Source of the DNA: an uncultured Candidatus Saccharibacteria bacterium
GTDB lineage: Bacteria; Patescibacteriota; Minisyncoccia; Phycocordibacterales; UBA9973
Length of the DNA: 64,000 bases
Assembly (NCBI GenBank): GCA_964469225.1
Contig: CAYXYC010000001.1
Coordinates: 27,556-91,555 of the forward strand
Direction: 5' to 3'
This document shows positions 1-64,000 of this stretch, piece after piece (positions within the stretch are counted from its first letter, which is position 1; every line of letters starts with the position of its first letter). Below the pieces are notes generated by a model, which saw only the letters and a program-made list of their open reading frames with translations, searched no databases and was not told where the DNA came from. A program made the translations under genes and the position numbers.

Positions 1-1254
1 AATGGAAATGTTGTTGAAACAGGTGGGCAACAGAAAATAATTCATCAAACAAATGATCAACAGGCCATAGCAAGACAATCAAACAATCAAATAAAACATG
101 ACACAGGATCACAGAAATACGAAATTGAAACAGAAGGAAAGTTCAAACCAATTCATCCTGAACGATATCGTGATCACATTGATGGAATAGAAGATATTCA
201 CCGAAGAGATGTCATCGTTGGAAAATCTCCACAGACAACAACTCACGATGGTATTTCATATACGGACTGGAACAAAGCAACAGACAAAATGTTTGATCAC
301 AAAGATTTTCCGAAGGAACATAAGTTCCCGTCATACAATGCATATGAACGAGATCGTGAACTGCAAAATCTTTTTGGGTATGGAGAAAAAACAGATGGAA
401 AAGTTGTAATGGACTATTTCCGCGAACGAAGCGAATGGAATATTATTCAGAAAATGCCGGCATCATACTTTTTTAATATAAACAAACACATTAGTGAGAT
501 TCCACCAGAGGATCTAAATAGACTAATGGAAGCAGGCATCGTGACAGATAATTATTTCACAAAAGGAGGTATTACGATTCATAATTATTCATTCACAAAC
601 AAAGACGAACTTGTCCGACTTGCAACTGCGTATTCACATGTAAACCCAAGCGAAGTTGGTCCATACCAGAACGAAACGATTGAACAATATGTCGAACGAA
701 TGACAAAAGATATTCATCAAGCAGATGACGGAACACTCTTTGCAAGAAAAGATGTTGCAAAAACAGATTTACAAGGTAAACCAGTTTCGCATAGCGGGCG
801 AGGTGGTAGTGGTGGTGGACGACCACAGAGAGCACCACTCCCACAGTCACAACCATTCCCATATCCAGTAGGTGGAGGAGCGGGCGGAGGAGTAATTTCT
901 CCAACGAATGGAGTTTACAATACTGGAGGAGTTCCGACGATTGCTCCAACCCGTGGAGTATACAACACAGGATTCCCTCAATTTAATACTGGAGGAAATG
1001 GACCATTCTATGAGCCAGGAGTGATGGGAGGAATGATGCAGAACGGCAGAAATCTTGGAAATGATGCAGTAATTGGTGGAGTAAATGTTGCCGGCACAGC
1101 AATAAACGAAGCAGTTAGAGAAGCGCAGGGAGCAAGTGACGGACAGGGTGGTGAAAGAATTTTAAGTGTCGCATTACAAGAAAGTGTTCGTATTGGTGTT
1201 AATGGACTTTTGAGAGGAATGGGAATGTCGGGAGGTGGAGGAGTATGGAGATAA
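1..1254 (+). CDS. hypothetical protein, 5'-truncated at window edge; Gly-rich low-complexity C-terminus
   Basis: Frame 1 is open from nt 1 with no stop before 1254, so the ORF-track 289..1254 is the tail of a longer ORF. C-terminal GGSGGG/GGGAGGG repeats; no recognisable catalytic motif. Confidence 0.5.
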   Translation, partial: NGNVVETGGQQKIIHQTNDQQAIARQSNNQIKHDTGSQKYEIETEGKFKPIHPERYRDHIDGIEDIHRRDVIVGKSPQTTTHDGISYTDWNKATDKMFDHKDFPKEHKFPSYNAYERDRELQNLFGYGEKTDGKVVMDYFRERSEWNIIQKMPASYFFNINKHISEIPPEDLNRLMEAGIVTDNYFTKGGITIHNYSFTNKDELVRLATAYSHVNPSEVGPYQNETIEQYVERMTKDIHQADDGTLFARKDVAKTDLQGKPVSHSGRGGSGGGRPQRAPLPQSQPFPYPVGGGAGGGVISPTNGVYNTGGVPTIAPTRGVYNTGFPQFNTGGNGPFYEPGVMGGMMQNGRNLGNDAVIGGVNVAGTAINEAVREAQGASDGQGGERILSVALQESVRIGVNGLLRGMGMSGGGGVWR

Positions 1255-1279
1255 AATTTATTAATTAATATAAAAAATA

Positions 1280-1585
1280 ATGTACAACACAATCAATAAT
1301 ACAATTATCACGACTCTCGGAATAAACGCACTTCCAGTTGATCAACAAAAAGAAGCAATTGAACGCCTTGGTGGATTGGTTTATCAAGAAGTAATGCTTC
1401 GTGTCGTTGACCAAATGGAAGAAGCTGATAAAGATGAGTTTGAAAAATTACTCGCAACAAATCCTGACCCGGAAACAATGTTTGAATTCATCGCTGAAAA
1501 AGTTCCTGAAGTAGATACGATTGTCAAAGAAGAAGCAGAAAAACTCCGCGGTGAGGCAAGCGAGATTATGGGTCAAATTGGATAA
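1280..1585 (+). CDS. small acidic hypothetical protein
   Basis: 101-aa ORF, D/E-rich, followed directly by an intrinsic terminator hairpin. Confidence 0.4.
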   Translation: MYNTINNTIITTLGINALPVDQQKEAIERLGGLVYQEVMLRVVDQMEEADKDEFEKLLATNPDPETMFEFIAEKVPEVDTIVKEEAEKLRGEASEIMGQIG

Positions 1586-1589
1586 TAAA

Positions 1590-1627
1590 AAATCCCTCCG
1601 ATATTGGTCGGGGGGATTTTTTGTTTT
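1590..1627 (+). terminator. rho-independent terminator (hairpin ccctccga...tcgggggg followed by T-run)
   Basis: Inverted repeat with one mismatch followed by TTTTTTGTTTT immediately after the 1280..1585 stop. Confidence 0.6.
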
Positions 1628-1641
1628 AGGCGCGCAATTAC

Positions 1642-2265
1642 CTAATTAATCTTTTTGGGCAAAGGAATGCCACCATTACTTGCTGGCTGTGTTTGATACT
1701 GATACTGTCGTACCGGCTGTTGTTGATACTGAGATGTTTGAGGCTGGGGCGAAAAACTGTACGGAGAATCTTTTTGCCTGCTCCACATTTGTTCATCACC
1801 GAAGTGGTACACCAACAGAAAAACTTGTTTTGCTGGTATGTCTTTTGCCAAAAATCTTTTCTTTGGCTCTAGGTCTCCTTCTTTTACTGGTCTCCACATA
1901 CCATTATCAAAAACAACAGGATTGGCTTCAATGAAAAACGGGCGGGGGAGCGTTGTGAAAAGCTCACCAATGTTAACTTCACCCTTACCAGGAACTTTTA
2001 CCATGAGACTACGCTCAATGTAAATCATTTCGGGGTTTTCACTGTAAGTCGTGTCACCGTTTTGAATCGTCACCTTACGGGCAGTCATCTGCCACATTTT
2101 TAAAGTAACATCCTCTCCAGGAATAGTGATGTCAGCAATGCGAGGAACAGGAAACTCCAACATTTGGCAATAGTAAACCTTTTTGGTATTTGACTGCGCA
2201 TGTAAAGGAACAGGGCTCGCTATTGCTCCAACCAGAGCAAGGGCGAATAATAAAACTTTTTTCAT
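1642..2265 (-). CDS. secreted hypothetical protein (N-terminal signal peptide, Q/P/Y-rich C-terminus)
   Basis: MKKVLLFALALVGAIASPVPLHA signal-like N-terminus; 207 aa. Confidence 0.5.
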   Translation of the reverse strand: MKKVLLFALALVGAIASPVPLHAQSNTKKVYYCQMLEFPVPRIADITIPGEDVTLKMWQMTARKVTIQNGDTTYSENPEMIYIERSLMVKVPGKGEVNIGELFTTLPRPFFIEANPVVFDNGMWRPVKEGDLEPKKRFLAKDIPAKQVFLLVYHFGDEQMWSRQKDSPYSFSPQPQTSQYQQQPVRQYQYQTQPASNGGIPLPKKIN

Positions 2266-2360
2266 AAACTCTTCTTTTTATATTTGGCAATATTATATAC
2301 CTTTTTATATCTTTTGTCAAGGTCAAAAAGACCCTAAAAATCATGCTATTATAAGGCGAT

Positions 2361-4307
2361 ATGCACTATTTAGACTCCTTAAACGACAAACAAAAAGAAG
2401 CCGTTTTATATACCGACGGACCGCTTTTGATCGTTGCTGGTGCTGGAGCAGGCAAAACCAAGACAATTACACACCGAATTATCCATCTTATCCACCAAGG
2501 TATCGCACCGGAATCAATTCTTGCGGTTACATTTACGAATAAAGCTGCCAAGGAAATGCGGGAGCGAGTTATGACGCTTCTTGATAAGCCCGTTCATGGA
2601 GGACCGGTGTTTGGTATGGGACGAGATATTCCTTTTATTTCAACATTTCACTCGCTTGGTGTTCACATCATCAAAGAAAATGCGCATCTCCTCGGATTAA
2701 CAAAACATTTTACGATTGCTGATGAACACGACGCACTTGTCATTATCAAAGATGCTATGAAAGCACGCGACATTGATCCAAAACAATACGAACCGCGAAA
2801 AATAAAAAGTATTATTTCAAAATCAAAAGGGGACTTCGTTACCGTTGATTCATTTAGTCAGGGTGTTTCAAGTACTCTTCAGTCAATCGTCGCAAATATT
2901 TGGCGTGACTATGAACGCGCACTCAAAGCCGAGAAAGCACTCGACTTTGATGATCTTTTGCTTGAAACAGTACTTCTCCTAAAAAAATATCCGGAGATAA
3001 AATTAAAATATCAGGAGCGATGGAAATATGTTCATATTGATGAATATCAAGACACAAATGAAGTACAATATGAACTCGTAAAATTACTCGTTAGTCCGAA
3101 GGAAAATATTTGTGTTGTCGGTGATACCGATCAGAATATTTATAGTTGGCGCGGGGCAAACATAAAAAACATGCTTCACTTTGAAAAAGATTATCCTGAA
3201 GCAAAAATTATTCTACTTGAACAAAATTATCGCTCAACAAAAAATATTATTGAGGCAGCAAATAGTATTATAACCAAAAATCAATACCGTGTACCCAAAA
3301 ACCTTTTCACAGAAAATGCTGTTGGGGATCACATTACTATATATGAAGCATACGATGAATCGCATGAAGCAGAATTTGTAGCTGATAGCATCGAAGAACT
3401 ACTGCGTGAACATAAGGCAGAAGATATTGCGGTGCTATATCGAGCAAATTTTCAGTCCCGTGTACTTGAAGAAGCACTACTTTCTAAACGAATTCCATAT
3501 CAAGTGCTTGGGGTAAAATTTTTTGAACGAAAAGAAATCAAAGATGTCTTATCGTATATTCGCGCGGCACAAAATCGCGACAGTCTCTCTGATATAAAAC
3601 GCATCATCAATGTACCAGCGCGGGGAATAGGAAAAGTAACCCTTGCAAAACTTTTTGCAAACCAATTTGGAGAATTACCAGCTGGGATGCAACAGAAAAT
3701 ATCCTTATTCTATAAACTTCTTGACGATATTCGTGAATACAGTGAAAAGCATTTACCGTCTGAAACAATAAAATATATCATTGAACAAAGTGGACTTGAA
3801 AAAGAATTGTCTCATGGTACAACAGATGATCAAGAACGCTTGGAAAATATTAAAGAATTGGTAACACTTGCAACAAAATACGATTTGATGCCAGATGATG
3901 TCGGGCTTGAAAAATTATTAGAAGACGCGTCGCTTGCAAGCGATCAGGATTCTCTCATTCACACGGAGAATGCTCGTCATGCCACAAACGGAGTAAAACT
4001 AATGACTGTTCACGCATCAAAAGGACTTGAATTCAAATATGTTTTTATTGTCGGACTTGAACAAGATTTATTTCCCCATGCTCGTGGAGGAGCAACAAAA
4101 GAAGATGTGGAAGAAGAGCGAAGATTGTTTTATGTTGCGCTAACACGCGCAGAACACAAACTCTATATATCATACGCGCAAGTGCGTACTATTTTTGGTA
4201 TGCGACAAATAAATAATCCGAGCGAATTTCTTTCTGATATCCCAGACCATCTGACAGAATTTGAGCAAAGCCATCCAAGAAATGGTGAACGAATAGTTTA
4301 TATTTAA
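2361..4307 (+). CDS. uvrD: ATP-dependent DNA helicase, UvrD/PcrA/Rep family (SF1)
   Basis: Walker A AGAGAGKTKTITHRI; helicase motifs (TFTNKAAKEMRER, VDEYQDTN, QNYRST, VHASKGLEF..YVALTRA). Confidence 0.9.
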   Translation: MHYLDSLNDKQKEAVLYTDGPLLIVAGAGAGKTKTITHRIIHLIHQGIAPESILAVTFTNKAAKEMRERVMTLLDKPVHGGPVFGMGRDIPFISTFHSLGVHIIKENAHLLGLTKHFTIADEHDALVIIKDAMKARDIDPKQYEPRKIKSIISKSKGDFVTVDSFSQGVSSTLQSIVANIWRDYERALKAEKALDFDDLLLETVLLLKKYPEIKLKYQERWKYVHIDEYQDTNEVQYELVKLLVSPKENICVVGDTDQNIYSWRGANIKNMLHFEKDYPEAKIILLEQNYRSTKNIIEAANSIITKNQYRVPKNLFTENAVGDHITIYEAYDESHEAEFVADSIEELLREHKAEDIAVLYRANFQSRVLEEALLSKRIPYQVLGVKFFERKEIKDVLSYIRAAQNRDSLSDIKRIINVPARGIGKVTLAKLFANQFGELPAGMQQKISLFYKLLDDIREYSEKHLPSETIKYIIEQSGLEKELSHGTTDDQERLENIKELVTLATKYDLMPDDVGLEKLLEDASLASDQDSLIHTENARHATNGVKLMTVHASKGLEFKYVFIVGLEQDLFPHARGGATKEDVEEERRLFYVALTRAEHKLYISYAQVRTIFGMRQINNPSEFLSDIPDHLTEFEQSHPRNGERIVYI

Positions 4308-4335
4308 ATTTAATTTTTAAAAAAAACATTCCATC

Positions 4336-4377
4336 CTCTATAATCAACTATTGCTATAGCAATAGTTGATTATAGAG
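4336..4377. repeat. 42-bp perfect palindrome (19-bp arms around TATA)
   Basis: ctctataatcaactattgc-tata-gcaatagttgattatagag read directly; lies between uvrD stop and ksgA start. Confidence 0.8.
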
Positions 4378-4471
4378 AGAAATTAGTATGAAAACTAAAA
4401 TAACTTAAATTAAAATTATTTGTTAGTATTAGTATTAAACTTTACTACTTACTACTTACTTTAAATTATAT

Positions 4472-5362
4472 ATGCAAAAAAATAAACCAAAAAAATCATC
4501 TGGATTAAAAAAGTTTTCTGAGGAAAAATTTTCTCAGAGTGTTTTTCTGAAGCCGAAGAAAAATTTTGGGCAGAATTTTTTGAAATCAAAGGAAGCGTTG
4601 CGCGCAATGTGCACCTCAAGCGAATTAAAGTCAACTGATACAGTTATTGAAATTGGGCCTGGTAAGGGCGCATTAACCGCATATCTCCTTGGTCACGCAG
4701 GAAAGATTATTGCGATTGAAAAAGACCGCGATTTGATTCCAATTCTTTCTGAAAAATTCCAAGAGGAAATAAAAAGTGGCAAACTTATTATTGTTGAAGG
4801 AGATATTCTTACTTTTGACCCCGAAAGTCAAAACCTGAAACCTGCGACTTATAAAATTGTTGCCAATATTCCATACAATATTACAGGTGCAATTATTAAG
4901 CGATTTCTTTCGGAAACAGTTCAACCAAAAAGTATGACACTATTGGTTCAAAAGGAGGTTGCTGAACGAATCGTCGCCCGCCCCGCCACAGGCGGTGCGG
5001 GTGGGGCCAAAGAAAGCATTTTGTCGCTTTCAGTCAAAGCATACGGAACACCTCACTATATTATGAAGGTCAGCAAGCGTTTTTTCAGCCCTGAACCAAA
5101 GGTTGATTCTGCAATTATTCATATTTCAGACATTTCAAAGCAAAACTTCAAGGATATTAACACCGAGGAGCGATTTTTTACTATTATAAAAGCTGGTTTT
5201 GCCCATAAACGAAAAGTTCTACGAAAAAATCTTGAAGAAATCGCCCCAATACAAGCAATTGACTCTGTCTTTCAATCACTCGGAATCAAAGAGAAGGCTC
5301 GCGCCGAAGACATATCATTCCCGATCTGGCTTTCGCTTTCACAGAATCTCAACCATATCTAG
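4472..5362 (+). CDS. rsmA: 16S rRNA (adenine1518/1519-N6)-dimethyltransferase KsgA/RsmA
   Basis: N-terminal FGQNFLKS motif, SAM-binding IEIGPGKGALT, conserved NIPYNIT; 296 aa. Confidence 0.85.
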   Translation: MQKNKPKKSSGLKKFSEEKFSQSVFLKPKKNFGQNFLKSKEALRAMCTSSELKSTDTVIEIGPGKGALTAYLLGHAGKIIAIEKDRDLIPILSEKFQEEIKSGKLIIVEGDILTFDPESQNLKPATYKIVANIPYNITGAIIKRFLSETVQPKSMTLLVQKEVAERIVARPATGGAGGAKESILSLSVKAYGTPHYIMKVSKRFFSPEPKVDSAIIHISDISKQNFKDINTEERFFTIIKAGFAHKRKVLRKNLEEIAPIQAIDSVFQSLGIKEKARAEDISFPIWLSLSQNLNHI

Positions 5363-5367
5363 GATAA

Positions 5368-5835
5368 TTGAAAAGGGAATTGTATACTATATATATGAAG
5401 CATATTTTCCCAATCTCATCGATTATTTTTTCTTTTATTCTTTTTGCATTCATGCCTACTGGCGCGATGGCCTCCTCGTTTTCAATTTCAAAAGGATTTG
5501 GGGGGAAGGTTTACATGGCACCAGTTTCAGGTATTACCTGTAATGGGCTTGGGAGATTAATGATTTTGAGTAGTAATACAAGATCAGCATTAAGCACTGT
5601 TGGTGCGCAAGGGGGCATGAAAAAATCAGAGGCTGAAAGTTTTGCCAAGGGTATTTATGGGGCAATTCCAACATACTCAACAAACCCAAGCAAAAGTCCT
5701 ATTGTTGGTGGACAAATTTTAGGAAAAGAAAACGCAACTCCAGATCTAAGGACCTGTTACATTCCAACACCAACAGGCCCTGTTTTTATTCCTGTATTCA
5801 AAACAACAAATAATTACAATGTTTCAGCACGATAA
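5368..5835 (+). CDS. small secreted hypothetical protein
   Basis: Hydrophobic N-terminal segment (ISSIIFSFILFAFMPTGAMA); start may be at 5395. Confidence 0.4.
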   Translation: MKRELYTIYMKHIFPISSIIFSFILFAFMPTGAMASSFSISKGFGGKVYMAPVSGITCNGLGRLMILSSNTRSALSTVGAQGGMKKSEAESFAKGIYGAIPTYSTNPSKSPIVGGQILGKENATPDLRTCYIPTPTGPVFIPVFKTTNNYNVSAR

Positions 5836-5837
5836 TT

Positions 5838-6731
5838 ATGAAAATTAATATTAAACGAGAATATCTGCCGAGCGATGATTTCATTGCTCGCGCAATTATA
5901 ATTGCAATCGTTATCGCTTTTGGCACTGGAATCTTTTATCTCGGACGATTTGTTGTTAGGAAAATAAGCAACAAATCAAGCGCAAGTATAAAAATCAGCG
6001 AATTGGTTATAAAAGATAGTAATAAAAACGGTATTGCTGATTGGGAAGAATCACTCTGGGGACTTGATCCGACAAAAAATGGCACAGACAACAAGGCGTT
6101 TATTCTTGCAAAAAAACAAGAATTGAACCGAGAATCAGGTGACACACAATCAACGCTTTCTAAAAACGACAAATTAGCTCGCGAATTTTTTGCGCTTATT
6201 ACATCACTTCAACAATCTGGAACTTTAAATGACGAAACAATTGGCGCAATTGGAGACGCAATCGGAAAACAAGCTACCGCCACAGATATTCCAGATACAT
6301 ATGGAGCAGAATCAATAAAAACCCTATCCACAACACCAGCATCTATTCGCGCGTACCATACAGCATTTTCAAAATTAGCATTATCATATGGAAACAGCGA
6401 CATTGGCAACGAATTAATCTTTATTTCACAAGCCATAGACCACAACGAATCCTCGGCAATCAGCGCCGCAAAAAGTGTCGCACGCGCATACAAATCATTT
6501 GCCCAAGAACTTGTTGCTATTCCAGTACCAAAATCACTAATACCTATTATTCTGCCACTTGCAAATAATTACGACAAAACAGGCACGGCGATAATTGAAA
6601 TGAGCTCATTGATTGATGATCAGTTTGCCGGAATGAGGGGAATTGTAAACTATAAACGATACAATGATGCGCTTCTTGCGAACCTTGATGATTTGAAAAG
6701 TTTTTTTGAAAGAAATGGTATACTGAAATAG
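5838..6731 (+). CDS. membrane-anchored hypothetical protein (single N-terminal TM)
   Basis: IIIAIVIAFGTGIFYLGRFVV TM segment followed by a soluble domain; 297 aa. Confidence 0.45.
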   Translation: MKINIKREYLPSDDFIARAIIIAIVIAFGTGIFYLGRFVVRKISNKSSASIKISELVIKDSNKNGIADWEESLWGLDPTKNGTDNKAFILAKKQELNRESGDTQSTLSKNDKLAREFFALITSLQQSGTLNDETIGAIGDAIGKQATATDIPDTYGAESIKTLSTTPASIRAYHTAFSKLALSYGNSDIGNELIFISQAIDHNESSAISAAKSVARAYKSFAQELVAIPVPKSLIPIILPLANNYDKTGTAIIEMSSLIDDQFAGMRGIVNYKRYNDALLANLDDLKSFFERNGILK

Positions 6732-6739
6732 TATTTAGT

Positions 6740-9436
6740 ATGAATAAACGATCACGCATTCTCAATACGGGACTACAAATGCTTCTAGTAGCGTCTTTTT
6801 CCGTTTCGCATATTGCATATGGTGCATCAGAAGTAATTCCAACTGGACGCAATTTAAATTTTGATACAGTAAACACAAGCGCATACAAACCAAGTTCACA
6901 AAACATATCTAGTTCTGGTATTGCAATTAGCGTTCCAGGATGTACTGGCATTACAAATAAAGTGCAACGATCATTAGGTGGAGTTCTCTCTGGTAACCCA
7001 GAAGATCTTGTTGGTCTAGCTGATTCACTTATTGATTTTTCTAGTAACAGCGTAACAACTGCCGATCAAAATGTTGGTGATTCTCTAAAAAAATTATTTA
7101 CAACATCAAAAGATGATGCTTTCCGTGAAAATTGTATCAATGGTATCGGCTATCGTCTCGCAAAAAAACAACTTTCAGATATTACACAGAAAACATTAAA
7201 CTGGACTTCACATGGATATGATGGCGACCCACTCTTTGTTCGTGATCAAAGTTCTTTTTTCAAAGATATTTCAAACAAGGAAGTTATCCAAGCATCTAAA
7301 ACATACAGCGCCTCAAATTCAAGAAACGATTATCCATACGGTAAAGAATTTGCCCGAACAGCAATTAGTAGTAAAAAGGCGCAAAATAATTTTGAAGAGT
7401 CAGCAAAATCTGATTTGTCATATTATCTTGCACCAGGAGCAACACCAAAAAGTTTCAGTACAGACTTTTCACAGGGTGGATGGAATGGTTGGCTTGCCCT
7501 AACACAAAAACCTCAAAACAACCCTCTTGGATTCACGATGATTGCAAGTCAGCATATCGCAAACCAGTCAGCAGAAAAAATACAGAACCAACAAAATGAA
7601 TTAAATCAAAACAAGGGATTTCTCTCGGAGAAAAGATGTGTTGAATATTATCCAGCAACTGGAGGAGGGACGGGCACTGTCAGTACAACGGCTGGTGTGT
7701 ACGGAACAGCAAAAGGTGCATGTAAAACTTACGAAACAATTACTCCAGGAAGTATTATTGCTGAACAGGTTGCAACAGTGCTAACTTCACCAATTCGCCA
7801 ACTTGAACTTGCTGATGGGGTTAACGAATCACTCGGTGGCGTATTCAACTCACTCTTGAACAAACTCGGAATCCAAGGGCTACTTGGACTTTCTGGTTTT
7901 AATTCTGTAAGTAATGGATGGAAAGAAGTTGGTGGTTCTGGATACGGGTCAAATAGTTTTTCTTCACTCCAAGGCTCATTTATGACTGCCTTTGGAACAA
8001 GTTCATCGGGGCAAGACGACGCGATAATATCTGTACGAAAAGGCGATGGATGGAATTCAGATGAAAAGCCATTTGATCTAACAAAAGATCTTGGTAATAC
8101 ATATCTCCGTGGTGTCCCAAAAAGACTCGGCACTTGGGATGCAAAAAACAACATGACAACACCACTTGCTGGATCGGGAGAAACACCCCGCCAGTTAGTT
8201 CCAAGTACTGGAACGAAAAATACTTTTTATGTTGTGTCTACGGCTGGAAACACTGAACTCTCTGAACCAGAAAGTTGTTTCCCAATCAGTTATCCAAATG
8301 GAACAACATCAAACTGCTGGCAACGCGGTGACCTTGTGCTTTTTGACGGTGACCAGTGGGTGAGTGCAAAATTCTGGAATGGTGTTGATGAAAAAGGTGG
8401 GTTAAAAGACGCAGTAACTGGTAAAAGAATCCGCATTATTGACAAAAAGGGTGTTATTCAAATTCAGCAAGACTACATCAGAGCGGTCAAAGCCTCAATG
8501 AAAGAACTACCACCGATAATGCCTGCGCTTGGTGAACTTGATTATTGTATTCCTGGCCCAAATCCAAGTTGGTATGAAAGTGCCATATTGTCTAACGAAG
8601 CGCTTTCAGCATATATTAGTGGCATACAATTTGATCCGAACACTCTTGATCTCGCATTGCCTGACCCAAAACAATACGCAAGTGCGTATTATGGGCCAAC
8701 TCCTTGGAAACAATTAAACCCAGGAAAAGTTGAATCCTTCTTGCGTTTTTCATTTGCAAATATTCAAAAATCATTTGGAGATATTTTTAAACAGTATTTT
8801 AAAGAGTTTGCATTTTCAAGCATAGAGACTGCATTTTCTCAAGCAATCCAAGAAACTCAAGAATTACTCGATCAACAAAAAGAAGCAACCATAGGAAGTT
8901 TGGCTAACCAACTTAAGACATTACACGATGCATTAAATTCTATTTACGGACAGGGTGGTACTATGACGAGTGAATTTATTGTTAATAATGACAAAGAATT
9001 AGCAGATCTAAATCCTAATTATTTACCAATGGCAACAACTGGTATGTCTTTTACAAAAGACATTCGTATTTATGATGTAAACATTGCACAAGCAAACAAA
9101 GACTACCGAGACCTTCTTGATCAGGGTATTTCAAATATTTATCGTCTCAACATTATAAAATCAAAAGTTGATAAAATTATTAAGGCTGCTCAGGAACGAC
9201 GATCACGAACCGTTGGTATTGGCACAATACCTGATGATTGTTTAATGAATGAAGAGATCACATACCTGGGAGATGATGGTGTACCGACTGGAACAATTAA
9301 TGTTATTGATACAGTATCAAATACTGGAAGTGGATTAGGCGGTAGAGTTACTAGTGGATCGGGTACTGGTATTGGTAATGTTTATAATGGAAGTGAAGAA
9401 ATATCAGGTGGGGGACTTCAAGTAAACCCACAATAA
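6740..9436 (+). CDS. large secreted hypothetical protein (898 aa, Gly-rich C-terminus)
   Basis: Signal-like N-terminus (LQMLLVASFSVSHIAYGA); long ORF with consistent coding composition. Confidence 0.55.
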   Translation: MNKRSRILNTGLQMLLVASFSVSHIAYGASEVIPTGRNLNFDTVNTSAYKPSSQNISSSGIAISVPGCTGITNKVQRSLGGVLSGNPEDLVGLADSLIDFSSNSVTTADQNVGDSLKKLFTTSKDDAFRENCINGIGYRLAKKQLSDITQKTLNWTSHGYDGDPLFVRDQSSFFKDISNKEVIQASKTYSASNSRNDYPYGKEFARTAISSKKAQNNFEESAKSDLSYYLAPGATPKSFSTDFSQGGWNGWLALTQKPQNNPLGFTMIASQHIANQSAEKIQNQQNELNQNKGFLSEKRCVEYYPATGGGTGTVSTTAGVYGTAKGACKTYETITPGSIIAEQVATVLTSPIRQLELADGVNESLGGVFNSLLNKLGIQGLLGLSGFNSVSNGWKEVGGSGYGSNSFSSLQGSFMTAFGTSSSGQDDAIISVRKGDGWNSDEKPFDLTKDLGNTYLRGVPKRLGTWDAKNNMTTPLAGSGETPRQLVPSTGTKNTFYVVSTAGNTELSEPESCFPISYPNGTTSNCWQRGDLVLFDGDQWVSAKFWNGVDEKGGLKDAVTGKRIRIIDKKGVIQIQQDYIRAVKASMKELPPIMPALGELDYCIPGPNPSWYESAILSNEALSAYISGIQFDPNTLDLALPDPKQYASAYYGPTPWKQLNPGKVESFLRFSFANIQKSFGDIFKQYFKEFAFSSIETAFSQAIQETQELLDQQKEATIGSLANQLKTLHDALNSIYGQGGTMTSEFIVNNDKELADLNPNYLPMATTGMSFTKDIRIYDVNIAQANKDYRDLLDQGISNIYRLNIIKSKVDKIIKAAQERRSRTVGIGTIPDDCLMNEEITYLGDDGVPTGTINVIDTVSNTGSGLGGRVTSGSGTGIGNVYNGSEEISGGGLQVNPQ

Positions 9437-9440
9437 AATT

Positions 9441-10940
9441 ATGGAACCACAACACAACAGTAGAAAACGAGCGATTACTATTACGATTATTGTCGTAGCA
9501 ATTCTTTTGCTTGTTGTTTATATTTTGTCTCAAACAACAACAATCTTTGGAACAAAGGGATCATCAACAAGTAATAAAAGTTTTATACCTCTTCTTGGAA
9601 CTTCAAAACAAAAAGCAGTAAACCCGATTGATCAAGGAGAAGAGGTAACCCTTCCAACAGGAACAGTCACGCAGACAACAGGTGGTGGTGAGCCAACAAA
9701 CAACCCGCTCCCAACACCAAATGGCAAAGGTCCATTTGTAGTACTCTCGGTTACACCCAAAACACTTCCAGTTGCTGGTGGCAAAATAAAGCTTACATGG
9801 CAAGGAGAAAATGTCATTTCTTGTATCCCAAGTTGGACAGGAAAGAAAATCACTCAAACAAGTGGCACCTCAAATGAAATCACAGTAAAGAAAACGCGTG
9901 TCTTTGGTATTTCGTGTGCAAACGGACAAGGACAGCAGGCAAGCGCAAGCACACAAGTTACTGTTGGAGAAAATGCCCTTCAGGTATCACTTCGTGCAAC
10001 ACCAAACACGCTCATTGAATCAGGAAATGTTGTTTTAACATGGACAAGCAAGAGCACAGTGAAATCTTGTACACCAGGATGGACAAACAAAAAAGATGCT
10101 GCTCAAGGAGAAGTAACTGTTCCTGTTAGTCAATCACAAACATTTCTAATTAGTTGTACAGATGGCGCTCTAACCGAAATTGCCGAAGCAGATGTTGTTG
10201 TTGGTTCATTTGAAAAAACCCCTCAGTGTCGAGATGGAGTTGATAATGATGGAGACAACGCCGTAGATGCACTAGATAGCGCGTGTCATAGCAATTTTGA
10301 TGCGAGTGACGACACAAGTTATGTTCCAACAATTGCCGACGAGGCGCGTCTTCCAACTGAAACAACAAATGCAGACAGGTGTAAGATTGTAGACGATAAT
10401 CCACTTACATTTACTGATGTTGAAAAACGACAACTTGATCTTCTGCTTCGTCAGTTCTATCGAATCGCGCCAAATCTAAAAACTGAAGATGATGTTGTTT
10501 TTGAAAAAGAAGCTCGTCTTGGATATATTGATCTTGTTAAAGAAGTAAAAAGTCTAACAAAACAATGTTACGCACAACAATATCCAGCAGAAAACAACGC
10601 GGTTCGTGTCGCTCTCGGCGCAACACCGAACTACACAGGCCCTCTTGAAAAGAAAACTAATCCATATTTCCAGCCAGATGGAGTTGTAAGTTCACCATCA
10701 TACATCACAAAAAGTTATATCGAGTCCAAATTTACCGCCCAGCAGAACACAATGATCGCCCAACAAGCACTCGTCGTGTCGAAGCTTGACGCAAAAATTA
10801 AATCTGCACAAACCAACGCTCAGGCAATACTCTTTACACAGTTACGAAACTACGAACAGAACATTCTAGACCAGTTTAAAAACAACATATCAACGGCAAA
10901 TCAATTCATCTTGATAGAAAAACTTCTTCAGGTTTGGTAA
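9441..10940 (+). CDS. membrane-anchored surface protein with two tandem Ig-like repeats and a DxDxDG-type acidic motif
   Basis: N-terminal TM (ITITIIVVAILLLVVYIL). Internal ~100-aa repeats (...TWQGENVISCIPSWTGKK / ...TWTSKSTVKSCTPGWTNKK). CRDGVDNDGDNAVD motif. Confidence 0.5.
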   Translation: MEPQHNSRKRAITITIIVVAILLLVVYILSQTTTIFGTKGSSTSNKSFIPLLGTSKQKAVNPIDQGEEVTLPTGTVTQTTGGGEPTNNPLPTPNGKGPFVVLSVTPKTLPVAGGKIKLTWQGENVISCIPSWTGKKITQTSGTSNEITVKKTRVFGISCANGQGQQASASTQVTVGENALQVSLRATPNTLIESGNVVLTWTSKSTVKSCTPGWTNKKDAAQGEVTVPVSQSQTFLISCTDGALTEIAEADVVVGSFEKTPQCRDGVDNDGDNAVDALDSACHSNFDASDDTSYVPTIADEARLPTETTNADRCKIVDDNPLTFTDVEKRQLDLLLRQFYRIAPNLKTEDDVVFEKEARLGYIDLVKEVKSLTKQCYAQQYPAENNAVRVALGATPNYTGPLEKKTNPYFQPDGVVSSPSYITKSYIESKFTAQQNTMIAQQALVVSKLDAKIKSAQTNAQAILFTQLRNYEQNILDQFKNNISTANQFILIEKLLQVW

Positions 10941-10999
10941 TCTGTGATTTTTGAGGATAAAAAGGGGATTTCTTGTTTAAAAATTGATATACTATTAGT

Positions 11000-13363
11000 G
11001 TGAAGAAACTAACTTCAACGATTATCTTCGTATCTATACTTGCGAGTACATTCTGCGCTCCTTTTTTTGGTAATGGATTTTCTCATTTTCAAATACCTCG
11101 TGCCGAAGCAATAAATGAAGCCAATTCTACTTATGGACTAAGTCAAGAATCTAAAGATGTTTTAAAAGAAGGAGAGGAAGCAAAAAAAGCAACCGCCCCT
11201 GATACCGACCCTGAAATGCTTCCAGCCTGTGGGTTTGATGCTGGGGTGGTACAAGTTGGGAATAGCAACGGAACATTTGTTGGTTGTATTGCTCAGGCAT
11301 TCTATTATGTGCTTTTTGTACCAACATCATATATCTTTGCTCTTTCTGGAATGTTTTTTGATTTCACTTTTGCATATTCTATTGATGATGGATCATACAA
11401 AACACCATTCATTACCCAAGGCTGGGCGCTAATTCGTGATATGGTCAACATGTTCTTTATCTTCGTGCTTCTCTTTGTTGCATTCAAAACAATTCTCAAT
11501 GTTGCGCATGGAAAAACAAAAGAACTTGTAATGAATGTTGTTATCATTGGAATATTGATTAATTTCAGTCTCTTTGCCGCACAAGTGATTGTTGATACAT
11601 CAAATATTCTAGCGCGAGTATTCTACAACGATGACGCAATCAAAATAACTAAGGGTGGTGAGAGGGGTGGTAGCGCACTTTATGACAAAGGAGCAAATGG
11701 TGAAGTGCAACTCTCGGCAGCACTGGTAAATAAAATTAATCCTCAAAACCTTATTAGTCAGGCAAGTAAAGTGAATGACATGTCGACAGTAGGAAACGCG
11801 GATTCTGCCTCTGACCTATCGTCAGACGGAGTACGAACACTAACTGCTGGTACATTTATTCTTGTTACAATTCTTGCTTCAATTGTTAATATTGTTGGAA
11901 TATTCACATTTCTTTCGGTTGGACTTATTTTTGTGGCACGAGTTATAGGGCTCTGGTTTGCAATGATTCTTGCACCGCTTGCATTCTTCACATATACCGT
12001 TCCGTCACTTCAAAATGAAAAGATTTTTGGGTGGAAAAGTTGGTGGTCTGATCTTTTCAGGCTGTCATTCCTGGCACCAATTTTTATATTCTTTATGTAT
12101 CTCATCCTTCGTTTCCTTGAAAGTGGAATGAATTTCATTGGTCTTGATAATCTCACTGGGGCTGAGTGGGTAATCGCGATTATCATTCCTTTTATTTTTA
12201 TAATGATAATGCTCCTTCAAGCAAAAAATATTGCAAAGGATTACGCAGGAACTATTGGTCAGACAATTACGAATTATGTTGCGGCAGCGGGAGGGTTTGC
12301 GCTTGCTGTTGGTACAGGCGGGGCAGCAATGATTGGACGAGGTATGGGGGGCATGGCGGCGCGCGCATCAGCAGGAGAGACACTCACACAACGATTTGCT
12401 GACCCAACCAAAAGGGGAACAATGAAATGGTATCAGAAGGCTGCGGGTTGGTCAGGAAACAAGCTTGGTATGAATAAGGTGTTTGGAAAGACCGTAGTTG
12501 GCGGTAGAGCAACAACCGGCGTTGGTGGAATCCTAAATAGGTCACAAGAAAAAGTTAACAAAGTTGATCACGCAAGACACACAGTAGATGAAGCCAAAGA
12601 AAAGGCTGGACTTAAAGATGTTGCATGGTCACGACTATCTGCAATACAACGGGAAAAAGTTCTTACTGAGTTTAAGAAAACAAATAAAGATAAACTCACA
12701 ACGGTGGCAGAGGAAAAAATAAAAAGTGGCTTAGCGTTCGATACCAGTGGTAACCCAATTCAAGGCTTCAGTGACTACAAGGCAGATAGACACTTAGACG
12801 AAGAACAAGCATACAGAGTGGCCAAGGGTATTACAGGAATGACACCACTAACAGCACCACAACAGGATGAATTAAACAAAAGAAAACTTGCGCTTGATAA
12901 AAAAATTAATAGCGACTACGAGAATACCATACTTAAACCAAATATTAATTTACAAGTATCAGTAGAAGCAGAAAAAGAATTTGAACACGAAAAAGAAGAA
13001 TCCAACAAACAAGTTTCCGGATTCACCCGCGCGACATCTCAGGCAAACACTGGTAGTTGGAATGTTAGCAATCTTTCACAACTTAAACAAGATAAAAGAG
13101 AAGGTGTATTTACCAAGGCCGCAACAGTAAGCACAGCACTTTTGAGTGGGCAATTACGCAATGCAATTGGAGCAATTGGCTTTAAATATGGAAAAGGAGC
13201 AACCGGTGAAGAAAAATACACCAACCAAAGCAAATTTATTGATGATTTGAAAAACGGTATTGCTGAAGCATTCAAAACAGCCAACATTAATGTAACAGTT
13301 AACACCGGCGGTAGTGGAGGAGAAAAGAAAAAAGATGATCACGGTGGCGGAGGGCATCACTAA
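11000..13363 (+). CDS. VirB6/TrbL-like polytopic membrane protein with long hydrophilic C-terminal extension (T4SS-like channel component candidate)
   Basis: Signal-like N-terminus, then at least 6 strongly hydrophobic helices (about 100-420 aa), then a ~350-aa K/E-rich tail ending GGSGGEKKKDDHGGGGHH. Its position upstream of VirB3/VirB4-like genes mirrors Tn916 orf15-17. Confidence 0.45.
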   Translation: MKKLTSTIIFVSILASTFCAPFFGNGFSHFQIPRAEAINEANSTYGLSQESKDVLKEGEEAKKATAPDTDPEMLPACGFDAGVVQVGNSNGTFVGCIAQAFYYVLFVPTSYIFALSGMFFDFTFAYSIDDGSYKTPFITQGWALIRDMVNMFFIFVLLFVAFKTILNVAHGKTKELVMNVVIIGILINFSLFAAQVIVDTSNILARVFYNDDAIKITKGGERGGSALYDKGANGEVQLSAALVNKINPQNLISQASKVNDMSTVGNADSASDLSSDGVRTLTAGTFILVTILASIVNIVGIFTFLSVGLIFVARVIGLWFAMILAPLAFFTYTVPSLQNEKIFGWKSWWSDLFRLSFLAPIFIFFMYLILRFLESGMNFIGLDNLTGAEWVIAIIIPFIFIMIMLLQAKNIAKDYAGTIGQTITNYVAAAGGFALAVGTGGAAMIGRGMGGMAARASAGETLTQRFADPTKRGTMKWYQKAAGWSGNKLGMNKVFGKTVVGGRATTGVGGILNRSQEKVNKVDHARHTVDEAKEKAGLKDVAWSRLSAIQREKVLTEFKKTNKDKLTTVAEEKIKSGLAFDTSGNPIQGFSDYKADRHLDEEQAYRVAKGITGMTPLTAPQQDELNKRKLALDKKINSDYENTILKPNINLQVSVEAEKEFEHEKEESNKQVSGFTRATSQANTGSWNVSNLSQLKQDKREGVFTKAATVSTALLSGQLRNAIGAIGFKYGKGATGEEKYTNQSKFIDDLKNGIAEAFKTANINVTVNTGGSGGEKKKDDHGGGGHH

Positions 13364-13384
13364 TTAAATAATTTATTAACATGA

Positions 13385-13664
13385 ATCCCGTTAGAGATTA
13401 TTCATGTTCTATTACACTTACATTTTAAAAAGCAAAAAAGATGGTAGGATATACACTGGATATACAAAAGATTTACGGAAGCGCCTAACACAACACAACG
13501 AAGGTTTATCTACACATACAAAAAACAGGGGTCCATTTATTATTATTTATTACGAAGCATGTATGTCAGAAGAAAAAGCACGGTCGAGAGAATTATATTT
13601 AAAATCTGGTATGGGCAAGCGTTATTTAAAAAATAGATTAGGCGCTTCCTATCTCTAACGGGAT
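13385..13664. repeat. 14-bp perfect inverted repeat pair flanking the GIY-YIG ORF
   Basis: atcccgttagagat (13385-13398) and atctctaacgggat (13651-13664). Confidence 0.7.
13404..13658 (+). CDS. GIY-YIG nuclease family small protein
   Basis: YYTYILKSKKDGRIYTGYTKDLRKRLTQHN matches the GIY-x10-YIG plus R...H/N core; 84 aa. Confidence 0.7.
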   Translation: MFYYTYILKSKKDGRIYTGYTKDLRKRLTQHNEGLSTHTKNRGPFIIIYYEACMSEEKARSRELYLKSGMGKRYLKNRLGASYL

Positions 13665-14721
13665 GAATCAAGAACAACTACAAAAATTAATCGTTGAAAT
13701 GCACAGCAAGCTCTCACCAAGGGCGCAAGAAGTTTTTTCGTCAATGGTGTGGGCTGATACTCTATCTCTGATTGAGAAAAAATATGCGCTCAATGAAACA
13801 CAAATCAGGACACTTGGAACAGAAACAACCCTTGCACTCTTGGGTGTTATTGGAATTGATGAATATGAGAAAGAGGTTGCTCGCGCCCTTGCTCACCCTG
13901 ATGAAATTACAAAAAAGATTCTTGCTGAAATTCGCGAACGAATTTTCTCGGGAATCGTGCAAGACCTAGCCGATGCGCATAGCAAAAACAAAGACAAACA
14001 AATATCAATCGAAGGATACACAGACCCGAGGTTTGCTGGCTTGCCACCGCTACTTCTAAAAGCAATTTCAGAATCAGGGTATCAGAAAAAACTCTACGAA
14101 CTTGGCACAAAACACAAACTTGCAATTGATACAATGGCAGGACTTGAAGATCTGACGATTCAATTTATGAAAGGGGAGATAGAACCAGCACAATACGAAA
14201 AAGAACTTGTTGCCTCACTCGGAATCAAACCAGATGCAAGTAAAGAAATAGCAAATGATATCAATACAACCATTCTTTTGCCAATTCGCGAACTCATGAA
14301 AAAAGAAGAACAGAAAGCGGTAACAACACCCGATATCCCATTCCCGCCATACCGCCCAACAATTAATGCAACACTCCCAAAGACACAATCAGGAATTCTC
14401 GCTACGGCTGGAATCGAAATGATCCATGACGACTACACACAAAACGACAGAAGTGTTCCAACAACAAAAAACGAAGATGGAGTGCTCACACAAGCAGGTA
14501 TTTCGGTTATTGATGAGAAACGCTCTTTAAACGAAGAACATATTCTACCAAGCCCAAGTAATCGCAATCGCGCGCTTGAAGGAATTGAACACCCGGCAAA
14601 AACAATGACCTCAATTCATGAGGAAAAACTCCAAAAAACAACCACAAGTACACCACAAACAAGTGATTACTCCCTACCTAAAATAGGTGGTGGTGATATA
14701 TACCGAGAACCAATCGGATAA
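13663..14721 (+). CDS. hypothetical acidic protein
   Basis: 352-aa ORF with no recognised motifs; its start codon lies inside the right inverted-repeat arm flanking the GIY-YIG ORF. Confidence 0.45.
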   Translation: MNQEQLQKLIVEMHSKLSPRAQEVFSSMVWADTLSLIEKKYALNETQIRTLGTETTLALLGVIGIDEYEKEVARALAHPDEITKKILAEIRERIFSGIVQDLADAHSKNKDKQISIEGYTDPRFAGLPPLLLKAISESGYQKKLYELGTKHKLAIDTMAGLEDLTIQFMKGEIEPAQYEKELVASLGIKPDASKEIANDINTTILLPIRELMKKEEQKAVTTPDIPFPPYRPTINATLPKTQSGILATAGIEMIHDDYTQNDRSVPTTKNEDGVLTQAGISVIDEKRSLNEEHILPSPSNRNRALEGIEHPAKTMTSIHEEKLQKTTTSTPQTSDYSLPKIGGGDIYREPIG

Positions 14722-14743
14722 TCTCGTGATAGAATAAAGATAT

Positions 14744-15178
14744 ATGCAATTTAAGGTTCCACAATTCATTGATATTGAGGATACATTGTTTGGGCCATTT
14801 ACCTTTCGTCAATTCGCCTACCTTGTTGGTGGAGGAGGAATGATTTTTGTATTGTATAAATTGTTACCTTTTTGGATTGCCATTTTCTTTATTCTTCCAA
14901 TCGGAATTTTGACTGGACTTTTAACTTTTTACAAAATCAACAACAAGCCTTTTATTTATTACCTCCAAGCGGGTATTAGTTATGCGCTCACTAGTAAACT
15001 CTATGTCTGGAAACAGCGTCTCGTAAAACCAACACAGAAAAAAGAAGAGGGGAAACCGATTGCCGAGACACCCACTGTTCCAGTCCTCTCATCAAGCAAG
15101 TTGTCTGACTTGGCATGGGGTCTTGATATGCCGACAGAAGAAACGCAAGCAACCGAAAATCAAAAACCATTAAGGTAA
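14744..15178 (+). CDS. VirB3/PrgI-like small membrane protein (two TM helices)
   Basis: 144 aa with two hydrophobic helices (GGGGMIFVLYKLLPFWIAIFFILPIGILTGLL), immediately upstream of the VirB4-like ATPase, as in Gram-positive T4SS (Tn916 orf17 / PrgI). Confidence 0.5.
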   Translation: MQFKVPQFIDIEDTLFGPFTFRQFAYLVGGGGMIFVLYKLLPFWIAIFFILPIGILTGLLTFYKINNKPFIYYLQAGISYALTSKLYVWKQRLVKPTQKKEEGKPIAETPTVPVLSSSKLSDLAWGLDMPTEETQATENQKPLR

Positions 15179-15199
15179 TGTGATATAATAATTTTATAT

Positions 15200-15838
15200 A
15201 TGGCACTCGACGCTCGCGCTGCGCAAGAATTCGTTCCAATTAAAGAAGTTCGTGATGGCATCATTATTCTCAAAGATGGTGGTCTTCGAGCGATTCTAAT
15301 CGCATCATCAATAAACTTATCGCTCAAATCATCTGACGAACAAATTGCCATCATTAATCAATTTCAAAATTTTTTGAATGGACTTGATTTTCCAACACAG
15401 ATTGTTATGCAGTCACGACGACTTGATATCCGACCATATCTCCTGATGCTTGAAAATCGTATCAAAGAACAAACAGAGCAACTCATTAAAATCCAAACCC
15501 GAGAATATATTAATTTCATCCGATCGTTCACTGATGAGGTAAACATCATGACCAAAACATTTTTCGTTGTTGTACCTTACACACCCGCAATCTTAAAATC
15601 AGGCGGTATTATTGAAAATATAATCGGCGGACGATCTAGTTCAGAAAACAAAAAGCAGGGAGATACAGCGGATTTTGAAGAAAAAAGATCACAACTTGAT
15701 CAGCGAGTGAGTGTTATTATGGGAGGATTGGGTAGTCTTGGTATTCGCAGTTCACAACTCAAAACAGAAGAAGTCGTTGAACTCTTCTATAAAACATTCA
15801 ACCCAGGAGATATTAGTCAGGGTATTCAATTAGAATAA
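15200..15838 (+). CDS. VirB4/TraE-like ATPase, N-terminal domain (separate ORF)
   Basis: EFVPIKEVRDGIIILKDGGLRAILIASSINLSLKSSDEQIAIINQF resembles the conserved N-terminus of Gram-positive VirB4 proteins (Tn916 Orf16 / TcpF / PrgJ), recalled from memory. Stop TAA lies 1 nt before the ATG of the next ORF. Confidence 0.5.
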   Translation: MALDARAAQEFVPIKEVRDGIIILKDGGLRAILIASSINLSLKSSDEQIAIINQFQNFLNGLDFPTQIVMQSRRLDIRPYLLMLENRIKEQTEQLIKIQTREYINFIRSFTDEVNIMTKTFFVVVPYTPAILKSGGIIENIIGGRSSSENKKQGDTADFEEKRSQLDQRVSVIMGGLGSLGIRSSQLKTEEVVELFYKTFNPGDISQGIQLE

Positions 15839-15839
15839 T

Positions 15840-17687
15840 ATGTCATTTCTATCATCACTATTTGGCAAAAAAGATTCATCTGGAACCACTTCAAAAGAAG
15901 GGCCTGTTGTAATGCCTGTTCTTCCAACAGAAATTTATCGCGCCGCAACACTTGAACTACAAGACATTATTGCACCATCAGCACTTCAAATTACTCCAAA
16001 GTCTCTAAATCTCGGAGACAAAATTACCAGAACATTCTTTGTTATTTCATATCCGCGATTTTTGACTGATAACTGGTTCTCTCCAATTATCAACCTAGAC
16101 AAAGTGTTTGATGTTTCTATTGCTATCCATCCGATTGAAACAGCAGAAATATTACGATCATTCCAGAAAAAAGTTGCTGAGGTGCAAAGTCAGATTTCTA
16201 TTCGTGAATCCAAAGGTCTCGTTCGCGACCCAATGCTTGATACTGCATATCGTGATCTTGAAAATCTTCGTGATAGTCTGATGCAAGCACAAGAAAAAAT
16301 GTTTAATGTTGGTTTATATATCACCGTTTATGCTGAAAGTGAGACTGATTTGTTCAAAATTGAAAGTGAGATCAAATCTCTCCTTGAATCAAAACTTATT
16401 TATTTGAAACCAGCGCTCTTTCAGCAGGCAGAAGCATTTAAAAGCGTTATCCCACTTGGTACAGATATTTTGGGTATTCACCAAAAGCTTAATACCGAAC
16501 CTCTTTCAAGTCTATTTCCATTTGTATCTTTTGATTTAACATCAGATAAGGGAATTCTTTATGGTGTAAATCGTCACAATTCAAGTCTTATTATTTTTGA
16601 CCGATTTTCACTACCAAACTATAACTCTATTACCTTTGCCACATCTGGTGCTGGTAAATCATACGCAACAAAACTAGAAGTTATCCGAACACTTATGTTT
16701 GATACCGAAGTCATTGTTATTGACCCGGAGCGCGAATACGAATATCTAGCCGAAGCGATGGGTGGACGATATTTCAATATTGCTCTTTCTTCTGATCACC
16801 ACATCAACCCGTTTGATTTACCAATTCCGAGCACCGATGAAACACCCGCCGATGTTTTGCGCGCAAACACAATTAACCTTGTTGGATTATTCCGTATAAT
16901 GCTCGGCGGACTAACGCCAGAAGAAGATTCAATCATTGACCGTGCCATCACAGAAACATATGCGATGAAGGACATCACCGCTGATTCAAATTTTGCTAAT
17001 ATTGAACCGCCACTTTTGACTGATTTTGAAATGGTGCTTGCTGGTATGGAAGGAAGTGAATCAGTTATCCAACGCCTCGCAAAATACACTCGTGGATCAT
17101 GGTCATCGTTCCTTAATCAACCATCAAATGTAGACATAAATAGAAAATTTGTTGTCTTTTCGGTTCGTGACATGGAAGATGAGTTGAAACCAGTCGCAAT
17201 GTATATCGTTACTCACTATATATGGAACGCTGTTCGTAAAAATATCAAAAAACGCCTTCTTGTTGTTGACGAGGCATGGTGGATGATGAAATCAGAAGAC
17301 ACAGCGTCTTTCCTGTATTCAATTGCAAAACGCGGACGAAAATACTATCTTGGGCTTGCGACAATTACCCAAGATGTTGGTGACTTTATGAAAAGTCCAT
17401 ACGGTGTGCCTATCGTAACAAACTCGTCACTTCAACTTCTGCTAAAACAATCCCCATCAACAGTTGATGTTCTCCAAAAAACCTTTAATTTAACAGATGA
17501 AGAAAAATACCTGCTTCTTGAAGCTAATGTCGGGGAGGGAATATTCTTTGCTGGACTAAAGCATGTTGCAGTTAAAACCATTGCATCGTATACCGAAGAC
17601 CAGATTATCACTTCTGACCCATCACAAATCCTTGCAATCAAAAAAGCCCGCGAAGAATTAATCAGTAGTGGACAAAAACCGCTCTAA
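15840..17687 (+). CDS. VirB4/TrbE/CagE-family T4SS ATPase, C-terminal ATPase portion
   Basis: Walker A FATSGAGKSYATK; Walker B / DEAW motif LLVVDEAWWMM; 615 aa. Confidence 0.75.
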   Translation: MSFLSSLFGKKDSSGTTSKEGPVVMPVLPTEIYRAATLELQDIIAPSALQITPKSLNLGDKITRTFFVISYPRFLTDNWFSPIINLDKVFDVSIAIHPIETAEILRSFQKKVAEVQSQISIRESKGLVRDPMLDTAYRDLENLRDSLMQAQEKMFNVGLYITVYAESETDLFKIESEIKSLLESKLIYLKPALFQQAEAFKSVIPLGTDILGIHQKLNTEPLSSLFPFVSFDLTSDKGILYGVNRHNSSLIIFDRFSLPNYNSITFATSGAGKSYATKLEVIRTLMFDTEVIVIDPEREYEYLAEAMGGRYFNIALSSDHHINPFDLPIPSTDETPADVLRANTINLVGLFRIMLGGLTPEEDSIIDRAITETYAMKDITADSNFANIEPPLLTDFEMVLAGMEGSESVIQRLAKYTRGSWSSFLNQPSNVDINRKFVVFSVRDMEDELKPVAMYIVTHYIWNAVRKNIKKRLLVVDEAWWMMKSEDTASFLYSIAKRGRKYYLGLATITQDVGDFMKSPYGVPIVTNSSLQLLLKQSPSTVDVLQKTFNLTDEEKYLLLEANVGEGIFFAGLKHVAVKTIASYTEDQIITSDPSQILAIKKAREELISSGQKPL

Positions 17688-17726
17688 TCCATTGTTTAGG
17701 GTTCGGGAATAGCATATAATAAAAGG

Positions 17727-18695
17727 GTGATTCGTATTTCTCGAACATTATTAATATGTACTATGCTTGCCATCTTTGGCGGAGTAGTGCATTTTTCTTC
17801 GGCAGCAATTGATATTGGAGGAGACGATATTGTAGTAACCGTTTCGCCACAATCTCCTCATGGATACCAAGACACAACAATTACACTTTCGAGCTATGCG
17901 ACAAACTTGAGCCTCGCTTCTATTGAGTGGAAAAAAGATGGGACACCGGTTCTGTCTGGTTTTGGAAAAACAACATATTCATTCAAAACAGGCGCGAGCG
18001 GTACCCCAATTCGTGTCACTATTACAATTGCTCTTTCAGAAGGAATCCAACTTTCAAAAGAAATTCTTATAACACCATCTGATCTCGATATTTTCTGGGA
18101 AGCACGCGATAGTTACACTCCACCATTTTATAAAGGCAAGGCTCTTCCATCATCAGAAGCAGTAATTAAAGTTGTTGCAATTCCAGCCCAAACAAAAAGC
18201 ACATTATCATATTCTTGGAAACAAAATTCATCATCAATTCCTCAATCAAGCGGATACAAGAAAAACACCCTCCTTGTTGTGAATGATATTTTACAATCAG
18301 CTGAAACCGTTTCTGTTGATGTAGCAAGTTCTGATGGCGCGTATGGAGCATCAGCAAATGTTGTTATTCCAATTGTAAGTCCAGACCTTGAGTTTTACAA
18401 AAAAACAGCAGACCAGGGAATCCTCTATGCGCAAGTGCTTGGTAGTGAAACAACACTTGAAGGGGATGATTTAAGTATTGTAGCTGAACCGTATTTTCTA
18501 AATCTTTATGATAAGAAAATGGCTTATAATTATCAATGGAAAATTAATGATCAAGATATCACAACACCCGTAGAACGAAATGAATTAACTATTCAACCGA
18601 ATTCACGCGGGGGGTATACATTGGTTGGGCTTTTGGTTGAAGAATCTAATTCATTATTTCAAAAAATCAGTCGCGTGCTTCGTGTAAATTTTTAA
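17727..18695 (+). CDS. secreted beta-rich repeat protein
   Basis: Signal-like N-terminus (LLICTMLAIFGGVVHFSSAA); internal ~100-aa repeats. Confidence 0.45.
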   Translation: MIRISRTLLICTMLAIFGGVVHFSSAAIDIGGDDIVVTVSPQSPHGYQDTTITLSSYATNLSLASIEWKKDGTPVLSGFGKTTYSFKTGASGTPIRVTITIALSEGIQLSKEILITPSDLDIFWEARDSYTPPFYKGKALPSSEAVIKVVAIPAQTKSTLSYSWKQNSSSIPQSSGYKKNTLLVVNDILQSAETVSVDVASSDGAYGASANVVIPIVSPDLEFYKKTADQGILYAQVLGSETTLEGDDLSIVAEPYFLNLYDKKMAYNYQWKINDQDITTPVERNELTIQPNSRGGYTLVGLLVEESNSLFQKISRVLRVNF

Positions 18696-18696
18696 T

Positions 18697-20112
18697 ATGA
18701 AATATATTTTTTCTTTATTTATTTTATCAATCTTTGTAACCCCTTTTGCGGGAATTGTTTCGCAAGCCGAATCTGCTAACGATTGCAAGGTTCTTTCAGC
18801 AGAATGGAGTCAATCAGGAGATATGCCTAGTGGGTGGTTTAAGGAAGAACGAACCCCGATTAACATAATAACCAAAACACAAGGATGTGTTGGACAAGAA
18901 CTTAATTTGAGTATTTTTGAGGGAGATACATGTGGGATTGAGTGTGACGATGACCTTGTTGGCTTTTACCGTAGACCAATTCTTGTGCCAACAGACAATT
19001 TCTCGGTAAGAATTGGTCTTGGGGAAGACGAATGTGAAGCTGGTGCAACTGCTTCTATTGGGTATGATTGCCATTTGTTTTTCTATTGGCGAAACAATGC
19101 GATGGATCTTCTTTATAATTCATGGCACAAGGTAAGTGGTGATCTTTTTTATGAGTGTGATGGCCTTTGTGATACTGATCCAATACTTGTTTCTATTATT
19201 CCAAACGGAAACACAACAACACGGGTTAGTGTTGATCCTAATAAATCAACGGGTGTTCACAAAGAAGTTTATAATCTTCTAGCGCCTATTGGAGACCTGA
19301 GGTGTATTGATGATGGATCAGGAACACCTGGTACAAACTGCGTGAAGGGTGGCGCTGGGGTATATTTAAATACAATTTTCAAAATTGCTATTGGGCTTGC
19401 AGCAGCACTTGCTGTTGTTATGATTGTTATTAATTCTGTTTCATATATGGGAGATGAATCAGTTTTTGGTAGAACAGAAGCAAAGAGCAAAATTCTCTCT
19501 GCTATTGGCGGACTACTACTTGCACTTGGCGCATATGCATTACTAAACACTATTAATCCAGCGCTGACAGGCGTAGGTGGGGTACAAATTGACCAAGTGG
19601 TTGCTGAGGTGGATGAAGACCCTATTCTTGAAGATAGCCCAAATCTTGTTCTCCAAACTGGAGCAATTGCTCGTTGCCCTGACGGAATATCAAAAACCAT
19701 TACAAAGGGCGGAACATTCTATGTTTGTAATTCTCTTGTTGGGCGATTTAAAACGATGATAGAAGACGCCTGGTCACAAGGAATTAAAATCTCTGGTGGA
19801 GGATTCCGAACCAAAGAGGCGCAAATTGCCCTTCGAACAAAAAACTGTGGTGGATCAGGAAATGTATATAATTCAAACGCAAAATGTACTCCCGTAACAG
19901 CCGTTCCTGGTACATCAATGCACGAGAGCGGAATGGCTTTTGATTTTAAGTGTGACGGAAAACTTATTAATATTGGTACTGGTCGAAAAAATAAGTTCGC
20001 AATTAATGCAAGCACAAAAAAATGTTTTGACTGGCTGTCGTCGAATGCCGGAAAATACGGACTAAAAAATCTGCCAAGTGAAAATTGGCACTGGTCAACT
20101 AACGGTAAATAA
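18697..20112 (+). CDS. secreted Cys-rich protein with internal two-helix membrane hairpin and C-terminal peptidase M15 (VanY/DD-carboxypeptidase-like) domain
   Basis: Signal peptide, about 20 Cys in the N-domain, two adjacent hydrophobic helices (IAIGLAAALAVVMIVINSV / AIGGLLLALGAYALLNTI). C-terminal motifs GGFRTKEAQ and SMHESGMAFD (SxHxxGxAxD), ENWHW. Confidence 0.6.
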   Translation: MKYIFSLFILSIFVTPFAGIVSQAESANDCKVLSAEWSQSGDMPSGWFKEERTPINIITKTQGCVGQELNLSIFEGDTCGIECDDDLVGFYRRPILVPTDNFSVRIGLGEDECEAGATASIGYDCHLFFYWRNNAMDLLYNSWHKVSGDLFYECDGLCDTDPILVSIIPNGNTTTRVSVDPNKSTGVHKEVYNLLAPIGDLRCIDDGSGTPGTNCVKGGAGVYLNTIFKIAIGLAAALAVVMIVINSVSYMGDESVFGRTEAKSKILSAIGGLLLALGAYALLNTINPALTGVGGVQIDQVVAEVDEDPILEDSPNLVLQTGAIARCPDGISKTITKGGTFYVCNSLVGRFKTMIEDAWSQGIKISGGGFRTKEAQIALRTKNCGGSGNVYNSNAKCTPVTAVPGTSMHESGMAFDFKCDGKLINIGTGRKNKFAINASTKKCFDWLSSNAGKYGLKNLPSENWHWSTNGK

Positions 20113-20115
20113 TTT

Positions 20116-21393
20116 ATGCCACGAAAAACAATAATTATTTTCATATCGGTCTTTCTGGTCATTGGTGGAGGAATTTTTATCTACTCTCGTTTTGTTTCAA
20201 CGCCAACACAAAACACAAACACCACACAAAATGGAGACTATAGACCATTTGGATCTACGACAGAAAACGGATCAGGGAGTATCTCTGGAGTTATTTCTCA
20301 AACCATCAACACAATTTTGGGTGGGGTAGGACTTTCGTCTGACGCAAATCGTTTCCAAAAAATAACAGATTTTCCTATTGCTGGAGTGACATTCTTTATT
20401 GATACTCGAAAGGTTGAGCAGTCACAACAAGCAACAAACCCCGACGGAACAGCAACACAGACAGCAGGTGATGCCCAGTTTGTTTCTGTGCCATCACTCC
20501 GCTTTGTTAATCGAATCACCGGACATCTTCACCAGATGTATTTAGACACAAAAATATCAGGCGTTGTTTCAAACTCAACAATTCCTTCTATCCATGAGGC
20601 ACTATTTGCAAACAACGGTAAAACTGTTTTTTATAGATACCTTGATACTGACAACAAAACAATAAACACCTTCACTGCAACACTTGGTGCAAATCGTGGT
20701 GAATTTATGCCAGATAATATTCTTAATATGAGTGTGTCATCCGATGGTCAGAAAGTATTTTATATTACAAAAGATGCAAATGGTGTTCGTGGTGCAATTA
20801 AAAACATCACAACAGCTAAAAAATCAGATATTTGGTCATCACCGCTCTCTGAGTGGACTTCAAAATGGGGGAAGGGAGAAACGGTCTATCTAACAACAAA
20901 ACCTTCCCAGCTTGCAAATGGAGGACTCTGGAGTCTCAACACCATAACAGGCGCAACAACAAAAATATTAACGGGAATACCTGGTCTTACAACACTCACG
21001 AGTCCTGATGGGAACAGTGTGCTATATAGTATCTCAACAACAAATGGACCTCGCCTTGGCATCTATTCAATCAAAAAAAATGAATCCACCGATCTTTCAA
21101 TATATGGACTACCAGAGAAGTGTATTTGGACAAAATCATCTCTATCTATTTATTGTGCTTCACCAACTGGAATACAAAGTGGTTTGTATCCAGATGATTG
21201 GTATAAAGGAGTAACATCATTTGCTGACCGATTTATTCGCATCAATATTGATACAAATACAATTGATACTGTTTCTGAGGGACCAGAAACTGAAATAGTT
21301 GATGGAACAAATCTAATTCTAAACGACACAGAAAAAATACTTTTCTTCACAAACAAAAAAGACTCCGCACTATGGAGCCTCTCTCTTGAATAA
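20116..21393 (+). CDS. membrane-anchored hypothetical protein, possible beta-propeller ectodomain
   Basis: N-terminal TM (IIIFISVFLVIGGGIFIY), then a T/N-rich linker and repetitive beta-rich sequence. Confidence 0.4.
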   Translation: MPRKTIIIFISVFLVIGGGIFIYSRFVSTPTQNTNTTQNGDYRPFGSTTENGSGSISGVISQTINTILGGVGLSSDANRFQKITDFPIAGVTFFIDTRKVEQSQQATNPDGTATQTAGDAQFVSVPSLRFVNRITGHLHQMYLDTKISGVVSNSTIPSIHEALFANNGKTVFYRYLDTDNKTINTFTATLGANRGEFMPDNILNMSVSSDGQKVFYITKDANGVRGAIKNITTAKKSDIWSSPLSEWTSKWGKGETVYLTTKPSQLANGGLWSLNTITGATTKILTGIPGLTTLTSPDGNSVLYSISTTNGPRLGIYSIKKNESTDLSIYGLPEKCIWTKSSLSIYCASPTGIQSGLYPDDWYKGVTSFADRFIRINIDTNTIDTVSEGPETEIVDGTNLILNDTEKILFFTNKKDSALWSLSLE

Positions 21394-21401
21394 TATCTCT
21401 A

Positions 21402-21866
21402 TTATTCAGAAATATATTTGATAACAACCTTGCGGTTAGGACCGTACCCTGTTGATTCGGTTTTAATATCTTTGGCGTTTTCAAGGAAAAGGTGAATGAT
21501 TCGTCGTTCGTGCGCTGGCATTGGGTCAATTTCTATATTGCTCTTAAAATAACGGGCTCGTTCAGCCATCATGTGCGCCATCGCTTTCAAACTATCAAAC
21601 TGTTTCTTTTGATATCCATTTACATCAACAGTAAAACGATTGGTTATCATGTCACCTTCAGGTAGATCTTTTTCAAGAATTTTACGGACGATATGATTAA
21701 GAGACCGAAGTGTCTCCCCATCACGACCAATCATAAACCGAGAATCGGGTGTTGAAACCGCGCACCAAAGCATTCCGTTTTCATCAGAAAAATCAAATCC
21801 CGAAATCTCACAGCCGGTGTGAAAAAATATGTCTTCTATAATTTTCTTGATTTTATCTTGGTTCAT
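21402..21866 (-). CDS. jag: Jag/KhpB-like RNA-binding protein (KH + R3H domains)
   Basis: GRDGETLRSLNHIV (KH GxxG) and PMPAHERRIIHLFL (R3H); sits downstream of yidC as in the canonical rnpA-yidD-yidC-jag operon. Confidence 0.75.
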   Translation of the reverse strand: MNQDKIKKIIEDIFFHTGCEISGFDFSDENGMLWCAVSTPDSRFMIGRDGETLRSLNHIVRKILEKDLPEGDMITNRFTVDVNGYQKKQFDSLKAMAHMMAERARYFKSNIEIDPMPAHERRIIHLFLENAKDIKTESTGYGPNRKVVIKYISE

Positions 21867-21872
21867 ATATAT

Positions 21873-22601
21873 CTACGCAAGTGTCTTGCGAACACGCCAC
21901 TCTTGGATGATTGTAAATATATTACTTGTAATCCAATAAAGCGCAATGGCTGCTGAAATTTGGTATGCAATAAAAGCAACAAAAACAGGAAGCACATAGC
22001 GAATATTCATTTGCATACTTTCTGCTAATTGTTCTTGGAATGTTTTTGGTTGAGCGGCAGTTTGTTCTGTAACAATATCAACCTTCTTCTGTGCAAGTGG
22101 GGAAGAAAGTTTTCCTTGTATAAACTGAGAAACTCCGGCCAGAAGCGCAAGAACAATACTTTTACCATGCAAATCAATGCCGAGGAAAAAGGCGTTTAGT
22201 TGCTCTGGTTTGGTAATAAACGAATAGAGCGGTGTCGCATCAAAAGAAAGACCCTTATAAAATACATAATAAAGGGCGAAAATTACTGGTAATTGAAGAA
22301 TAATTACCAAGCAACCAGAAAAAGGGTTTACATTGTATTTTTTATATAATTCAAAGGTTTTTCGTGCTTGTTCTTCTTTATTAGGGAAATCTTTCTTTAT
22401 AGCCTTTAATTCTGGCTCAATGCGTTTTGTGAGAATCTGGCTTCGGATTGATTTCTTTGTAAGAGGGGAAAGAATGGTCTTAACAAGAATTGTTAAAATA
22501 ACAATCCCTAAACCAATATTTCCAGCCGTTATTGTGCTAACAATAAAAATGAGCGTATTGTATATCGGCTCATATAAAAAAGTATTCCATAGTGATGACA
22601 T
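21873..22601 (-). CDS. yidC: membrane protein insertase YidC (short form)
   Basis: Multi-TM 242-aa protein in conserved operon position between yidD and jag. Confidence 0.75.
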   Translation of the reverse strand: MSSLWNTFLYEPIYNTLIFIVSTITAGNIGLGIVILTILVKTILSPLTKKSIRSQILTKRIEPELKAIKKDFPNKEEQARKTFELYKKYNVNPFSGCLVIILQLPVIFALYYVFYKGLSFDATPLYSFITKPEQLNAFFLGIDLHGKSIVLALLAGVSQFIQGKLSSPLAQKKVDIVTEQTAAQPKTFQEQLAESMQMNIRYVLPVFVAFIAYQISAAIALYWITSNIFTIIQEWRVRKTLA

Positions 22602-22670
22602 CTCTCTATTGTATAGGAAAAGAAGCCATCATAAAAGGTTGATTTATTTAAAAGTCGTTGTTTGCCCTTT

Positions 22671-22877
22671 TTAAATTAGGGGATCGTAACGGTTTTTCTG
22701 CCAAGGATGACACCTGGCAATTCTTTTACACCCAAGCCAAAAGCCCATTAAAAATCCATATTTTTCAATGGCATTTTTTGTATATTCGGAGCATCTTGGA
22801 ATAAAAACACAAGATGAGTGGCTCTGTGCGGGGGTTGATTGGTAAAGAGATATGAGGAATATGGCTAGTTTTTTCAT
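22671..22877 (-). CDS. yidD: membrane protein insertion efficiency factor YidD
   Basis: 68 aa with conserved CRFIPRCSEY...CHPW cysteine motif. Confidence 0.8.
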   Translation of the reverse strand: MKKLAIFLISLYQSTPAQSHSSCVFIPRCSEYTKNAIEKYGFLMGFWLGCKRIARCHPWQKNRYDPLI

Positions 22878-22878
22878 T

Positions 22879-23196
22879 TTAATATCTCACCTTACGCAAA
22901 AGTGCATCCATGTCGTTTTTTATATCTTGGGTTGTGGCTTTTGATGCCTCGTTTTTAAAGAAGAAAATCGCCGTAATTGGTGGCAGACTTAGTGTTCTAA
23001 GGACATTATATCCTTTTCTTCTAAGGCTATTTCGCTTAACAGCCCTTTTTTCAACGCCTTTTGGGACAACACAAGCATACCTTGGTCCGCCGTAAGCCAT
23101 AAATCGCAACGAAAAAAGCGGGGAAGAGATTACTTTCCCGTCTTTCATAAGAGAAAGGAATACATCCTTCGTTACCCGCTTTTTCTTTGGAATCAT
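22879..23196 (-). CDS. rnpA: RNase P protein component RnpA
   Basis: RNR-type motif AVKRNSLRRKGY; ATG at 23196 (MIPKKKR). The ORF-track GTG start at 23247 would overlap the rpmH 3' end. Confidence 0.75.
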   Translation of the reverse strand: MIPKKKRVTKDVFLSLMKDGKVISSPLFSLRFMAYGGPRYACVVPKGVEKRAVKRNSLRRKGYNVLRTLSLPPITAIFFFKNEASKATTQDIKNDMDALLRKVRY

Positions 23197-23209
23197 TGAA
23201 TTATAAGGC

Positions 23210-23350
23210 TTATTTTGCGATTGAGACCTTTTTTCGGCCCTTAGCACGGCGACGAGCTGTTACCTTTTTGCCGCCAGGAGTTTTTGCGCGAGAAAGAAAA
23301 CCGTGGGTTTTCGCTCTTTTTCGCTTGTTTGGGTTGTATGTTATAGACAT
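23210..23350 (-). CDS. rpmH: 50S ribosomal protein L34
   Basis: Hand translation of the minus strand gives [46 protein letters not shown] (46 aa); not in the ORF track because it is under 60 aa. Confidence 0.9.
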
Positions 23351-23481
23351 ATTAGGAAATATATAACAAAATCAGTCATTATGCAATGTTTTGTTTCGTA
23401 TGTTACTATCCACACATTATTAACAGGTTAATCCAGATATTGAATAAATCCCTGTTTTCAAATGAGAGTATACTAGAATGT

Positions 23482-24828
23482 ATGAATACAAAAGAATTAT
23501 GGAACAGCTGTCTTTCTGATATTGAACTTGGTATTTCAAAAGCCAATTTTACAACATGGTTCAAAAATACTCTGATTGTAAAAGAAGACGCTGGAACAAT
23601 TTATGTTGGTGTACCAAATGAGTTTGTAAAAGATTGGCTTTACAATAAATTCCATAAATTAATTTTGAAAACCCTTATGGGCTACGAAGAGAGTGTTAGG
23701 AGTGTTGAATATATTATTCACAAGCACGAGGCTGGTACGCGACCATCATACAACGAACCTGTAAAAAATATAATAAACAAAGAACTTCCACTTAACGACC
23801 TTTATACCAACAAAGAAGATAATTTGAATCCTAAATATACATTTGATTCCTTTATTGTTGGGCCATTTAATGAACTCGCCTATGCTGTTTCGCAGGCAAT
23901 TATTTCAAATCCAGGGCATGGATATAATCCATTCTTTGTTTATGGGGGAACGGGCTTAGGTAAAACGCACATGATTCAAGCAATCGGAAATGCTATAAAA
24001 AAGAATTACCCCGATAAAAAAATCTATTATGTAAGTCTTGAAAAATTCACTATTGATTATGTGAACTCAATTCAAAGTAAAAACCCAAACTCATTCAAAG
24101 AAAAATACAGAAAATATGATGTCATCATAATGGATGATATCCAATTTATTACAGGAAAAGACCGAACCCAAGAAGAGTTATTTCATTTGTTTAATATCTT
24201 TTATGAAAATAATAAACAAATTATATTTTCATCTGATAAACACCCTAATTTTATTCAAGGACTTGAAGAGAGGCTCCAGTCTCGCTTTGCATCTGGTATG
24301 ACGGTTCAAATAACAGAACCAGATTATGAGTCACGAATTGCAATTATTAAAGCAAAATTTGAATCAACAAATTGTATTATTGAGCGAGAAGTTGTGGAAT
24401 ATCTTGCTGAAGCCCTAGAAGGGAACATTCGAGAACTCGAAGGAAGCCTAAACACAGTTGTAATGCAATCACAATTAAAAAATAAAGCCTTGTCTCTTAA
24501 TGAAGTAAAAACCCTTATAAAAAACAACATAAAACCAAAGAAAACAGTTGCAATAAAAGACATTGTTCAGTGTATTGCTGAATATTACAATATTTCTGAA
24601 TCAATAATTTACGAAAAAACAAGACGAAAAGAAATTGTTAGAGCGCGACAGGTTGCGATGTATTTATTGCGTGAAGATTTTAATATTTCCTATCCTTTAA
24701 TTGGACAAAAAATGGGAGGAAGAGATCACACAACTGTTATTCACTCACATTTAAAAATAAAAGATGATATAAAAACAGACCCGTCGTTATTACAAGAAAT
24801 AGAAAAAATTCGCATTTTATTTAAGTAG
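23482..24828 (+). CDS. dnaA: chromosomal replication initiator DnaA
   Basis: AAA+ Walker A GGTGLGKTHMIQAIGN; C-terminal DNA-binding domain (RDHTTVIHSHLKI). Start chosen at MNTKELWNS; the ORF track extends 32 codons further upstream to 23386. Confidence 0.9.
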   Translation: MNTKELWNSCLSDIELGISKANFTTWFKNTLIVKEDAGTIYVGVPNEFVKDWLYNKFHKLILKTLMGYEESVRSVEYIIHKHEAGTRPSYNEPVKNIINKELPLNDLYTNKEDNLNPKYTFDSFIVGPFNELAYAVSQAIISNPGHGYNPFFVYGGTGLGKTHMIQAIGNAIKKNYPDKKIYYVSLEKFTIDYVNSIQSKNPNSFKEKYRKYDVIIMDDIQFITGKDRTQEELFHLFNIFYENNKQIIFSSDKHPNFIQGLEERLQSRFASGMTVQITEPDYESRIAIIKAKFESTNCIIEREVVEYLAEALEGNIRELEGSLNTVVMQSQLKNKALSLNEVKTLIKNNIKPKKTVAIKDIVQCIAEYYNISESIIYEKTRRKEIVRARQVAMYLLREDFNISYPLIGQKMGGRDHTTVIHSHLKIKDDIKTDPSLLQEIEKIRILFK

Positions 24829-25043
24829 TGAATAAGGTGTGGAAAACAGTGTTAATTAAAAATTATAATTTGTGGGTAAAAAAACTTTCTACCCATAAAT
24901 AAAAGTTACCAACAAAAAAGTTATTACAAGCACAACAGGAAATGTAATAAATAATCTTATTTTTAAATCTTATTTTTTGAATCCACACAATCCACACCAT
25001 TAATAGTAGTAATAATGTATTTATATAAATAATACCCACATAT
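24829..25043. promoter_or_regulatory. putative oriC: AT-rich dnaA-dnaN spacer with five DnaA-box-like 9-mers
   Basis: tgtgggtaa (rc TTACCCACA), tacccata, two aatccacac, tacccacat, plus very AT-rich stretches. A further CTATCCACA box upstream of dnaA at 23406-23414. Confidence 0.6.
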
Positions 25044-26141
25044 ATGAAATTTGAATGTTCAATAGAAAAAATAAAAAATGCACTCATTACCGTTGAGAGA
25101 GTAACAGGTAAAAATTTAACCCTTCCTGTTCTCGGAAGTATTTTATGGGTTGCAAGTGGTAAAACAATAAAACTACGCGCAACAAACTTGAGTGTTGGTA
25201 TTGAAATATCGCTTGATGCAAAAATAGAAAAAGAGGGTGTTGTTGCTATTCGGGGTGATATTCTTTCATCATTATTTTCTGTTCTATCTGGTGATTCAAA
25301 AGTTTCTTTTGAGTTGATTGATCAAACACTATCAGTAAAAACAAAAACAAGTACTATTCTTATTAAAACTGTTCCCCATGAAGATTTTCCAACAATACCA
25401 GTTGTTTCAGGTGATGAATATACTATTCCATCAAAAAAAATTACCGACGGAATAAAAGCGGTTTCGTATGCTGCTTCAATTTCTGAAATAAAACCAGAAA
25501 TTGGAAGTATTTATATTTATCCAGAAGATGACACACTTGTTTTTGTTGCAACAGATTCGTTTCGTCTTGCAGAAAAGAAAGTTAAAATAAAAAATAAAGT
25601 TTCATTTGATGGTATTTTATTTCCTCTTAAAAACGCTCTTGAATATATAAAAGCATTTGATTCTGTTGAAGATGATGTATTAATTACATTTCAAAAAAAC
25701 CAAATTGCTATTAAATCAGAATCTATTTATTTTACAACAAGAGTTATTGATGGAGCCTTTCCTGACTACAAACAGATTATTCCTAAAAAACCAACAACAG
25801 AAGCTATTGTTTTAAAACAAGATTTAATATCGTCTCTTAAAATATCAAACATATTTACTGATAAATTAAACCAAATTTCTTTTACAATTAGACCTCAAGA
25901 TAAGGTTTTTGAAATAGAATCAAAAAACGCTGATGTTGGTGAAAACACAACATTTATTGGAGGACAACTAACCGGTGAAGAAGTATCCGCAAACTTTAAT
26001 TATAAATATATTATTGATTCATTTAGTTCATTATCTGGAGATAGTCTTAAGCTTGAATTAAATGGAAACAATAAACCCATGATTTTGAGAGCCGTTGGTG
26101 ATGTTTCGTTTATGTATTTAATTATGCCAATGAATCGTTAA
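25044..26141 (+). CDS. dnaN: DNA polymerase III beta sliding clamp
   Basis: 365 aa, position immediately after dnaA, three-domain beta-clamp-like composition. Confidence 0.85.
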   Translation: MKFECSIEKIKNALITVERVTGKNLTLPVLGSILWVASGKTIKLRATNLSVGIEISLDAKIEKEGVVAIRGDILSSLFSVLSGDSKVSFELIDQTLSVKTKTSTILIKTVPHEDFPTIPVVSGDEYTIPSKKITDGIKAVSYAASISEIKPEIGSIYIYPEDDTLVFVATDSFRLAEKKVKIKNKVSFDGILFPLKNALEYIKAFDSVEDDVLITFQKNQIAIKSESIYFTTRVIDGAFPDYKQIIPKKPTTEAIVLKQDLISSLKISNIFTDKLNQISFTIRPQDKVFEIESKNADVGENTTFIGGQLTGEEVSANFNYKYIIDSFSSLSGDSLKLELNGNNKPMILRAVGDVSFMYLIMPMNR

Positions 26142-26142
26142 T

Positions 26143-26406
26143 ATGGATACAACTCATATTTCAGAACTCCTCGGTAAAATTAAAAAAACACTTTTTAAAA
26201 ACGAAGAGGTGTATCAAAACATTAGTAATATCGTTTCTAAGCACATAGGTTTTCCTCTTGAAATAAGTTCAATAAAAATTAAAGGAACAGTTATTTATGT
26301 AAAAGAATCACCACTTATTAAAAGTGAAGTTTTTATTCATAAAGATGGGATTCTTTCAGACTTAAAACTAATTATTACTGACAGAGTTTTTACAGATATA
26401 AGGTAG
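26143..26406 (+). CDS. small protein downstream of dnaN, DUF721-like (DciA/RNA-binding-like)
   Basis: 87 aa; conserved position after dnaN; weak pattern match only. Confidence 0.35.
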   Translation: MDTTHISELLGKIKKTLFKNEEVYQNISNIVSKHIGFPLEISSIKIKGTVIYVKESPLIKSEVFIHKDGILSDLKLIITDRVFTDIR

Positions 26407-26407
26407 T

Positions 26408-28564
26408 TTAATTAATTGGCTTGTCGTCAATTTGTGGAAGAGTAAACCCCGGGTGTGACGCCCACCAATTTATAACTCCATATTCCCAATTATTAAATTG
26501 AGAATCCTTTTCTGGATTCGATGGTTTTCCGCCTTTTGGATTATTTTTATCAATCCAATATAAAATTGTGTGAACTCCACTCATACCCGCGTCTTCTTCA
26601 TTACTTAATCCACCACGAAGAATAATTGGGAGAGATTGATCTATTGGGTCTGGGTCTTCAAATGGCTCAACAGGTGTTGTTTTTAATGCTTCTCTCATAA
26701 TTGCATTCCAAATTGGACCAGCAAGCGCAGCACCACCTTTTTTCATCGGTGTATTATCATTGTTTCCAACCCAGACACCAACCGTTGCTGTTGGTGTATA
26801 ACCGATTGTCCAAGCGTCCTTGTTGTTGTTTGTAGTACCTGTTTTAACTGCCACATCATACCCTCCTACGACAAGCGGAGAGTTGGCACCAAAGGTTGGT
26901 GTTCTTGCGCCATTATCAGAAAGAATATTTGAAATTAAGTGTGTGATGTTTGGATCGAGAACTTCGTATGGATGAGCTCTATATTCTTCTATAATCGTCT
27001 TGTTGCCATCTTCAATAGATAAAACGGGTGTTGCCTCATTACGAACACCGCTGTTTGCAAAAACACTATATACAGATGTCATATCAAGAAGTGTTGTTTC
27101 TCCACCTCCAATAACAAGTGACAGTCCGTATCTATCAGGATCATTCAAGCTCGTAATACCTAAATTGTGAGCAAGTTTAATTGAATCTTGAACCCCAGCC
27201 AAGTAGAGCAACTTAACCGCAATTATGTTAATAGATTGAGCAAGAGCGTCTTTGAGTATCATTGGTCCACGAAAGGCATTGTCGTAGTTGTCTGGGTTAT
27301 AACACTCAGCATTTTTTACGAGAGGTTTTCCAGTTGGTCCACATGATGGATTAAATTCTGTTCTAGTGTCAAATAAAATTGTTTTTGGTGTGTATCCTTT
27401 TGTAAATGCGAGCGCGTAAACAATTGGTTTAAATGACGAACCAGGTTGGCGTAGTGCTGTTGCAACATTAAAGTTACCATCAATTGTTTTATCAAAGTAA
27501 TCACGAGAACCAACCATCGCTAAAATCTGTCCGGTTTTTGGGTCAATTACAACAATAGCGGTATTTTTACCATTCCAGTTTTTCTCATTTTCTTTTGCAT
27601 GTGTAAGGGCGATTTCTTCGGCTTTCTTTTGCAATTCATAATCAAGTGTTGTAACAATTTTTAAACCACCAGAATCAAGCATTTCTGGTCCGTATTTTTT
27701 CTCAATATAATCTTTCACAAAAAACACAAAATGTGGCGCAGCAATGTGGGTTGGTTGTTGTGGGAGAAAGACAACTTGTTCAGCGAGCGCTCTCTGGTGT
27801 TCTGTGTCGGTAATAAAATGAAGTTCTGCCATTCTTTTTAATACAAGGTTTTTGCGTTCCTCAAGTTTGTTTCTGTTTTTACCATACGGTGAATAATATG
27901 TCGGGCCATTTGGAATTGCCGCCAAATAGGCCGCCTCAGCTAATGTTAAATCAATGGGTTCTTTACCAAAAAAAGTTTTTGATGCTTCTTCAATACCATA
28001 TTTATTTCCACCATATGGTGCTTCGTTGAGATAAAGAGCCAAGATGTCGTCCTTACTCATAACCTTTTCAAGTTTCATTGCCAAAATCCACTCCTTTATT
28101 TTTCGAGTGACAGACCTCTTGCTTGTTAGAAGAGTGTTTTTAATTAACTGTTGAGTAATTGTTGAACCACCCTGTACCCTCTTGCCAGTAATTTTTGCCC
28201 AAACAGTTGCACGAATAATAGAAGTGATGCGAACCCCTTTGTGTTGGTAAAATTCCGAATCCTCAATCGCCACAGTCGCGTTCTTGATATTTGTTCCCAT
28301 TTCTTCGTAGGGAATAATTGTTCGTTTGGTGTCTTGATTTACATCATACAAAAGAACTGTGCCGGTGCGATCGTAGATTTTTGTTGAACTTTGGACCTTG
28401 CGATCAGTAAAGGATTTAAAATCTGGAAGTTTTATAAATGACAGCCAAATAATAAAAATACTAATAAAAAAAATAAACAAGCTAGCGCCAAGTAGCAACC
28501 AGCTTTCGCGGGAGTGGTTCTTAAAGTAGGCGAGATATTTGTGCATATACGATAATAATACCAT
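26408..28564 (-). CDS. class A penicillin-binding protein (transglycosylase + transpeptidase), PBP1A-like
   Basis: GT51 motifs EDSEFYQHKGV and GGSTITQQLIKN; N-terminal TM anchor; transpeptidase domain follows. Confidence 0.85.
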   Translation of the reverse strand: MVLLSYMHKYLAYFKNHSRESWLLLGASLFIFFISIFIIWLSFIKLPDFKSFTDRKVQSSTKIYDRTGTVLLYDVNQDTKRTIIPYEEMGTNIKNATVAIEDSEFYQHKGVRITSIIRATVWAKITGKRVQGGSTITQQLIKNTLLTSKRSVTRKIKEWILAMKLEKVMSKDDILALYLNEAPYGGNKYGIEEASKTFFGKEPIDLTLAEAAYLAAIPNGPTYYSPYGKNRNKLEERKNLVLKRMAELHFITDTEHQRALAEQVVFLPQQPTHIAAPHFVFFVKDYIEKKYGPEMLDSGGLKIVTTLDYELQKKAEEIALTHAKENEKNWNGKNTAIVVIDPKTGQILAMVGSRDYFDKTIDGNFNVATALRQPGSSFKPIVYALAFTKGYTPKTILFDTRTEFNPSCGPTGKPLVKNAECYNPDNYDNAFRGPMILKDALAQSINIIAVKLLYLAGVQDSIKLAHNLGITSLNDPDRYGLSLVIGGGETTLLDMTSVYSVFANSGVRNEATPVLSIEDGNKTIIEEYRAHPYEVLDPNITHLISNILSDNGARTPTFGANSPLVVGGYDVAVKTGTTNNNKDAWTIGYTPTATVGVWVGNNDNTPMKKGGAALAGPIWNAIMREALKTTPVEPFEDPDPIDQSLPIILRGGLSNEEDAGMSGVHTILYWIDKNNPKGGKPSNPEKDSQFNNWEYGVINWWASHPGFTLPQIDDKPIN

Positions 28565-28613
28565 AGTGTTTTACTCGGCGGACAAAGAAATAGAAGTGTG
28601 ATAAAGTATACCT

Positions 28614-29801
28614 ATGAATGATATGACAGAAGATATTCTTATCCGAGGAGTTGCAAATATATACCCATCCCGCGATTTTGTCGAGGCGCGTATTCGCCGA
28701 GGGGAGAAATTAACCATATATCTCGGTATTGACCCAACTGGCCCAACGCTTCATTTGGGTAATGCTATACCAATCAAAAAATTAGCTGATTTTCAAAAGG
28801 CCGGACATAAGGTGATTCTTTTGCTCGGTGACTTTACTGCAATGATTGGTGACCCAACCGATAAATCTTCAGCTCGTGTTCAATTAACACACAAGCAAGT
28901 CATGGCCAACCTCAAAAACTACAAAAAACAGGCATCAAAACTTCTTTCATTCTCTGGTAAAAATAAAGCCGAAATTAAGTTTAATTCAAAGTGGCTTGGC
29001 AAAATGAAGTTTGCTGATGTGCTCGCTCTCGCTTCAGAAATGACTGTTCAGCAAATGCTTGAGAGAGATATGTTTGAGCGCCGAATAGAAGAAGGTAAAC
29101 CAATTTTTATTCACGAATTTATGTATCCACTAATGCAAGGATATGATTCTGTTGCTATGAATGTTGACGGAGAGGTTGGAGGTAATGATCAAACATTTAA
29201 TATGCTCTGCGGACGAACACTTCTTAAAACAATGAAGAATAAGGAAAAGTTTGTTTTAACACTTAAACTTCTTGAAGATAATAATGGTAAAAAGATGGGT
29301 AAGACTGAGGGGAACATGGTCTCACTCTCTGATACACCAGAAGAAATGTATGGCAAGGTTATGAGTTGGGCTGATGGATTAATTGTTCCTGGTTTTGAGT
29401 TGTGTACAAATATTTCGCTTTCTTTATTAAAAGAAATTTCCGAATCCCTAGAAAAGGGCACTGCAAATCCTCGTGATTTAAAAATGAAACTCGCTCGAGC
29501 GCTTGTGTCGCTTTATCACAACGAAGAACATGCAATTCGCGCCGAAGAATCTTTTATTGCGACATTTCAGAAGCACGAAATACCAGAAGATATGCCGGAG
29601 GTTAAGATTACCGAAGGGGAGCTTCTTGTTGATGTGTGTCTAAAAGAAAAGATTGTTTCATCAAAAAGTGACTTTGGTCGTTTAATAGATGGTGGGGCAA
29701 TTACAAATCTTCGCACCGGTGAGAAAATTACAGATATTCGGGCCAAAGCAATAAAAGGAGAATACAAAATTGGTAAAACAAGGTTTATCCGGATAATTTA
29801 A
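28614..29801 (+). CDS. tyrS: tyrosyl-tRNA synthetase
   Basis: HIGH-type PTGPTLHLGN and KMSKS-type KMGKT motifs; C-terminal S4-like domain. Confidence 0.8.
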   Translation: MNDMTEDILIRGVANIYPSRDFVEARIRRGEKLTIYLGIDPTGPTLHLGNAIPIKKLADFQKAGHKVILLLGDFTAMIGDPTDKSSARVQLTHKQVMANLKNYKKQASKLLSFSGKNKAEIKFNSKWLGKMKFADVLALASEMTVQQMLERDMFERRIEEGKPIFIHEFMYPLMQGYDSVAMNVDGEVGGNDQTFNMLCGRTLLKTMKNKEKFVLTLKLLEDNNGKKMGKTEGNMVSLSDTPEEMYGKVMSWADGLIVPGFELCTNISLSLLKEISESLEKGTANPRDLKMKLARALVSLYHNEEHAIRAEESFIATFQKHEIPEDMPEVKITEGELLVDVCLKEKIVSSKSDFGRLIDGGAITNLRTGEKITDIRAKAIKGEYKIGKTRFIRII

Positions 29802-29805
29802 AAAT

Positions 29806-29845
29806 AAAACACCCTTCGACCACAGTCGAAGGGTGTTTTATTTTA
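29806..29845. terminator. bidirectional intrinsic terminator
   Basis: aaaacacccttcgaccacagtcgaagggtgttttatttt hairpin flanked by A- and T-runs. Confidence 0.65.
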
Positions 29846-30025
29846 TAGATAATCAGTAGCGCTTCCGTCGAGACCAGCGAATTCTTCACTCATATCTTCG
29901 TCTTCTCCAGACAAGATATCATCGTCTTCCTCAACAACAGCATCTTCGATGGCGTCATCAAGGTCAACTTCTTCGCTCGCATCTAATTCGTCTTCTTTAA
30001 GAACTTCTTCTTCGTCGTAACTCAT
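29843..30025 (-). CDS. extremely acidic 60-aa hypothetical protein
   Basis: About half of residues are D/E (…EEDDDILSGEDEDMSEEF…); lies downstream of ruvC on the same strand. Confidence 0.4.
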   Translation of the reverse strand: MSYDEEEVLKEDELDASEEVDLDDAIEDAVVEEDDDILSGEDEDMSEEFAGLDGSATDYL

Positions 30026-30128
30026 ATATTCTCTAAAACTATGAATATTAAATAATTATAATGAATTATTTGTATCAAAAACTGATTTTCTTTGCAATAT
30101 CAAAAAAATACTTGTAAACAAAGGGTTT

Positions 30129-30620
30129 TTATAGTTTTTCACAGGCGATACAAGTAATTCCAATCGCAATTGCATCAAGCTCGTCGTCAGAGTTAATTTT
30201 TTTTTCAATATGTATAAGTCGTGGAACCATATCCATAACCATCTTTTTGTCCGCTTTTCCGTAACCAGTAACCGCAACTTTAATTTGTGGAGGAGTGTAT
30301 TCAAAAATAGACAATCCATTTCGCGAGGCGCTATAAATAATAACCCCGCGTGCCTCAGATACTCCCATACCTGTTTTCTGGTTGTTTGTTAAATATAGTT
30401 TTTCAATCGAGAGTATTTTTGGTGAATATTCGGAGATTGTGTTTTCAATTTTTTCACCAATCAATCTTAGTCGTTCAGGAAAGGGAAGTTTTGAGTTTGT
30501 TTTAAAACACTCGGAATACATAAGTCTTTCCTTTTGACCCTTTTGTTTTTCAAGAACAGCAATTCCAAGGCGCTCAAATCCAGGATCAATGGCGAGAATT
30601 ATGGGACTATTTGTTTTCAT
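30129..30620 (-). CDS. ruvC: crossover junction endodeoxyribonuclease RuvC
   Basis: IILAIDPGFERLGIAVLE N-terminal catalytic motif; 163 aa. Confidence 0.85.
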   Translation of the reverse strand: MKTNSPIILAIDPGFERLGIAVLEKQKGQKERLMYSECFKTNSKLPFPERLRLIGEKIENTISEYSPKILSIEKLYLTNNQKTGMGVSEARGVIIYSASRNGLSIFEYTPPQIKVAVTGYGKADKKMVMDMVPRLIHIEKKINSDDELDAIAIGITCIACEKL

Positions 30621-31605
30621 CTATGTGTTCGAAGCCTAAATGCTCATAACCCTTTTTTGTTACTGTACGACCGCGCGTTGTGCGTTCGAGTAGTCCAAGT
30701 TGAATAAGATACGGCTCAATAACTTCTTCAATAGTTGCTTCTTCTTCACTTGTTGCCGCGGAGATTGTTTTCAATCCTACGGGTCCACCATTAAATTTTT
30801 CAATAATTATTTCAAGTACTCGACGGTCAGACGCAGTCAAACCAATTTCATCAACTTCAAGAAGTGCCAAGGCTTTTTTTACTGCATCTTTAGTGAGTGG
30901 TGTTTTGTGAACCTGAGCATAATCACGGCATCGTTTTAGAAAATAATTTGCGGTTCGTGGGGTAAATCGCGCGCGAGAAGCGATTTCATTGAGTGCTTCA
31001 TCGTCGAGTTTTACACCGAGAATCTGCGCTGAACGAGCCACGATTTTTTTGATTTCATCGTGCGTATAAAATTCAAGACGAAATACACCGCCAGAGAATC
31101 GTGAGCGAAGCGGGGAAGAGAGAAGTGCAATGCGTGTGGTTGCAGCGATGAGTGTAAACGGCGGAAGTTCAAGTTGTATAGTGCGAGCAGATGGACCCTT
31201 ACCGATAATAATATCAAGAACACCCGACTCCATTGCCGGATAGAGCACTTCCTCAACCATTTTGTTTAGGCGATGAATCTCGTCAATAAATACAATATCG
31301 CCCGGGGAGAGATTTGTGAGTATTGATGCTAGGTCGCCAACTTTCTCAATAGCAGGACCCGAGGTTATTTTTATTTGTCGGCGTGTTTCGTGGGCAATAA
31401 GATGGGCAAGTGTTGTTTTGCCAAGTCCTGGTGGGCCATAAAAAAGTATATGTTCTGCTGGGTGTGATCGTTCTTCAGCGGCAGTCAGAAGAATTTTGAG
31501 ATTAGCCTTGATATTTTCTTGCCCAATATATTCATCCCAGGCGCTCGGACGGAGTGTCTGGTCTAGAAATCCTGTATCAGATGTATTTGTTTCATTGTTT
31601 TTCAT
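30607..31605 (-). CDS. ruvB: Holliday junction branch-migration ATPase RuvB
   Basis: GPPGLGKTTLAHLIA Walker A; ruvB-type sensor and C-terminal winged helix; overlaps ruvC start. Confidence 0.9.
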   Translation of the reverse strand: MKNNETNTSDTGFLDQTLRPSAWDEYIGQENIKANLKILLTAAEERSHPAEHILFYGPPGLGKTTLAHLIAHETRRQIKITSGPAIEKVGDLASILTNLSPGDIVFIDEIHRLNKMVEEVLYPAMESGVLDIIIGKGPSARTIQLELPPFTLIAATTRIALLSSPLRSRFSGGVFRLEFYTHDEIKKIVARSAQILGVKLDDEALNEIASRARFTPRTANYFLKRCRDYAQVHKTPLTKDAVKKALALLEVDEIGLTASDRRVLEIIIEKFNGGPVGLKTISAATSEEEATIEEVIEPYLIQLGLLERTTRGRTVTKKGYEHLGFEHIDENK

Positions 31606-31671
31606 GATATCTATGGGCTTGCCCCGCCTGAATCCCTGACCTGAAGGTGTCAGGCGAGATCCCTTCGGGGG

Positions 31672-31700
31672 TTGACATTGTTGGTGTAGTATGATATACT
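31672..31700 (+). promoter_or_regulatory. near-consensus sigma70 promoter TTGACA-17-TATACT, plus strand
   Basis: TTGACA at 31672-31677, 17-nt spacer, TATACT at 31695-31700. Confidence 0.55.
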
Positions 31701-31755
31701 CTCCTCAGAAATTAATTACATCGTAATTATAGCACTTTGATTTTTTGTTCGCATT

Positions 31756-31910
31756 GAGAGAACAGAAATCTCTAAGCAATCGGCCCCGTGCTCTATATCC
31801 GTGCGTAGGACGCTCTGGTTTGTATTTATATTTACTGGGACTATCCTGTAATCGTATATTACTTTGGTCACGCATGTTTCCAAAGGATTGTTTAGAGATT
31901 TCTGTTCTCT
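31756..31910. repeat. 25-bp long-range inverted repeat (24/25 match) enclosing 104 bp
   Basis: gagagaacagaaatctctaagcaatc (31756-31781) vs gattgtttagagatttctgttctct (31886-31910). Confidence 0.7.
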
Positions 31911-31941
31911 TTCTATTTTGTTCCATTTAAATTCATTAATA

Positions 31942-32325
31942 ATGACGAATGTAAAAGAAGCTCTGACAGCACACTTTCCCTTGTTGGGATTAAAAACCCC
32001 TGCCGATCTCATCGGCAAGGTAATGACACTCTCGTTTTTCCAGCTGGAAAATGAGCAATGGTTTAAAAGGGAAGTTTATTTCCTTATACAATCCATGGAT
32101 GTTGGACCACTTGTCCCATGGAAAGACAATAAGTATATTTGTCTTTCTTCCAACTGGATACCGATTGGCTGCGGGCAATGTGTTCGAATTGTTTTTGAGT
32201 CAAACGGATATAGTATCCAACTCAAAGACAAAAGATCACCACTTCCTGTTTCCGCTTGGTTTAACTCCCATGGTTCGGGTTATCCATCGGAGGGCTTAAA
32301 GGAGGGGTCCTTTAAGATTAGTTGA
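31942..32325 (+). CDS. possible small hypothetical protein (W/C-containing) within the orphan transcription unit
   Basis: 127-codon ATG ORF with protein-like composition, but no clear RBS and no homology recognised; may be non-coding. Confidence 0.25.
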   Translation: MTNVKEALTAHFPLLGLKTPADLIGKVMTLSFFQLENEQWFKREVYFLIQSMDVGPLVPWKDNKYICLSSNWIPIGCGQCVRIVFESNGYSIQLKDKRSPLPVSAWFNSHGSGYPSEGLKEGSFKIS

Positions 32326-32345
32326 TACCCTTTGTTTTTTTAACT

Positions 32346-32373
32346 TGCCGCACTGCTAAACAGTGCGGTTTTT
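32346..32373 (+). terminator. intrinsic terminator for the plus strand
   Basis: ccgcactg-ctaaa-cagtgcgg followed by TTTTTT. Confidence 0.65.
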
Positions 32374-34073
32374 TATTCTTCATAAAAATCCACCACACTG
32401 CCGACTTCTTCGTATGAGGTGATGCCTTTCAAAATTTTCACAATTCCATCTTCTTTCATGTCGAGATATCCTTGATGTGAAGCAATTTCTTTAATCTCTC
32501 GTTCTGATGGATTGTTTGGAATTATTTTTTCAATTTCAGCTGTTTTTAATATTGCCTCAAAAATACCCAAGCGTCCTTTGTAGCCAGTATTGTTACATTC
32601 TGCACAGCCAACTGGTCCGTATATTTTCGGCTGAGCATTTGTGTCAACGCCATATTTTGTAAAGTCTTTACCGTTTGCAGTTGCCATGTCGGTGATTTTT
32701 TTGATAACGCGTGCTTGCTCATCAGTGAGCGCTATTTCTTTTTTGCAGTGTACGCAGAGTTTTCGTACGAGTCGTTGAGCGATTGAGAGCGACAGCGCTG
32801 ATACGAGAATCTTTGGATTAACTTCAAGGTCAATCAAACGGGGAATTACGCCAGCGGCATTGTTGGTATGAAGTGTTGAGAACACAAGGTGACCAGTGAG
32901 CGCTGATTCAACAGCGATTTTTGCTGTTTCAGAATCACGAATTTCTCCCACCATAATCACATCAGGGTCTTGGCGGAGAGATGAACGCAATCCCTCAAGG
33001 AATGTATAACCCTTTTCACTTTCTGTTTGTGTTTGAGTAATTCCTGGTAAATGATATTCAATCGGGTCTTCAATTGTAATAATTTTAATTTCTGGTGAAT
33101 AAATCTTTTGTAGGAATGAGTAAAGCGTTGTTGTTTTACCGGACCCTGTTGGACCAGTAAGCAATACCATGCCGTTTGGTTTTTTGATTTCACGCATAAA
33201 TACTTCAAACAAGCTTGCTTCAATACCGAGGTCTTCTAGTTTTACGCGAATTGATTTTGGATTGAGAATACGCATAACGATTGATTCGCCATACGCGCCC
33301 GGAATGAGTGACACACGCAAACTGATTTCTTCTTCATCAAGGAAAATACTGAATCGGCCATCTTGGGCGATTGCTGAGGCTGTGATTTTGAGTCCGGCAA
33401 GTAATTTTATTCGTGAATTCAAGAATTTGTGAATCACTGGCGGAATTTCCATAACTTCATGCAAAATACCATCGAGACGGAAACGCAGGCGCACAGTATT
33501 TTCTTCTGGTTCGAAGTGAAGATCTGATGCGTTAATAGCAATTGCGCCAGCAAGAGCGATTTCAAGAATATGTGAGGTTGTGTGTGTCGCGTCTTTTTCA
33601 ACTTGTTCAATCGCGCGCCTAATGTCGTCAATATTTTTTATACCAACCATTATTTCTTTTAGGGCTGTGCCCGAAACCGCAATTGCACCAGCTTTTGATT
33701 CTGACGCGTACGAAATTTCACTGTATCTATCCCATGCTTTTTTCAAACTTATGCTTGATGCCATATAAAAATGAGGGATAAAATTGTGGTCAGTAAAATA
33801 CTTTTTTAATTCTGCGAGGAGGTCGGCGTGTGGCGCGCGTACAGCAACATGAATATCCTTGCCGAGAACTTTGAATGGCGCAATGCCCCACTCAATAGCG
33901 TCTTTTTCGGCGACCGAGCGCAAGGCCTCGTTCTCAATAGGAATACCCGATAGGTTAATAGGAGGAATCCCGTACTTTGCTTCGGCGAGAATTTGTACTA
34001 AATCTTCTTCTTCTTGTATTTTAAAATCTTCAAGGTCTTTTTTCTGTTTTTCGTCATCAAATTGGATAGTCAT
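32373..34073 (-). CDS. pilB: type IV pilus assembly ATPase PilB (GspE family)
   Basis: Walker A LLTGPTGSGKTTTLYSF; His-box STLHTNNAAG; tetracysteine CVHCKK...CAECNNTGYKGR. Confidence 0.85.
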   Translation of the reverse strand: MTIQFDDEKQKKDLEDFKIQEEEDLVQILAEAKYGIPPINLSGIPIENEALRSVAEKDAIEWGIAPFKVLGKDIHVAVRAPHADLLAELKKYFTDHNFIPHFYMASSISLKKAWDRYSEISYASESKAGAIAVSGTALKEIMVGIKNIDDIRRAIEQVEKDATHTTSHILEIALAGAIAINASDLHFEPEENTVRLRFRLDGILHEVMEIPPVIHKFLNSRIKLLAGLKITASAIAQDGRFSIFLDEEEISLRVSLIPGAYGESIVMRILNPKSIRVKLEDLGIEASLFEVFMREIKKPNGMVLLTGPTGSGKTTTLYSFLQKIYSPEIKIITIEDPIEYHLPGITQTQTESEKGYTFLEGLRSSLRQDPDVIMVGEIRDSETAKIAVESALTGHLVFSTLHTNNAAGVIPRLIDLEVNPKILVSALSLSIAQRLVRKLCVHCKKEIALTDEQARVIKKITDMATANGKDFTKYGVDTNAQPKIYGPVGCAECNNTGYKGRLGIFEAILKTAEIEKIIPNNPSEREIKEIASHQGYLDMKEDGIVKILKGITSYEEVGSVVDFYEE

Positions 34074-34168
34074 ATAAGGTTCATTATATCCCAGAGGGGG
34101 TACGGGGAGATACTTGACATTTACGCTGAAATATGATAGGATACAGCCAAATAAAGAATCTAATAAAG

Positions 34169-35065
34169 ATGAAAAAGTTCATTGTAATATTGCTTTTGTC
34201 GCTTGGAGTGACTGGGCAAACTAACGCAAACAACGCAACTTGGGTTTCGTGGGTAAACAATTCTTCGCACAATGGCACCCCGGGTGAATTTGCAGAGATG
34301 CTAAACTACATCCATTTGCAAAATCCAGGGAGCGCAGTAACGCTTGAATTGACTACTGGAACCAGATGCCGGATAGCATGTCCGCAGTTATGGTTTAACA
34401 ACATGCTTATGTGTTATCAGCGTATTGATCAATCGGTTAATGCTGACAACCTGGCTCTTACTGTTCAATCTGACCCACAGATTTATTGGGATGAGAACAT
34501 TTCTGTTCTCACAAAGAATTACTATTGTGTAAACAATAGTGTATTATTTGCCAATAATTACAGTGGTGCAAAAACCAGAAGATTAACTGGTATGCACAAT
34601 GGTTCACCGGTGTATCTGGCTTCATGTGGTAATCCACAGGAGGCAATTGCACCAGTTGCTCCCCCTCAACAATTTGTTCAACAGCAACAGCAACCAAGTC
34701 AGGTGTTTTATTACCCAAATGGCGGACAGCAGGAGGTGTATGTTGTAAAAACAAGTTCAGCTGATGTAAATATTAACAACAGTGGAAACACTAATGTTAC
34801 ATATCAGCAACCGAAAGATAATACCGGTTGGTATGTTTTAGCTGCTGCTGGTGGTTACTTATTAGGGAGTCTTGCTAATAACAATCACGGTTATCGCCCG
34901 TATTACCAGCAACCATTTTCGTATTATCCTCAGTATCAATGGCCAACCAGGACAATGCCGAATGCGATCGGAGCTTCTGGTCAGACATTTATTGATAATG
35001 GCGGAGGTACATTTTTTGATGGAACACTTTCGGGTTACTCAAGAACAATGCCATCGGGGCTTTAG
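34169..35065 (+). CDS. secreted Q/N-rich hypothetical protein
   Basis: MKKFIVILLLSLGVTGQTNA signal peptide; the ORF track starts at 34133. Confidence 0.45.
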   Translation: MKKFIVILLLSLGVTGQTNANNATWVSWVNNSSHNGTPGEFAEMLNYIHLQNPGSAVTLELTTGTRCRIACPQLWFNNMLMCYQRIDQSVNADNLALTVQSDPQIYWDENISVLTKNYYCVNNSVLFANNYSGAKTRRLTGMHNGSPVYLASCGNPQEAIAPVAPPQQFVQQQQQPSQVFYYPNGGQQEVYVVKTSSADVNINNSGNTNVTYQQPKDNTGWYVLAAAGGYLLGSLANNNHGYRPYYQQPFSYYPQYQWPTRTMPNAIGASGQTFIDNGGGTFFDGTLSGYSRTMPSGL

Positions 35066-35196
35066 TAAGATTTGTTTGTGTTGAGTTAGTGTAAGTGGAT
35101 ATGCGCACGCAATATGCGATATGCGCATATCCCTTACTTTTTTAAGCTTTTAACTTCGTTGAAAGTTTAAAATTGTAAGCAATTATTATAATTATT

Positions 35197-36939
35197 ATGA
35201 AAAACAATATGAAAAAAATTATATCTTTCATGGTGCTTGGAGTCGTATTCCTTGCATCAGGGAATATTGCGCAGGCATCATGGAATACTTATCCATCTGA
35301 TTGTCCTCTCGCATTAACAATTGGAAATCGCGACACTCGTGAGGGTGTTCAGAATGGCCCAAATGGCTGTTGGACAAAAACAAGTATTTCAGCTCGCCCA
35401 GGTGAGGTGATTAATGTGGCTGTCTATTATGACAACACAAACGCGAACAATGCAGGAAATACTGTTATTCGTCTTACCCAGTCTCCAAATGGTTCAATGA
35501 CAACAACAAATTCAACCTACTCGTTTTCTGGAACACTTTCATCAAATGCTGGTAGTTTGAATCTTTCACAAGTAACAGCGAATCTTTCAAGTTCTCAGAC
35601 TTTGACTTTTAGTCAGGCAGCATGGTATCGAGCTCCTTTCAGTTCTTCATCTCTAACACAGTCAGCAATCCCAGGTGGACAGACTGGATATGAAGCATTT
35701 AATGGTGGACTTTCTCTCGGTACAATTCCTCGTGGTGAATGGGGAACAGTTCTTTTCTCGTTCGTTGTTGGTACAAACGGTCAGAATAATAACAACTCAT
35801 GCGACACAAACATTAATGCAAGTCGTACTTCAGTAAACACAGGTGAGTCTGTTGTGATTTCATGGGATTCATATAATTGTACATCAGCGTATGTTTCTGG
35901 TCCTGGTCTTTCAACATCATCACAAAATGGTAGTCAGACAGTGTATCCATCAGTTGGTTCAAATACTTACACAATCACTGCATACAACTCAAATGGCTCT
36001 ACTCGCACAGATAGTGTGACAGTATATGTGAATCAAAACCAGCCACCAGTTTATGTAAATTGTGCGGTAACAACACTTGCAACAAATGTTGGTACAACAT
36101 ATGCAACACTAAACGGGCTCGTGAATGCTTACGGTGGAAACTCATACTTTGAATATGGCACGACTGTCGATATGACACTTCGCACACCATCTCGTTCTAT
36201 GGGCGGAAACACAAATTTCAACGAAACTCTCACTGGTCTTTCTCCTTATACAATCTACTACTTCCGACTCGTTTCTGATTGTGGTGGATCAATTTCACGA
36301 GGAGTAACTCAGATTTTCCGAACAGTAGGTAATACTCAGACAGTTATTCAGGGTACAACAGTTGTTGGTACAGCTTCTCCAATTATGCTTAAAATCGAAA
36401 ACCGCTACCAGTTTATTGGTCGAGGGGATGCGATTGAGTATGCTGTAACATATAAAAATATTGGTAAATCAACATTGATTCGTCCAATTCTTCAGGTCAT
36501 TGTTCCAAAGGGTATTGTTCTAACAAACGCAACTCGTGGTTCATATGTTGAAGACACAAACACACTCACTGCTCCACTTGAAAACTTACTCCCAGGAACT
36601 GGCGGTGTGATATATGTTCAGGGTCGTGTTGACTCACTTCCAACTGATACTGCGCAGATTGTTACAACAGCAGTTCTTGTTTACACAAACCCAAATGGTG
36701 CTCAAGAAAACGCAATTGCCTATGTACTTAATAATCCGAAAGATGGAAACAATAGTCTTCTCGGTGCAGCCGCACTGTTCGGCGGACTTGGTTCACTAAG
36801 TCTCGTTGGATGGTTGCTACTTATCATTGCGATAATGGCACTTGTCCTCCTTGCTCGAAAGCTTTCACAAAAAGCTGGTCCCGCAAGAGAAGCACAAGCT
36901 CCAAACACACTTCCGTCACAGTATAATAATCACTTCTAA
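35197..36939 (+). CDS. surface protein with N-terminal signal peptide and C-terminal hydrophobic anchor
   Basis: Signal peptide MKKIISFMVLGVVFLASGNIAQA, S/T/N-rich beta-rich body, C-terminal LVGWLLLIIAIMALVLLARKL TM plus basic tail. Confidence 0.5.
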   Translation: MKNNMKKIISFMVLGVVFLASGNIAQASWNTYPSDCPLALTIGNRDTREGVQNGPNGCWTKTSISARPGEVINVAVYYDNTNANNAGNTVIRLTQSPNGSMTTTNSTYSFSGTLSSNAGSLNLSQVTANLSSSQTLTFSQAAWYRAPFSSSSLTQSAIPGGQTGYEAFNGGLSLGTIPRGEWGTVLFSFVVGTNGQNNNNSCDTNINASRTSVNTGESVVISWDSYNCTSAYVSGPGLSTSSQNGSQTVYPSVGSNTYTITAYNSNGSTRTDSVTVYVNQNQPPVYVNCAVTTLATNVGTTYATLNGLVNAYGGNSYFEYGTTVDMTLRTPSRSMGGNTNFNETLTGLSPYTIYYFRLVSDCGGSISRGVTQIFRTVGNTQTVIQGTTVVGTASPIMLKIENRYQFIGRGDAIEYAVTYKNIGKSTLIRPILQVIVPKGIVLTNATRGSYVEDTNTLTAPLENLLPGTGGVIYVQGRVDSLPTDTAQIVTTAVLVYTNPNGAQENAIAYVLNNPKDGNNSLLGAAALFGGLGSLSLVGWLLLIIAIMALVLLARKLSQKAGPAREAQAPNTLPSQYNNHF

Positions 36940-37003
36940 AAGAGGTGTGCACAAAAAATCCCCCGACAACAGTCGAGGGATTTTTTGTGCTAGGATACAC
37001 AAT

Positions 37004-37444
37004 ATGAAACGAATAATTTCAAAAAAAGAAATACCAAACATTGCTCACGAGATTTTGGACGGTTTTGCAAAACGAAAACATGCCAGTGCTTGCGTTTGCG
37101 CGCTGTCAGGCGATCTTGGTGCGGGGAAGACAACGCTTACCCAAGAAATCGCCCGAACACTTGGCGTTGTAGAACATGTCAGTTCGCCAACATTCGTCAT
37201 AATGAAACTCTATCCACTTACAGAAAATAAATACGGCTTCAAAAAACTTATTCATATTGATGCTTATCGCCTTAGTGGAAGTAAGGAATTATTTAATCTC
37301 GGTTGGGAGGGTATTGTTTCTAATCCTGACAACTTGATTTTGGTTGAGTGGCCAGAATATGTGCCAGAGTGTGTTCCAGATACTGCACATATGGTTCGTA
37401 TTGTTCATAAAGACGAAGATACCCGCGAAATTTCTATTGATTGA
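37004..37444 (+). CDS. tsaE: tRNA threonylcarbamoyladenosine biosynthesis protein TsaE (YjeE)
   Basis: P-loop GDLGAGKTTL, SPTF and HIDAYRL motifs; start at MKRIIS (the ORF track extends upstream in a frame overlapping the preceding gene). Confidence 0.75.
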   Translation: MKRIISKKEIPNIAHEILDGFAKRKHASACVCALSGDLGAGKTTLTQEIARTLGVVEHVSSPTFVIMKLYPLTENKYGFKKLIHIDAYRLSGSKELFNLGWEGIVSNPDNLILVEWPEYVPECVPDTAHMVRIVHKDEDTREISID

Positions 37445-37494
37445 CCTGTATTCTGTGTGTGATAGGATATATCTAAATTCGATATTTAACATAC

Positions 37495-38430
37495 ATGAGA
37501 CTCATTCGTATTCTTTTGTTTCCGCCTAAAATTTTGCGGATACCAGAACCGGTTTCTTTGATTCCAGTTTTCATTCTCGCGTTTTTAACGCTACTCATCC
37601 CTTATCTTATTTTTCATCACACAATATATACAACACAATATATATTCTTGGTGATTATTCTGCCTGTGGTGATTTTTCGTTTAATTAACGAAGATCATGA
37701 CTCTGCTGTTGATTGGATAATGACAGGATTAATTTTTCTGATTTCTGCTCCAGTTCTGATTTGCATCGGATTTATTGCTCTCGTTACTATGTTTTTTGTT
37801 TCGCGAAAGACAGGGTATTTTGTTATGTGGGCAGTTTCCATTATTTCACTCTTTATGTTTGGTGTAAAAATTCGATATGAAGGGGAGAGGCCAAAAGATT
37901 CACCAATTATTGTTGTGATGAATCACAGTTCGTTTCTCGACTACTTTTTATTACCAGCTGTCATGGGATACAAAAAACCATGGACAATGGTTTATGGAGT
38001 AAATTTGCACAAGTATCCAATACTGCGATTCTTCCTCAAAAAGTACGGGCTCGGTGTTGATCGAAAGGACATGAACTCAAAGATTGGCACAAGCAAAGCA
38101 ATGAAAGAGGTTTTGTTGGAAGGATTGTCACTAGCGGTTTTTCCAGAAGGAACCCGTATGAGGTCTCATCAGTTTACTGACACATTGTTACCATTTAAAA
38201 ATGGATCATTTGTTTCAGCTGTTGATACACAAACACCAATTATTCCGGTGATTCTATCTTTCCCAATTTTGTATTCACGACCAGACTGCCCCTTACCACT
38301 TTCTCCGCGGGAAATTACCATCTCGTATTTACCTTCTTTTGATGGCGAAGGGAAAACACTCAATCATCTTAAAAATGAAGTGCACGGGTTCATGAAAAGG
38401 AAATTAGACAGCAAAAAACAGATTTTGTAG
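37495..38430 (+). CDS. plsC: 1-acyl-sn-glycerol-3-phosphate acyltransferase family (PlsC-like) with N-terminal TM region
   Basis: NHSSFLD (HX4D-type) and FPEGTR acyltransferase motifs. Confidence 0.7.
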   Translation: MRLIRILLFPPKILRIPEPVSLIPVFILAFLTLLIPYLIFHHTIYTTQYIFLVIILPVVIFRLINEDHDSAVDWIMTGLIFLISAPVLICIGFIALVTMFFVSRKTGYFVMWAVSIISLFMFGVKIRYEGERPKDSPIIVVMNHSSFLDYFLLPAVMGYKKPWTMVYGVNLHKYPILRFFLKKYGLGVDRKDMNSKIGTSKAMKEVLLEGLSLAVFPEGTRMRSHQFTDTLLPFKNGSFVSAVDTQTPIIPVILSFPILYSRPDCPLPLSPREITISYLPSFDGEGKTLNHLKNEVHGFMKRKLDSKKQIL

Positions 38431-38493
38431 AACAAAAAAGCCCTTTGATATTCAAGGGGCTTTTTTAGAGGGTGGATGATATACTTGTAATAT

Positions 38494-40896
38494 ATGGCAC
38501 CAAAAGAAGAGAAAAAACGACTTATTTTACTTGATACTCACGCGATTATTCATCGTGCATATCATGCCTTGCCAGAATTTATGAATTCAAAAGGTGAGCC
38601 AACTGGAGCAATTTACGGGCTCGCAACAATGTTGTTTAAAATAATTACAGAGTTATCTCCTGATTATATTATTGCTTGTTATGACTTACCTAAGAAAACA
38701 TTTCGTCACGAAGCGTACGAGGCCTACAAGGCGGGTAGAGCAAAGACAGACGAAGCTCTTGTTGCACAATTAATTCGTTCGCGTGAATTTTTTACTGCGC
38801 TTTCAATTCCTATGTATGAGTGTGAAGGATTTGAGGCGGATGATTTGCTAGGGACAATTGCTACACACATTGTTAAACACAATGAACCAATTGATGTCAT
38901 TATTGCCTCTGGCGATATGGACACACTACAACTTGTTGATGACGATAGGGTACGAGTTTATACCCTCAAAAAAGGAATTAATGACACAATTTTATATAAT
39001 GAGAAAAAGGTTATAGAGAGATTTGGTTTCCCCCCTCTATCATTACCAGACTACAAAGGTCTTCGTGGGGATCCATCGGACAACATTATTGGTATTAAGG
39101 GAATTGGCGAAAAAACAGCAACAACACTTATTCAATCATTTGGAACGATTGAAAAGATGTATGAGGCGATTCAAAAAAGCCCCGAAAGTGTTCGTGGTCT
39201 TGGTATCACAGAGCGTATTTTAAATTTACTAATTGAAGGTAAAGACGAAGCGCTATTTTCAAAAACACTCGCAACAATCAGAAAAGATGCACCTATTCAC
39301 TTTGTACCACCTGCTCGTCCTTGGTACGAAGAATTGCAAAAAGAAACAGTCGTGGAATTTTTCCATAAAATGGAGTTTAAAAGTTTGCAGTCACGGTTTT
39401 TAAATCTTTTGAACGGGACATCTTCTGTTGAAGAAAGGAATGATGATAATAATGATAAAGAGAACGAAGCGCTTTCCAAAGAAGAAGAGTTTATTCTTGA
39501 AAAATCCAAAATCGCGCTCTGGCTTCTTGATTCTGAAAAGACTGATCCGTCACGAGAAGATATTCGTGCCTATACAAAAACATCAGATATTAATGAATCA
39601 CTTCGGATTCTTGAAGTAAAAATTGAAGAACAAAAACTATCGTTTGTTTATAACGAAATAGAGATTCCGCTTATTCCGATTATTCATGAAATGGAAAATA
39701 TCGGTGTGGCGGTTGATACGAAATATCTCGCAAAACTTTCAAAAGATTATCATACTGAATTGTCTATTTTTGAAAAAGAAATTTGGAATTTGGCAGGCAA
39801 AGAATTCAATGTTAATTCCCCTAAACAACTAGGTGAGATTATTTTTGACGACCTCGGTCTTTCAGTAAAGGGCATGAAAAAATCCGCTGGTGGCGCGCGC
39901 TCTACGCGCGAGAGTGAACTTGAAAAATTGCGAGACCTTCATCCGATTATTCCGAAAATTCTTGAGTATCGTGAATTACAAAAACTACTCTCAACATATA
40001 TTGATACGCTTCCAGAAAATGTGGGGACTGATGGCAGGCTTCATGCGCGATTTGTGCAGACAGGAACAACAACCGGCAGATTCTCCTCTAATAATCCAAA
40101 CTTACAAAATATTCCGATTAAATCGGAGCGGGGGAAGAATATTCGGCGAGCATTCGTCGCCGAAAAAGGATTTATGCTCGCTTCGTTTGATTATTCCCAA
40201 ATTGAACTTCGTGTCGCAGCGCTCTTGTCGCAGGATGATTATTTCATCAAAGCATTTCGTGAGGGTAAAGATATTCATTCTGTTGTGGCAATGAAAGTAT
40301 TTGGTGTTAGTGAAAAAGAAGTGACTCACGACATGCGTCGTCGTGCGAAAGTAATTAATTTCGGTATTCTCTATGGCATGGGTGTTAATGCTCTCAGACA
40401 AAATCTTGGCAGTGACCGCAAGGAGGCGCAGGAGTTTTATGATAATTATTTTGCTCAATTTCCAACTATTGCTGATTATCTTGAAAGTATAAAAAATTTT
40501 GCTAAAAAAAATGGCTACACAGAAACACTCTTTGGTCGCAAGCGATATTTCCCGGGAATAAAATCCTCAATTCCATTTATGCGGGCAATGGCCGAGAGAA
40601 TGGCGACCAATGCACCGATTCAAGGTACAGCAACTGCTGATATTATAAAAATAGGCATGAAGCGCGCCCACGACGAACTTGAAAAAGCTGGTATTTTGGA
40701 AGATGTTCGTCTTGTTCTCCAGGTTCACGACGAATTAGTTTATGAAATTAAAGAAAGTGCCCTTTCTAAAGCACAGGAAATTATTGCACAAGCAATGAAA
40801 AATGCTATCCCATCTATGTTTTTGGCAAATCTTGAGCCCGTGCCACTTCAGGTGTCATCTGATTCTGGCCGGAATTGGGGTGAAATGAAAGAATAG
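38494..40896 (+). CDS. polA: DNA polymerase I (5'-3' exonuclease + family A polymerase domains)
   Basis: FEN-type N-terminus LILLDTHAIIHRAYHAL; pol A motifs RRAKVINFGILYGMG and QVHDELVYE. Confidence 0.9.
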   Translation: MAPKEEKKRLILLDTHAIIHRAYHALPEFMNSKGEPTGAIYGLATMLFKIITELSPDYIIACYDLPKKTFRHEAYEAYKAGRAKTDEALVAQLIRSREFFTALSIPMYECEGFEADDLLGTIATHIVKHNEPIDVIIASGDMDTLQLVDDDRVRVYTLKKGINDTILYNEKKVIERFGFPPLSLPDYKGLRGDPSDNIIGIKGIGEKTATTLIQSFGTIEKMYEAIQKSPESVRGLGITERILNLLIEGKDEALFSKTLATIRKDAPIHFVPPARPWYEELQKETVVEFFHKMEFKSLQSRFLNLLNGTSSVEERNDDNNDKENEALSKEEEFILEKSKIALWLLDSEKTDPSREDIRAYTKTSDINESLRILEVKIEEQKLSFVYNEIEIPLIPIIHEMENIGVAVDTKYLAKLSKDYHTELSIFEKEIWNLAGKEFNVNSPKQLGEIIFDDLGLSVKGMKKSAGGARSTRESELEKLRDLHPIIPKILEYRELQKLLSTYIDTLPENVGTDGRLHARFVQTGTTTGRFSSNNPNLQNIPIKSERGKNIRRAFVAEKGFMLASFDYSQIELRVAALLSQDDYFIKAFREGKDIHSVVAMKVFGVSEKEVTHDMRRRAKVINFGILYGMGVNALRQNLGSDRKEAQEFYDNYFAQFPTIADYLESIKNFAKKNGYTETLFGRKRYFPGIKSSIPFMRAMAERMATNAPIQGTATADIIKIGMKRAHDELEKAGILEDVRLVLQVHDELVYEIKESALSKAQEIIAQAMKNAIPSMFLANLEPVPLQVSSDSGRNWGEMKE

Positions 40897-40911
40897 CCAA
40901 AGGTTATATTT

Positions 40912-41430
40912 GTGTTACGATACATCTATATGAACAATCTTGAACAGGTAAAAAAAGACAGTATAAATCTTGCTGGTGGGGCGGTGCATTTTGTGCTCTC
41001 TCATTCATATATAATGTTTCTCGTAGCAATTGTTGTTGGGATAATTCTTCAAATGTTTGTTCCGATTACTTTGTTTGGCAATGGAATTTCATCGTATGTT
41101 GGACTCGGGATGATTATTCTAGGGTCAATGCTAATTTATTGGGCACAATCATCATCACACCAAAGTGAGGCTAGAATGAGAAAAGAGGGAACCCCCCGAG
41201 TTTTTGATCATGGTCCATACAAGTACAGCCGAAACCCAACTCACATTGGTTTATCAGTTATGACAATTGGACTTGGAGTAGTACTTAATTCATTTTTTAT
41301 TTTTATTTTACTTATCATTGCTTCGCTAATTTCAAAATTCATTTTCTTAAAAAAGGAAGAAGCAATTCTCGAAGAAAAATACGGTGAGCCATATCGAGAA
41401 TACAAGCAAAAGGTTCACACATGGGTATGA
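40912..41430 (+). CDS. isoprenylcysteine carboxyl methyltransferase / phospholipid methyltransferase family membrane protein
   Basis: Multi-TM; HGPYKYSRNPTHIG motif typical of the ICMT/PEMT family. Confidence 0.6.
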   Translation: MLRYIYMNNLEQVKKDSINLAGGAVHFVLSHSYIMFLVAIVVGIILQMFVPITLFGNGISSYVGLGMIILGSMLIYWAQSSSHQSEARMRKEGTPRVFDHGPYKYSRNPTHIGLSVMTIGLGVVLNSFFIFILLIIASLISKFIFLKKEEAILEEKYGEPYREYKQKVHTWV

Positions 41431-41567
41431 TCCCGCCTGAGACCCTGCCTTTGCCGGCAGGCGCGGTCACGGTTTACTAAATACGGGTACACATATAATT
41501 ATTTACTTATTTTTATAGCACAGTAGAACGGTTCACTACATACGGACCGCGACCTGTCTCTAACAGG

Positions 41568-42203
41568 ATGATATATATTCTTGCTGGTACTGACACAAAA
41601 AAGAAAAACAAAGAAGAGCAATCGCTTGTAGGCAATCGCGAGCGTATTGCGCTATCGCTATCACTTGTATCAAAACAGGCGCTTGAAGAATATGCGTCAT
41701 CAAAAAGTTTGTTTGGCGAATCACCAGTTGTTGTGCTTGAAAATATATTTGCCGAGACCGACTTTTTTGCAAATGCGAAAGACCTAGAAATGCTCGCCGA
41801 ATCAGAAACACTTTTTATTTTTAACGAAGATTCATTCCTCGTTTCTGCCGAAAAGAAATATCAAAAATATGCAAAAACAATTCGCTTTGATTCTGTAAAA
41901 GAAAAAAATGCACCCAAAATTGATCCATTTAAGGTTGCAAATCTTTTTGCCAAGAGAGACAAAATTGGTGCATGGACGGCACTTGTTGAATCACTAGAAG
42001 CCGGCACTCCACCAGAATCAATATCAGGAACTCTTTTTTGGAAAATTAAAACAATGATTCTCTCGGGTGCGCGTACATTCTCTCGTGAAGAGCTTGTTGG
42101 ATTTTCATCTCTTCTAGTTGCTCTGTATCACGATGCACACAGTGGAAAACAAGATTTTGCTATTGGACTTGAAAAATTTGTTCTCTCAACTCTTGCGAAA
42201 TAA
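41568..42203 (+). CDS. hypothetical protein (weak resemblance to DNA polymerase III delta subunit)
   Basis: 211-aa ORF; pattern-level similarity only. Confidence 0.3.
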   Translation: MIYILAGTDTKKKNKEEQSLVGNRERIALSLSLVSKQALEEYASSKSLFGESPVVVLENIFAETDFFANAKDLEMLAESETLFIFNEDSFLVSAEKKYQKYAKTIRFDSVKEKNAPKIDPFKVANLFAKRDKIGAWTALVESLEAGTPPESISGTLFWKIKTMILSGARTFSREELVGFSSLLVALYHDAHSGKQDFAIGLEKFVLSTLAK

Positions 42204-42683
42204 TTACGGACGAAGAATACGGAATAACGCTATTCCGGTTGCAACAGAAACATTGAGCGATTCTTTTTTTCCGTGCATTGGTATTTCAGCAATAATGTCG
42301 CACATATTTAAAATAGGCTTCGAAATACCTTCAACCTCTCTACCTATGATAAACACCATTTTATTTTGTGTTTTTATTTTTCGATAATCAATCGCGCGAG
42401 TGTCTTGTTCAAGTGCAATGATGGTAAATCCTTCTTTTTTGAGCGTGCGAAGAAATGGAGTGGTTGTCTTTTTGTATTCCCATGGAATTGTCTTTTCGGC
42501 ACCAAGCGCACTTTTAGCAATATCTTTTTGAATACGATTAAATTTGTCTGTTGGACGGGGCGTGTATCCAGTAAGATATATTTTTGAAATACCCACAGCA
42601 TCAGCAGTACGGAATATTGCCCCGACATTCACCGCACTGCGAATATCAGGGAGGACAAGAATTGATTCTGTTTTTTTATTCAT
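42204..42683 (-). CDS. SpoU-family RNA 2'-O-methyltransferase (TrmL-like)
   Basis: SpoU motifs ...NVGAIFRTADAVG..., ...IIGREVEGIS..., ...NVSVATGIALF... Confidence 0.7.
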   Translation of the reverse strand: MNKKTESILVLPDIRSAVNVGAIFRTADAVGISKIYLTGYTPRPTDKFNRIQKDIAKSALGAEKTIPWEYKKTTTPFLRTLKKEGFTIIALEQDTRAIDYRKIKTQNKMVFIIGREVEGISKPILNMCDIIAEIPMHGKKESLNVSVATGIALFRILRP

Positions 42684-42687
42684 GTTG

Positions 42688-42760
42688 TGCGCCCGGTAGG
42701 AATCGAACCTACGACCATCTCCTTAAAAGGGAGCTGCTCTACCGACTGAGCTACGAGGGC
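42688..42760 (-). tRNA. tRNA-Lys (anticodon TTT)
   Basis: Reverse complement GCCCTCGTAGCTCAGTCGGTAGAGCAGCTCCCTTTTAAGGAGATGGTCGTAGGTTCGATTCCTACCGGGCGCA folds as a cloverleaf with anticodon loop CTTTTAA; no encoded CCA. Confidence 0.8.
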
Positions 42761-43059
42761 ATTGGGGTTCTCAAAAAATACCATATTATATAAAGAAAAT
42801 CAATTTATCCACACATTGGCTTTGCGGGAGGGGTTTATTGGGGTGTATACTATAAGTAAGTTAGTCGTAACCGTTTCAAATCTCACCCAGATAGAGGGGT
42901 AATAATAGGAAACAGGAATACACACCATTAGTTCATTATGTGTGTCATCGTCATTATTTAATGATACACCGTTCTTTCGTTTTTAAATAGGCAAAGGCCT
43001 AGGAGCAAGTTCTCGAATATCGAGAGTTCACTCCTGGGCCTTTTCTTTTTGCCAATTTA

Positions 43060-43260
43060 TTAGTTTCCAATTAAATCAGTTGGTCCATATACTTGCCCTG
43101 GATTTTCTGTGTCTGTATATGGTTTTATAAATGGACGATCGGAACTACTGTTTTCCTGACCGCCAGTAAGAAGCCATAAGAAAAAAAGCACACCAAGAAA
43201 GATAAGAAGCAATTTACCTAATTCCATATTTTCTAAAAAATTTCCTCCTCCGTGTCCCAT
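43060..43260 (-). CDS. small membrane protein
   Basis: 66 aa with one hydrophobic helix LLLIFLGVLFFLWLL. Confidence 0.35.
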   Translation of the reverse strand: MGHGGGNFLENMELGKLLLIFLGVLFFLWLLTGGQENSSSDRPFIKPYTDTENPGQVYGPTDLIGN

Positions 43261-43275
43261 ATAATTATTTTAAAA

Positions 43276-44247
43276 TTATTTGAATAATAGTTGATGAACA
43301 GAGCAGAAATGCGCGCTCCGTCCATCAATGACTTTTCGTAGTATAACACCTTTGCACTGTGTCTCGCCACGGCGTGGGCCTCGCTTGCCACAAGGTTCTT
43401 TTGTTTTGCGATACGCATTATGATGTAGCTGGAATTGTCCCCGTTTTCCATTTATGTCTCTATAATCAGACATTGAGTCTCCACCAAAATCTATACCTTT
43501 TGCAAGAACATTTAGCACTCCCTCATAGAGTGCTTTTTGTTTGGCGAGGGGGATGTGAGCCATTTTAGATTCTGGGTGAATACAAGCGAGCCAGAGCGCT
43601 TCGTCAGAATAGATGTTGCCAATACCAGCAATATTTGTCTGATCCATAAGTGCCGTTTTGATCGCCTTATTTGGTTTTCGTAATAATCGCGCTCGGAAGA
43701 TTTCAAAAGTGAAATTTTTGTCGAGTGGCTCAGGACCTAGACCTTCTAGGTGTGTCGTTTCGTGTGCAGTATCGGTATCGAGCAATGTCACCTTGCCGAA
43801 TTTTCTTGAATCACAAAATGCGAGGTGTTTGCCATTCGAAAGTGTGAATACGACATGAATAAATCTATTGAATGGGTCGTGGAATGCTTCGCGTTCGTCA
43901 GGTGCTGGTGTCCACTTATTTTCTTTTTTATTAAATACATAGTTTCCGTAGAGTAGGTGACCGGTCATTTTCAAGTGAACGAGAATTGTTCTTGCCCGTC
44001 CAGATTTATCTGCTTTAGAGTAGAGATTAATCAAAATATTTTTTGCTCGGCGTTCAACATTTTTCACCTTTGCCCCAACAATTTCCTTTTTGAATTTTTT
44101 ATAAAAAACCTCATCTTTGATTGTCTCGCGGAATTGTTTGATTGGATTTTTTCGTGCGAGGTCAGTCCAGACATCAGTAAAAGAAAGTCCAGGCAGGACT
44201 TTCTGTAAGCCGTTTACAGTTGTTGTAACTTCCGGTAGTTCAGGCAT
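43276..44247 (-). CDS. mutM: formamidopyrimidine-DNA glycosylase / endonuclease VIII family (Fpg/Nei)
   Basis: N-terminal MPELPEV (catalytic Pro2/Glu3), C-terminal zinc-finger cysteines. Confidence 0.8.
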   Translation of the reverse strand: MPELPEVTTTVNGLQKVLPGLSFTDVWTDLARKNPIKQFRETIKDEVFYKKFKKEIVGAKVKNVERRAKNILINLYSKADKSGRARTILVHLKMTGHLLYGNYVFNKKENKWTPAPDEREAFHDPFNRFIHVVFTLSNGKHLAFCDSRKFGKVTLLDTDTAHETTHLEGLGPEPLDKNFTFEIFRARLLRKPNKAIKTALMDQTNIAGIGNIYSDEALWLACIHPESKMAHIPLAKQKALYEGVLNVLAKGIDFGGDSMSDYRDINGKRGQFQLHHNAYRKTKEPCGKRGPRRGETQCKGVILRKVIDGRSAHFCSVHQLLFK

Positions 44248-44248
44248 A

Positions 44249-44827
44249 TTATTTCCCTCCTAAAATTTTGAGTGCTTCTTTGATGCGGGCATTTGTTCCT
44301 TCGACAGAAGGGGATATTTGTTTTAGTGCGTCACGAGCTTCGTTTTGTGAATAGCCGAGTGCTTTGAGTGCTTCGATAATATCACTTTCTTCTCGAAGCA
44401 CACCAGGTGTGTGACTGCCACCAGTATGTGCTTTTAATTTATCACGAAGTTCTAGGACTATTTTGTCTGCTGTTTTTCTACCAATGCCAGAAACTTTATT
44501 TAGATAACTTGTATCACCAGTTGCAATGGCTTTCTTTAGGGTATCGAGTGAGGCGACGGTGAGTATTGAGAGGGCAGATTTTGGTCCAATACCAGAGACA
44601 TCAAGGAGAAGTTCAAAGAATGACAATTCATCTATTGTAGGGAATCCATAGAGGTCGAGAGAATTTTCACGGACAGCTGTGTATGTCCAAAGTGCGACTG
44701 TGTCACCCATGCCGTATGCCCCCATGGTGTCAGTTGTGATAAATACTTTATATCCAACACCACTAACATCAATGACAAAAAACTTATCAGTCGTGTAAAT
44801 AATAGTGCCTTCAATTCGTGAAATCAT
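44249..44827 (-). CDS. ruvA: Holliday junction DNA helicase RuvA
   Basis: MISRIEGTIIYTTDKFFVIDVSGVGYKV N-terminal OB domain, HhH motifs, C-terminal domain III. Confidence 0.85.
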   Translation of the reverse strand: MISRIEGTIIYTTDKFFVIDVSGVGYKVFITTDTMGAYGMGDTVALWTYTAVRENSLDLYGFPTIDELSFFELLLDVSGIGPKSALSILTVASLDTLKKAIATGDTSYLNKVSGIGRKTADKIVLELRDKLKAHTGGSHTPGVLREESDIIEALKALGYSQNEARDALKQISPSVEGTNARIKEALKILGGK

Positions 44828-44984
44828 GTGTATAGTATACTCGTTTTTTGATAATTTTGAGAGCGTTTACTTTTGTGATTTTTTCTGGTATTATAACCCT
44901 GTTCGGTTCTGCCGTGTCTCGGCGTTTCTGAATTACAAAATCCTGTTTAAAAATGTAGATTTATAAAATTAAAAATTTTACCTT

Positions 44985-45239
44985 ATGCCAATTACACAAT
45001 CAGCAAAAAAGGCGCTTCGTGGCTCGCTTCGAAAGAAAGCAGTCAATGACCGCCGAAAGAAGATAATGAAGGATTCAATCAAGAAGATTGAAAAACTCGT
45101 CAAAGAAAAGAAAAAAGATGAAGCAAAGAAACTTCTCTCGTCTACATACAGTACAATCGACAAAGCAGCGAAGAAGGGTATTATAAAGAAAAACAATGCT
45201 TCTCGCAAAAAATCTCGTCTTTCAAAAATCACAAAGTAA
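44985..45239 (+). CDS. rpsT: 30S ribosomal protein S20
   Basis: MPITQSAKKALRGSLRKKAVNDRRK... K/R-rich 84 aa matching the S20 pattern; followed by an intrinsic terminator at 45243-45275. Confidence 0.85.
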   Translation: MPITQSAKKALRGSLRKKAVNDRRKKIMKDSIKKIEKLVKEKKKDEAKKLLSSTYSTIDKAAKKGIIKKNNASRKKSRLSKITK

Positions 45240-45299
45240 TCAAAACCCCGACCAATGTCGGGGTTTTGATTTGTGTTTATTGCGTGGCATAATCAATAT

Positions 45300-45572
45300 A
45301 TGAAACAAGGAGAACTGTTTTTCTTTTACGGCGAAGAATGCCCGCACTGTAAAAAAATGGAGGCGTATGTTGACCAACTTATTGGGGAAGGTTTTCTGAT
45401 ACAGAAAGTTGAATGTTGGCACAACAAGGCAAATGAAGAAATGTTTGTTGAAATGGATTGCGAGGATGAACCATGCGGTGGAGTGCCTTTTTTTGTAAAC
45501 AAAAAGACCAAGAAAACAGTTTGTGGGGAAGTGTCATACGAAGAACTTAAAGCATGGGCAGGAGGTGAATAA
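45300..45572 (+). CDS. thioredoxin-fold CxxC protein (glutaredoxin/thioredoxin-like)
   Basis: FFFYGEECPHCKKM CxxC motif; start at MKQGELF (the ORF track starts at 45273). Confidence 0.6.
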   Translation: MKQGELFFFYGEECPHCKKMEAYVDQLIGEGFLIQKVECWHNKANEEMFVEMDCEDEPCGGVPFFVNKKTKKTVCGEVSYEELKAWAGGE

Positions 45573-45619
45573 TGTGTTGCGAAATGGGTTTGCATAGTGT
45601 AGATTGTGTTGGTGTAATT

Positions 45620-45691
45620 GGTCCCGTCGTTCAATGGATAGGACGTAACTTTGCGGAAGTTATGATGCAGGTTCGATTCCTGCCGGGATCA
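45620..45691 (+). tRNA. tRNA-Arg (anticodon GCG as read)
   Basis: GGTCCCG acceptor / GTTC D-stem / TAACT-TTGCGGA-AGTTA anticodon arm (G37) / GCAGG-TTCGATT-CCTGC T-arm / CGGGATC-A. Its 3' 15 nt are repeated 4.1 kb downstream. Confidence 0.7.
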
Positions 45692-47180
45692 CCCCATAGG
45701 AATTAGAGGTCAGAAATGTCTCTTTTACTTTGAAAAGACTACATATTTCTGCGGTTCGAAATTTTTCTCCGTCAAAGGTGATACCTTTTGGAAAATCGAA
45801 CCACTGTAACTGAATTTTTTCATTCGGTTCTGCTAAAGCCCATGTATTACCAGGGTTTTTTAGGAAGTCGGCAATAAAATCGAGCATGGCTTCAATCCCA
45901 ACAAATTCCTGTGACGAACCTGTTATGGCCGCATTTGCTTTCAGCAGTTCTGATTCTATATACCCCAATTGTTCACGCAAAATACTATCGGTAATTACTC
46001 CGTCAAGGTTTTTCTGAATGAGTATTCTTTGTTTTTGCTTCAGGTTGCTGATATGTTGTTCAAGTTGCTTCGATTCCTTTTGCTCGGTTTCCTGTTCCCC
46101 GATGAGGTGTTTTTTAATAAGTTTGTAGAACTTGTCATAATGCTTGTCATTCAGACTAAACTTGTTTAAAAAACTTTTAAATTCATTCTCGAATGTTTCT
46201 TTTCTAAAGTTAGCAAATTTGATATGTAGGAAACGGTAATATGGATACATGGTGCTTCTGCCTTTAGCCCAACAACCCGTCAACTTGGTGCCTGTTGAAT
46301 GACTAACAAATCGCCTTAATGGAAAGTCAGGGTGTTCGGTCAGATACTTGAAATTTCTACGGGTACGATGTTTGACTACTTGCTGTACCTGTTCGAATAA
46401 TTCCTCAGAGATAATTGGTTCATACAATCCTTTGTGCCGTTCTCCAAACTTCACTATCCATCCGGCATAAACTTCATTTCTGAGCATCATATAGAAATAT
46501 GATTTAACAATAGGCTTGCCGTTTCTGCTTTTTAATTCTTCTCGTATGGCCCATCTGTATATTTCTTCCACTGGAACGATATTTTGGGCGACTTGCTTAA
46601 ACACTTTTCGGACAAGTGGAGCAGTATCATTAGGAGCAATAGTAGCCTTGCCGTTAATCCTGCGGATATTGTCATATCCCACCGGGGCCATCCATACATA
46701 GCGACCTTCGCGCATTGCATCTTTCATTCCTTCAGAACATCGTTCAGCTCGTACCTCGTTATCAAACTGTCCGATACTGGAAATCATATTTTCCATTAAT
46801 CGGCCTGCCGGAGTATCTTCAATATGTTCAGTAGCAGATTCAACACCGACTCCATAGTTTTTTAAAATAATTTTCAAATGCCCATAGTCGTAATTCTGTC
46901 GTGAAAAACGGTCAATCTTATAAAAAATCACTGCACTGATGCGGTTTTTTGACAATGCACAATAATGAAGCAACCGTTGTAGTTCTGTACGGTTTTGAGT
47001 CTTGGCACTTTCTCCCTTTTCAAGAAAAATCTCAGCCACGTCATATCCATTTTTGAGAGCATATTCTTTACAAATACGTTCCTGCGAACTGAGACTATTC
47101 CCGTCATCAACTTGCTCCTTTGTCGATAGCCGGACACGATTTTTACATCCTGTCCGGTTTTTTATATACCCACAATTCAT
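45660..47180 (-). CDS. large serine recombinase (integrase) of the integrated element
   Basis: Catalytic-domain motifs RVRLSTKEQ (Ser nucleophile), SLSSQERICKEYALKNGY, ...IFYKIDRFSRQ, followed by recombinase and coiled-coil regions. The last 11 codons (…VIPAGIEPAS) are encoded by the complement of the tRNA-Arg 3' end. Confidence 0.8.
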   Translation of the reverse strand: MNCGYIKNRTGCKNRVRLSTKEQVDDGNSLSSQERICKEYALKNGYDVAEIFLEKGESAKTQNRTELQRLLHYCALSKNRISAVIFYKIDRFSRQNYDYGHLKIILKNYGVGVESATEHIEDTPAGRLMENMISSIGQFDNEVRAERCSEGMKDAMREGRYVWMAPVGYDNIRRINGKATIAPNDTAPLVRKVFKQVAQNIVPVEEIYRWAIREELKSRNGKPIVKSYFYMMLRNEVYAGWIVKFGERHKGLYEPIISEELFEQVQQVVKHRTRRNFKYLTEHPDFPLRRFVSHSTGTKLTGCWAKGRSTMYPYYRFLHIKFANFRKETFENEFKSFLNKFSLNDKHYDKFYKLIKKHLIGEQETEQKESKQLEQHISNLKQKQRILIQKNLDGVITDSILREQLGYIESELLKANAAITGSSQEFVGIEAMLDFIADFLKNPGNTWALAEPNEKIQLQWFDFPKGITFDGEKFRTAEICSLFKVKETFLTSNSYGVIPAGIEPAS

Positions 47181-47644
47181 CCAACCACGTATTATTAACT
47201 GTAAAATCACATTCAAAGAGAGCACTACTAGAGCGCAACATTTCATTTACAGGACAATCTTAAATAATACGATATGGTAAAACACACAATAGATATACTA
47301 CGGGACAAATAAAAAGAGGGGCCAACCCGTAGATTGAACCCCACCTTTGTAAAATTTTGCATTTACTTGAATCAAAGGAACTTGTAAATCCGATTCGTGT
47401 AAATTTTATCAAAGTAAAGCAATTCTTGCAAATTATCCAATAGGTGGGTTCAGATATGGCAGGGTTCCCTGCGGATGATCGTTCTTAGAGAGCGACCACC
47501 ATCCCATATTGCAAAGCTTCTTTTCTCAGAGTGCTTTCCGGCACCCTGTGTGTCATCAGTATTTCTGATACTGGTGGCGTGCGATGTAACCTGTCAGTCG
47601 GTATTTCAGTTCAGATTTTTAACAAATTTTTAAATAGTAATTAA

Positions 47645-48502
47645 ATGAAAAATAAAAATAAATTTTCAGATCAAATTAGTAAAGCTATCGGCACGATTAA
47701 GGAGTGCCTTAGGAAAATGACTGCCGAAGCTATTTACCTTGGTCAGCAACCGTTAGAAAATGCTGACCATACCATCTCCCTTGCTGATCGTGTAATGCCC
47801 ATTACCCGTATGGCGGAAATGCTCATTGCCGACATTGCACTTCTTCTTAATCCAAAACACGATAAAGCAGAACACAAGGTACTGCATATCCAGGCAAAAA
47901 TTATTGAGGATACACTGGACGAAAAAATCATTGAGGAAGAGAAACGTCTTAATTTGGAGGGGCGTGAAAAAAGTGATTTACTCAAACCCGGATTATTTTG
48001 CCTGTTATGGCTTGTATCAGCGGTAGCTTTGTATTGGGGTGAAGCACGCTTCCTAACCGATTCACTACAAGTTGTTGCAACGACTCGGGCAGATGCGCTA
48101 ACCTATGCAGTTGGGATTTGCATGGCTCTTATAATCATCAGTCATGGAGTACCAATGTTTATCAATATTTATCTTTCGAAACCATGGATTAGAAGAATTA
48201 GCCGTGTTTTTTTATTCCTGTTTGTCGTTGGAATATTTTATGGTCTGGGGTATTGGAGAAGTAAATATTTACATGATATGGGAAAGTCAGCCCCACCACC
48301 ATGGCAGTTTGCCATTTTTAATCTCGGATTTTTCATTGCCTTCTATACCGTAGCTGAACTGCTTCTTCTTCCGTACGCACCAGCCCTCTGGTCAGCTTGC
48401 AAGAAGTTTTGGATACGGTTACGAAAAGAATGGTTCGCAAGGCGAAAAGTAAAAGCAAAAAACAGTGTGGTTATAATACCTGAAAATTTAATCCAGAAAT
48501 AG
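47645..48502 (+). CDS. cargo membrane protein: N-terminal soluble domain plus C-terminal predicted 4-TM domain
   Basis: 285 aa; hydrophobic helices LFCLLWLVSAVALYW, VGICMALIIISHGVPMFINIYL, VFLFLFVVGIFYGLGYW, FAIFNLGFFIAFYTVAELLLL; no recognised family. Confidence 0.45.
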   Translation: MKNKNKFSDQISKAIGTIKECLRKMTAEAIYLGQQPLENADHTISLADRVMPITRMAEMLIADIALLLNPKHDKAEHKVLHIQAKIIEDTLDEKIIEEEKRLNLEGREKSDLLKPGLFCLLWLVSAVALYWGEARFLTDSLQVVATTRADALTYAVGICMALIIISHGVPMFINIYLSKPWIRRISRVFLFLFVVGIFYGLGYWRSKYLHDMGKSAPPPWQFAIFNLGFFIAFYTVAELLLLPYAPALWSACKKFWIRLRKEWFARRKVKAKNSVVIIPENLIQK

Positions 48503-48854
48503 ATTACAATGCCACAATTGCATCATAAATAGGATTTTTTAAAACCAAGGTTGCAAAGTTACAAAAAATCACTTTCTATCAATTAACCATTTTGTCCGAT
48601 GAATTAATACTATCGTTTAAATAGTCATATTGATAGTTGAATAATATTCTTACTTTTTTACACATTTCACTGCTTTTCAGTATAATATGTGGATAAAATG
48701 TTTTAACTTTCAAGAAAATTTCAATGAATATTCAATTGATTAAATTATATAAAAAAACAGGGCAAGCTTGCAGGCTTAACCCTGTTTATAATTTAATCAG
48801 GACTGACCAAGAGTCCTGTATTCACAATACCAAATATACCATGATTCCTCAGTT

Positions 48855-49523
48855 GTGCAAACTTTCATTATGGGGATTTATCCACTCTTCTTGGTCAGTT
48901 TTGAATGTAGAAGTTATATACCTCGAAAATCATTCAAATGGCTTATGGAACATAGTAATATTTCATGGAACCTGACGGATCACTCTGTGGTGGAAAATCA
49001 GTTGCTTTTTTTGCAAAGTAACTCCGAAGAAAGCATGTTTGTAACCACTCTAAAGGAGATTTGGCCAGAGAAGGATATTGCGGATTTGTTACCGGAAAAC
49101 AAAGTTCAACCTGAAGAGTTTTTTGCTCTTGTGGATGACTGTAAAGAAAAATGGGTTAGCTATAAAATCTTATGCGATACTCAGGAAGTGAATAATTTCT
49201 TAATTGGCTTAGTTGCACCTTTAAAATTATCCCCATTCGCAAACCTGTTAAAGTTAATCAAATCCAAAATTGACTTATCTGGCTTTACGAAACATCTTTC
49301 AAAGGTGGCGTCCGAACTCAATAGTGGTACTCCGGATCTTAGCAATAGATTAAGTGAAATTTTCCTTGTCGGAAAATCAATAAGTTTAGATGGCAAACTT
49401 CCATTTACTGTAACAGATACTCAAGCGGTGACCTTACTGGAATCTAATCCTGCCAATAAATTTACTGATTTACTTTTGTGCGTCATTATGGCATCAAAGA
49501 AATCAAAGGCATCCACATTCTGA
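48855..49523 (+). CDS. cargo hypothetical protein
   Basis: 222-aa ORF with no motif recognised; preceded by a TATAAT-like box and two hairpins. Confidence 0.35.
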   Translation: MQTFIMGIYPLFLVSFECRSYIPRKSFKWLMEHSNISWNLTDHSVVENQLLFLQSNSEESMFVTTLKEIWPEKDIADLLPENKVQPEEFFALVDDCKEKWVSYKILCDTQEVNNFLIGLVAPLKLSPFANLLKLIKSKIDLSGFTKHLSKVASELNSGTPDLSNRLSEIFLVGKSISLDGKLPFTVTDTQAVTLLESNPANKFTDLLLCVIMASKKSKASTF

Positions 49524-49621
49524 ATAACCTCATACTCTCTGCCAACTACTCCCAGTACCGTATCGGTAAGGGGAGGGAATTACACTTGGAGCTAGTAAAA
49601 TTGTTTTTGGAATCTTTTAAG

Positions 49622-49670
49622 TTCACAATATAAAAAGCTGAACTTCGGTTCGGCTTTTTATATTGTGGAA
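49622..49670. repeat. long perfect hairpin (17-bp stem extended by a 5-bp inner stem around a UUCG loop)
   Basis: ttcacaatataaaaagcTGAAC-ttcg-GTTCGgctttttatattgtgga. Confidence 0.6.
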
Positions 49671-50044
49671 ACGCGCGAGTAAACTACTTTACTCGCGCGC
49701 AGGAATCGAAAAGCTTTTCCATGTTTGCGATAGCAAACGGAAAAGGTGTACTGTTCGTGTAACGAAAGATTGTCCTGCCGGGATCACAAAGCATGTATTT
49801 TAAAATAGTCCCCTGCGGGACTATTTTTGCTTTGTGATGACCGCAGTGGTGTTTTGCCAGTAGGCAAAACCACGAGGGGCGGGCTGCGAAAATTTCGAAC
49901 GGCGGTGAGAAATTATTTGTAGCCACAAGTAAATATTTCGAGCAAGCAAACTGCTTTGCTTGCGTGCAGGAATCGAAAGACTGGTGTTGTTTTGATTACA
50001 AAACCACCAATCACGCGCCGTAGGCGAGATTACCCTGCCGAGGT

Positions 50045-50620
50045 TTAATTTACCTTATCTACCTCCTCCAACAACTCTGGGAATTCTTCTGTTCCCATAT
50101 CTTCAAAACAGAAATGCCCCATTTTTTCAAATGATACAACGCGTGCATCTTTTATTTTTTCTGTAAGAATTTTCACGCTCTCTTGTACATCTGCCATATC
50201 ATCGGTAGAACTGAAAATAGTAATACCTTTTGTTTTTGAAATAATATTTTCATCAATACCAAACTCAAACATTTTGCTTTGAAGTGAATGTGTTGGATCA
50301 ATCCATGGCGCAACGAGAATTACTTTGCCGACATGAATATCATGTTCGCTCAAATACCTGACAATAAATCCAGCCCCACACGAATGCCCGATGAGAATTG
50401 TTTCTGTGTCGAGTGGGAAATATTCAAATACCTGTTTCCATGCATCGTAATCAGGTGCATACGGATGAGGCATCTCCGGTGTCTGTGCGAGAATATCCTT
50501 GACTATGAGTTGTCGTTGTATCCAGGGAAGCCAGTGGGAGTTTGATGCGGCGCCGTTTCGGGCATCACGGTGTTCATTTTCGCTATCCCACATTCCATGA
50601 ATAATGATTGCTGTTTTCAT
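50045..50620 (-). CDS. alpha/beta-hydrolase-fold serine hydrolase (YdeN/RBBP9-like)
   Basis: GHSCGAG (GxSxG nucleophile elbow); 191 aa. Confidence 0.6.
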   Translation of the reverse strand: MKTAIIIHGMWDSENEHRDARNGAASNSHWLPWIQRQLIVKDILAQTPEMPHPYAPDYDAWKQVFEYFPLDTETILIGHSCGAGFIVRYLSEHDIHVGKVILVAPWIDPTHSLQSKMFEFGIDENIISKTKGITIFSSTDDMADVQESVKILTEKIKDARVVSFEKMGHFCFEDMGTEEFPELLEEVDKVN

Positions 50621-50625
50621 ACAAA

Positions 50626-51099
50626 TTAGAATCCCAGTTTTTCCATGAAGACAACTGATGGTGATTCATCAAGTTCATCCATAACAGTCAAAACTTTACT
50701 GAGTGATTCTTTAACATCCTGTTCAATATCTTGGGAAAGGGGAATGGTAAATGTTGGGAGAAATTTTTGACCAGTACGAATGAGAAGTTTACTGCCAGTA
50801 TCTGTTTTCTTTATTCGGAAGCCTTTCATTTTCTTCCACTCATGCTTTTCGTTGCCAATTGTGAATCCATCGGTTTCGATAGTGATTGTTATATCTCGTG
50901 GACGGCGAATATTGAAAAGAATGATTGATGCTCCACCAACAAGAATAAATACAGCAAACATATAATTACCAATAAAAATTGCCCCAACAGCAAATAGAAA
51001 GGCAACAATTCCTACACCCCAAAACCAATCAACGCTTCGCTCGATGTGATTGTATTCTGGAAAACTCCATGATGTTGTTTTGAGAATGATTTCGTCCAT
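50626..51099 (-). CDS. membrane protein with bacterial PH-like domain (YdbS/YdbT-like)
   Basis: Two-TM hairpin VGIVAFLFAVGAIFIGNYMFAVFILVGGASIILF, then a beta-rich domain. Confidence 0.45.
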   Translation of the reverse strand: MDEIILKTTSWSFPEYNHIERSVDWFWGVGIVAFLFAVGAIFIGNYMFAVFILVGGASIILFNIRRPRDITITIETDGFTIGNEKHEWKKMKGFRIKKTDTGSKLLIRTGQKFLPTFTIPLSQDIEQDVKESLSKVLTVMDELDESPSVVFMEKLGF

Positions 51100-51171
51100 A
51101 AGGATAGTATATCACCATCATTATAACAAAACACCTCCGACGATAATCGTCGGAGGTGTTTTTGAGGAAGC

Positions 51172-51987
51172 TTATTTCTTGATAACTGCTTGGAGGTCTG
51201 TTCGAGCCTTTGCAACAGCATCTTTGAATGCTTGTTCAGCAGACTTGATTGCAGTCTCGCGAGCCTTTTTCAATTCTGCGAGAGCTGGATTCTTGTCGCT
51301 GTTCTTTCTTGATTCTTGTAATGCTTTGCGGGCAGTATTTACAGTCTTGTTAAATGTTGCCTGTGCATTCTTACTTGAAACACCAGCGGCACAATCTGCC
51401 TTTGCTTTGGCAACCGCAGAATCAACAGTTGTTTTGAATGTTGCTATACCAGCATCAACAGTACTTGCGTGGTTTGCCATAAGGGCTACAAGTCCATCAC
51501 GGTAAACTTTGACGGCAGCATCAACTGCTGTTTGGCGAGCAGTAACTGCAGACTGGACTGCTGTTTTGTAAGTAGTGATAGCAGTTTTCTGTTCGTCAGT
51601 TTTTGCTTTTCCTGCCATTTTATCCCAATTCTCTGCTCGTTTGCCTTCTGATTTTGTGCGAGCTTCGGCGCGCTTTGCATCTATTTCACCTTCTTTCTTT
51701 GCAAGTTTTTCTGATTTTTCTGCAAGTTGTTTTGCTTGGCGAGCTTCAACAGCATTTACTTGGTCAGCAAATTTTGTTGATGCCTCACCGATACGAGCAC
51801 AGAAATTTGCGTTTGCCTTCTTTAATCCTGTGTCCTTGTCTTCAACTTTTGTTGGAGCAAGTGGATCAACGACAGGTCTTCCTTCTTCTGCGAATGCGAG
51901 CACTGGAAGCATTGTGAAAAGTGTTAAAACTCCCGCAACGCCCTTTTTAAAATTAGAATATATCATCTTGTTGTGTGACCAATTCAT
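51172..51987 (-). CDS. secreted Ala/Lys-rich coiled-coil protein
   Basis: Signal-like VAGVLTLFTMLPVLAFA, then an A/K/T-rich repetitive sequence. Start may be the internal MIYSNFKK; a bidirectional terminator lies downstream at 51129-51163. Confidence 0.5.
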   Translation of the reverse strand: MNWSHNKMIYSNFKKGVAGVLTLFTMLPVLAFAEEGRPVVDPLAPTKVEDKDTGLKKANANFCARIGEASTKFADQVNAVEARQAKQLAEKSEKLAKKEGEIDAKRAEARTKSEGKRAENWDKMAGKAKTDEQKTAITTYKTAVQSAVTARQTAVDAAVKVYRDGLVALMANHASTVDAGIATFKTTVDSAVAKAKADCAAGVSSKNAQATFNKTVNTARKALQESRKNSDKNPALAELKKARETAIKSAEQAFKDAVAKARTDLQAVIKK

Positions 51988-52381
51988 CCATATTAGGAGA
52001 ATTAAGGTCGGTTATTAATAATTCTTCATCCATAATACTTTCATCTTCAATGGTTTGGTTCTCAACTGCAAGATCCATAATGACTTCGTCATAAGGCTTG
52101 CGGCTTGATAGAGAGAACGCGCCGATGAAAATAAGAAGTAGAAAGGTTGGAACCAATATTATGTTTCTTGTTTTCCATGCCATAGTAATTTCTTGTATAG
52201 TCTGGTTAATAATGTTCGACGCCCTTCTAATAGTATAACGCACGAGAATCGGTTTTGTGACTGTGGACTGCGAAAGTCCTTGTAGTGTGTGCCAAAAACG
52301 CATCCGATCTGGCGTCTCGTCGGTTTTGAAACTTTTCTCTATGTATATTTCGAATTCGTTATCAGTCATTTGTTTTTTCAT
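51953..52381 (-). CDS. putative anti-sigma factor (single-TM) coupled to the ECF sigma factor
   Basis: Start ATGs at 52381 or 52369 overlap the sigma-factor stop (ATGACTGA); single TM NIILVPTFLLLIFIGAF. Confidence 0.45.
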   Translation of the reverse strand: MKKQMTDNEFEIYIEKSFKTDETPDRMRFWHTLQGLSQSTVTKPILVRYTIRRASNIINQTIQEITMAWKTRNIILVPTFLLLIFIGAFSLSSRKPYDEVIMDLAVENQTIEDESIMDEELLITDLNSPNMDELVTQQDDIF

Positions 52382-52928
52382 AAAGTGTTCGTAATTTTTT
52401 GATCGCCCGTGAATGCGTTTGCCTGATCGCATCTTCTTTTTTACGGGTGATATCAGCAATTTCTCTATAAGAAAGGTTGTTTGTATAGAGTAGTGTGAGA
52501 ATTTCTTGTTGTTCTTCTGAAAGGTTTTTAATTAGCGTCTTAATATTTTGAATTGTTTCAGGGTCTTCTTCTACTGTCGCCTGTGATTCATATTCTATTT
52601 GATAAGTAACTACTTCATCAGAAATAATTTCCTGATGTGATTTTTTACGAAAAGTATCAATTATTATATTTCGCGCGCTGTGAAAGAAAAATGCTGTTGG
52701 TGATGTGTGTGATTCGTTCCATTCGGGCAATATTTTCCATACACGCATGAATACTGTTTGCGTAATATCCTCGGCATCTTGTTTGTTGCGTAGTCGGCTG
52801 TATATATAGCGGAATATCGGAGTATAGAGGTCGCGATATACTTCCTCAAATGCGTTCTCATCACCAGCCTTGGCTCGGAGGATTTTCTGGCGAATGTCTT
52901 CTTCTTGGTATGAGTAATTGCTGTTCAT
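52362..52928 (-). CDS. ECF-type RNA polymerase sigma factor (sigma-70 region 2 and 4)
   Basis: Region 2 ...DAEDITQTVFMRVWK..., region 4 ...LSYREIADITRKKEDAIRQTHSRAIKKLR. Confidence 0.75.
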   Translation of the reverse strand: MNSNYSYQEEDIRQKILRAKAGDENAFEEVYRDLYTPIFRYIYSRLRNKQDAEDITQTVFMRVWKILPEWNESHTSPTAFFFHSARNIIIDTFRKKSHQEIISDEVVTYQIEYESQATVEEDPETIQNIKTLIKNLSEEQQEILTLLYTNNLSYREIADITRKKEDAIRQTHSRAIKKLRTLYEKTND

Positions 52929-52974
52929 ATATATAACGAATGATACAGCGTTTTGTGACAGAGGGCTATGCTCA

Positions 52975-54132
52975 CTATTTTTGTGCTACGACTGCATTGT
53001 AAACCGCTGTTTTTACTTCTTCATCAAACATACTTGGAATAATACGGTCTTTGGTTGGGTTTTGTATTGTGTTTGCGAGAGCAACGGCAACAGCAATAAA
53101 AATATCATTGTGAAATTGCGGAATATTGTAATCAAGCATTGCCTTGAAAAGGTGAGGGAAGACAAGCGAATTATTTATTTGATTTGGAAAATCCGAACGA
53201 CCTGTTGCGACAATAAATGCCCCAGCGGAGTGTGCTTCGTCGGGTAGGATTTCAGGTGTTGGATTGGCGAGCGCAAAAATAATTGGTTTTTCGTTCATTT
53301 TTTGAATCATGTCTTTTGTGAGAACTCCTGGTTTTGAAAGTCCAATAAAGACATCAGCTCCAATAAGTGCGCCAGAAAGAACACCCTCGTTTCTCTCTAT
53401 TGTGCTTCCGTTTAGTAATTCTATTTTTTCTTTTGTTAAATCATTTCGGTTTTTGTGGATGATACCCTTGCTGTCACAGAAAATTGTTTTTGTTATTCCG
53501 TATGCGTGAAGAAGTCGTCCTGTCGCAACACCAGCTGCACCAACGCCAGATAGAACAATAACCACTTCTTCTTTTTTTGTTCCACGAAGACGAAGCGCAT
53601 TGATGAGTGCTCCGAGGGCAACAGTTGCCGCGCCCCACTGATCATCGTGCATAACAGGAATTGAAAGTTCTGTGCGGAGGCGTTCTTCGATTTCGAAACA
53701 GCGTGGAGCAGAAATATCTTCGAGATTAATACCGCCGAAGACGGGCGCAATTTGTTTGACCGCTTTTATTATTTCTTCGGTATCTTGTGTGTCCAAGCAA
53801 ATAGGAAAGGCATCCACTTCACCGAATTGTTTGAAAATCGCTGCCTTGCCTTCCATGACAGGAATTGCGGCGAGTGGCCCTAGATTTCCGAGTCCAAGGA
53901 TTGCTGAACCATCTGAAACAACAGCAACCATATTTCGTTTGATAGTATAGTCGCGTGCAGTTTTTGGATTCTCGGCAATTACTTCACATACTCCAGCAAC
54001 TCCGGGGGTGTATGCGAGTGAAAGTTCTGCGCGATTAGTGAGAGGGATAGTTGGATTAACAGAGAGTTTGCCGTGATGTGTTTTGTGAAGTTCTTTTGAT
54101 TGTTCGTACAGTGGATTCATAGGTTCAAGCAT
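52975..54132 (-). CDS. NAD(P)-dependent malic enzyme
   Basis: Malic-enzyme signature ...LAYTPGVAGVCE...; Rossmann GVGAAG. Confidence 0.75.
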   Translation of the reverse strand: MLEPMNPLYEQSKELHKTHHGKLSVNPTIPLTNRAELSLAYTPGVAGVCEVIAENPKTARDYTIKRNMVAVVSDGSAILGLGNLGPLAAIPVMEGKAAIFKQFGEVDAFPICLDTQDTEEIIKAVKQIAPVFGGINLEDISAPRCFEIEERLRTELSIPVMHDDQWGAATVALGALINALRLRGTKKEEVVIVLSGVGAAGVATGRLLHAYGITKTIFCDSKGIIHKNRNDLTKEKIELLNGSTIERNEGVLSGALIGADVFIGLSKPGVLTKDMIQKMNEKPIIFALANPTPEILPDEAHSAGAFIVATGRSDFPNQINNSLVFPHLFKAMLDYNIPQFHNDIFIAVAVALANTIQNPTKDRIIPSMFDEEVKTAVYNAVVAQK

Positions 54133-54395
54133 AGCATGATTGGGTGGGGGGAGGAAAAGAGAGAAAAGTAAATAATTTTAGGTGCAAAATTTTATTTTGG
54201 CGGAGGCGGTGAGATTCGGTCACGAATCACTAAGTATTTTATTTCGTTCTACTCATAAAATACAAAGTGTTCGCGACCCCGGCTCGACGACACCGACTAA
54301 TGTCGGCGTATACCGTCTGCGCCTTTCGAATCTCACAAGCATCCCTCAATGATAACAAAAAATAACTGGGCGAACCCAGTCATTTTTTGTCATTG

Positions 54396-54482
54396 CGGAG
54401 GCGGTGAGATTCGAACTCACGAGGAGCTTTCACCCCTGACAGTTTTCAAGACTGTTCCTTTCAACCACTCAGGCACGCCTCC
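54396..54482 (-). tRNA. tRNA-Ser (anticodon TGA), type II with long variable arm
   Basis: Reverse complement GGAGGCGTGCCTGAGTGGTTGAAAGGAACAGTCTTGAAAACTGTCAGGGGTGAAAGCTCCTCGTGAGTTCGAATCTCACCGCCTCCG. Confidence 0.8.
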
Positions 54483-54654
54483 AATTTTTATTTAATTTTT
54501 CTATCGAAAGCGTGCCTTCGTGTCCTCTCGGACCCTTCCTTAGAACTTGCTCGCTTCGCTCGCATCAGTTCTTTCTGATAGTAATCAGAACCATATAAAA
54601 TGTAAAGCAGTTCACATTTTATAGGCACGCCTCCTTATTATTTTAGCCAACTTT

Positions 54655-54882
54655 TTATAATTTTGTTTTAAACGCTTGAAAGAAATCCTTCGGCGTTTTC
54701 TTGGCTATGTAGAAAATATAGAAGATATCCAAAAGGGCAAAAGTATTGAGTAGAACGAGAGCAATAAACCATCGCTTATGATGAAGTTTCGCTGCTGTCC
54801 AAAGTGAGTATGCTTTCCATGGGAGAACCCATACGAGCGATATAATCACAAGCCAAATATTACCAGTGGATAGTGCTTCCAT
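54655..54882 (-). CDS. small two-TM membrane protein
   Basis: 75 aa with two hydrophobic helices. Confidence 0.35.
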   Translation of the reverse strand: MEALSTGNIWLVIISLVWVLPWKAYSLWTAAKLHHKRWFIALVLLNTFALLDIFYIFYIAKKTPKDFFQAFKTKL

Positions 54883-54959
54883 GCGGGCATCATACCAGAA
54901 ATACTTGTTGAGGGCAATTGATATACATAGTATTAAGTATTTGGTATAAAGTATATAGT

Positions 54960-55379
54960 ATGAAATATTTAGGGATAGACTATGGAAGTAAACGGGTAGG
55001 TCTTGCCCTCTCGGATGAGAGCGGAATGCTTGCTTTTCCGTACAAGATTTTAAAAAATGACATGGCGCTTGTTGAAATGATTCATAATATCTGCGGAGAA
55101 GAGAATATTTCTGCTATTGTCCTTGGTGAGTCACATGATCTCTCAGGGGAACCAAACAAAATAATGGGAAGCATTGAAGAGTTTAAGAGAAATATTGAAA
55201 CAGAACTTGATCTGCCTGTTTACTTCCAAAAAGAATTTATGACAAGTATTGAAGCTCGTGGCAGAGTCGGCAAAGAGAGAAACAATGCTCGACAAGTTCA
55301 GAAAGAAAAGCAGGGTGCAGTTGATGCATCAGCTGCCGCACTCATATTACAAAGATATTTGGATAAGAAGAATAATTAA
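54960..55379 (+). CDS. ruvX: RuvX/YqgF Holliday-junction-resolvase-like putative pre-16S rRNA nuclease
   Basis: MKYLGIDYGSKRVGLALSDE N-terminus; start at M15 of the ORF-track ORF. Confidence 0.8.
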   Translation: MKYLGIDYGSKRVGLALSDESGMLAFPYKILKNDMALVEMIHNICGEENISAIVLGESHDLSGEPNKIMGSIEEFKRNIETELDLPVYFQKEFMTSIEARGRVGKERNNARQVQKEKQGAVDASAAALILQRYLDKKNN

Positions 55380-55387
55380 TAAATATT

Positions 55388-55741
55388 ATGGAATACATAA
55401 CCTACGACGAATTTAAGAAAATGGATATTCGAGTTGGTACTATTCGAGAAATTGAACCCGTACCTGAAACCGACAAATTACTTCGCTGTCAGATTGATTT
55501 CGGTGAAGTAGATGAAGAGGGAAAAAATAAACTTCGCCAAATTGTTTCAGGTATTAGAGAATATTACCCAGAATATGAAAAATTAATCGGTAAACAAGTG
55601 CTCTATATTGTGAATCTTGAACCGCGAACAATCAAAGGGTTTGAGAGTCATGGAATGCTCATGGCGGTTGATGGACAAGATGGTAATCCAGTATTTCTCG
55701 TTCCAGATCGTGAAGTACCGCCTGGAAGTAGTGTCCACTAG
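55388..55741 (+). CDS. tRNA-binding domain protein (CsaA/Trbp111/Myf-like)
   Basis: 117-aa OB-fold tRNA-binding domain pattern (...LLRCQIDFGE...IVNLEPRTIKGFESHGMLMA...). Confidence 0.6.
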   Translation: MEYITYDEFKKMDIRVGTIREIEPVPETDKLLRCQIDFGEVDEEGKNKLRQIVSGIREYYPEYEKLIGKQVLYIVNLEPRTIKGFESHGMLMAVDGQDGNPVFLVPDREVPPGSSVH

Positions 55742-55791
55742 TGGTTTTCTGTTTTTAAATTTATAAACTTTATAACTTCAAAAAATAATTT

Positions 55792-56403
55792 ATGCTTGAC
55801 CCCGTTAATATTATTACAACCGCAGGGCTACTTGGTGTAGCGCTCGTTGTATTTACTGAGTCGGCATTTTTCTTCGGTTTCTTTTTGCCGGGGGACACGC
55901 TTCTCTTTGCTTCTGGTATTTTTGCATTGCAAGGATTTTTTCCGCTCTGGCTTATTATTCTCTGTATTGCATCTGCGTCAATTCTTGGAAATAGTGTTGG
56001 ATATTGGACTGGCAAAAAAATAGGAAGAAAATTTTTTGAACGCGAGGCATCACTTTTCTTTAATAAAAAACGCATCTATGATGCTGAACATTTTTACGAG
56101 CGTCACGGCGCAATTACTATTGTTATCGCACGATTCATTCCGATTGTTCGAACATTCGCACCGATTATTGCTGGTGTGGGACAAATGAAAAAGATAACAT
56201 TTGTTATTTTTAATATCATTGGAGGATTTCTCTGGGCAATTGTTGTTCCGTCGATTGGTTATTATTTCGGTTCACTCATTCCGAATCCTGATCGTTTTCT
56301 GTTGCCAATTGTGCTTCTTGTTGTTGGTATTTCAATTCTTCCTGTTTTATTTAATGCCTCTCGTCATTTAATTTTACGAAGAAGACATTCTCATCACGAG
56401 TAA
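55792..56403 (+). CDS. DedA/SNARE-associated family membrane protein
   Basis: FFGFFLPGDTLLFASG and related DedA motifs; multi-TM. Confidence 0.7.
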   Translation: MLDPVNIITTAGLLGVALVVFTESAFFFGFFLPGDTLLFASGIFALQGFFPLWLIILCIASASILGNSVGYWTGKKIGRKFFEREASLFFNKKRIYDAEHFYERHGAITIVIARFIPIVRTFAPIIAGVGQMKKITFVIFNIIGGFLWAIVVPSIGYYFGSLIPNPDRFLLPIVLLVVGISILPVLFNASRHLILRRRHSHHE

Positions 56404-56443
56404 TATTTCTTTTATTTGAAATCAGGGAAGGGTATAATAAGGT

Positions 56444-57523
56444 ATGCTTCCACTTCCGTATAGTCGCTCATTTCCAACACCAGCATTTCTTGCTCGGCAT
56501 TCTTTCGCTCTTGATATTTCTGACCAGTCAATAAAATACGGCGAACTTGTAATGTCTCCTTATGGTCTTCATCTTGGTCGTTTCGGCAAAGAAAAAATTG
56601 CCCCTGGTGTCATTATGTCAGGAAAAATAGAAGAGGAAGAAGCATTGATTGAAATTCTTCGCAGTCTTCGCCTTCGTGAAAATATGCATTTTGTTCGTGT
56701 ATCTTTACCAGAAGAACAAATGTATCTATTTACTCTTTCGTTGCCACAAGTCAAAGATGTAAATCTTCGCGACGCAATTATGCTTCAGCTCGAAGAGCAT
56801 ATCCCAATTCCAGCCATCGAAACAACATTTGATTACAAGGTCATCTCTGAAACAGAAACAACTATTTTTGTTTCTGTTGTGGCTATTGCGAATGCAGTTG
56901 TTGAAAGTTACCTTTCTGTATTTCATCGAGCGGGGCTTGTTCCGCTTTCTTTTGAACTTGAAGCTGAAGCAATTGCCCGTGCTGTTGTTCCTTTTGATGA
57001 TCCGTCACCAGTAATGATTATTGACCTTGGCCAATCAAAAACAGGTGTTTTGATCGCTGAGCGTGGAAATGTTTTGTTTACAACAACACTTGATATCGGT
57101 GGAGCAACACTGACAAATATGATTGCTAAAAATTTCGGTATTTCATCTGATGAAGCTGAAAAAATGAAGCGGTCTTATGGAATAGACGAAGCGAATGAAA
57201 AGAATGATATTTTTCCTGTGATTGCAAACGGAATTTCAGTTCTTCATGATGAAATAAACAAGCATTATATTTATTGGCAGACGCACAGTGAAAATGGTGA
57301 ACATAGAAATCCAATCAACAATATCTTGCTTTGTGGAGAAGGGTCGAATCTCTCTGGCATTGAAGAATACTTACAAGCAAGTATGATGATGAAAGTAACT
57401 CATGCTCATCCTTGGGTTAATATTTCACATATGGATATTACAGTTCCAGATATTTCTTTTGAGGAGTCGCTTGGGTATGTAACAGTGCTTGGTTTATCTC
57501 TTGGTGATTATCACTATGATTAA
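56444..57523 (+). CDS. pilM: type IV pilus assembly protein PilM (actin-like ATPase fold)
   Basis: SFALDISDQSIKYGEL N-terminus and IIDLGQSKTGVLIAERG...LDIGGATLT actin-fold motifs. Confidence 0.7.
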   Translation: MLPLPYSRSFPTPAFLARHSFALDISDQSIKYGELVMSPYGLHLGRFGKEKIAPGVIMSGKIEEEEALIEILRSLRLRENMHFVRVSLPEEQMYLFTLSLPQVKDVNLRDAIMLQLEEHIPIPAIETTFDYKVISETETTIFVSVVAIANAVVESYLSVFHRAGLVPLSFELEAEAIARAVVPFDDPSPVMIIDLGQSKTGVLIAERGNVLFTTTLDIGGATLTNMIAKNFGISSDEAEKMKRSYGIDEANEKNDIFPVIANGISVLHDEINKHYIYWQTHSENGEHRNPINNILLCGEGSNLSGIEEYLQASMMMKVTHAHPWVNISHMDITVPDISFEESLGYVTVLGLSLGDYHYD

Positions 57524-58052
57524 TGTATTACCACAATCTGAAAAGGATAGCCTAACCCGAGATTATTGGATGCGTTTTGGGAGCGTTGTGTTTTTTCTTG
57601 CAACATTGAGTGCAGTCTTTTCGATTATTCTTCTTGTTCCTTCATATTTCTTCTCTGTTTCAAAATTATCACTTGCAGGAGAGCGTCTTTTTGTGTGGAA
57701 CGAATCTCATAAAATGATAAATGCTGATACAACCCATAGCGTTATTGATGATACAAATCAGAAACTTGGATTATTGAACACAGCGTCGGTTCGTCAGATT
57801 ACAAAGGAGGCGCTCGTTCCAATTCTCTCACTTCGACCATCGGGTGTGACATTTTCTCAAATCCTCTATGGTAATCAGGGGGAAGGGTTAAAAAAGATAG
57901 AGATTCATGGTAGTGCTTCCGATAGAACGACTCTCCGTACTTTCCAAAGCTCGCTTGATAAAAGTGGAAGATTTTCTTCGGTAGATATTCCGCTCTCAAG
58001 TTTTTTAGGAAAGAAAGATATTCAATTTACTGCATCCCTTACTCTTAAATAA
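57516..58052 (+). CDS. pilN: type IV pilus assembly protein PilN-like (bitopic)
   Basis: Start overlaps the pilM stop; single TM FGSVVFFLATLSAVFSIILLV then a periplasmic domain. Confidence 0.55.
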   Translation: MINVLPQSEKDSLTRDYWMRFGSVVFFLATLSAVFSIILLVPSYFFSVSKLSLAGERLFVWNESHKMINADTTHSVIDDTNQKLGLLNTASVRQITKEALVPILSLRPSGVTFSQILYGNQGEGLKKIEIHGSASDRTTLRTFQSSLDKSGRFSSVDIPLSSFLGKKDIQFTASLTLK

Positions 58053-58053
58053 T

Positions 58054-58578
58054 ATGAAAAATAATCGCACAACATTACTTTTTTGGATTTCACTTGCATT
58101 TTTTCTTGTGGCGCTCGGCGGGGTAATCTTTTTCATTCGATTTATTGCAGAAAAAAACGGCGAAACAGCACGCCTTATTGAGACGCTTGAAACAAATATG
58201 AAAAATTTTGAAAACCGCACTGAGCTTGAAAAAAAGATTGCGGAAGCAGAAACAATTCATTCGAGAATTTCTGGGTATTTTGTTGATGCTGATCGGATTG
58301 ATATGTTTGTAGATCAGGTTGAATCACTTGGAATACAAACAGGCACGACTGTTGTGATTAAAAGTGCTGACGGTATTCCTGATAAACCGAATATTCTCGC
58401 GCTCAAAATTTCTTTTACTGGAACCTTTTCATCTGCTATGAACATGCTCTCGCTTTTTGAGTCATTGCCGTATGATATTTCAATCTCAAATATTTATATG
58501 AATAAAGACACAAGCCTCAATGCAGATACAAAATCACAGTGGCAGTTTGATATCGTTTGTACAATCAAAACAACATAA
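58054..58578 (+). CDS. pilO: type IV pilus assembly protein PilO-like (bitopic, coiled coil)
   Basis: Single TM LLFWISLAFFLVALGGVIFFI, then a coiled-coil and beta domain; operon context. Confidence 0.5.
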   Translation: MKNNRTTLLFWISLAFFLVALGGVIFFIRFIAEKNGETARLIETLETNMKNFENRTELEKKIAEAETIHSRISGYFVDADRIDMFVDQVESLGIQTGTTVVIKSADGIPDKPNILALKISFTGTFSSAMNMLSLFESLPYDISISNIYMNKDTSLNADTKSQWQFDIVCTIKTT

Positions 58579-58581
58579 AAT

Positions 58582-58899
58582 ATGAATTCATTTTTTACAC
58601 ATTTTAAACAAGCAAAAAAATCTTCTCATGTAATGCACGAGCTAAATCCTCATCGGCAGTGGATAATATTGGTGCGGGCTTCAATTTTTGTTGGTTTTGG
58701 ACTTGTTGCGATGAGTATTTATTTTCTTTTTCAAATTCGTAACGACCAAGTATTTCAATTTTCGCGTTCTCGTACAGTGAAAACACAAGCAGTAAATGAA
58801 AAAGCATTAAAAAAGACAACTGATTTATTTGAAGAAAAAGCGCGTATCCATGAAGACCTTATAAAAAACGCACCAGTGTACCGTGATCCGAGTATATAG
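58582..58899 (+). CDS. small bitopic membrane protein (possible PilP-like)
   Basis: 105 aa, one TM; context only. Confidence 0.3.
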   Translation: MNSFFTHFKQAKKSSHVMHELNPHRQWIILVRASIFVGFGLVAMSIYFLFQIRNDQVFQFSRSRTVKTQAVNEKALKKTTDLFEEKARIHEDLIKNAPVYRDPSI

Positions 58900-58959
58900 G
58901 GCCCAGCAGAAAGGGTTGAATTATATTAAAAATATGATATTATTCGGCTGTGCTTTTAC

Positions 58960-59035
58960 GCGCGATTAGCTCAGTTGGTAGAGCAACCCGTTTACACCGG
59001 GAAGGTCGGGGGTTCAAGTCCCTCATCGCGCACCA
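58960..59035 (+). tRNA. tRNA-Val (anticodon TAC), CCA encoded
   Basis: GCGCGATTAGCTCAGTTGGTAGAGCAACCCGTTTACACCGGGAAGGTCGGGGGTTCAAGTCCCTCATCGCGCACCA. Confidence 0.85.
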
Positions 59036-59185
59036 AACTAACACCGAAGGTGTTGAGGAGGGGCTTGAAAGCCGGACTCCGACGCAGGTCGGAGGAGGCG
59101 GGGTAGCAGAATTTTTCAGCAGAAAAATATCTGTGACCAAGTCCCTCATCGCGCACATTATTGTGATACGATAGAACTATACATG

Positions 59186-59256
59186 TCCCCGTAGTTAAAT
59201 GGATATAACTGCGGACTTCTAAGCCGCTATTCGAGGTTCGATTCCTCGCGGGGACA
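59186..59256 (+). tRNA. tRNA-Arg (anticodon TCT)
   Basis: GTCCCCGTAGTTAAATGGATATAACTGCGGACTTCTAAGCCGCTATTCGAGGTTCGATTCCTCGCGGGGACA; the next ORF starts 2 nt after the discriminator. Confidence 0.8.
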
Positions 59257-59257
59257 C

Positions 59258-60040
59258 ATGAAAATAAAAATCATTTACGAAGACGAAAATATTATCGCTG
59301 TTGATAAACCAGCGGGGATTTCAGTGCATGGTGATGGTAAAACAAACGAGGAAACAATTGCCAGCTTTTTACTTGCACATTATCCAGAAATTAGTGATGT
59401 TGGAGAACCTATGAAAATTGAATACAAGGGGGAGCAGATTACTATTCCTCGCCCTGGTATTGTTCATCGTCTAGACAAAGAAACATCAGGTGTATTGTTG
59501 ATTGCAAAGAATCAGGAAACATTTCTTAATCTCAAACAACAATTTCAAAATCATACAATCGAGAAGGTGTATCGCGCGTTCGTTTATGGCTGGGTGCCGG
59601 AACCAAATGCATCTCTTGTGACAGGGAAGCGGGGAATTATTTCTGCGCCAATTGGACGAAGTTCGAGTGATATTCGCGCGTGGACAGCCGGTCGTGGTGC
59701 TCGCGAGCCGATTCGCGATGCAGTAACAGAATACACTGTGCTCAAAAGATTTAGTGATAACGATGAAGAGAAGCCAACTGTAGAACATAGATTCTCATAT
59801 ATTGAGGCATATCCGAAAACAGGGCGGACACATCAGATTCGCGTGCATATGCGCTATATCAATTTTCCTGTGGTGTCTGACCCTATTTATCGCGGAAGCA
59901 AAGAGCGAGCGCTCGGCATGAATCGCCTCGCGCTTCACGCTTACCAGGTGACATTTACACTTCCAAATGGCGAACGAAAAACAATTCAGTCACCCCTTCC
60001 GGTTGATTTTGAGGGGGTTATTAAAACATATATGGCGTAA
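59258..60040 (+). CDS. RluA-family pseudouridine synthase
   Basis: Catalytic motif [15 protein letters not shown]. Confidence 0.75.
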
Positions 60041-60084
60041 GCCAATTCTTGCGGAAAATATATTTCTGTGATAGAGTATACGCC

Positions 60085-60483
60085 ATGGAAAAAACGAAAG
60101 AACAATTCACTCCGGTAGATGTAGCAAGTCGAAAAAAGCTTGATTTTAAAGCGGGCGACACTGTTCGTGTATGGGGTAAGATTCAAGAAAAAGGTAAGAC
60201 TCGCCTCCAAGCATTTGAAGGGCTTGTTCTTTCACGAAAGCACGGCACAGAAAGCGGGGCGACATTTACTGTAAGAAAAGTTGCATCAAATGTTGGTGTA
60301 GAACGCATCTTTCCTCTCTATTCTCCAAACATCGACAAGATTGAAGTATTGAAGAAATCAAAGACTCGCAGAAGTAAACTCTATTACATTCGAACAAAGG
60401 CAGTTAAAGAAGTGAAGAAGCGATTGAAGAGTATTACTCTTTCAAAAGAAGAATCAGAAGAAGCATCAACTAACGAAGAATAA
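60085..60483 (+). CDS. rplS: 50S ribosomal protein L19
   Basis: [31 protein letters not shown]...[19 protein letters not shown]...RRSKLYYIR pattern; start at MEKTKEQ. Confidence 0.85.
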
Positions 60484-60566
60484 AAATAATGCTGAAAACA
60501 TAAAACCCGCGTAAGCGGGTTTTATGTTGAAAAAAGTCCATAAATGGTGTATATATAGAAAGCAAT

Positions 60567-60650
60567 GCGCGGGTGTTGAAACTGGTAGACAAGCATCCTT
60601 GAGGTGGATGTGCCCTTACGGGTGTGGAGGTTCAAGTCCTCTCCCGCGCA
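60567..60650 (+). tRNA. tRNA-Leu (anticodon GAG), type II
   Basis: GCGCGGG acceptor, anticodon arm CATCC-TTGAGGT-GGATG, 15-nt variable arm, GGAGG-TTCAAGT-CCTCT T-arm. Flanked on both sides by near-identical terminator hairpins (60493-60530 and 60653-60692). Confidence 0.8.
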
Positions 60651-60810
60651 CAAAACATAAAACCCGCACTAAGTGCGGGTTTTATGTTTTGTGCAGGCTC
60701 GGACCTAAAGTATTTTGTATATGCAAAATGTTCTATTCGCGCAGAAAAACACTTTCCATGGAAAGAATAAAATTATATTAATTTTAAGATGAAATGATAT
60801 ACTATATCTT

Positions 60811-62871
60811 ATGATTACGGATCAGCTCGTTTCTTATATTGAAAGTCAATTAAAGAAAAATCTTCCAAAAGAAATTATCACTTCTCGTCTCTTGCAAGCT
60901 GGTTGGCACCCGCTCGATATTGAGGAGGGGTTTTTGGCTATTGCTTCATCTGGTGTTCCGTCACCCGTTCCGTCACCCGTGATATCAACTACTACAACTG
61001 AATCAAAAAATGAAGTAAAGGTTGATCCGTATCGTGAATTACCTAATGGGAATTCTCCCCAGACAAATACCTCGCCTAAAGTGTGGATACCTCGCAGTGT
61101 TGCGCCAACTGAAGAAATTACCGTGCAACCAACCCAAGTAAAACCTGCCTCTCCATCACCAATTGTTGCTGAAACAGATCGAACCCAAAAATTCCAATCA
61201 AAAGTATATGTGTATGTTATTCCAACGAAAGACGACAAGGCGCAAACTGCCGCTCAGGTGATAAAAGATGATTTATTCCCAGCGCTTTCACCTAAAGAAA
61301 TTGTATCTCCTTTACCTGAGCAATTACCAAAACATGATGGCCAGAGTGTTTCAGGGGTTGCGCCAACTAATCAAGAACAAAAACCTATCCCAGTCACACA
61401 ACAAAATGTACATCAATATGTTTCTCCCACACAAATAAATAATATTTTACCAGTTGATGCACAGATTTCTTCTTCATCATCACCACGACGATTTGGTAAA
61501 ATTGCAAGCGTAGTATTACTAATACTTGTTCTTTTTGGTTTGGTTTTTAGTATTAAATCTGGGTATATAAAAATCCCTTCTTTTTCATTTGTGAAAAAAG
61601 ACCCGAAGGCTGTTATTTTATCTCTTGGTTCATCACTTAAAAAATATGATGCATACTCTGCTGATACAAAAATTGTTATTTCTTCACCTCTTCTAACCGA
61701 CATCACAACAGGTATTTTAAGTGGGGAAGCGGTGTCTTCAACTGAGCGAGATTTCATTTCTTTTTCGATAAAAAGCACGATTGATAATCGTCAATCATTA
61801 CTTGCAAGTCATGCGGTTACAATTCAGAGTTCGCTTCTTACTCAAGCACTTCTCGTTTCAGTTGTTCGTATGTCTGATATAACAACAATCCGCATTCCTG
61901 ATTTGGAAAGTATTTTTCAGTCATCAGCTCCACCTGCATCTCTTGTTTCAATTAATGACAATGATTTACCCCGTGTTATTGATGAATTGCCTTTCTCAAT
62001 GAAAATCTTTATTAAAAATAGTGATACCGCACACCTTTTTTCAAAGGGTATTTCTCCATACATAAAAACAGAATCACGAAATACGCTCAAAGAGCTTGTA
62101 TCATCATTGAGCATCAACCAAAAATCTGACGAAGTGATTCATGATGTAAAAACACATCATTACAATATTAATGTTGACCGTCCAACAGTAAAACGATTCC
62201 TCTCTGAACTTATTAGAATATCTGGATTTTCATTTGATGAAAACAATAAATCGCGTGTTGATGAAGCGATAGGTTCGCTCGGCGTAGATTCGTTTGAAGT
62301 ATGGATTGGTGATGGTGACAATATTCTTCATCAGTACAAGTTGTCGCTTTCGTTGCCTCTCTCAAAAGTAATTGGTTTTGATGATAATGGTATTGCGGGA
62401 AATGAAGTCCATATTGATATAACTGGTTCGTTCTATGATTTTGATATTCCTCATGTTATTGAACTCCCGCAAAATGCAACTAACTTTTCGCAATTTGTAA
62501 ATACAATTAGAGATTTCAAAATTAAAAATACACTCTCATCTTTTACTTCACAGGCAAAGGGATTGCAGAAAATCGAAGGTCGCTATGGTCGTGTTCCTAA
62601 TGGAACGGGGAGTTGTCTTTCTCCTGTTTCTGGATCACTTTTCTCTCCGACTGGGCATGCTGATAAGGCCCACGCGCAAGTTGCTTTAATTGCAGGCGCA
62701 ATGAACACGCTTCTTTCATCAACAACACATGCACCTGTTTGTTATTCAACAGCATCTGCGTGGCTCGTTGCGGCACCGCTTTCAAGCGATTCATCTCTAA
62801 TCTTTTGTGCTGACAGTACTGGCGCGAACAAGACTCTCTCTTTAATGCCTCGTGGTACAACTTGCAAATAA
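60811..62871 (+). CDS. bitopic membrane protein with large extracytoplasmic domain
   Basis: Cytoplasmic N-domain with PSPVPSPV linker, TM IASVVLLILVLFGLVFSI, then ~440-aa C-terminal domain. Confidence 0.5.
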   Translation: MITDQLVSYIESQLKKNLPKEIITSRLLQAGWHPLDIEEGFLAIASSGVPSPVPSPVISTTTTESKNEVKVDPYRELPNGNSPQTNTSPKVWIPRSVAPTEEITVQPTQVKPASPSPIVAETDRTQKFQSKVYVYVIPTKDDKAQTAAQVIKDDLFPALSPKEIVSPLPEQLPKHDGQSVSGVAPTNQEQKPIPVTQQNVHQYVSPTQINNILPVDAQISSSSSPRRFGKIASVVLLILVLFGLVFSIKSGYIKIPSFSFVKKDPKAVILSLGSSLKKYDAYSADTKIVISSPLLTDITTGILSGEAVSSTERDFISFSIKSTIDNRQSLLASHAVTIQSSLLTQALLVSVVRMSDITTIRIPDLESIFQSSAPPASLVSINDNDLPRVIDELPFSMKIFIKNSDTAHLFSKGISPYIKTESRNTLKELVSSLSINQKSDEVIHDVKTHHYNINVDRPTVKRFLSELIRISGFSFDENNKSRVDEAIGSLGVDSFEVWIGDGDNILHQYKLSLSLPLSKVIGFDDNGIAGNEVHIDITGSFYDFDIPHVIELPQNATNFSQFVNTIRDFKIKNTLSSFTSQAKGLQKIEGRYGRVPNGTGSCLSPVSGSLFSPTGHADKAHAQVALIAGAMNTLLSSTTHAPVCYSTASAWLVAAPLSSDSSLIFCADSTGANKTLSLMPRGTTCK

Positions 62872-63298
62872 TATGACTACCGAACTTTTCTTTACTTTAT
62901 GTGTTAGTGCACTAGGTCTTTATGGGTTTTTGCTCGCATCTCATATTCATTCAAAAAAAGCGCAAAAGACAAAATTAGTATGTCCAATGCGTTCGAATTG
63001 TGATACTGTTATACATTCTGATTACTCGACTCTTTTTGGCATTTCAGTTGAAGTACTGGGAATGATTTATTATGCGTTTATTGGTGGAGTATACGGTCTT
63101 ATTTTTGTTTTTGGTTATTCTTCGCCTTTAATATTTCTCGTATTGTTATGGTGCTCACTTGGAGCGGTTGTTTTTTCTATCTATCTCGTACTCATCCAAG
63201 CACTCGTGCTCAGGCAGTGGTGCTCATGGTGCTTGATGTCTGCGAGCATCACGATACTTATTTTTCTGGTGTCATATTGGCATTTGGGCCTCATCTAG
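62852..63298 (+). CDS. vitamin K epoxide reductase (VKOR) family membrane protein
   Basis: Loop cysteines CPMRSNC and TM CxxC (CSWC); 148 aa, 4-5 TM. Confidence 0.65.
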   Translation: MVQLANNMTTELFFTLCVSALGLYGFLLASHIHSKKAQKTKLVCPMRSNCDTVIHSDYSTLFGISVEVLGMIYYAFIGGVYGLIFVFGYSSPLIFLVLLWCSLGAVVFSIYLVLIQALVLRQWCSWCLMSASITILIFLVSYWHLGLI

Positions 63299-63365
63299 AT
63301 TTCTGAGTGGTTTTCTGGTATAAAAGGTTAGATTCCGTTATAACTAATGGAATAAAGTTTAATAT

Positions 63366-63438
63366 GGTGCCTATAGTGTAATGGTTAGCACTAGAGTTTG
63401 TGGAACTCTCAGTTCGGGTTCAAATCCCGGTAGGCACC
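63366..63438 (+). tRNA. tRNA-His (anticodon GTG) with G-1
   Basis: G-GTGCCTA...AGAGT-TTGTGGA-ACTCT...GGGTTCAAATCCCGG-TAGGCAC-C. Confidence 0.8.
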
Positions 63439-64000
63439 CAATTTAGTATCTATTATAACTTTGCTTTTTTCTTTACTACTAAAGACTTTTTGTTGTTTTT
63501 GGTTCTTGTAAGTGATGATGTTTAGTCGCATCAATTCCTGAAATAGTGGGTGGTATCGCTCTTTTATTATAACGCCATCTACTACATCAAAACCATCAAA
63601 GAAAAAATCTATAAAGCGTTTCTGTAAGCCTTCTGATGCGTTCATGTATGTACCATAAATATCTTTAGTGAAATTCAAGACTTCACTAGCTCTTTCAATG
63701 TCAACGTCCTTAGCTTTCTTTAATTTACCAAGCCTTTCATGAATTTTATTAATCTCAGAATTTATTTCTTTAGTAATACGGCTGTAGCTCCCTTTTGGGA
63801 GTGTCTGGTCTAGTAATCGTTCTTCTGCAACTCTAAATTTAGCTTCCCAAGCATTCTTTTGGTTGATTAGCCTTCTTTGGTTTATATCGTACTCTTTTCT
63901 ACGCCCCAAAAATGTTGCTCTGACTTTCTCAATAATTGAGTTAACAAATCCAGATTCGAACTGTAAATCTTTGAATTTATCGGCCACTTGATTTTCGAGT
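63409..64000 (-). CDS. 3' portion of an ORF continuing beyond the window; possible recombinase C-terminal domain; last codons overlap tRNA-His
   Basis: Minus-strand ORF open to the window edge; ends ...GAYRDLNPN, encoded by the complement of the tRNA-His T-arm/acceptor. Same arrangement as the serine recombinase at tRNA-Arg. Confidence 0.4.
   Translation of the reverse strand, partial: LENQVADKFKDLQFESGFVNSIIEKVRATFLGRRKEYDINQRRLINQKNAWEAKFRVAEERLLDQTLPKGSYSRITKEINSEINKIHERLGKLKKAKDVDIERASEVLNFTKDIYGTYMNASEGLQKRFIDFFFDGFDVVDGVIIKERYHPLFQELMRLNIITYKNQKQQKVFSSKEKSKVIIDTKLGAYRDLNPN

Follow-up and report, generated by a model that had tools for sequence, protein, structure and literature searches.

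In the window, by which we mean the whole 64,000-nucleotide stretch of DNA analysed here, a tRNA-Arg(GCG) gene lies at 45619-45694 on the plus strand, as found by ARAGORN, by the Rfam tRNA model and from the sequence itself. The segment from T54 to its 3' terminus (45672-45692) is the source of the tRNA copies described below. The 3' end of this gene is overlapped by the last codons of a large serine recombinase gene on the minus strand (45660-47246, 528 amino acids), which displays the Pfam Resolvase and Recombinase domains, matches a PHROG integrase and has more than 1250 homologues. Together with two ORFs (47645-48502 and 48855-49523) this gene makes up an islet of 3.93 kb, from approximately 45693 to 49626. 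The non-coding tract under study (49524-50044) is flanked by convergent ORFs, 48855-49523 on the plus strand and a serine hydrolase ORF at 50045-50620 on the minus strand. A Pfam search with the ORF at 48855-49523, which encodes 222 amino acids, gave no match. The sister contig L001 (ENA ERZ4216102), which is of the same strain, lacks about 25 nt inside this ORF (window ~ 49244-49268) and its frame is shifted, hence an exact-protein look-up returned no record; judging from this deletion the ORF may be decaying. Homologues of the malic enzyme and of the recombinase of the window are named Paceibacterota or Nomurabacteria, and the host genome is a Paceibacteria-like member of the Patescibacteria. 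Several of its tRNA species (Arg-gcg, Ser-tga, Val-tac beside Arg-tct, Leu-gag) are also found in L009, a Paceibacterota MAG, in a rearranged order.

Two modules of the tract, A (49672-49711) and B (49939-49978), form a direct repeat of 40 nt with 83% identity, and their stems differ by two double changes that preserve pairing (T:A to C:G and G:C to A:T). Both carry an exact minus-strand copy of TTCGATTCCTGC, at 49699-710 and 49966-977, and the plus-strand copy of this 12-mer lies inside tRNA-Arg(GCG) at 45672-83. Each module thus contains the exact reverse complement of T54-C65, i.e. of the T-loop and the 3' strand of the T-stem. The identity ends exactly at T54, the modules having a T where tRNAs have G53. 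At one mismatch or less the T-arm 12-mer has five matches in the window against 0.37 expected, and five were reached in none of 100 shuffles; a match with one mismatch at 14407-14418, inside the ORF 13663-14721, was judged to be due to chance. All the hairpins listed fold far more stably than shuffled sequences, with z = -9.4 for 49615-75, z = -4.6 for 49795-875, z = -3.6 for the region of module A and z = -3.4 for that of module B. The modules, their paired stem changes, the reverse complement of the T-arm and the additional hairpins had all been reported by the first-pass annotation, and each was recovered where it had been placed.

With the Rfam 15 covariance models only tRNAs reached threshold in the window and in the tract at E ≤ 10, and again only tRNAs at E ≤ 1 in 12 unit-bearing loci. 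HDV-like, hammerhead and other ribozymes, a tmRNA and a permuted tRNA were considered and found no support from Rfam or ARAGORN. A promoter consensus scan of 49300-50300 gave three weak promoter-like sites against about two expected, and no promoter was identified.

When resolved, the tract is a tandem stack of three non-coding insertion units, A, B1 and B2, all on the plus strand beyond the right end of the islet. Unit A (49627-49787) was delimited from sequence and folding. It displays a bidirectional terminator hairpin (49622-70), a conserved hairpin (49673-98), the inverted T-loop/T-stem 12-mer (49699-710), a helix P1 (49711-20 with 49739-47) that encloses the hairpin P2 (49723-38), an invariant GTACTG (49748-53), a hairpin P3 with a GTA loop (49754-66) and finally a direct repeat of the tRNA 3' end (49773-87, 15 of 15 positions). 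Its spacer and repeat are also found in L110, behind a tRNA-Arg(GCG), as a single unit and with no recombinase. Unit B1 (49788-49925), whose spacer class is common to L097, L126, L142 and L198, has a terminator (49802-27) and then the tRNA 3' end in inverted orientation and with no interruption, GTGATGACCGCAG (49834-46), followed by two hairpins (49846-73 and 49889-914) around the motif GAGGGGCGGGCTGCGA (49874-89) and by the right end ATTTGTAGCC (49915-24), the direct repeat being lost. Unit B2 (49926-50043) has a spacer like that of L127 and a hairpin core identical to those of L052 and L013. It consists of the conserved hairpin (49939-64), the inverted 12-mer (49966-77, 12 of 12), a hairpin at 49981-50010, a GCGCC-GTA-GGCG hairpin (50015-26) and a decayed direct repeat, CCCTGCCGAGG (50033-43). 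The extra hairpins of the tract fall within these coordinates and hence belong to units A and B1. The spacer classes of the three units differ, A being close to L110 and B2 to L127, and from these comparisons the units appear to be independent insertions and not products of local duplication. The earlier view of the tract as a record of repeated insertions at one tRNA hotspot holds, the record being made up of three small units and the recombinase islet.

Units of the same kind lie behind other tRNA genes, so that three of the seven tRNA genes in the window bear them. Behind tRNA-Ser(TGA), a unit on the minus strand (54199-54394) displays a terminator (54357-88), an inverted 12-mer matching at 12 of 12 positions (54325-36) and not accompanied by the split hairpin, then a structured spacer and a direct repeat of 19 nt (54199-217). 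Another one, on the plus strand between tRNA-Val(TAC) and tRNA-Arg(TCT) (59036-59156), shows a small hairpin (59041-53), an inverted 12-mer matching at 11 of 12 positions (59058-69), a spacer and a direct repeat of 18 nt (59139-56). Since it is placed between two co-oriented tRNAs with no terminator, this unit is probably co-transcribed with them.

The first-pass annotation had placed the tract around attR and had suggested that the modules were decayed attachment-site scars, each a tRNA 3' half followed by a terminator, left by repeated integrations at this tRNA hotspot, which we take here as those of the serine-recombinase element. The presence of a recombinase islet at tRNA-Arg(GCG) agrees with such an origin, as does the pairing of a recombinase islet with modules in L012 and L052. 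The junction itself was located by means of L205 and L206, in which the recombinase gene is 92% identical in DNA and the contig carries a TrwB-like gene and no tRNA. These are colinear with the window from 47133 to 45690 and then from 49626 to 49567, with an overlap of 3 nt, CAC; hence the crossover falls on the very 3' terminus of the tRNA, with the core CAC at 45690-92 and 49624-26, and the islet spans approximately 45693-49626. Its non-coding right end on the plus strand (49524-49626) is the P arm of attP, 60 nt of which are 83% identical to the sequence that follows the recombinase in L205/L206. The modules begin 46 nt past the junction seen in L205 (window 45690 joined to 49626), on the host side, and attP contains no module. 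The 15-bp repeat at 49773-87, which was considered as attR of the recombinase, was rejected, as it forms the direct repeat that ends unit A and is also present in the recombinase-free L110; the true junction at 49624-26 lies 147 bp from this obvious repeat.

Moreover, among the matches listed in the metagenome survey described below (at least 120 contigs), no homologue of the window recombinase is encoded on any module-bearing contig, and a single one carries a serine recombinase, with 24% identity. Conversely, about 37 of 40 loci with a recombinase and a tRNA show no module within 8 kb, and at the far ends of these 40 loci, most of which are located past 8 kb or display no long repeat, modules were seen only in L012 and L052. 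Random decay would not give the precise common boundaries and the conserved inserted hairpin of the modules either, and what was taken for a tRNA 3' half with its terminator is the tRNA 3' end copied in inverted orientation, with a conserved hairpin inserted at 65/66, and contained in a complete unit of 120-250 bp. The scar reading is thus largely refuted and we regard it as highly improbable. The units are independent of the adjacent recombinase islet, which inserted separately and later, at the exact point where the tRNA met unit A.

Several observations concern the recombinase itself. In L205, a contig from activated sludge, its gene is found at 7001-8662 among TrwB-like, IS3-type transposase, Por_Secre_tail and ubiquitin-like (BubE/ThiF/E2/JAB) genes; from this gene content L205 may be the attP form of a conjugative or mobilizable element from a Bacteroidota-like host, which would suggest that the recombinase has spread across phyla. 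In the window the last ~ 11 codons of the recombinase cross the crossover into the tRNA (45660-45694), therefore the C-terminus differs between the integrated form of 528 amino acids and the attP form of 553-554 amino acids (P0121, P0002). In L075 a near-complete inverted copy of the tRNA-Ala 3' end, GGTTCGAGTCGGCTTGGGTC (7793-7815), immediately precedes the gene of a recombinase homologue that overlaps tRNA-Ala with its 3' end, and this gene is thus flanked by inverted and not by direct copies.

In the better-preserved relatives of the modules, the hairpin lies between the 3' strand of the T-stem and the 3' strand of the acceptor stem of an inverted copy of the local tRNA. The order is TTCGAGTCCTGA-[hairpin]-TTAGGGTCCAC in L012, adjoining tRNA-Ala, and TTCGAATCCTAC-C-[hairpin]-CCGGCGAGAC in L052, adjoining tRNA-Tyr. 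The same arrangement is found with no recombinase nearby at tRNA-Leu in L009, at tRNA-Ala, -Pro and -Val in L013, and at tRNA-Ser(TGA) and tRNA-Val(TAC) in the window. Read in the sense of the tRNA, a unit runs from the tRNA 3' end through a terminator palindrome, the inverted acceptor strand, a hairpin of 25 nt, the inverted T-arm 12-mer and a structured spacer of 55-105 nt, which folds into two or three hairpins, to the direct repeat of the tRNA 3' end. The inverted copy extends from T54 to the terminus of the same tRNA, and the unit measures 120-250 bp and contains no ORF. The conserved hairpin, with the consensus ACGCGAGCAAAGCAGTTTGCTCGCT on the other strand, often splits the inverted copy at 65/66 and is optional, being absent from the Ser unit of the window, from B1 and from the units of L009. 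Most units lie between two terminators; in some, no terminator separates the unit from the tRNA.

In order to survey the family, metagenome contigs were searched with a pattern in which the hairpin core and some T-loop positions were fixed and six of the 12 T-arm positions were left free; base conservation at the fixed positions is thus partly a matter of ascertainment. Matches were found on at least 120 contigs. Among the matches listed (123 modules), a co-oriented tRNA ends within 400 nt upstream of the module in 96 cases and within 120 nt in 83, at a median distance of 69.5 nt. Again among the matches listed, these tRNAs represent 15 amino-acid specificities and one ARAGORN 'Stop' call, the T-arm 12-mer is that of the local tRNA in 63 of 96 modules and differs by at most one mismatch in 82 of 96, and a direct repeat of at least 8 nt is present 55-105 nt past the module in 70 of 83 units. 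Across units the direct repeat ranges from 8 to 22 nt. Several spacer sequence classes exist, each of which is found at many tRNA types, and in the tandem arrays that occur the copy nearest to the tRNA is the best preserved. A looser scan for a T-loop next to any hairpin returned mostly noise and recovered the Leu unit of L009, and a relaxed module pattern gave two matches on viral contigs, both within coding regions and judged to be due to chance. Downstream of the units in L112, L124, L128 and L162, a short right-end motif, GAAAAGCGTACTCGCGG, and the tRNA T-stem/acceptor sequence that follows it are repeated in tandem; from their sequence these arrays look as if older units had been deleted down to their right junctions. 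Unusual anticodons were called by ARAGORN on three unit-bearing contigs (L126 2358-2431, L093 5601-5688 and L199 1289-1376), namely TTA ('Stop', a possible UAA suppressor) and a tRNA-Ser(ACT). In a full-text literature search of incomplete coverage no description of the units was found, and we provisionally regard them as an apparently undescribed family.

These counts bear directly on whether the modules could be ordinary intrinsic terminators or REP-like palindromes that resemble a T-arm by chance. The position of the tract between convergent genes would suit them, and real terminator-like hairpins are present: a GC-rich hairpin followed by a U-run was found at 49802-27 by the terminator scan and at 49622-70 by sequence reading and folding, the latter not being listed by the scan. 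The module hairpins (49673-98 and 49939-64), on the other hand, have no T-run on either strand. Furthermore, in a control of 73 tRNAs with adequate flanks, the inverted 12-mer (at most two mismatches) occurs within 400 nt downstream of nine and upstream of none, usually 53-60 nt past the tRNA end. This control and the perfect match to the local tRNA at positions left free by the search pattern, together with the enrichment of the T-arm 12-mer in the window, refute a chance resemblance, to which we attach next to no probability. The association with tRNAs, which had been proposed as the means of telling the modules from ordinary terminators, is hence borne out by the 96 of 123 modules behind a tRNA and the 63 of 96 perfect T-arms among the matches listed.

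A local origin that involves no mobility, by template switching during replication at the terminator palindrome and growth of the quasi-palindrome into the tRNA 3' end, with duplications nearby, was also weighed. Indeed, the inverted copy extends the terminator palindrome, in B1 it follows the terminator directly and is uninterrupted, and it is complementary to the gene's own flank and not to the mature CCA end. Template switching nevertheless leaves unexplained the hairpin and spacer sequences common to different tRNAs and distant genomes, the constant boundary at T54 and the direct repeat 55-105 nt away, and we consider it very unlikely. The complementarity to the gene's own flank instead of the CCA end is also the reason for which the idea of reverse transcription from a primer-binding site was rejected.

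In 88 cases versus 27 (p = 8e-11) it is the tRNA-sense strand of the spacer that folds more stably, compared with 52 versus 53 in the control. Double changes are seen in 14 of 19 consensus pairs among 20 class-1 units, G-U pairs outnumber A-C pairs 10 to 1, and the unpaired GTACTG motif and the GTA loop are invariant. The stem of the 25-nt hairpin covaries as well; a manual tally for this hairpin alone gave G-T versus A-C as 4 against 10, too few to decide. Considering the double changes and the stem covariation, the structure appears to be under selection in the active lineage. The two tRNA copies behave otherwise. At the six unconstrained T-arm positions they have diverged equally from the tRNA (33/396 for the inverted copy and 30/361 for the direct repeat, 8.3% each), figures that rest on the T-arm part, the acceptor-strand part being out of register by one base and hence only rough. 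Where the direct repeat departs from the tRNA, the inverted copy mostly retains the tRNA state (41 versus 8), therefore the two are not co-evolving as a helix; they look frozen at insertion.

An RNA made in one transcript with the tRNA would account just as well for this strand-specific folding. The units would then be genes or 3'-trailer segments of a structured RNA transcribed with the tRNA, the DNA repeats being secondary, and the inverted copy would pair with the tRNA-like 3' end into a helix resembling an acceptor/T-stem, to which RNase P, RNase Z or the CCA enzyme could be recruited, or else the copy itself would serve as a guide or regulator. The compensatory changes in three helices, the invariant unpaired GTACTG and GTA loop, and the units that have no terminator after the tRNA or lie between co-oriented tRNAs, as in the Val-Arg pair, all speak for such an RNA. 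Most units are nevertheless bracketed by two terminators, and the helix that the inverted copy would form with the direct repeat bears no compensatory changes and has decayed as fast as neutral copies do. Neither an Rfam family nor, in the scan of 49300-50300, a promoter was found, and GNA-type triloops, including GTA, are known from, and more typical of, stable DNA hairpins. On balance an RNA role seems rather unlikely as the primary explanation, yet we take it as a serious rival; it also overlaps with the explanation we prefer, as an RNA element could be mobile too. The earlier suggestion of a structured RNA family associated with the element survives in part: the units are structured, covarying and tied to tRNAs, while the link to the element falls away, as no homologue of the recombinase was found on the module-bearing contigs listed.

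The explanation that we favour, with modest confidence, is that the tract holds three members of a non-coding and non-autonomous mobile family of 120-250 bp that targets tRNA 3' ends in Patescibacteria. The family is widespread, structured, specific to tRNA 3' ends and accessory, and three copies of it are stacked here. Its accessory nature is seen in L211, where an identical tRNA-Arg(GCG) is followed by only a plain terminator and the next gene. This unoccupied, non-orthologous site was all that a search for orthologous empty sites by means of malic-enzyme homologues yielded, synteny not being conserved. From sequence comparison we infer that the units move. Indeed, the 3' half of the spacer behind tRNA-Ser of the window is ~ 95% identical (by eye, over ~ 60 nt) to that of a tRNA-Val unit in the distant L009, whereas the recombinases of the two hosts are only 50% identical. 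Among the loci compared, no excised or circular form of a unit was seen and no orthologous pair of filled and empty sites was found.

According to this mobile model, a unit would insert at the tRNA 3' end and leave a working tRNA and terminator, and newer units would push older copies outward, which would make A the youngest and B2 the oldest of the stack. Together with the terminator and the inverted copy, the tRNA end is predicted to form one long interrupted palindrome. Given this palindrome and the structural selection on the tRNA-sense strand only, the substrate of recombination or recognition is probably a folded single strand, either ssDNA in the manner of the CTX-phage attP and the integron attC or RNA, which would be acted on by an enzyme encoded elsewhere. 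Several further points count against the mobile reading. Within one spacer class the inverted and direct copies match different tRNAs, a double-stranded circle as small as 150-250 bp would not form easily, and there is no linked enzyme, only housekeeping genes being found within 3 kb of the units. In particular, no TnpA, TnpB or IS110 gene was found within 3 kb of the units, nor near those of the window. The first point could be met by copying from the target at insertion, by a guide-like choice of target or by exchange of spacers between conserved flanks. A more specific proposal, which we hold to be unlikely, is that the units are enzyme-less and self-specifying mobile elements, each carrying an inverted, hairpin-split copy of its target. 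This copy would mimic a double-stranded target with the tRNA-like end or act as a guide, and a single trans-acting enzyme could serve any tRNA 3' end.

Tandem accretion and cis-mobilizable elements (CIMEs) are known for tRNA-targeting islands. Islander-type islands target tRNA genes, regenerate the tRNA 3' end and leave a displaced fragment (PMC4383910). The units resemble them in the direct repeat that bounds the insert, the intact tRNA with its displaced 3' repeat (15 of 15 positions for unit A, 19 nt for Ser, 18 nt for Val), the tandem stacking with the presumably newest copy nearest to the tRNA and the existence of small forms with no recombinase. They differ by their size of 120-250 bp, the structured core, the inverted and hairpin-split target copy and the strand-specific structural selection. 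Unlike these islands they also have no integrase inside the insert, nor any ORF, and they lie among housekeeping genes; a parent element was not found. Integration at tRNA/tmRNA 3' ends is also documented for large serine recombinase islands, such as the ssrA islands of Dehalococcoides (PMC3146451). The 3.93-kb islet, with its recombinase at the edge and its integration at the extreme tRNA 3' end, is like them, a likeness limited to the islet, as the modules are not part of it.

As to single-stranded substrates, the attP(+) of CTX phage and the integron attC are folded single-strand recombination sites, and IMEX-type elements have no recombinase of their own. The units share with these the integrated order of site, loop, inverted site, rest of the element and site, as well as an imperfect palindrome with an extra-helical feature, the constraint on one strand and the absence of a recombinase from a small element. 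Unlike them they target the tRNA 3' end and not dif or attI; in the units, for which such a folded site is a hypothetical model, no Xer- or IntI-type site motif was recognised, and no ssDNA replicon or Rep protein is known for them. Elements of the IS200/IS605 type are associated with palindromes, and the TnpB omega RNA and the IS110 bridge RNA represent non-coding ends that bear guides. Strand-specific hairpins, a hairpin flanked by target-matching segments, a structured scaffold followed by target-identical sequence and the occurrence of non-autonomous copies are common to these systems and the units. On the other hand, both target-matching segments of the units are on the same strand, in contrast to the bridge RNA, their match is of 21 nt and not a 4-nt guide, they have direct repeats, which IS200/IS605 does not make, and they have no adjoining enzyme gene of the kind found with the IS110 bridge RNA or the TnpB omega RNA. 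TnpB-like genes have been reported in Patescibacteria (PMC13011429). Compared with MITEs, the inverted copy and the direct repeat form an inverted pair of 21 nt around the spacer, which matches the local tRNA and not a transposase end, the repeat measures 8 to 22 nt, and no parent IS was found.

The genomes of Patescibacteria are tiny, and few mobile elements have been recognised in them, yet units are present at three of the seven tRNAs of this window and on at least 120 contigs. They create false 'att' repeats and can mislead the calling of island boundaries, and they may affect the termination or processing of tRNAs. If mobile, they would represent an abundant and overlooked tRNA-directed class with no linked enzyme, whose inverted target copy points to an unusual recognition of the target; their phylogenetic profiling offers a testable route to the enzyme responsible. 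Should the units also prove to be self-specifying, they would constitute a programmable tRNA-directed insertion system in ultra-small bacteria.

What the first reader, a model, noticed from the sequence alone, without database searches (positions are those of the whole stretch)
58960..59160. tRNA-Val followed by a ~100-nt hairpin-containing insert and an exact 19-nt copy of its own 3' end
caagtccctcatcgcgcac (tRNA-Val T-arm/acceptor, 59015-59033) recurs at 59140-59158, about 100 nt downstream. The intervening sequence has two neat hairpins (caccGAAGgtg; ctccgacGCAGgtcggag). This is the footprint expected after integration at the tRNA 3' end followed by loss of most of the element. Alternatively it is a miniature non-autonomous element or satellite carrying only att sites. 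Together with the tRNA-Arg island and the tRNA-Ser duplication, it suggests tRNA 3' ends are recurrent integration targets in this genome.
Basis: seen in the sequence. Interest (0 to 1): 0.5.

Follow-up and report, generated by a model that had tools for sequence, protein, structure and literature searches.

The report
Structured mini-element behind tRNA-Val gene
The ~120-base insert after tRNA-Val is not random debris: it belongs to a previously undescribed family of tiny, strongly folded elements that sit behind tRNA genes in Paceibacteria (CPR bacteria), each with a stretch that base-pairs with its own tRNA's 3' end and a spare copy of that end.

Summary
tRNA-Val(TAC) lies at 58960-59035.

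The 104-nt insert plus the copy folds into a three-way junction (z = -6.4). P1 pairs an internal "anti-T-arm" segment with the tRNA copy. P2 and P3 are hairpins.

The same module follows tRNA-Val in about 10 independent metagenome contigs and follows tRNA-Ser in this window. A third homolog lies at 49820-49941. Covariation is strong: 23 of 35 pairs show double changes, 0 of 500 shuffles reach the score, and G-U pairs outnumber A-C 37 to 8. No Rfam family matches.

Two contigs 95% identical to each other differ by a precise 117-nt presence/absence bounded by the repeat. Tandem arrays of diverged units occur. P1's 5' strand always matches the local tRNA.

Best reading: a miniature, gene-less integrative element with a conserved fold, in RNA or single-stranded DNA, that is moved in trans. 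It is not a random deletion scar and not a tRNA pseudogene.

The recombinase is not identified. Large serine recombinase islands at tRNA-Arg and tRNA-His in the window are only a lead. The function of the fold is unknown.

The parts
58916..58943 (+). sigma-70-like promoter match (TTGAAT-16-TATTAT with TG) upstream of tRNA-Val
   Evidence: This is a consensus match only. No terminator-like site was found between tRNA-Val, the insert and tRNA-Arg, so co-transcription is plausible here.
58960..59035 (+). tRNA-Val(TAC), intact, with encoded CCA
   Evidence: ARAGORN; Rfam tRNA 68.6 bits
59015..59033 (+). repeat copy 1 (C56 to the base after the discriminator), part of the functional tRNA
59041..59053 (+). 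hairpin 1 (acacc GAA ggtgt). In other family members this is longer and often looks like a terminator.
59054..59066 (+). P1 5' strand ('anti-T-arm', TGAGGAGGGGCTT; with the following GAA it is complementary to the tRNA's TTCAAGTCCCTCATC)
59067..59070 (+). junction J1/2, conserved GAAA
   Evidence: alignments
59071..59099 (+). P2: base GCC/GGC, conserved internal loop GGA/GA, variable hairpin ctccgac-gcag-gtcggag
   Evidence: The middle base pair of the P2 base is CG, AU, GC, UA or GU across members.
59100..59101 (+). junction J2/3, conserved GG
59102..59138 (+). P3: long hairpin with a conserved base (GGU.GC... / ...GUGACC) that abuts P1 with no unpaired base
   Evidence: The G-U pair at alignment columns 111/174 is kept in 11 of 12 sequences.
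59138..59156 (+). repeat copy 2 (displaced tRNA 3' end); bases 59139-59151 form the P1 3' strand
59051..59156 (+). whole covariance-model match (three-way-junction module)
   Evidence: R1 101.4 bits; R2 93.7 bits
54200..54343 (-). second family member, behind tRNA-Ser(TGA) (54395-54482, minus strand); P1 5' strand GTGAGATTCGAA, copy CGAATCTCACCGCCTCCGC at 54218-54200
   Evidence: 46.3 bits; 81.9 bits
49820..49941 (+). third homolog ('type 2'): the same P2-P3 core; P1 pairs GCTTTGTG with CACAAAGC at the end of the tRNA-Arg copy
   Evidence: 28.4 bits with filters off; sequence
49672..49790 (+). right end of the 4.1-kb tRNA-Arg(GCG) island, with the same layout (hairpin, anti-T GCAGGAATCGAA, GAAA, two hairpins, 15-nt tRNA copy) but not detected by the covariance model

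Best explanation
The insert is a miniature, gene-less integrative element of a family that lives at tRNA 3' ends in Paceibacteria.

Shown. The unit is 117-123 nt, counting one copy of the repeat. It is a discrete insertion/deletion unit bounded by a 19-nt direct repeat of the tRNA from T-loop position C56 to just past the discriminator. The tRNA stays intact: the tRNA-proximal copy is followed by element sequence, which in L109 supplies an encoded CCA. The distal copy keeps the original downstream flank. The interior has a conserved fold specific to the tRNA-sense strand. That fold is hairpin 1, then a three-way junction in which P1 pairs a target-complementary 'anti-T-arm' segment with the tRNA copy. 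P2 carries a conserved GGA/GA loop. P3 stacks directly on P1, exactly at the edge of the repeat (GTGAC|C56). P1 changes with the tRNA (Val, Ser, an unknown tRNA in L123, and the tRNA-Arg end plus trailer) while the P2-P3 core stays homologous.

Inferred. The element enters the tRNA gene by site-specific recombination, using an enzyme supplied in trans. It brings its own replacement tRNA 3' end and leaves the old one behind. New units stack up next to older ones. This resembles the cis-mobilizable elements (CIMEs) known from other bacteria, which are flanked by attL and attR and carry no genes. The conserved fold is needed for propagation. It may act as a folded recombination site, in which the P3-P1 stack rebuilds a duplex across the junction, or as an element-encoded RNA. 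The only candidate enzymes visible are the large serine recombinases integrated with the same geometry at tRNA-Arg(GCG) and tRNA-His in this window. This last step is weak.
For: - **Repeat and fold in the window:**
- **Same architecture elsewhere:** about 10 independent tRNA-Val loci and tRNA-Ser in this window.
- **Covariation:** 89.4% of cells are paired, against 74% when shuffled and about 40% when the partner is slid. 23 of 35 pairs have changes on both sides. The score is 0.428 against 0.15, and 0 of 500 shuffles reach it.
- **Strand specificity:** G-U/U-G 37 against A-C/C-A 8.
- **Precise empty and occupied sites:** L002 and L109 are 95.5% identical over 1033 nt. They share the identical 20-nt spacer after the tRNA (L002) or after copy 2 (L109), and they differ by 117 nt. 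Other relatives have tRNA-Val and tRNA-Arg only 16-37 nt apart.
- **Tandem arrays of diverged units:** the outermost copy has decayed by one base in L115.
- **P1 5' strand matches the local tRNA:** 17/17 in L104, 12/12 for Ser, 12/12 for Arg(GCG), and 8-10/8-10 for the type 2 trailers.
- **The tRNA-Arg(GCG) island:** a 528-aa large serine recombinase overlaps the tRNA 3' end, and the right end has the same layout.
- **Conservation level:** the insert is as conserved as the neighbouring RluA gene, 65-78% against 66-72% nucleotide identity.
Against: - **No recombinase in or next to any mini-element.** About 45 ORFs of the window (about 30 of its 36 ORFs of 200 aa or more) were scanned. Among them there is no tyrosine integrase, TnpB, IS110-type enzyme or reverse transcriptase, only the two serine recombinases.
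- **The link to serine recombinases rests on one island.** Its right end is not detected by the covariance model. Seven loci with homologous recombinases (52-56% identity) have no scaffold.
- **No full-size element with this scaffold at tRNA-Val was found.**
- **Loss is not excluded.** Deletion between the 19-nt repeats could explain the empty site, so current mobility is not proven.
- **A circle of about 120 bp is a poor substrate** for double-strand recombination.
- **Ascertainment bias.** The metagenome pattern required an intact copy 2 and the GACC boundary, so the uniformity of those two features among the hits is partly by construction.
- **The covariation alignment was fitted to the model.**
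Confidence: 0.55

Rival explanations
1. It is a structured non-coding RNA gene, or a tRNA 3'-trailer RNA, whose job is done as RNA. Possible roles are a ribozyme, a protein-binding RNA, or a mimic or sponge for the tRNA top half. It would be transcribed with or just after the tRNA. The duplication of the tRNA end would exist to provide the P1 3' strand. This can coexist with mobility.
For: The three-way junction has conserved junction bases (GAAA, GGA/GA, GG, GGUCGCG...GUGACC) and variable, covarying stems, which is typical of functional RNAs. The fold is strand-specific and always in the tRNA sense. In the window a promoter-like site precedes tRNA-Val and no terminator separates tRNA-Val, the module and tRNA-Arg. 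Conservation equals that of a housekeeping gene. Type 2 members keep the helix between the tRNA trailer and the module through compensatory changes.
Against: In several members a terminator-like hairpin with a T-run lies between the tRNA and the module, with no promoter-like site after it. No Rfam family, including all known small ribozymes, matches any member. A host RNA gene does not explain tandem arrays of diverged units, presence/absence within 95%-identical genomes, or retargeting of P1 to different tRNAs. No expression data are available.
Confidence: 0.25
2. It is a deletion scar: a larger island once sat between the repeats and most of it was lost, leaving non-functional debris.
For: A full-size island with the same geometry exists at tRNA-Arg(GCG) in the same window. 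The right end of that island has the same order of parts.
Against: All of about 10 independent tRNA-Val loci carry the same compact unit, with no variable remnants of cargo. Base pairs covary and junction bases are conserved across genomes whose RluA proteins are only about 70% identical. Neutral debris would be unalignable at that distance.
Confidence: 0.05
3. It is a decayed tandem duplicate of tRNA-Val, that is, a tRNA pseudogene.
For: The last 19 nt are tRNA sequence, and the segment GGGGCTTGAAAG loosely resembles GGGGGTTCAAGT.
Against: The tRNA model gives no hit in 59036-59160 even at E = 10. The resemblance is to the complement of the T-arm, not to the T-arm itself: 12/12 for Ser and Arg, 17/17 in L104. 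The interior is a conserved non-tRNA three-way junction shared with the tRNA-Ser element.
Confidence: 0.02
4. It is a nucleic-acid-guided element. The anti-T-arm segment would be a programmable guide, either in RNA or in folded single-stranded DNA. Comparable systems are integron attC sites or the CTX phage attP, IS200/IS605 guide-target pairing, and bridge RNAs. The guide would specify which tRNA is invaded, with an unidentified partner enzyme.
For: The same P2-P3 core is combined with different P1 sequences that each match the local target: Val, Ser, the L123 tRNA, and the Arg end plus trailer. P3 and P1 abut with no unpaired base exactly at the repeat boundary, so the fold rebuilds a duplex across the junction. 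Structure rather than sequence is conserved in the stems, and the fold is strand-specific.
Against: No partner protein was found. P1 complementarity is also what any RNA fold needs once the tRNA copy is its 3' strand. Some members have imperfect P1, for example L003 and L113 with CGAG where CTCG is expected. There is no experimental or junction-read evidence.
Confidence: 0.13

Closest known systems
tRNA-targeting integrative elements / genomic islands (attL = rebuilt tRNA, attR = displaced tRNA 3' end)
   Same: There is a direct repeat running from a tRNA loop to the 3' end. The element supplies the replacement 3' end, so the tRNA stays functional. Occupied and empty sites are precise. Tandem accretion occurs at one tRNA.
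   Different: The unit is only about 100 nt between the repeats and has no integrase and no cargo. The interior is a conserved folded module rather than genes. No T-stem 5'-like core lies next to the junction.
Cis-mobilizable elements (CIMEs), as described for ICESt1/ICESt3-related elements in Streptococcus thermophilus (from my own knowledge, not checked in the paper library)
   Same: Both are flanked by att sites and lack recombination and transfer genes. Both lie in tandem with larger elements at the same site. The array at tRNA-Arg(GCG) consists of the island, a type 2 unit and a decayed unit.
   Different: CIMEs are kilobases long and are plain deletion derivatives. This family is about 0.1 kb, has a covarying structure, and is retargeted to several tRNAs. 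No cognate autonomous element for tRNA-Val was found.
Folded single-strand recombination sites: integron attC and the CTX phage attP(+) hairpin (from my own knowledge)
   Same: Structure rather than sequence is conserved. The fold is strand-specific, with conserved unpaired bases. The fold creates the duplex that is recombined.
   Different: Those sites are simple hairpins used by tyrosine recombinases (IntI, XerCD). Here the fold is a three-way junction at a tRNA, and no such enzyme is linked to it. Nothing shows that the DNA, rather than the RNA, is what folds.
Guide-bearing transposon RNAs (IS110 bridge RNA, TnpB omega/reRNA) (from my own knowledge)
   Same: A conserved scaffold is joined to a variable segment that matches the target. 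The scaffold is followed directly by about 19 nt identical to the target.
   Different: No IS110 or TnpB gene is adjacent, and none was found among the ORFs scanned in the window. The 'guide' is paired within the scaffold. There is no Rfam similarity.
Large serine recombinase islands at tRNA-Arg(GCG) and tRNA-His in the same window
   Same: The tRNA 3' part is duplicated from the T-loop onward. The recombinase gene's 3' end overlaps the rebuilt tRNA end. The right end of the Arg island has a hairpin, an anti-T segment, GAAA, two hairpins and the copy.
   Different: These islands are kilobases long and carry genes. The right-end unit is not detectably homologous by the covariance model. Homologous recombinases elsewhere lack scaffolds.

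Membership tests
tRNA-inserted integrative element (genomic island type) | Direct repeat of the tRNA 3' part flanking the inserted DNA, with the tRNA kept intact | tested here: met
   The 19-nt exact repeat lies at 59015-59033 and 59138-59156, and the tRNA is intact.
tRNA-inserted integrative element (genomic island type) | Integrase or recombinase gene inside the element | tested here: not met
   Only 104 nt lie between the repeats. ORFs overlapping it are spurious overlaps with the tRNA.
tRNA-inserted integrative element (genomic island type) | Precise occupied versus empty site in close relatives | tested here: met
   L109 (occupied) and L002 (empty) are 95.5% identical and differ by a 117-nt indel bounded by the repeat, with an identical downstream spacer.
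Cis-mobilizable element (CIME) | Flanked by attL and attR but lacking recombination and transfer genes | tested here: met
Cis-mobilizable element (CIME) | A related autonomous element uses the same att site and can mobilise it | tested here: inconclusive
   Serine recombinase islands occur at tRNA-Arg(GCG) and tRNA-His, not at tRNA-Val. The right end of the Arg island has the same layout but gets no covariance-model hit. All 10 tRNA-Val elements found are mini forms.
Cis-mobilizable element (CIME) | Excision or transfer demonstrated | not testable with these tools
   This needs junction reads or experiments.
Known RNA families, including small self-cleaving ribozymes (Rfam 15) | Match to a curated covariance model | tested here: not met
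   Nothing but tRNA appears at gathering score. No consistent weak hit falls on the module in the window or in 7 other loci at E up to 5-10.
tRNA pseudogene / tandem tRNA duplicate | Residual cloverleaf, or similarity to the 5' two-thirds of the tRNA | tested here: not met
   There is no tRNA-model hit in 59036-59160. The interior is homologous to the module behind tRNA-Ser.
MITE-like transposon | Terminal inverted repeats plus a target-site duplication, with copies dispersed in the genome | tested here: inconclusive
   The P1 strands form an inverted repeat, and the 19-nt repeat could be read as a duplication. However, copies are found only at tRNA 3' ends, and the inverted repeat changes with the tRNA.
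Folded single-strand att site (integron attC / CTX attP type) | Strand-specific conserved structure with variable sequence | tested here: met
Folded single-strand att site (integron attC / CTX attP type) | Associated tyrosine recombinase (IntI or XerCD) and recombination of the folded strand | not tested
   No tyrosine recombinase was seen among the window ORFs scanned. The rest of the genome could not be searched.
Guide RNA of IS110 / TnpB-type elements | Encoded next to the recombinase or nuclease gene of the same element | tested here: not met
   The neighbours are host genes: PilM-like, RluA, L19 and malic enzyme. No such gene was found among the ORFs scanned in the window.

The most novel reading that the evidence does not exclude
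The family may be a programmable, nucleic-acid-guided mobile element. A conserved ~100-nt scaffold, acting as RNA or as folded single-stranded DNA, would use its anti-T-arm helix strand to select a tRNA gene. The P3-P1 stack would rebuild the recombination site across the junction. Retargeting would then need only a change of that strand plus the carried tRNA end. The partner enzyme, whether a host or element recombinase, is still unknown.
Probability: 0.13. Interest if true: 0.9.

Novelty: new variant of a known kind. Interest (0 to 1): 0.62.

Why it matters
CPR bacteria have tiny genomes, and few of their non-coding features are understood. This is a compact element that recurs across related lineages and is under clear structural selection. 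It is tied to tRNA genes and is absent from Rfam. If it is a non-autonomous integrative element, it is among the smallest known, and it shows how tRNA genes in these genomes are repeatedly rebuilt by incoming DNA. If the target-matching helix really specifies the insertion site, it would be a new programmable targeting principle. Its parts are defined precisely enough here to test directly. It also explains a class of partial tRNA repeats that annotation pipelines would otherwise call pseudogenes or assembly noise.

Tried and rejected
- **The genome-contig scan was wasted.** An RluA alignment returned generic RluA genes from all bacteria and no close relatives.
- **Viral-contig scans gave little.**
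  - The tRNA-Val copy pattern gave 0 hits.
  - The serine recombinase protein gave no relatives.
  - The P3-plus-boundary pattern gave 4 loci, of which only L123 is real; its neighbours are host-like genes.
  - The P2 pattern gave 3 chance hits.
- **BLAST of the insert** against the phage and plasmid collections found no match.
- **A hammerhead reading of the junction was rejected.** GAAA together with CUGAC/GUGAC looked suggestive, but the junction strand lengths and the CUGANGA core do not fit, and no Rfam hammerhead, twister, pistol or hatchet model hits.
- **Resemblance to RNase P conserved region I** (GAGGAAAGUCCGG) was considered and dropped as too short and unsupported.
- **A TnpB / IS605-type right end with a flanking guide** was considered, but no such gene was found among the ORFs scanned.
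- **Testing the serine recombinase link** with homologs gave no scaffold in seven loci. Only L118 sits at a tRNA (tRNA-Ala), and its island runs beyond the 9 kb fetched.
- **Two of the 12 metagenome hits** (L106, L110) were chance matches in GC-rich coding DNA.
- **Literature searches** found no description of this element. The paper on group I introns in Patescibacteria tRNA genes does not mention it.

Full report
**1. The observation**

ARAGORN and Rfam place an intact tRNA-Val(TAC) at 58960-59035. The 19-mer CAAGTCCCTCATCGCGCAC occurs exactly twice in the 64-kb window, at 59015-59033 inside the tRNA and at 59138-59156. Even allowing 3 mismatches, no shuffle gave two matches, and the expected count is 0.01.

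The repeat starts at T-loop position C56 and ends one base after the discriminator. The bases on either side differ.

The insert plus the second copy (59034-59160) folds at -53.7 kcal/mol, against -32.7 +/- 3.3 for dinucleotide shuffles, z = -6.4. The fold is a three-way junction:

- **P1** pairs an internal segment (59054-59066) with the second tRNA copy.
- **P3** (59102-59138) is an AU-rich hairpin that abuts P1 with no unpaired base.

**2. Host and neighbourhood**

The neighbouring genes are a PilM-like protein, an RluA-type pseudouridine synthase, ribosomal protein L19 and a malic enzyme. The best RluA homologs are named Candidatus Paceibacterota or Patescibacteria. The window therefore comes from a CPR bacterium. 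An independent assembly (L001) carries the same sequence, so this is not an assembly artefact.

**3. Relatives**

Loci were fetched by RluA synteny. In most lineages tRNA-Val and tRNA-Arg(TCT) lie 16-37 nt apart: L002, L007-10, L093 and L096-103. L003 (RluA 70% identical) has the same arrangement as the window. It has tRNA-Val, an insert of about 110 nt, and a 21-nt copy of the tRNA end. The T-loop A-to-G difference between the two tRNAs is present in both copies.

A metagenome scan for GACC plus the tRNA copy gave 12 loci. Ten are real and two are chance hits in GC-rich coding DNA. One real locus re-finds L003, and two others overlap each other. All real hits show the same order of parts:

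- tRNA-Val
- a variable hairpin, often terminator-like
- a segment complementary to the tRNA's T-loop, T-stem and acceptor 3' strand (for example GCGATGAGGGACTTGAA in L104, a 17/17 complement)
- GAAA
- P2 with a GGA/GA internal loop
- GG
- P3 with the conserved base GGUCGCG...CGUGACC
- the tRNA copy starting at C56

Caveat: the search pattern required an intact copy and the GACC boundary. The uniformity of those two features among these hits is therefore partly by construction. The window, L003 and the tRNA-Ser element were found independently of the pattern.

**4. The same module at other tRNAs**

A k-mer screen of the window's seven tRNAs showed 3'-end copies for Val, Ser and Arg(GCG). Behind tRNA-Ser (54395-54482, minus strand) the layout is the same:

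- a terminator-like hairpin
- GTGAGATTCGAA, a 12/12 complement of the Ser T-loop and T-stem
- AAGG
- P2
- GAGCCGGGGTCGCGA
- P3
- GTGAC
- a 19-nt copy of the Ser 3' end

A covariance model built from five Val scaffolds only (R1) finds this Ser element at 46.3 bits, E about 7e-9. A second model (R2) scores it at 81.9 bits. The models also find:

- second units in tandem in L115 and L113
- a member in the contig L123 whose P1 matches a different tRNA end (CAAATCCCTCCCC)
- 'type 2' members that keep the P2-P3 core but pair their 5' strand with the very end of a tRNA plus its trailer

The type 2 pairings are CACAAAAGC/GCTTTTGTG in L007-10, CACAAAAGAG/CTCTTTTGTG in L003, CACAAACG/CGTTTGTG in L091, and CACAAAGC/GCTTTGTG at window 49820-49941.

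**5. The fold is under selection and is strand-specific**

The test used 12 distinct sequences aligned to the model.

| Measure | Observed | Shuffled | Partner slid |
|---|---|---|---|
| Cells forming standard pairs | 89.4% | 74% | about 40% |
| Covariation score | 0.428 | 0.15 | 0.05-0.08 |

Twenty-three of 35 pairs show changes on both sides, and no shuffle of 500 reaches any of the measures. The middle pair of the P2 base is CG, AU, GC, UA or GU. A G-U pair in P3 is kept in 11 of 12 sequences. Across paired cells, G-U/U-G outnumber A-C/C-A by 37 to 8. The structure therefore belongs to the tRNA-sense strand as RNA or single-stranded DNA, not to duplex DNA.

The alignment was fitted to the model, which inflates the paired percentage. 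The size of the gap to both controls and the compensatory changes are nevertheless clear. No Rfam family matches the module in the window or in seven other loci, even at permissive thresholds.

**6. It is a discrete insertion/deletion unit**

L002 (empty) and L109 (occupied) are 95.5% identical over 1033 nt of tRNA copy, spacer, tRNA-Arg and RluA. In L002 the tRNA is followed by TAGAAAAACGTAGTATCCTT. In L109 that same 20-mer follows the second copy, while the tRNA itself is followed by element sequence beginning CA, which gives an encoded CCA. The difference is exactly 117 nt: one insert plus one repeat.

Arrays also occur. L115 has tRNA, E1, copy, E2, copy, with very different E1 and E2 and one mismatch in the outermost copy. 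L113 has three units. These facts show repeated insertion at tRNA ends over time. The L002/L109 pair alone cannot tell a recent gain from a loss by deletion between the repeats.

**7. Possible machinery**

The tRNA-Arg(GCG) gene (45619-45694) is followed by a 4.1-kb island that ends in a 15-nt copy of its 3' end at about 49776-49790. The island encodes a 528-aa large serine recombinase whose 3' end overlaps the tRNA's 3' end. A second such recombinase overlaps the 3' end of tRNA-His at the window's edge.

The right end of the Arg island has the same order of parts as the mini-elements:

- a hairpin
- GCAGGAATCGAA, a 12/12 complement of the Arg T-loop and T-stem
- GAAAA
- two hairpins
- the tRNA copy

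Its first hairpin and that of the decayed unit at 49939 share a loop motif with hairpin 1 of Val elements in L113 and L123. No extra tRNA copy lies between the cargo and this unit, so the unit appears to be the island's own end.

The link is weak, however:

- The covariance model does not detect that unit.
- Seven loci with homologous recombinases have neither a tRNA nor a scaffold.
- L118 sits at tRNA-Ala, but its island exceeds the DNA fetched.
- About 45 ORFs of the window were scanned against Pfam, about 30 of them among its 36 ORFs of 200 aa or more. None is a tyrosine integrase, TnpB, IS110-type enzyme or reverse transcriptase.

**8. RNA or DNA?**

In the window a promoter-like site precedes tRNA-Val. 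No terminator separates tRNA-Val, the module and tRNA-Arg, so the module is probably transcribed here. In other members, such as the tRNA-Ser element and L114 (L107 by eye), a terminator-like hairpin with a T-run lies between the tRNA and the module, and no promoter-like site follows it. These data cannot decide whether the fold acts as RNA or as folded single-stranded DNA.

One structural point stands out. P3 and P1 share a continuous strand with no unpaired base exactly at the boundary of the repeat (GTGAC|C56). The fold therefore rebuilds a quasi-duplex across the junction, with P2 branching off the other strand. This recalls folded single-strand recombination sites such as integron attC and CTX attP. 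That comparison rests on my own knowledge and is an analogy, not a test.

**9. Verdict**

The 'scar of a lost island' reading is rejected, and so is the 'tRNA pseudogene' reading. The 'miniature non-autonomous element' reading is supported and sharpened. The insert belongs to a family of ~100-200-nt elements at tRNA 3' ends that recurs across related Paceibacteria lineages. Each element carries a replacement tRNA end, a hairpin, and a conserved three-way junction whose first helix matches the local tRNA.

- The closest known concept is the gene-less, att-flanked cis-mobilizable element.
- The tiny size, the covarying fold and the target-matched helix have no described counterpart that I could find.
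- The enzyme and the role of the fold are unknown.
- The insert is about as conserved as the adjacent housekeeping gene: 65-78% against 66-72% nucleotide identity.

I rate it a new variant of a known kind. There is a modest chance (about 0.13) that it uses a genuinely new, guide-based targeting mechanism.

Noticed in passing
window 45619-49790: A 4.1-kb island follows tRNA-Arg(GCG). It carries a 528-aa large serine recombinase (47246..45660, minus strand) whose 3' end overlaps the tRNA 3' end, then 2-3 ORFs with no Pfam match and a terminator. It ends in a structured unit and a 15-nt copy of the tRNA end.
   Followed up: partly
window 63367-64000 (L001 10110-11750): A second large serine recombinase (532 aa in L001) overlaps the 3' end of tRNA-His in the same way. 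The far end of this island lies outside the window and outside L001.
   Followed up: partly
window 49939-50045: A decayed further unit (hairpin, TGCAGGAATCGAAAG, hairpins, degenerate copy GATTACCCTGCCGAGG) lies downstream of the type 2 scaffold. The tRNA-Arg(GCG) locus is therefore an array of at least three units plus the island.
   Followed up: partly
L007 2540-2700 (minus strand), also L008-L010: A different small element lies behind tRNA-Arg(TCT). It has AAGGAATCGAAAAGG (complement of the Arg T-loop), one hairpin, then a 21-nt copy TTCGATTCCTCGCGGGGGCAC. The logic is the same but the interior is unrelated. L007 also has a copy of the 5' end of tRNA-Val upstream of that tRNA (2905-2935).
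   Followed up: no
L113 1-230 (minus strand): Units E2 and E3 behind tRNA-Val have another interior type, and the tRNA identity reaches TTCGAGTCC (boundary GTTT|CGAG instead of GTGAC|C). Several unrelated small elements therefore share the 'anti-T plus copy' design.
   Followed up: no
L007-10, L091, L093, L094, L100 versus the window: The tRNA-Val / tRNA-Arg(TCT) pair upstream of RluA is inverted, split or duplicated in different relatives. Examples are both genes on the minus strand, divergent orientation, and Arg-Val-Arg in L100. This suggests frequent recombination at these tRNA genes.
   Followed up: no
L003 5034-6446: A diversity-generating retroelement (bAvd plus reverse transcriptase) is inserted between RluA and the L19 gene in this relative. 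It is absent from the window.
   Followed up: no
L007-L010 4329-5003: An ORF with a faint LAGLIDADG hit lies between the L19 gene and tRNA-Leu in some relatives.
   Followed up: no
window 23386-26141: dnaA and dnaN lie next to a low-GC stretch (GC 0.29 at 24-26 kb), and cumulative GC skew rises from here on. This is probably the replication origin region.
   Followed up: no
window 9441-21393: A run of large ORFs has no Pfam match, apart from a TraG/VirB4-like P-loop ATPase (15840-17687) and a VanY-domain protein (18697-20112). It may be a secretion or DNA-uptake cluster.
   Followed up: no
L113, L115, L107, L114, L003: first 15-30 nt after the tRNA-Val: A recurrent motif (A)AAGTAAGCGATAG lies between the tRNA end and hairpin 1. 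It resembles the start of P2 in type 2 scaffolds (GGAGCGATAA) and may be a vestige of an older truncated unit.
   Followed up: no

Follow-up and report, generated by a model that had tools for sequence, protein, structure and literature searches.

For inserting large DNA into genomes, serine integrases are the main tools. In nature they are believed to use mostly protein-coding or intergenic targets, and the phage serine integrases (Bxb1, PhiC31, A118/LI and TP901-1) target sites of these two kinds. The mobile elements of CPR bacteria are poorly known. Of the 297 S-Int islands that Mageeney et al. 2020 predicted with TIGER, only 14 lay at a t(m)RNA gene; the authors described S-Ints as 'not known for targeting tRNA genes', and called such targeting unreported and in need of proof (PMC7192596). 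In mycobacteriophage BPs, whose integrase is a tyrosine integrase, attP lies within the repressor gene and immunity is integration-dependent, as it is in related phages (PMC4557955). Our literature searches for CPR serine integrases at tRNA genes gave nothing specific.

Here we analyse an open reading frame that runs into a tRNA-His gene at the edge of a 64,000-nt stretch of DNA (hereafter the window, by which we mean the whole stretch that was analysed). We put at roughly 0.9 the probability that this ORF constitutes the C-terminal 196 codons of a large serine recombinase situated at the tRNA-proximal end of an element integrated at the 3' end of tRNA-His.

A second serine integrase at the window edge

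On the minus strand, 196 stop-free codons lead from position 63999 to the end ...IIDTKLGAYRDLNPN (...KLGAYRDLNPN, followed by the stop codon; Table 1). An earlier note, made from the letters of the window, had described a minus-strand ORF open to the window boundary that ends in tRNA-His with ...GAYRDLNPN, its tail being encoded by the complement of the tRNA's T-arm and acceptor. Both the translation and the 31-nt overlap agree with that description; the visible C-terminal length given there as 190 aa comes to 196 aa when counted. The complete gene could be read from two contigs that continue beyond the window. The first, L006 (ENA contig NODE_2974), was found by an exact-sequence look-up of the neighbouring 686-aa protein; it has 22 mismatches to the window in 13,190 nt and reaches 1.8 kb past the window end. 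The second, the Logan contig L010, is 100% identical to window positions 63384..64000 over 617 nt and extends to window-equivalent position 66920. In these contigs the full gene encodes 532 aa and occupies window-equivalent positions 63409..65007. The 196 aa visible in the window are the exact C-terminus of the 532-aa protein P0005 of public assemblies, and the integrase protein is identical between two independent assemblies. This identical C-terminus, together with more than 160 homologues (E<=1e-20), indicates that the ORF is not a chance feature.

Because the 196 visible residues alone gave no significant Pfam match, identification required the full-length sequence. Read from L006, L010 and P0005, that sequence matched PF00239 Resolvase (1.1e-27, residues 12-159), PF07508 Recombinase (4.2e-9, residues 193-277) and PF13408 Zn_ribbon_recom (7.4e-5), the last with 23.5 bits, under the gathering cut-off of 25.3 bits. 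The serine-recombinase catalytic domain that the earlier note had suggested looking for upstream is present in the L006/L010 extension (Resolvase, 1e-27). The catalytic serine motif GYCRVSTDDQ lies at the N-terminus, and in an alignment of 40 homologues R17, V18, C300, H303 and C322 are invariant, S19 is conserved in at least 90% and C328 is nearly invariant. Sequence matches in the PDB were the TP901-1 and A118 integrases; NCBIfam gave XisF and CcrB, both sub-threshold.

The AF2 model of the 532-aa integrase (pLDDT 82.7) contains a catalytic domain, a helix at residues 124-157 followed by an alpha/beta domain at 169-281 (that is, the recombinase domain after the long alpha-E helix), and then a zinc ribbon (strands within 298-350 and 470-500) that is divided by helices 352-399 and 405-448; residues 502-532 are disordered. 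The K/E-rich, coiled-coil-like segment remarked on in the earlier note corresponds to the two dividing helices and is the coiled coil of the integrase. The F/D-rich segment that the note had pointed out, FIDFFFDGFDVVDGVIIKERY, is likewise real: it belongs to the second half of the zinc-ribbon domain (within 63499..63663), where AF2 folds it into beta strands at 470-485, and the family alignment shows conservation of F469, F473, G478 and I480. The top Foldseek matches of the model were the full-length cryo-EM structures of the Bxb1, PhiC31 and LI integrases (~530 columns, E = 2e-17 to 1e-9). By every sequence and fold criterion tested, the window-edge protein is a large serine recombinase. Its 196 codons inside the window span the coiled coil, the last part of the zinc ribbon and the tail.

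The window also contains a first serine recombinase, which ends ...GIEPAS at tRNA-Arg(gcg) (Table 1). The two ORFs are configured alike, as had been proposed, with the recombinase at tRNA-Arg overlapping its tRNA by 35 nt. A loose parallel between their C-terminal regions, proposed at the same time, is only weakly borne out: BLASTP detects no similarity there (E=0.79), and the two recombinases share 28% identity in the N-terminal 274 aa only (E=4e-27). The tRNA-His integrase is a second large serine recombinase, distinct from the one at tRNA-Arg. (Note that a naive search within the window for the P' arm of the tRNA-Arg element gave chance-level scores only.)

Table 1. Positions and sequences of features at the tRNA-His and tRNA-Arg loci and at the element ends of two relatives. 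Positions refer to the window unless a contig is named; a slash in an att sequence marks the junction.
Feature	Position	Strand	Basis or sequence
tRNA-Arg(gcg)	45619..45694		ARAGORN; 35-nt overlap with the 528-aa recombinase ORF
First serine recombinase, 528 aa, ends ...GIEPAS	45660..47246	-	Resolvase and Recombinase domains
VKOR-family gene (host flank), directly upstream of tRNA-His	62852..63298	+	Pfam VKOR on the called gene in L006, L007
tRNA-His(GTG), intact; integration target	63367..63439	+	ARAGORN; G-1 at 63366
Antisense overlap of ORF and tRNA-His, 31 nt (acceptor 3' strand and T-arm)	63409..63439	.	ARAGORN and minus-strand translation
Large serine recombinase (integrase) gene, 3' part: last 196 codons and stop at 63409-63411	63409..64000	-	Translation
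Predicted recombination core ACCC (+) = GGGT (-), tRNA positions 71-73 plus one base	63436..63439	.	Inferred from L001, L093
P-arm half-site, in the last integrase codons	63436..63459	-	Motif comparison; GTTATAATAGA-N9-GGGT, full GTTATAATAGATACTAAATTGGGT
Zinc ribbon, second half, residues ~449-503	63499..63663	-	AF2 secondary structure
Coiled-coil motif, residues 352-448	63664..63954	-	AF2 helices, pLDDT 85-95
LOOT RNA (RF03000)	L006 14865..14982 = window-equivalent 65675..65792	Opposite to integrase	78.6 bits; gathering score 46.4
L001 attR	L001 17721		...GTTATAAAAGACGATGAATTGGGT / GCCTACAGGG (tRNA)
L001 attL	L001 10576		...GACGATGAATTGGGT / CAGTATTTCAATTTTATTATAAC...
L093 attR	L093 11557		...GTTATAATAAACCCACAATTGGGT / GGCTACTGGG (tRNA)
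L093 attL	L093 169		...CCGCTGACTCAGGGGT / CAGTATCCAAATTTTATTATCTC...
L001 P' continuation of the integrase frame			QYFNFIITVLEDSEYMNGLYSKMTFFRAIQEKE
L093 P' continuation of the integrase frame			QYPNFIISLLEDAEYMESLYTKYVNIRTVLGRE, then stop

The tRNA-His target and the predicted att sites

The tRNA-His gene scores 60.6 bits with Rfam RF00005 and its fold is a cloverleaf that includes the extra G-1:C73 pair (z = -4.4). The adjacency of the VKOR gene and tRNA-His seen in the window is also present in contigs L001 and L002. A homologue search with the integrase returned 167 proteins at E<=1e-20, the named ones being annotated as 'recombinase family protein' of Nomurabacteria, Yanofskybacteria, Minisyncoccia or 'Patescibacteria group'. 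The sole GTDB match, L008, is a Candidatus Nomurabacteria MAG (75% identity) whose tRNA synteny matches that of the window (His, Leu-gag, Arg-tct, Val-tac, Ser-tga), and the host is a Nomurabacteria-like CPR bacterium. Orthologues of 66-75% identity that share this orientation, that likewise have the 3' end of the gene within tRNA-His and that show conserved host synteny were found in L001/L002, L008, L091 and L092-L095. IMG/VR held no close relative of the integrase; its best match, L011 (31% identity), has the same layout.

We derived the att anatomy and the crossover position from the two elements L001 and L093, in which both ends are visible. In both, attR reads P-GGGT/tRNA and attL reads hairpin-T-run-GGGT/P', and GGGT (the ACCC of the tRNA) is the only sequence common to attL and attR. 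An inverted repeat (GTTATAATAAA / TTTATTATAAC) is split between the P and P' arms: GTTATAATARA occupies -24..-14 in the P arm and its inverted repeat +13..+23 in the P' arm, which places the centre of the dyad on the GT of GGGT. The P-arm motif at 63449..63459 encodes a conserved V-I-I, and its spacing from the junction is identical in the window, L001, L008, L091 and L093. Since the P arm of the window is the same as in these relatives, we place the predicted core at 63436..63439, and the crossover dinucleotide in the window is most likely GT on the minus strand (AC on the plus strand), at 63436-63437. The outer attL flanks consist of a hairpin and a T-run (L001 9007, L093 169 and several JGI loci), and each looks like the native terminator of tRNA-His. 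The attL/attR anatomy is that of a serine-integrase site and not that of a tyrosine-type island with a duplicated tRNA half.

Both junctions are visible in three relatives (L001 10576/17721, L093 169/11557 and L113 1115/7962); the window itself covers the tRNA-side junction, with its P arm and B' arm. A P'-pattern scan of JGI metagenomes gave 13 further junctions, all of the attL type and with diverse host flanks. None of these 13 matches was a free attP, the P' and attP patterns had no match in IMG/VR, and the JGI metagenome and IMG/VR pattern searches together returned neither an empty attB nor a circular attP junction for the tRNA-His clade. The Logan contig breaks within the tRNA (63384-63391) were considered as a sign of excision and rejected: the break lies away from the core, and tRNA sequence common to strains accounts for it better.

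These observations suggest the following mechanism. The integrase would recombine the attP of the element, the P arm of which would be the last ~24 bp of the integrase coding sequence, with a chromosomal attB whose right half would be the tRNA-His acceptor and T-arm and whose left half is apparently the tRNA terminator; the predicted empty attB is terminator-GGGT joined to GCCTACCGGGATTTGAACCC. Strand exchange would take place inside the 4-bp GGGT/ACCC core, probably at GT, and after integration the integrase frame would continue into tRNA antisense up to the first stop (AYRDLNPN). With attP located within the last integrase codons and exchange at the last tRNA bases, the integrase would come to overlap the tRNA; with only ~4 bp shared, the whole tRNA body would remain host DNA and no fragment of it would be duplicated at the far end. 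Judging from attL and attR of L001 and L093, AYRDLNPN (the last 8 codons) and the stop, at 63409..63435, probably belong to the tRNA of the host, and the tRNA-encoded tail is most likely host DNA taken up by the reading frame upon integration rather than DNA of the element.

An integrase reading frame predicted to cross attP

We inspected the C-terminal tails of the family, which is largely annotated Patescibacteria, in 120 clusters of 39-100% identity. In 58 of the 120 the protein ends with an antisense translation of a tRNA T-arm (xSNP, xLNP or similar), and ~45 more stop 0-3 codons past a conserved ...VIIxxxLG. Overlap with a tRNA therefore characterises the family and is no accident peculiar to this locus; conservation clearly does not extend to the tRNA-encoded tail itself, many members stopping 0-3 codons beyond the core.

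At the sequence level, the predicted attP core lies within the integrase frame, which stays open into a conserved stretch of P' and, once the element is integrated, runs into tRNA antisense. Read through the core, the integrase frame matches that of the P' arm at attL in both L001 and L093 (Table 1). The 13 JGI P' arms encode QYPNFII(S/T)ILEDxEYMxSLYxK(Y/F)xxIKxEL and stop after 31-36 codons. In 10 distinct P' arms frame 0 is open for 31-36 codons. Counted only over the part beyond that fixed by the search pattern, it has 1 stop, compared with 30 and 16 in the other two frames; third codon positions vary most (284/280/388), and 171 codon pairs show synonymous differences. In two distant integrases of 41-43% identity, P0113 and P0091, an alignable tail lies within the intact ORF; their DNA differs by ~50%, with conservation highest at second codon positions.

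In-frame translation of P' would lengthen the integrase by a conserved ~34 aa, so that the protein made from the excised form may have another C-terminus. This raises the possibility that the integrase, its ORF spanning attP, exists as two isoforms, one made from the circle with a ~34-aa P' tail and one made from the integrated element with 8 tRNA-encoded residues. The proposal extends the reading given above rather than competing with it, and we advance it tentatively, with the odds somewhat against it. On this proposal the overlap would be a functional switch, and the swap might bias integration versus excision or alter the stability of the enzyme. Arguing for two isoforms are the continuity of the frame across the core in L001 and L093, the open frame 0 of the 10 P' arms with its third-position variability and synonymous pairs, and the alignable tail within the intact ORFs of P0113 and P0091; moreover, it is the protein made from the circular form that must catalyse integration, so that the long form would be under selection. 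Several observations count against it. The searches gave no free circular attP of the His clade, whose two P-core-P' junctions both stand behind integrase remnants in tandem arrays. The bias between codon positions is modest, the role of the first ~25 bp of P' as a protein-binding half-site already constrains their sequence, and the tail ORF is still intact in islands that have lost the integrase (L101, L103 and L113). Many members of the family, as noted, stop within 0-3 codons of the core. The AF2 model of the long form of P0091 gives the tail as helical with pLDDT 31-54, which is uninformative on docking.

The element, its relatives and known systems

The earlier note had called the locus a probable second integrase or element. 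The first part is borne out by the 532-aa recombinase, and the second is in keeping with the element-type genes and element-specific RNA that lie behind it: beyond the window the integrase gene is followed by ORFs of 64 aa and 63 aa, a LOOT RNA (Table 1), a 52-aa membrane ORF and a SocA_Panacea + C5-cytosine-methylase gene that is cut off by the end of L010. (With the Panacea-methylase as query, a homologue search gave only a 47% match.) From the junction, the genes next to the integrase and the elements orthologous to this one, we infer that the integrase belongs to a mobile element, which would extend at least to window-equivalent position 66920. Relatives with complete elements measure ~7.1 kb (L001) and, including an IS, ~11.4 kb (L093).

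LOOT RNA was present in all intact elements examined, at 70-84 bits (gathering score 46.4). In every case it runs antisense to the integrase, at most ~60 nt upstream of the first ORF of a leftward operon, with a slight overlap in L091; these first ORFs are not homologous between elements. Rfam (RF03000) lists LOOT RNA as an sRNA gene only, whereas in the present family of serine-integrase elements it is a constant part; the library that we searched held no paper on its genomic context. Separately, we observed that a small upstream ORF is conserved (L010_64, L091_70 and L093_64 are homologous), a candidate accessory factor.

Cargo differs widely between orthologous elements and is mostly non-homologous. 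It comprises a terminase-small-like protein in L001, a C5 methylase and SNF2 helicase in L091, Mrr and a helicase-nuclease in L113, and also an AAA_25 or HTH replication-type protein, a KAP NTPase and Tad4. Tandem and decayed copies at the same tRNA-His (L001 9002..10576; L113, with an 87-codon integrase remnant; L103; L114) imply repeated integration.

The decayed copies also bear on the question of whether the window's element still moves. It might be an immobile relic, fixed at tRNA-His with an inactive recombinase and perhaps decayed or domesticated, given that in relatives this site often holds decayed islands and integrase remnants (L001 9002..10576, L101, L103, L113, L114) and that an excision product was not observed. 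We consider this quite unlikely, however, because the ORF is full-length with its catalytic and zinc-ligand residues all conserved, the P-arm motif is intact, the protein is identical across two independent assemblies, and the different cargo behind similar integrases implies turnover. The window copy may still be mobile.

A second alternative, which was the implicit model of the earlier note, is a classical tyrosine-type tRNA island, in which the 3' half of the tRNA would be element DNA with a direct repeat of it at the far end. The layout is superficially similar, with an integrase beside the 3' end of a tRNA. The protein, however, is a serine and not a tyrosine recombinase; the ends of L001 and L093 share GGGT alone, with no copy of the T-arm or acceptor at attL; and the attL flank is a hairpin and T-run resembling a native tRNA terminator. 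In relatives, nothing of the tRNA 3' end beyond GGGT turned out to be directly repeated, and a search for a tyrosine-type att repeat that might explain the attP-like junction of L096 found none. The repeat of the tRNA-His 3' end that the note expected several kb away was the wrong expectation for a serine integrase: given ends that share GGGT only and a terminator-like outer flank, no long tRNA repeat is to be expected, and we regard a tyrosine-type island as very improbable. Lastly, a housekeeping or other non-recombinase gene that ends in the tRNA by chance, which the note had named as the outcome that would overturn its proposal and which might seem compatible with the failure of the 196 visible aa to match Pfam significantly, is refuted by the full-length sequence, domains and fold, all of which are those of a serine integrase.

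The reading that we prefer is therefore that of a large serine recombinase at the tRNA-proximal end of an element integrated at tRNA-His. A broader picture, in which serine integrases of a large family, mainly from CPR/Patescibacteria, are devoted to tRNA 3' tips, the circle encodes a conserved C-terminal helix of ~34 aa that integration exchanges for a few tRNA-antisense codons, the attP-spanning frame in this way senses the state of the element and tunes integration and excision, and LOOT RNA is a core regulatory part, is doubtful as a whole, and we put it forward as speculation. The locus and its relatives nevertheless provide a coherent, sequence-defined set of attB, attP, attL and attR for a serine integrase family that uses tRNA-His. 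They give the orphan LOOT RNA a genomic home and mark tRNA-His as a hotspot for defence-type cargo in these genomes, and the C-terminal swap, if functional, would be a new and simple control of the direction of recombination.

In domain order and serine motif the integrase resembles the phage enzymes Bxb1 gp35, PhiC31 Int, A118/LI Int and TP901-1 Int, which likewise use short att sites with an imperfect dyad and a very small core and which are its best structural matches; identity over the aligned structures is nevertheless only 12-16%. Unlike the phage enzymes, it targets the 3' tip of a tRNA and has its P arm inside its own last codons; its host is a CPR bacterium, and its element is small (~7-11 kb in relatives) and not recognisably phage. 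The unusual aspect of the locus is the tRNA target, for serine integrases are hardly reported at tRNA genes. The t(m)RNA islands found with TIGER likewise pair an S-Int with a tRNA target, whereas here a whole family has tRNA-derived C-termini (58/120). Islands of tyrosine integrases at tRNA genes share with this locus an int gene that abuts or overlaps the tRNA 3' end, a tRNA that stays functional and tandem accretion; they differ in enzyme family and chemistry, and the present element has neither a long identical core nor a duplicated tRNA segment. The nearest precedent for a gene whose 3' end is exchanged by integration is the integration-dependent immunity of BPs, in which attP also lies inside a gene and integration swaps the 3' end so that the C-terminus changes. 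The gene that is split in BPs is the repressor, whereas here it is the serine integrase itself, for which a functional consequence of the swap is hypothesised only.

LOOT RNA and defence-like cargo in the tRNA-His elements

A constant component of the serine-integrase elements of the tRNA-His family is a LOOT RNA (Rfam RF03000), which scores 70–84 bits and in every case lies on the strand opposite to the integrase. The RNA sits within ~60 nt upstream of the ORF that opens the cargo operon, with a slight overlap in the related locus L091, and the first genes behind it are non-homologous from element to element. The decayed islands and the window itself were without a LOOT RNA.

The cargo of the tRNA-His hotspot is defence-like, and includes that of the window's own element. 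In L091 and in a second related locus, L008, the small ORFs ahead of methylase and helicase cargo have SAM riboswitch aptamers upstream (55–64 bits).

Features of the tRNA-His elements and related loci
Feature	Locus	Position	Strand	Window equivalent	Remark
LOOT RNA	L006	14865..14982		65675..65792	RF03000; just beyond window
LOOT RNA	L001	13209..13334			RF03000
LOOT RNA	L008	6659..6781			RF03000
LOOT RNA	L091	6206..6340			RF03000
LOOT RNA	L093	8104..8226			RF03000
LOOT RNA	L096	7346..7460			RF03000
SAM riboswitch aptamer	L008	5024..5140	−		RF00162; in or adjoining related element
SAM riboswitch aptamer	L091	6900..7000	−		RF00162; in or adjoining related element
SocA_Panacea + C5-methylase fusion	L010	1..732		66189..66920	in window's own element
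Mrr + SF1 helicase-nuclease	L113	2052..7136
C5 methylase + SNF2 helicase	L091	1..4921
Accretion locus	L001	9002..10576
Accretion locus	L113	1115..7962
Accretion locus	L103	702..1723			reverse-complement positions
Accretion locus	L114

Integrases at other junctions

P0091, a full-length family member encoded in L096 (JGI Ga0613630_000081, 10001..17854), has a frame that runs into a P'-type tail, forming an attP-like junction within a chromosomal-looking 68-kb contig. Next to P0091 come genes for an N6/N4 methylase and a DEAD helicase, and around the junction there was no nearby tRNA-His and there were no long direct repeats. A further integrase, P0028 (59% identical; L098, 10001..15409), stops 3.75 kb from tRNA-His, the interval being occupied by His_Phos_1, a methyltransferase and Tad4. 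Past the core, P0028 reads AVVEDVRTIFERRNDATIYIP, a tail found also in P0062 and P0097. This tail reflects either another type of P' arm or integration at a different target.

The first serine recombinase of the window (45660..47246, minus strand) joins tRNA-Arg(gcg) at tatGGGGT|gatcccggcaggaatcgaacc (window 45619..47246), so that here too a core of this kind coincides with the last bases of the tRNA. A naive search within the window for the P' arm of this recombinase gave chance-level matches only.

Breaks among independent assemblies

Both recombinase elements and tRNA-His contain interior breaks in independent assemblies of the same strain: the ENA contig NODE_2974 ends at window ~48212 and 65803, and the Logan contigs L007 and L010 end at 63384..63391. 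Repeats or variation between strains at these places would fit such breaks, which are no evidence for excision.

Accretion at tRNA-His

tRNA-His is an accretion hotspot. Its tandem arrays include an older decayed element, and we also observed an island whose integrase has shrunk to 87 codons, islands that lack an integrase and bear an MFS transporter or SDR gene, and a partial duplicate (15 nt) of the tRNA 3' end. Among relatives that bear a P' tail, the closest is P0001 in L114 (76% identity), an integrase remnant. It has an in-frame TGA at ~262, rendered as W by the source's gene call, and its P' module is broken by an in-frame TAG at ~550; P0001 is likely a pseudogene within a tandem array. 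The tandem order of elements at tRNA-His implies recombination of attP with attR, the junction on the tRNA side (or with attL, that on the far side), a reaction that canonical serine integrases avoid.
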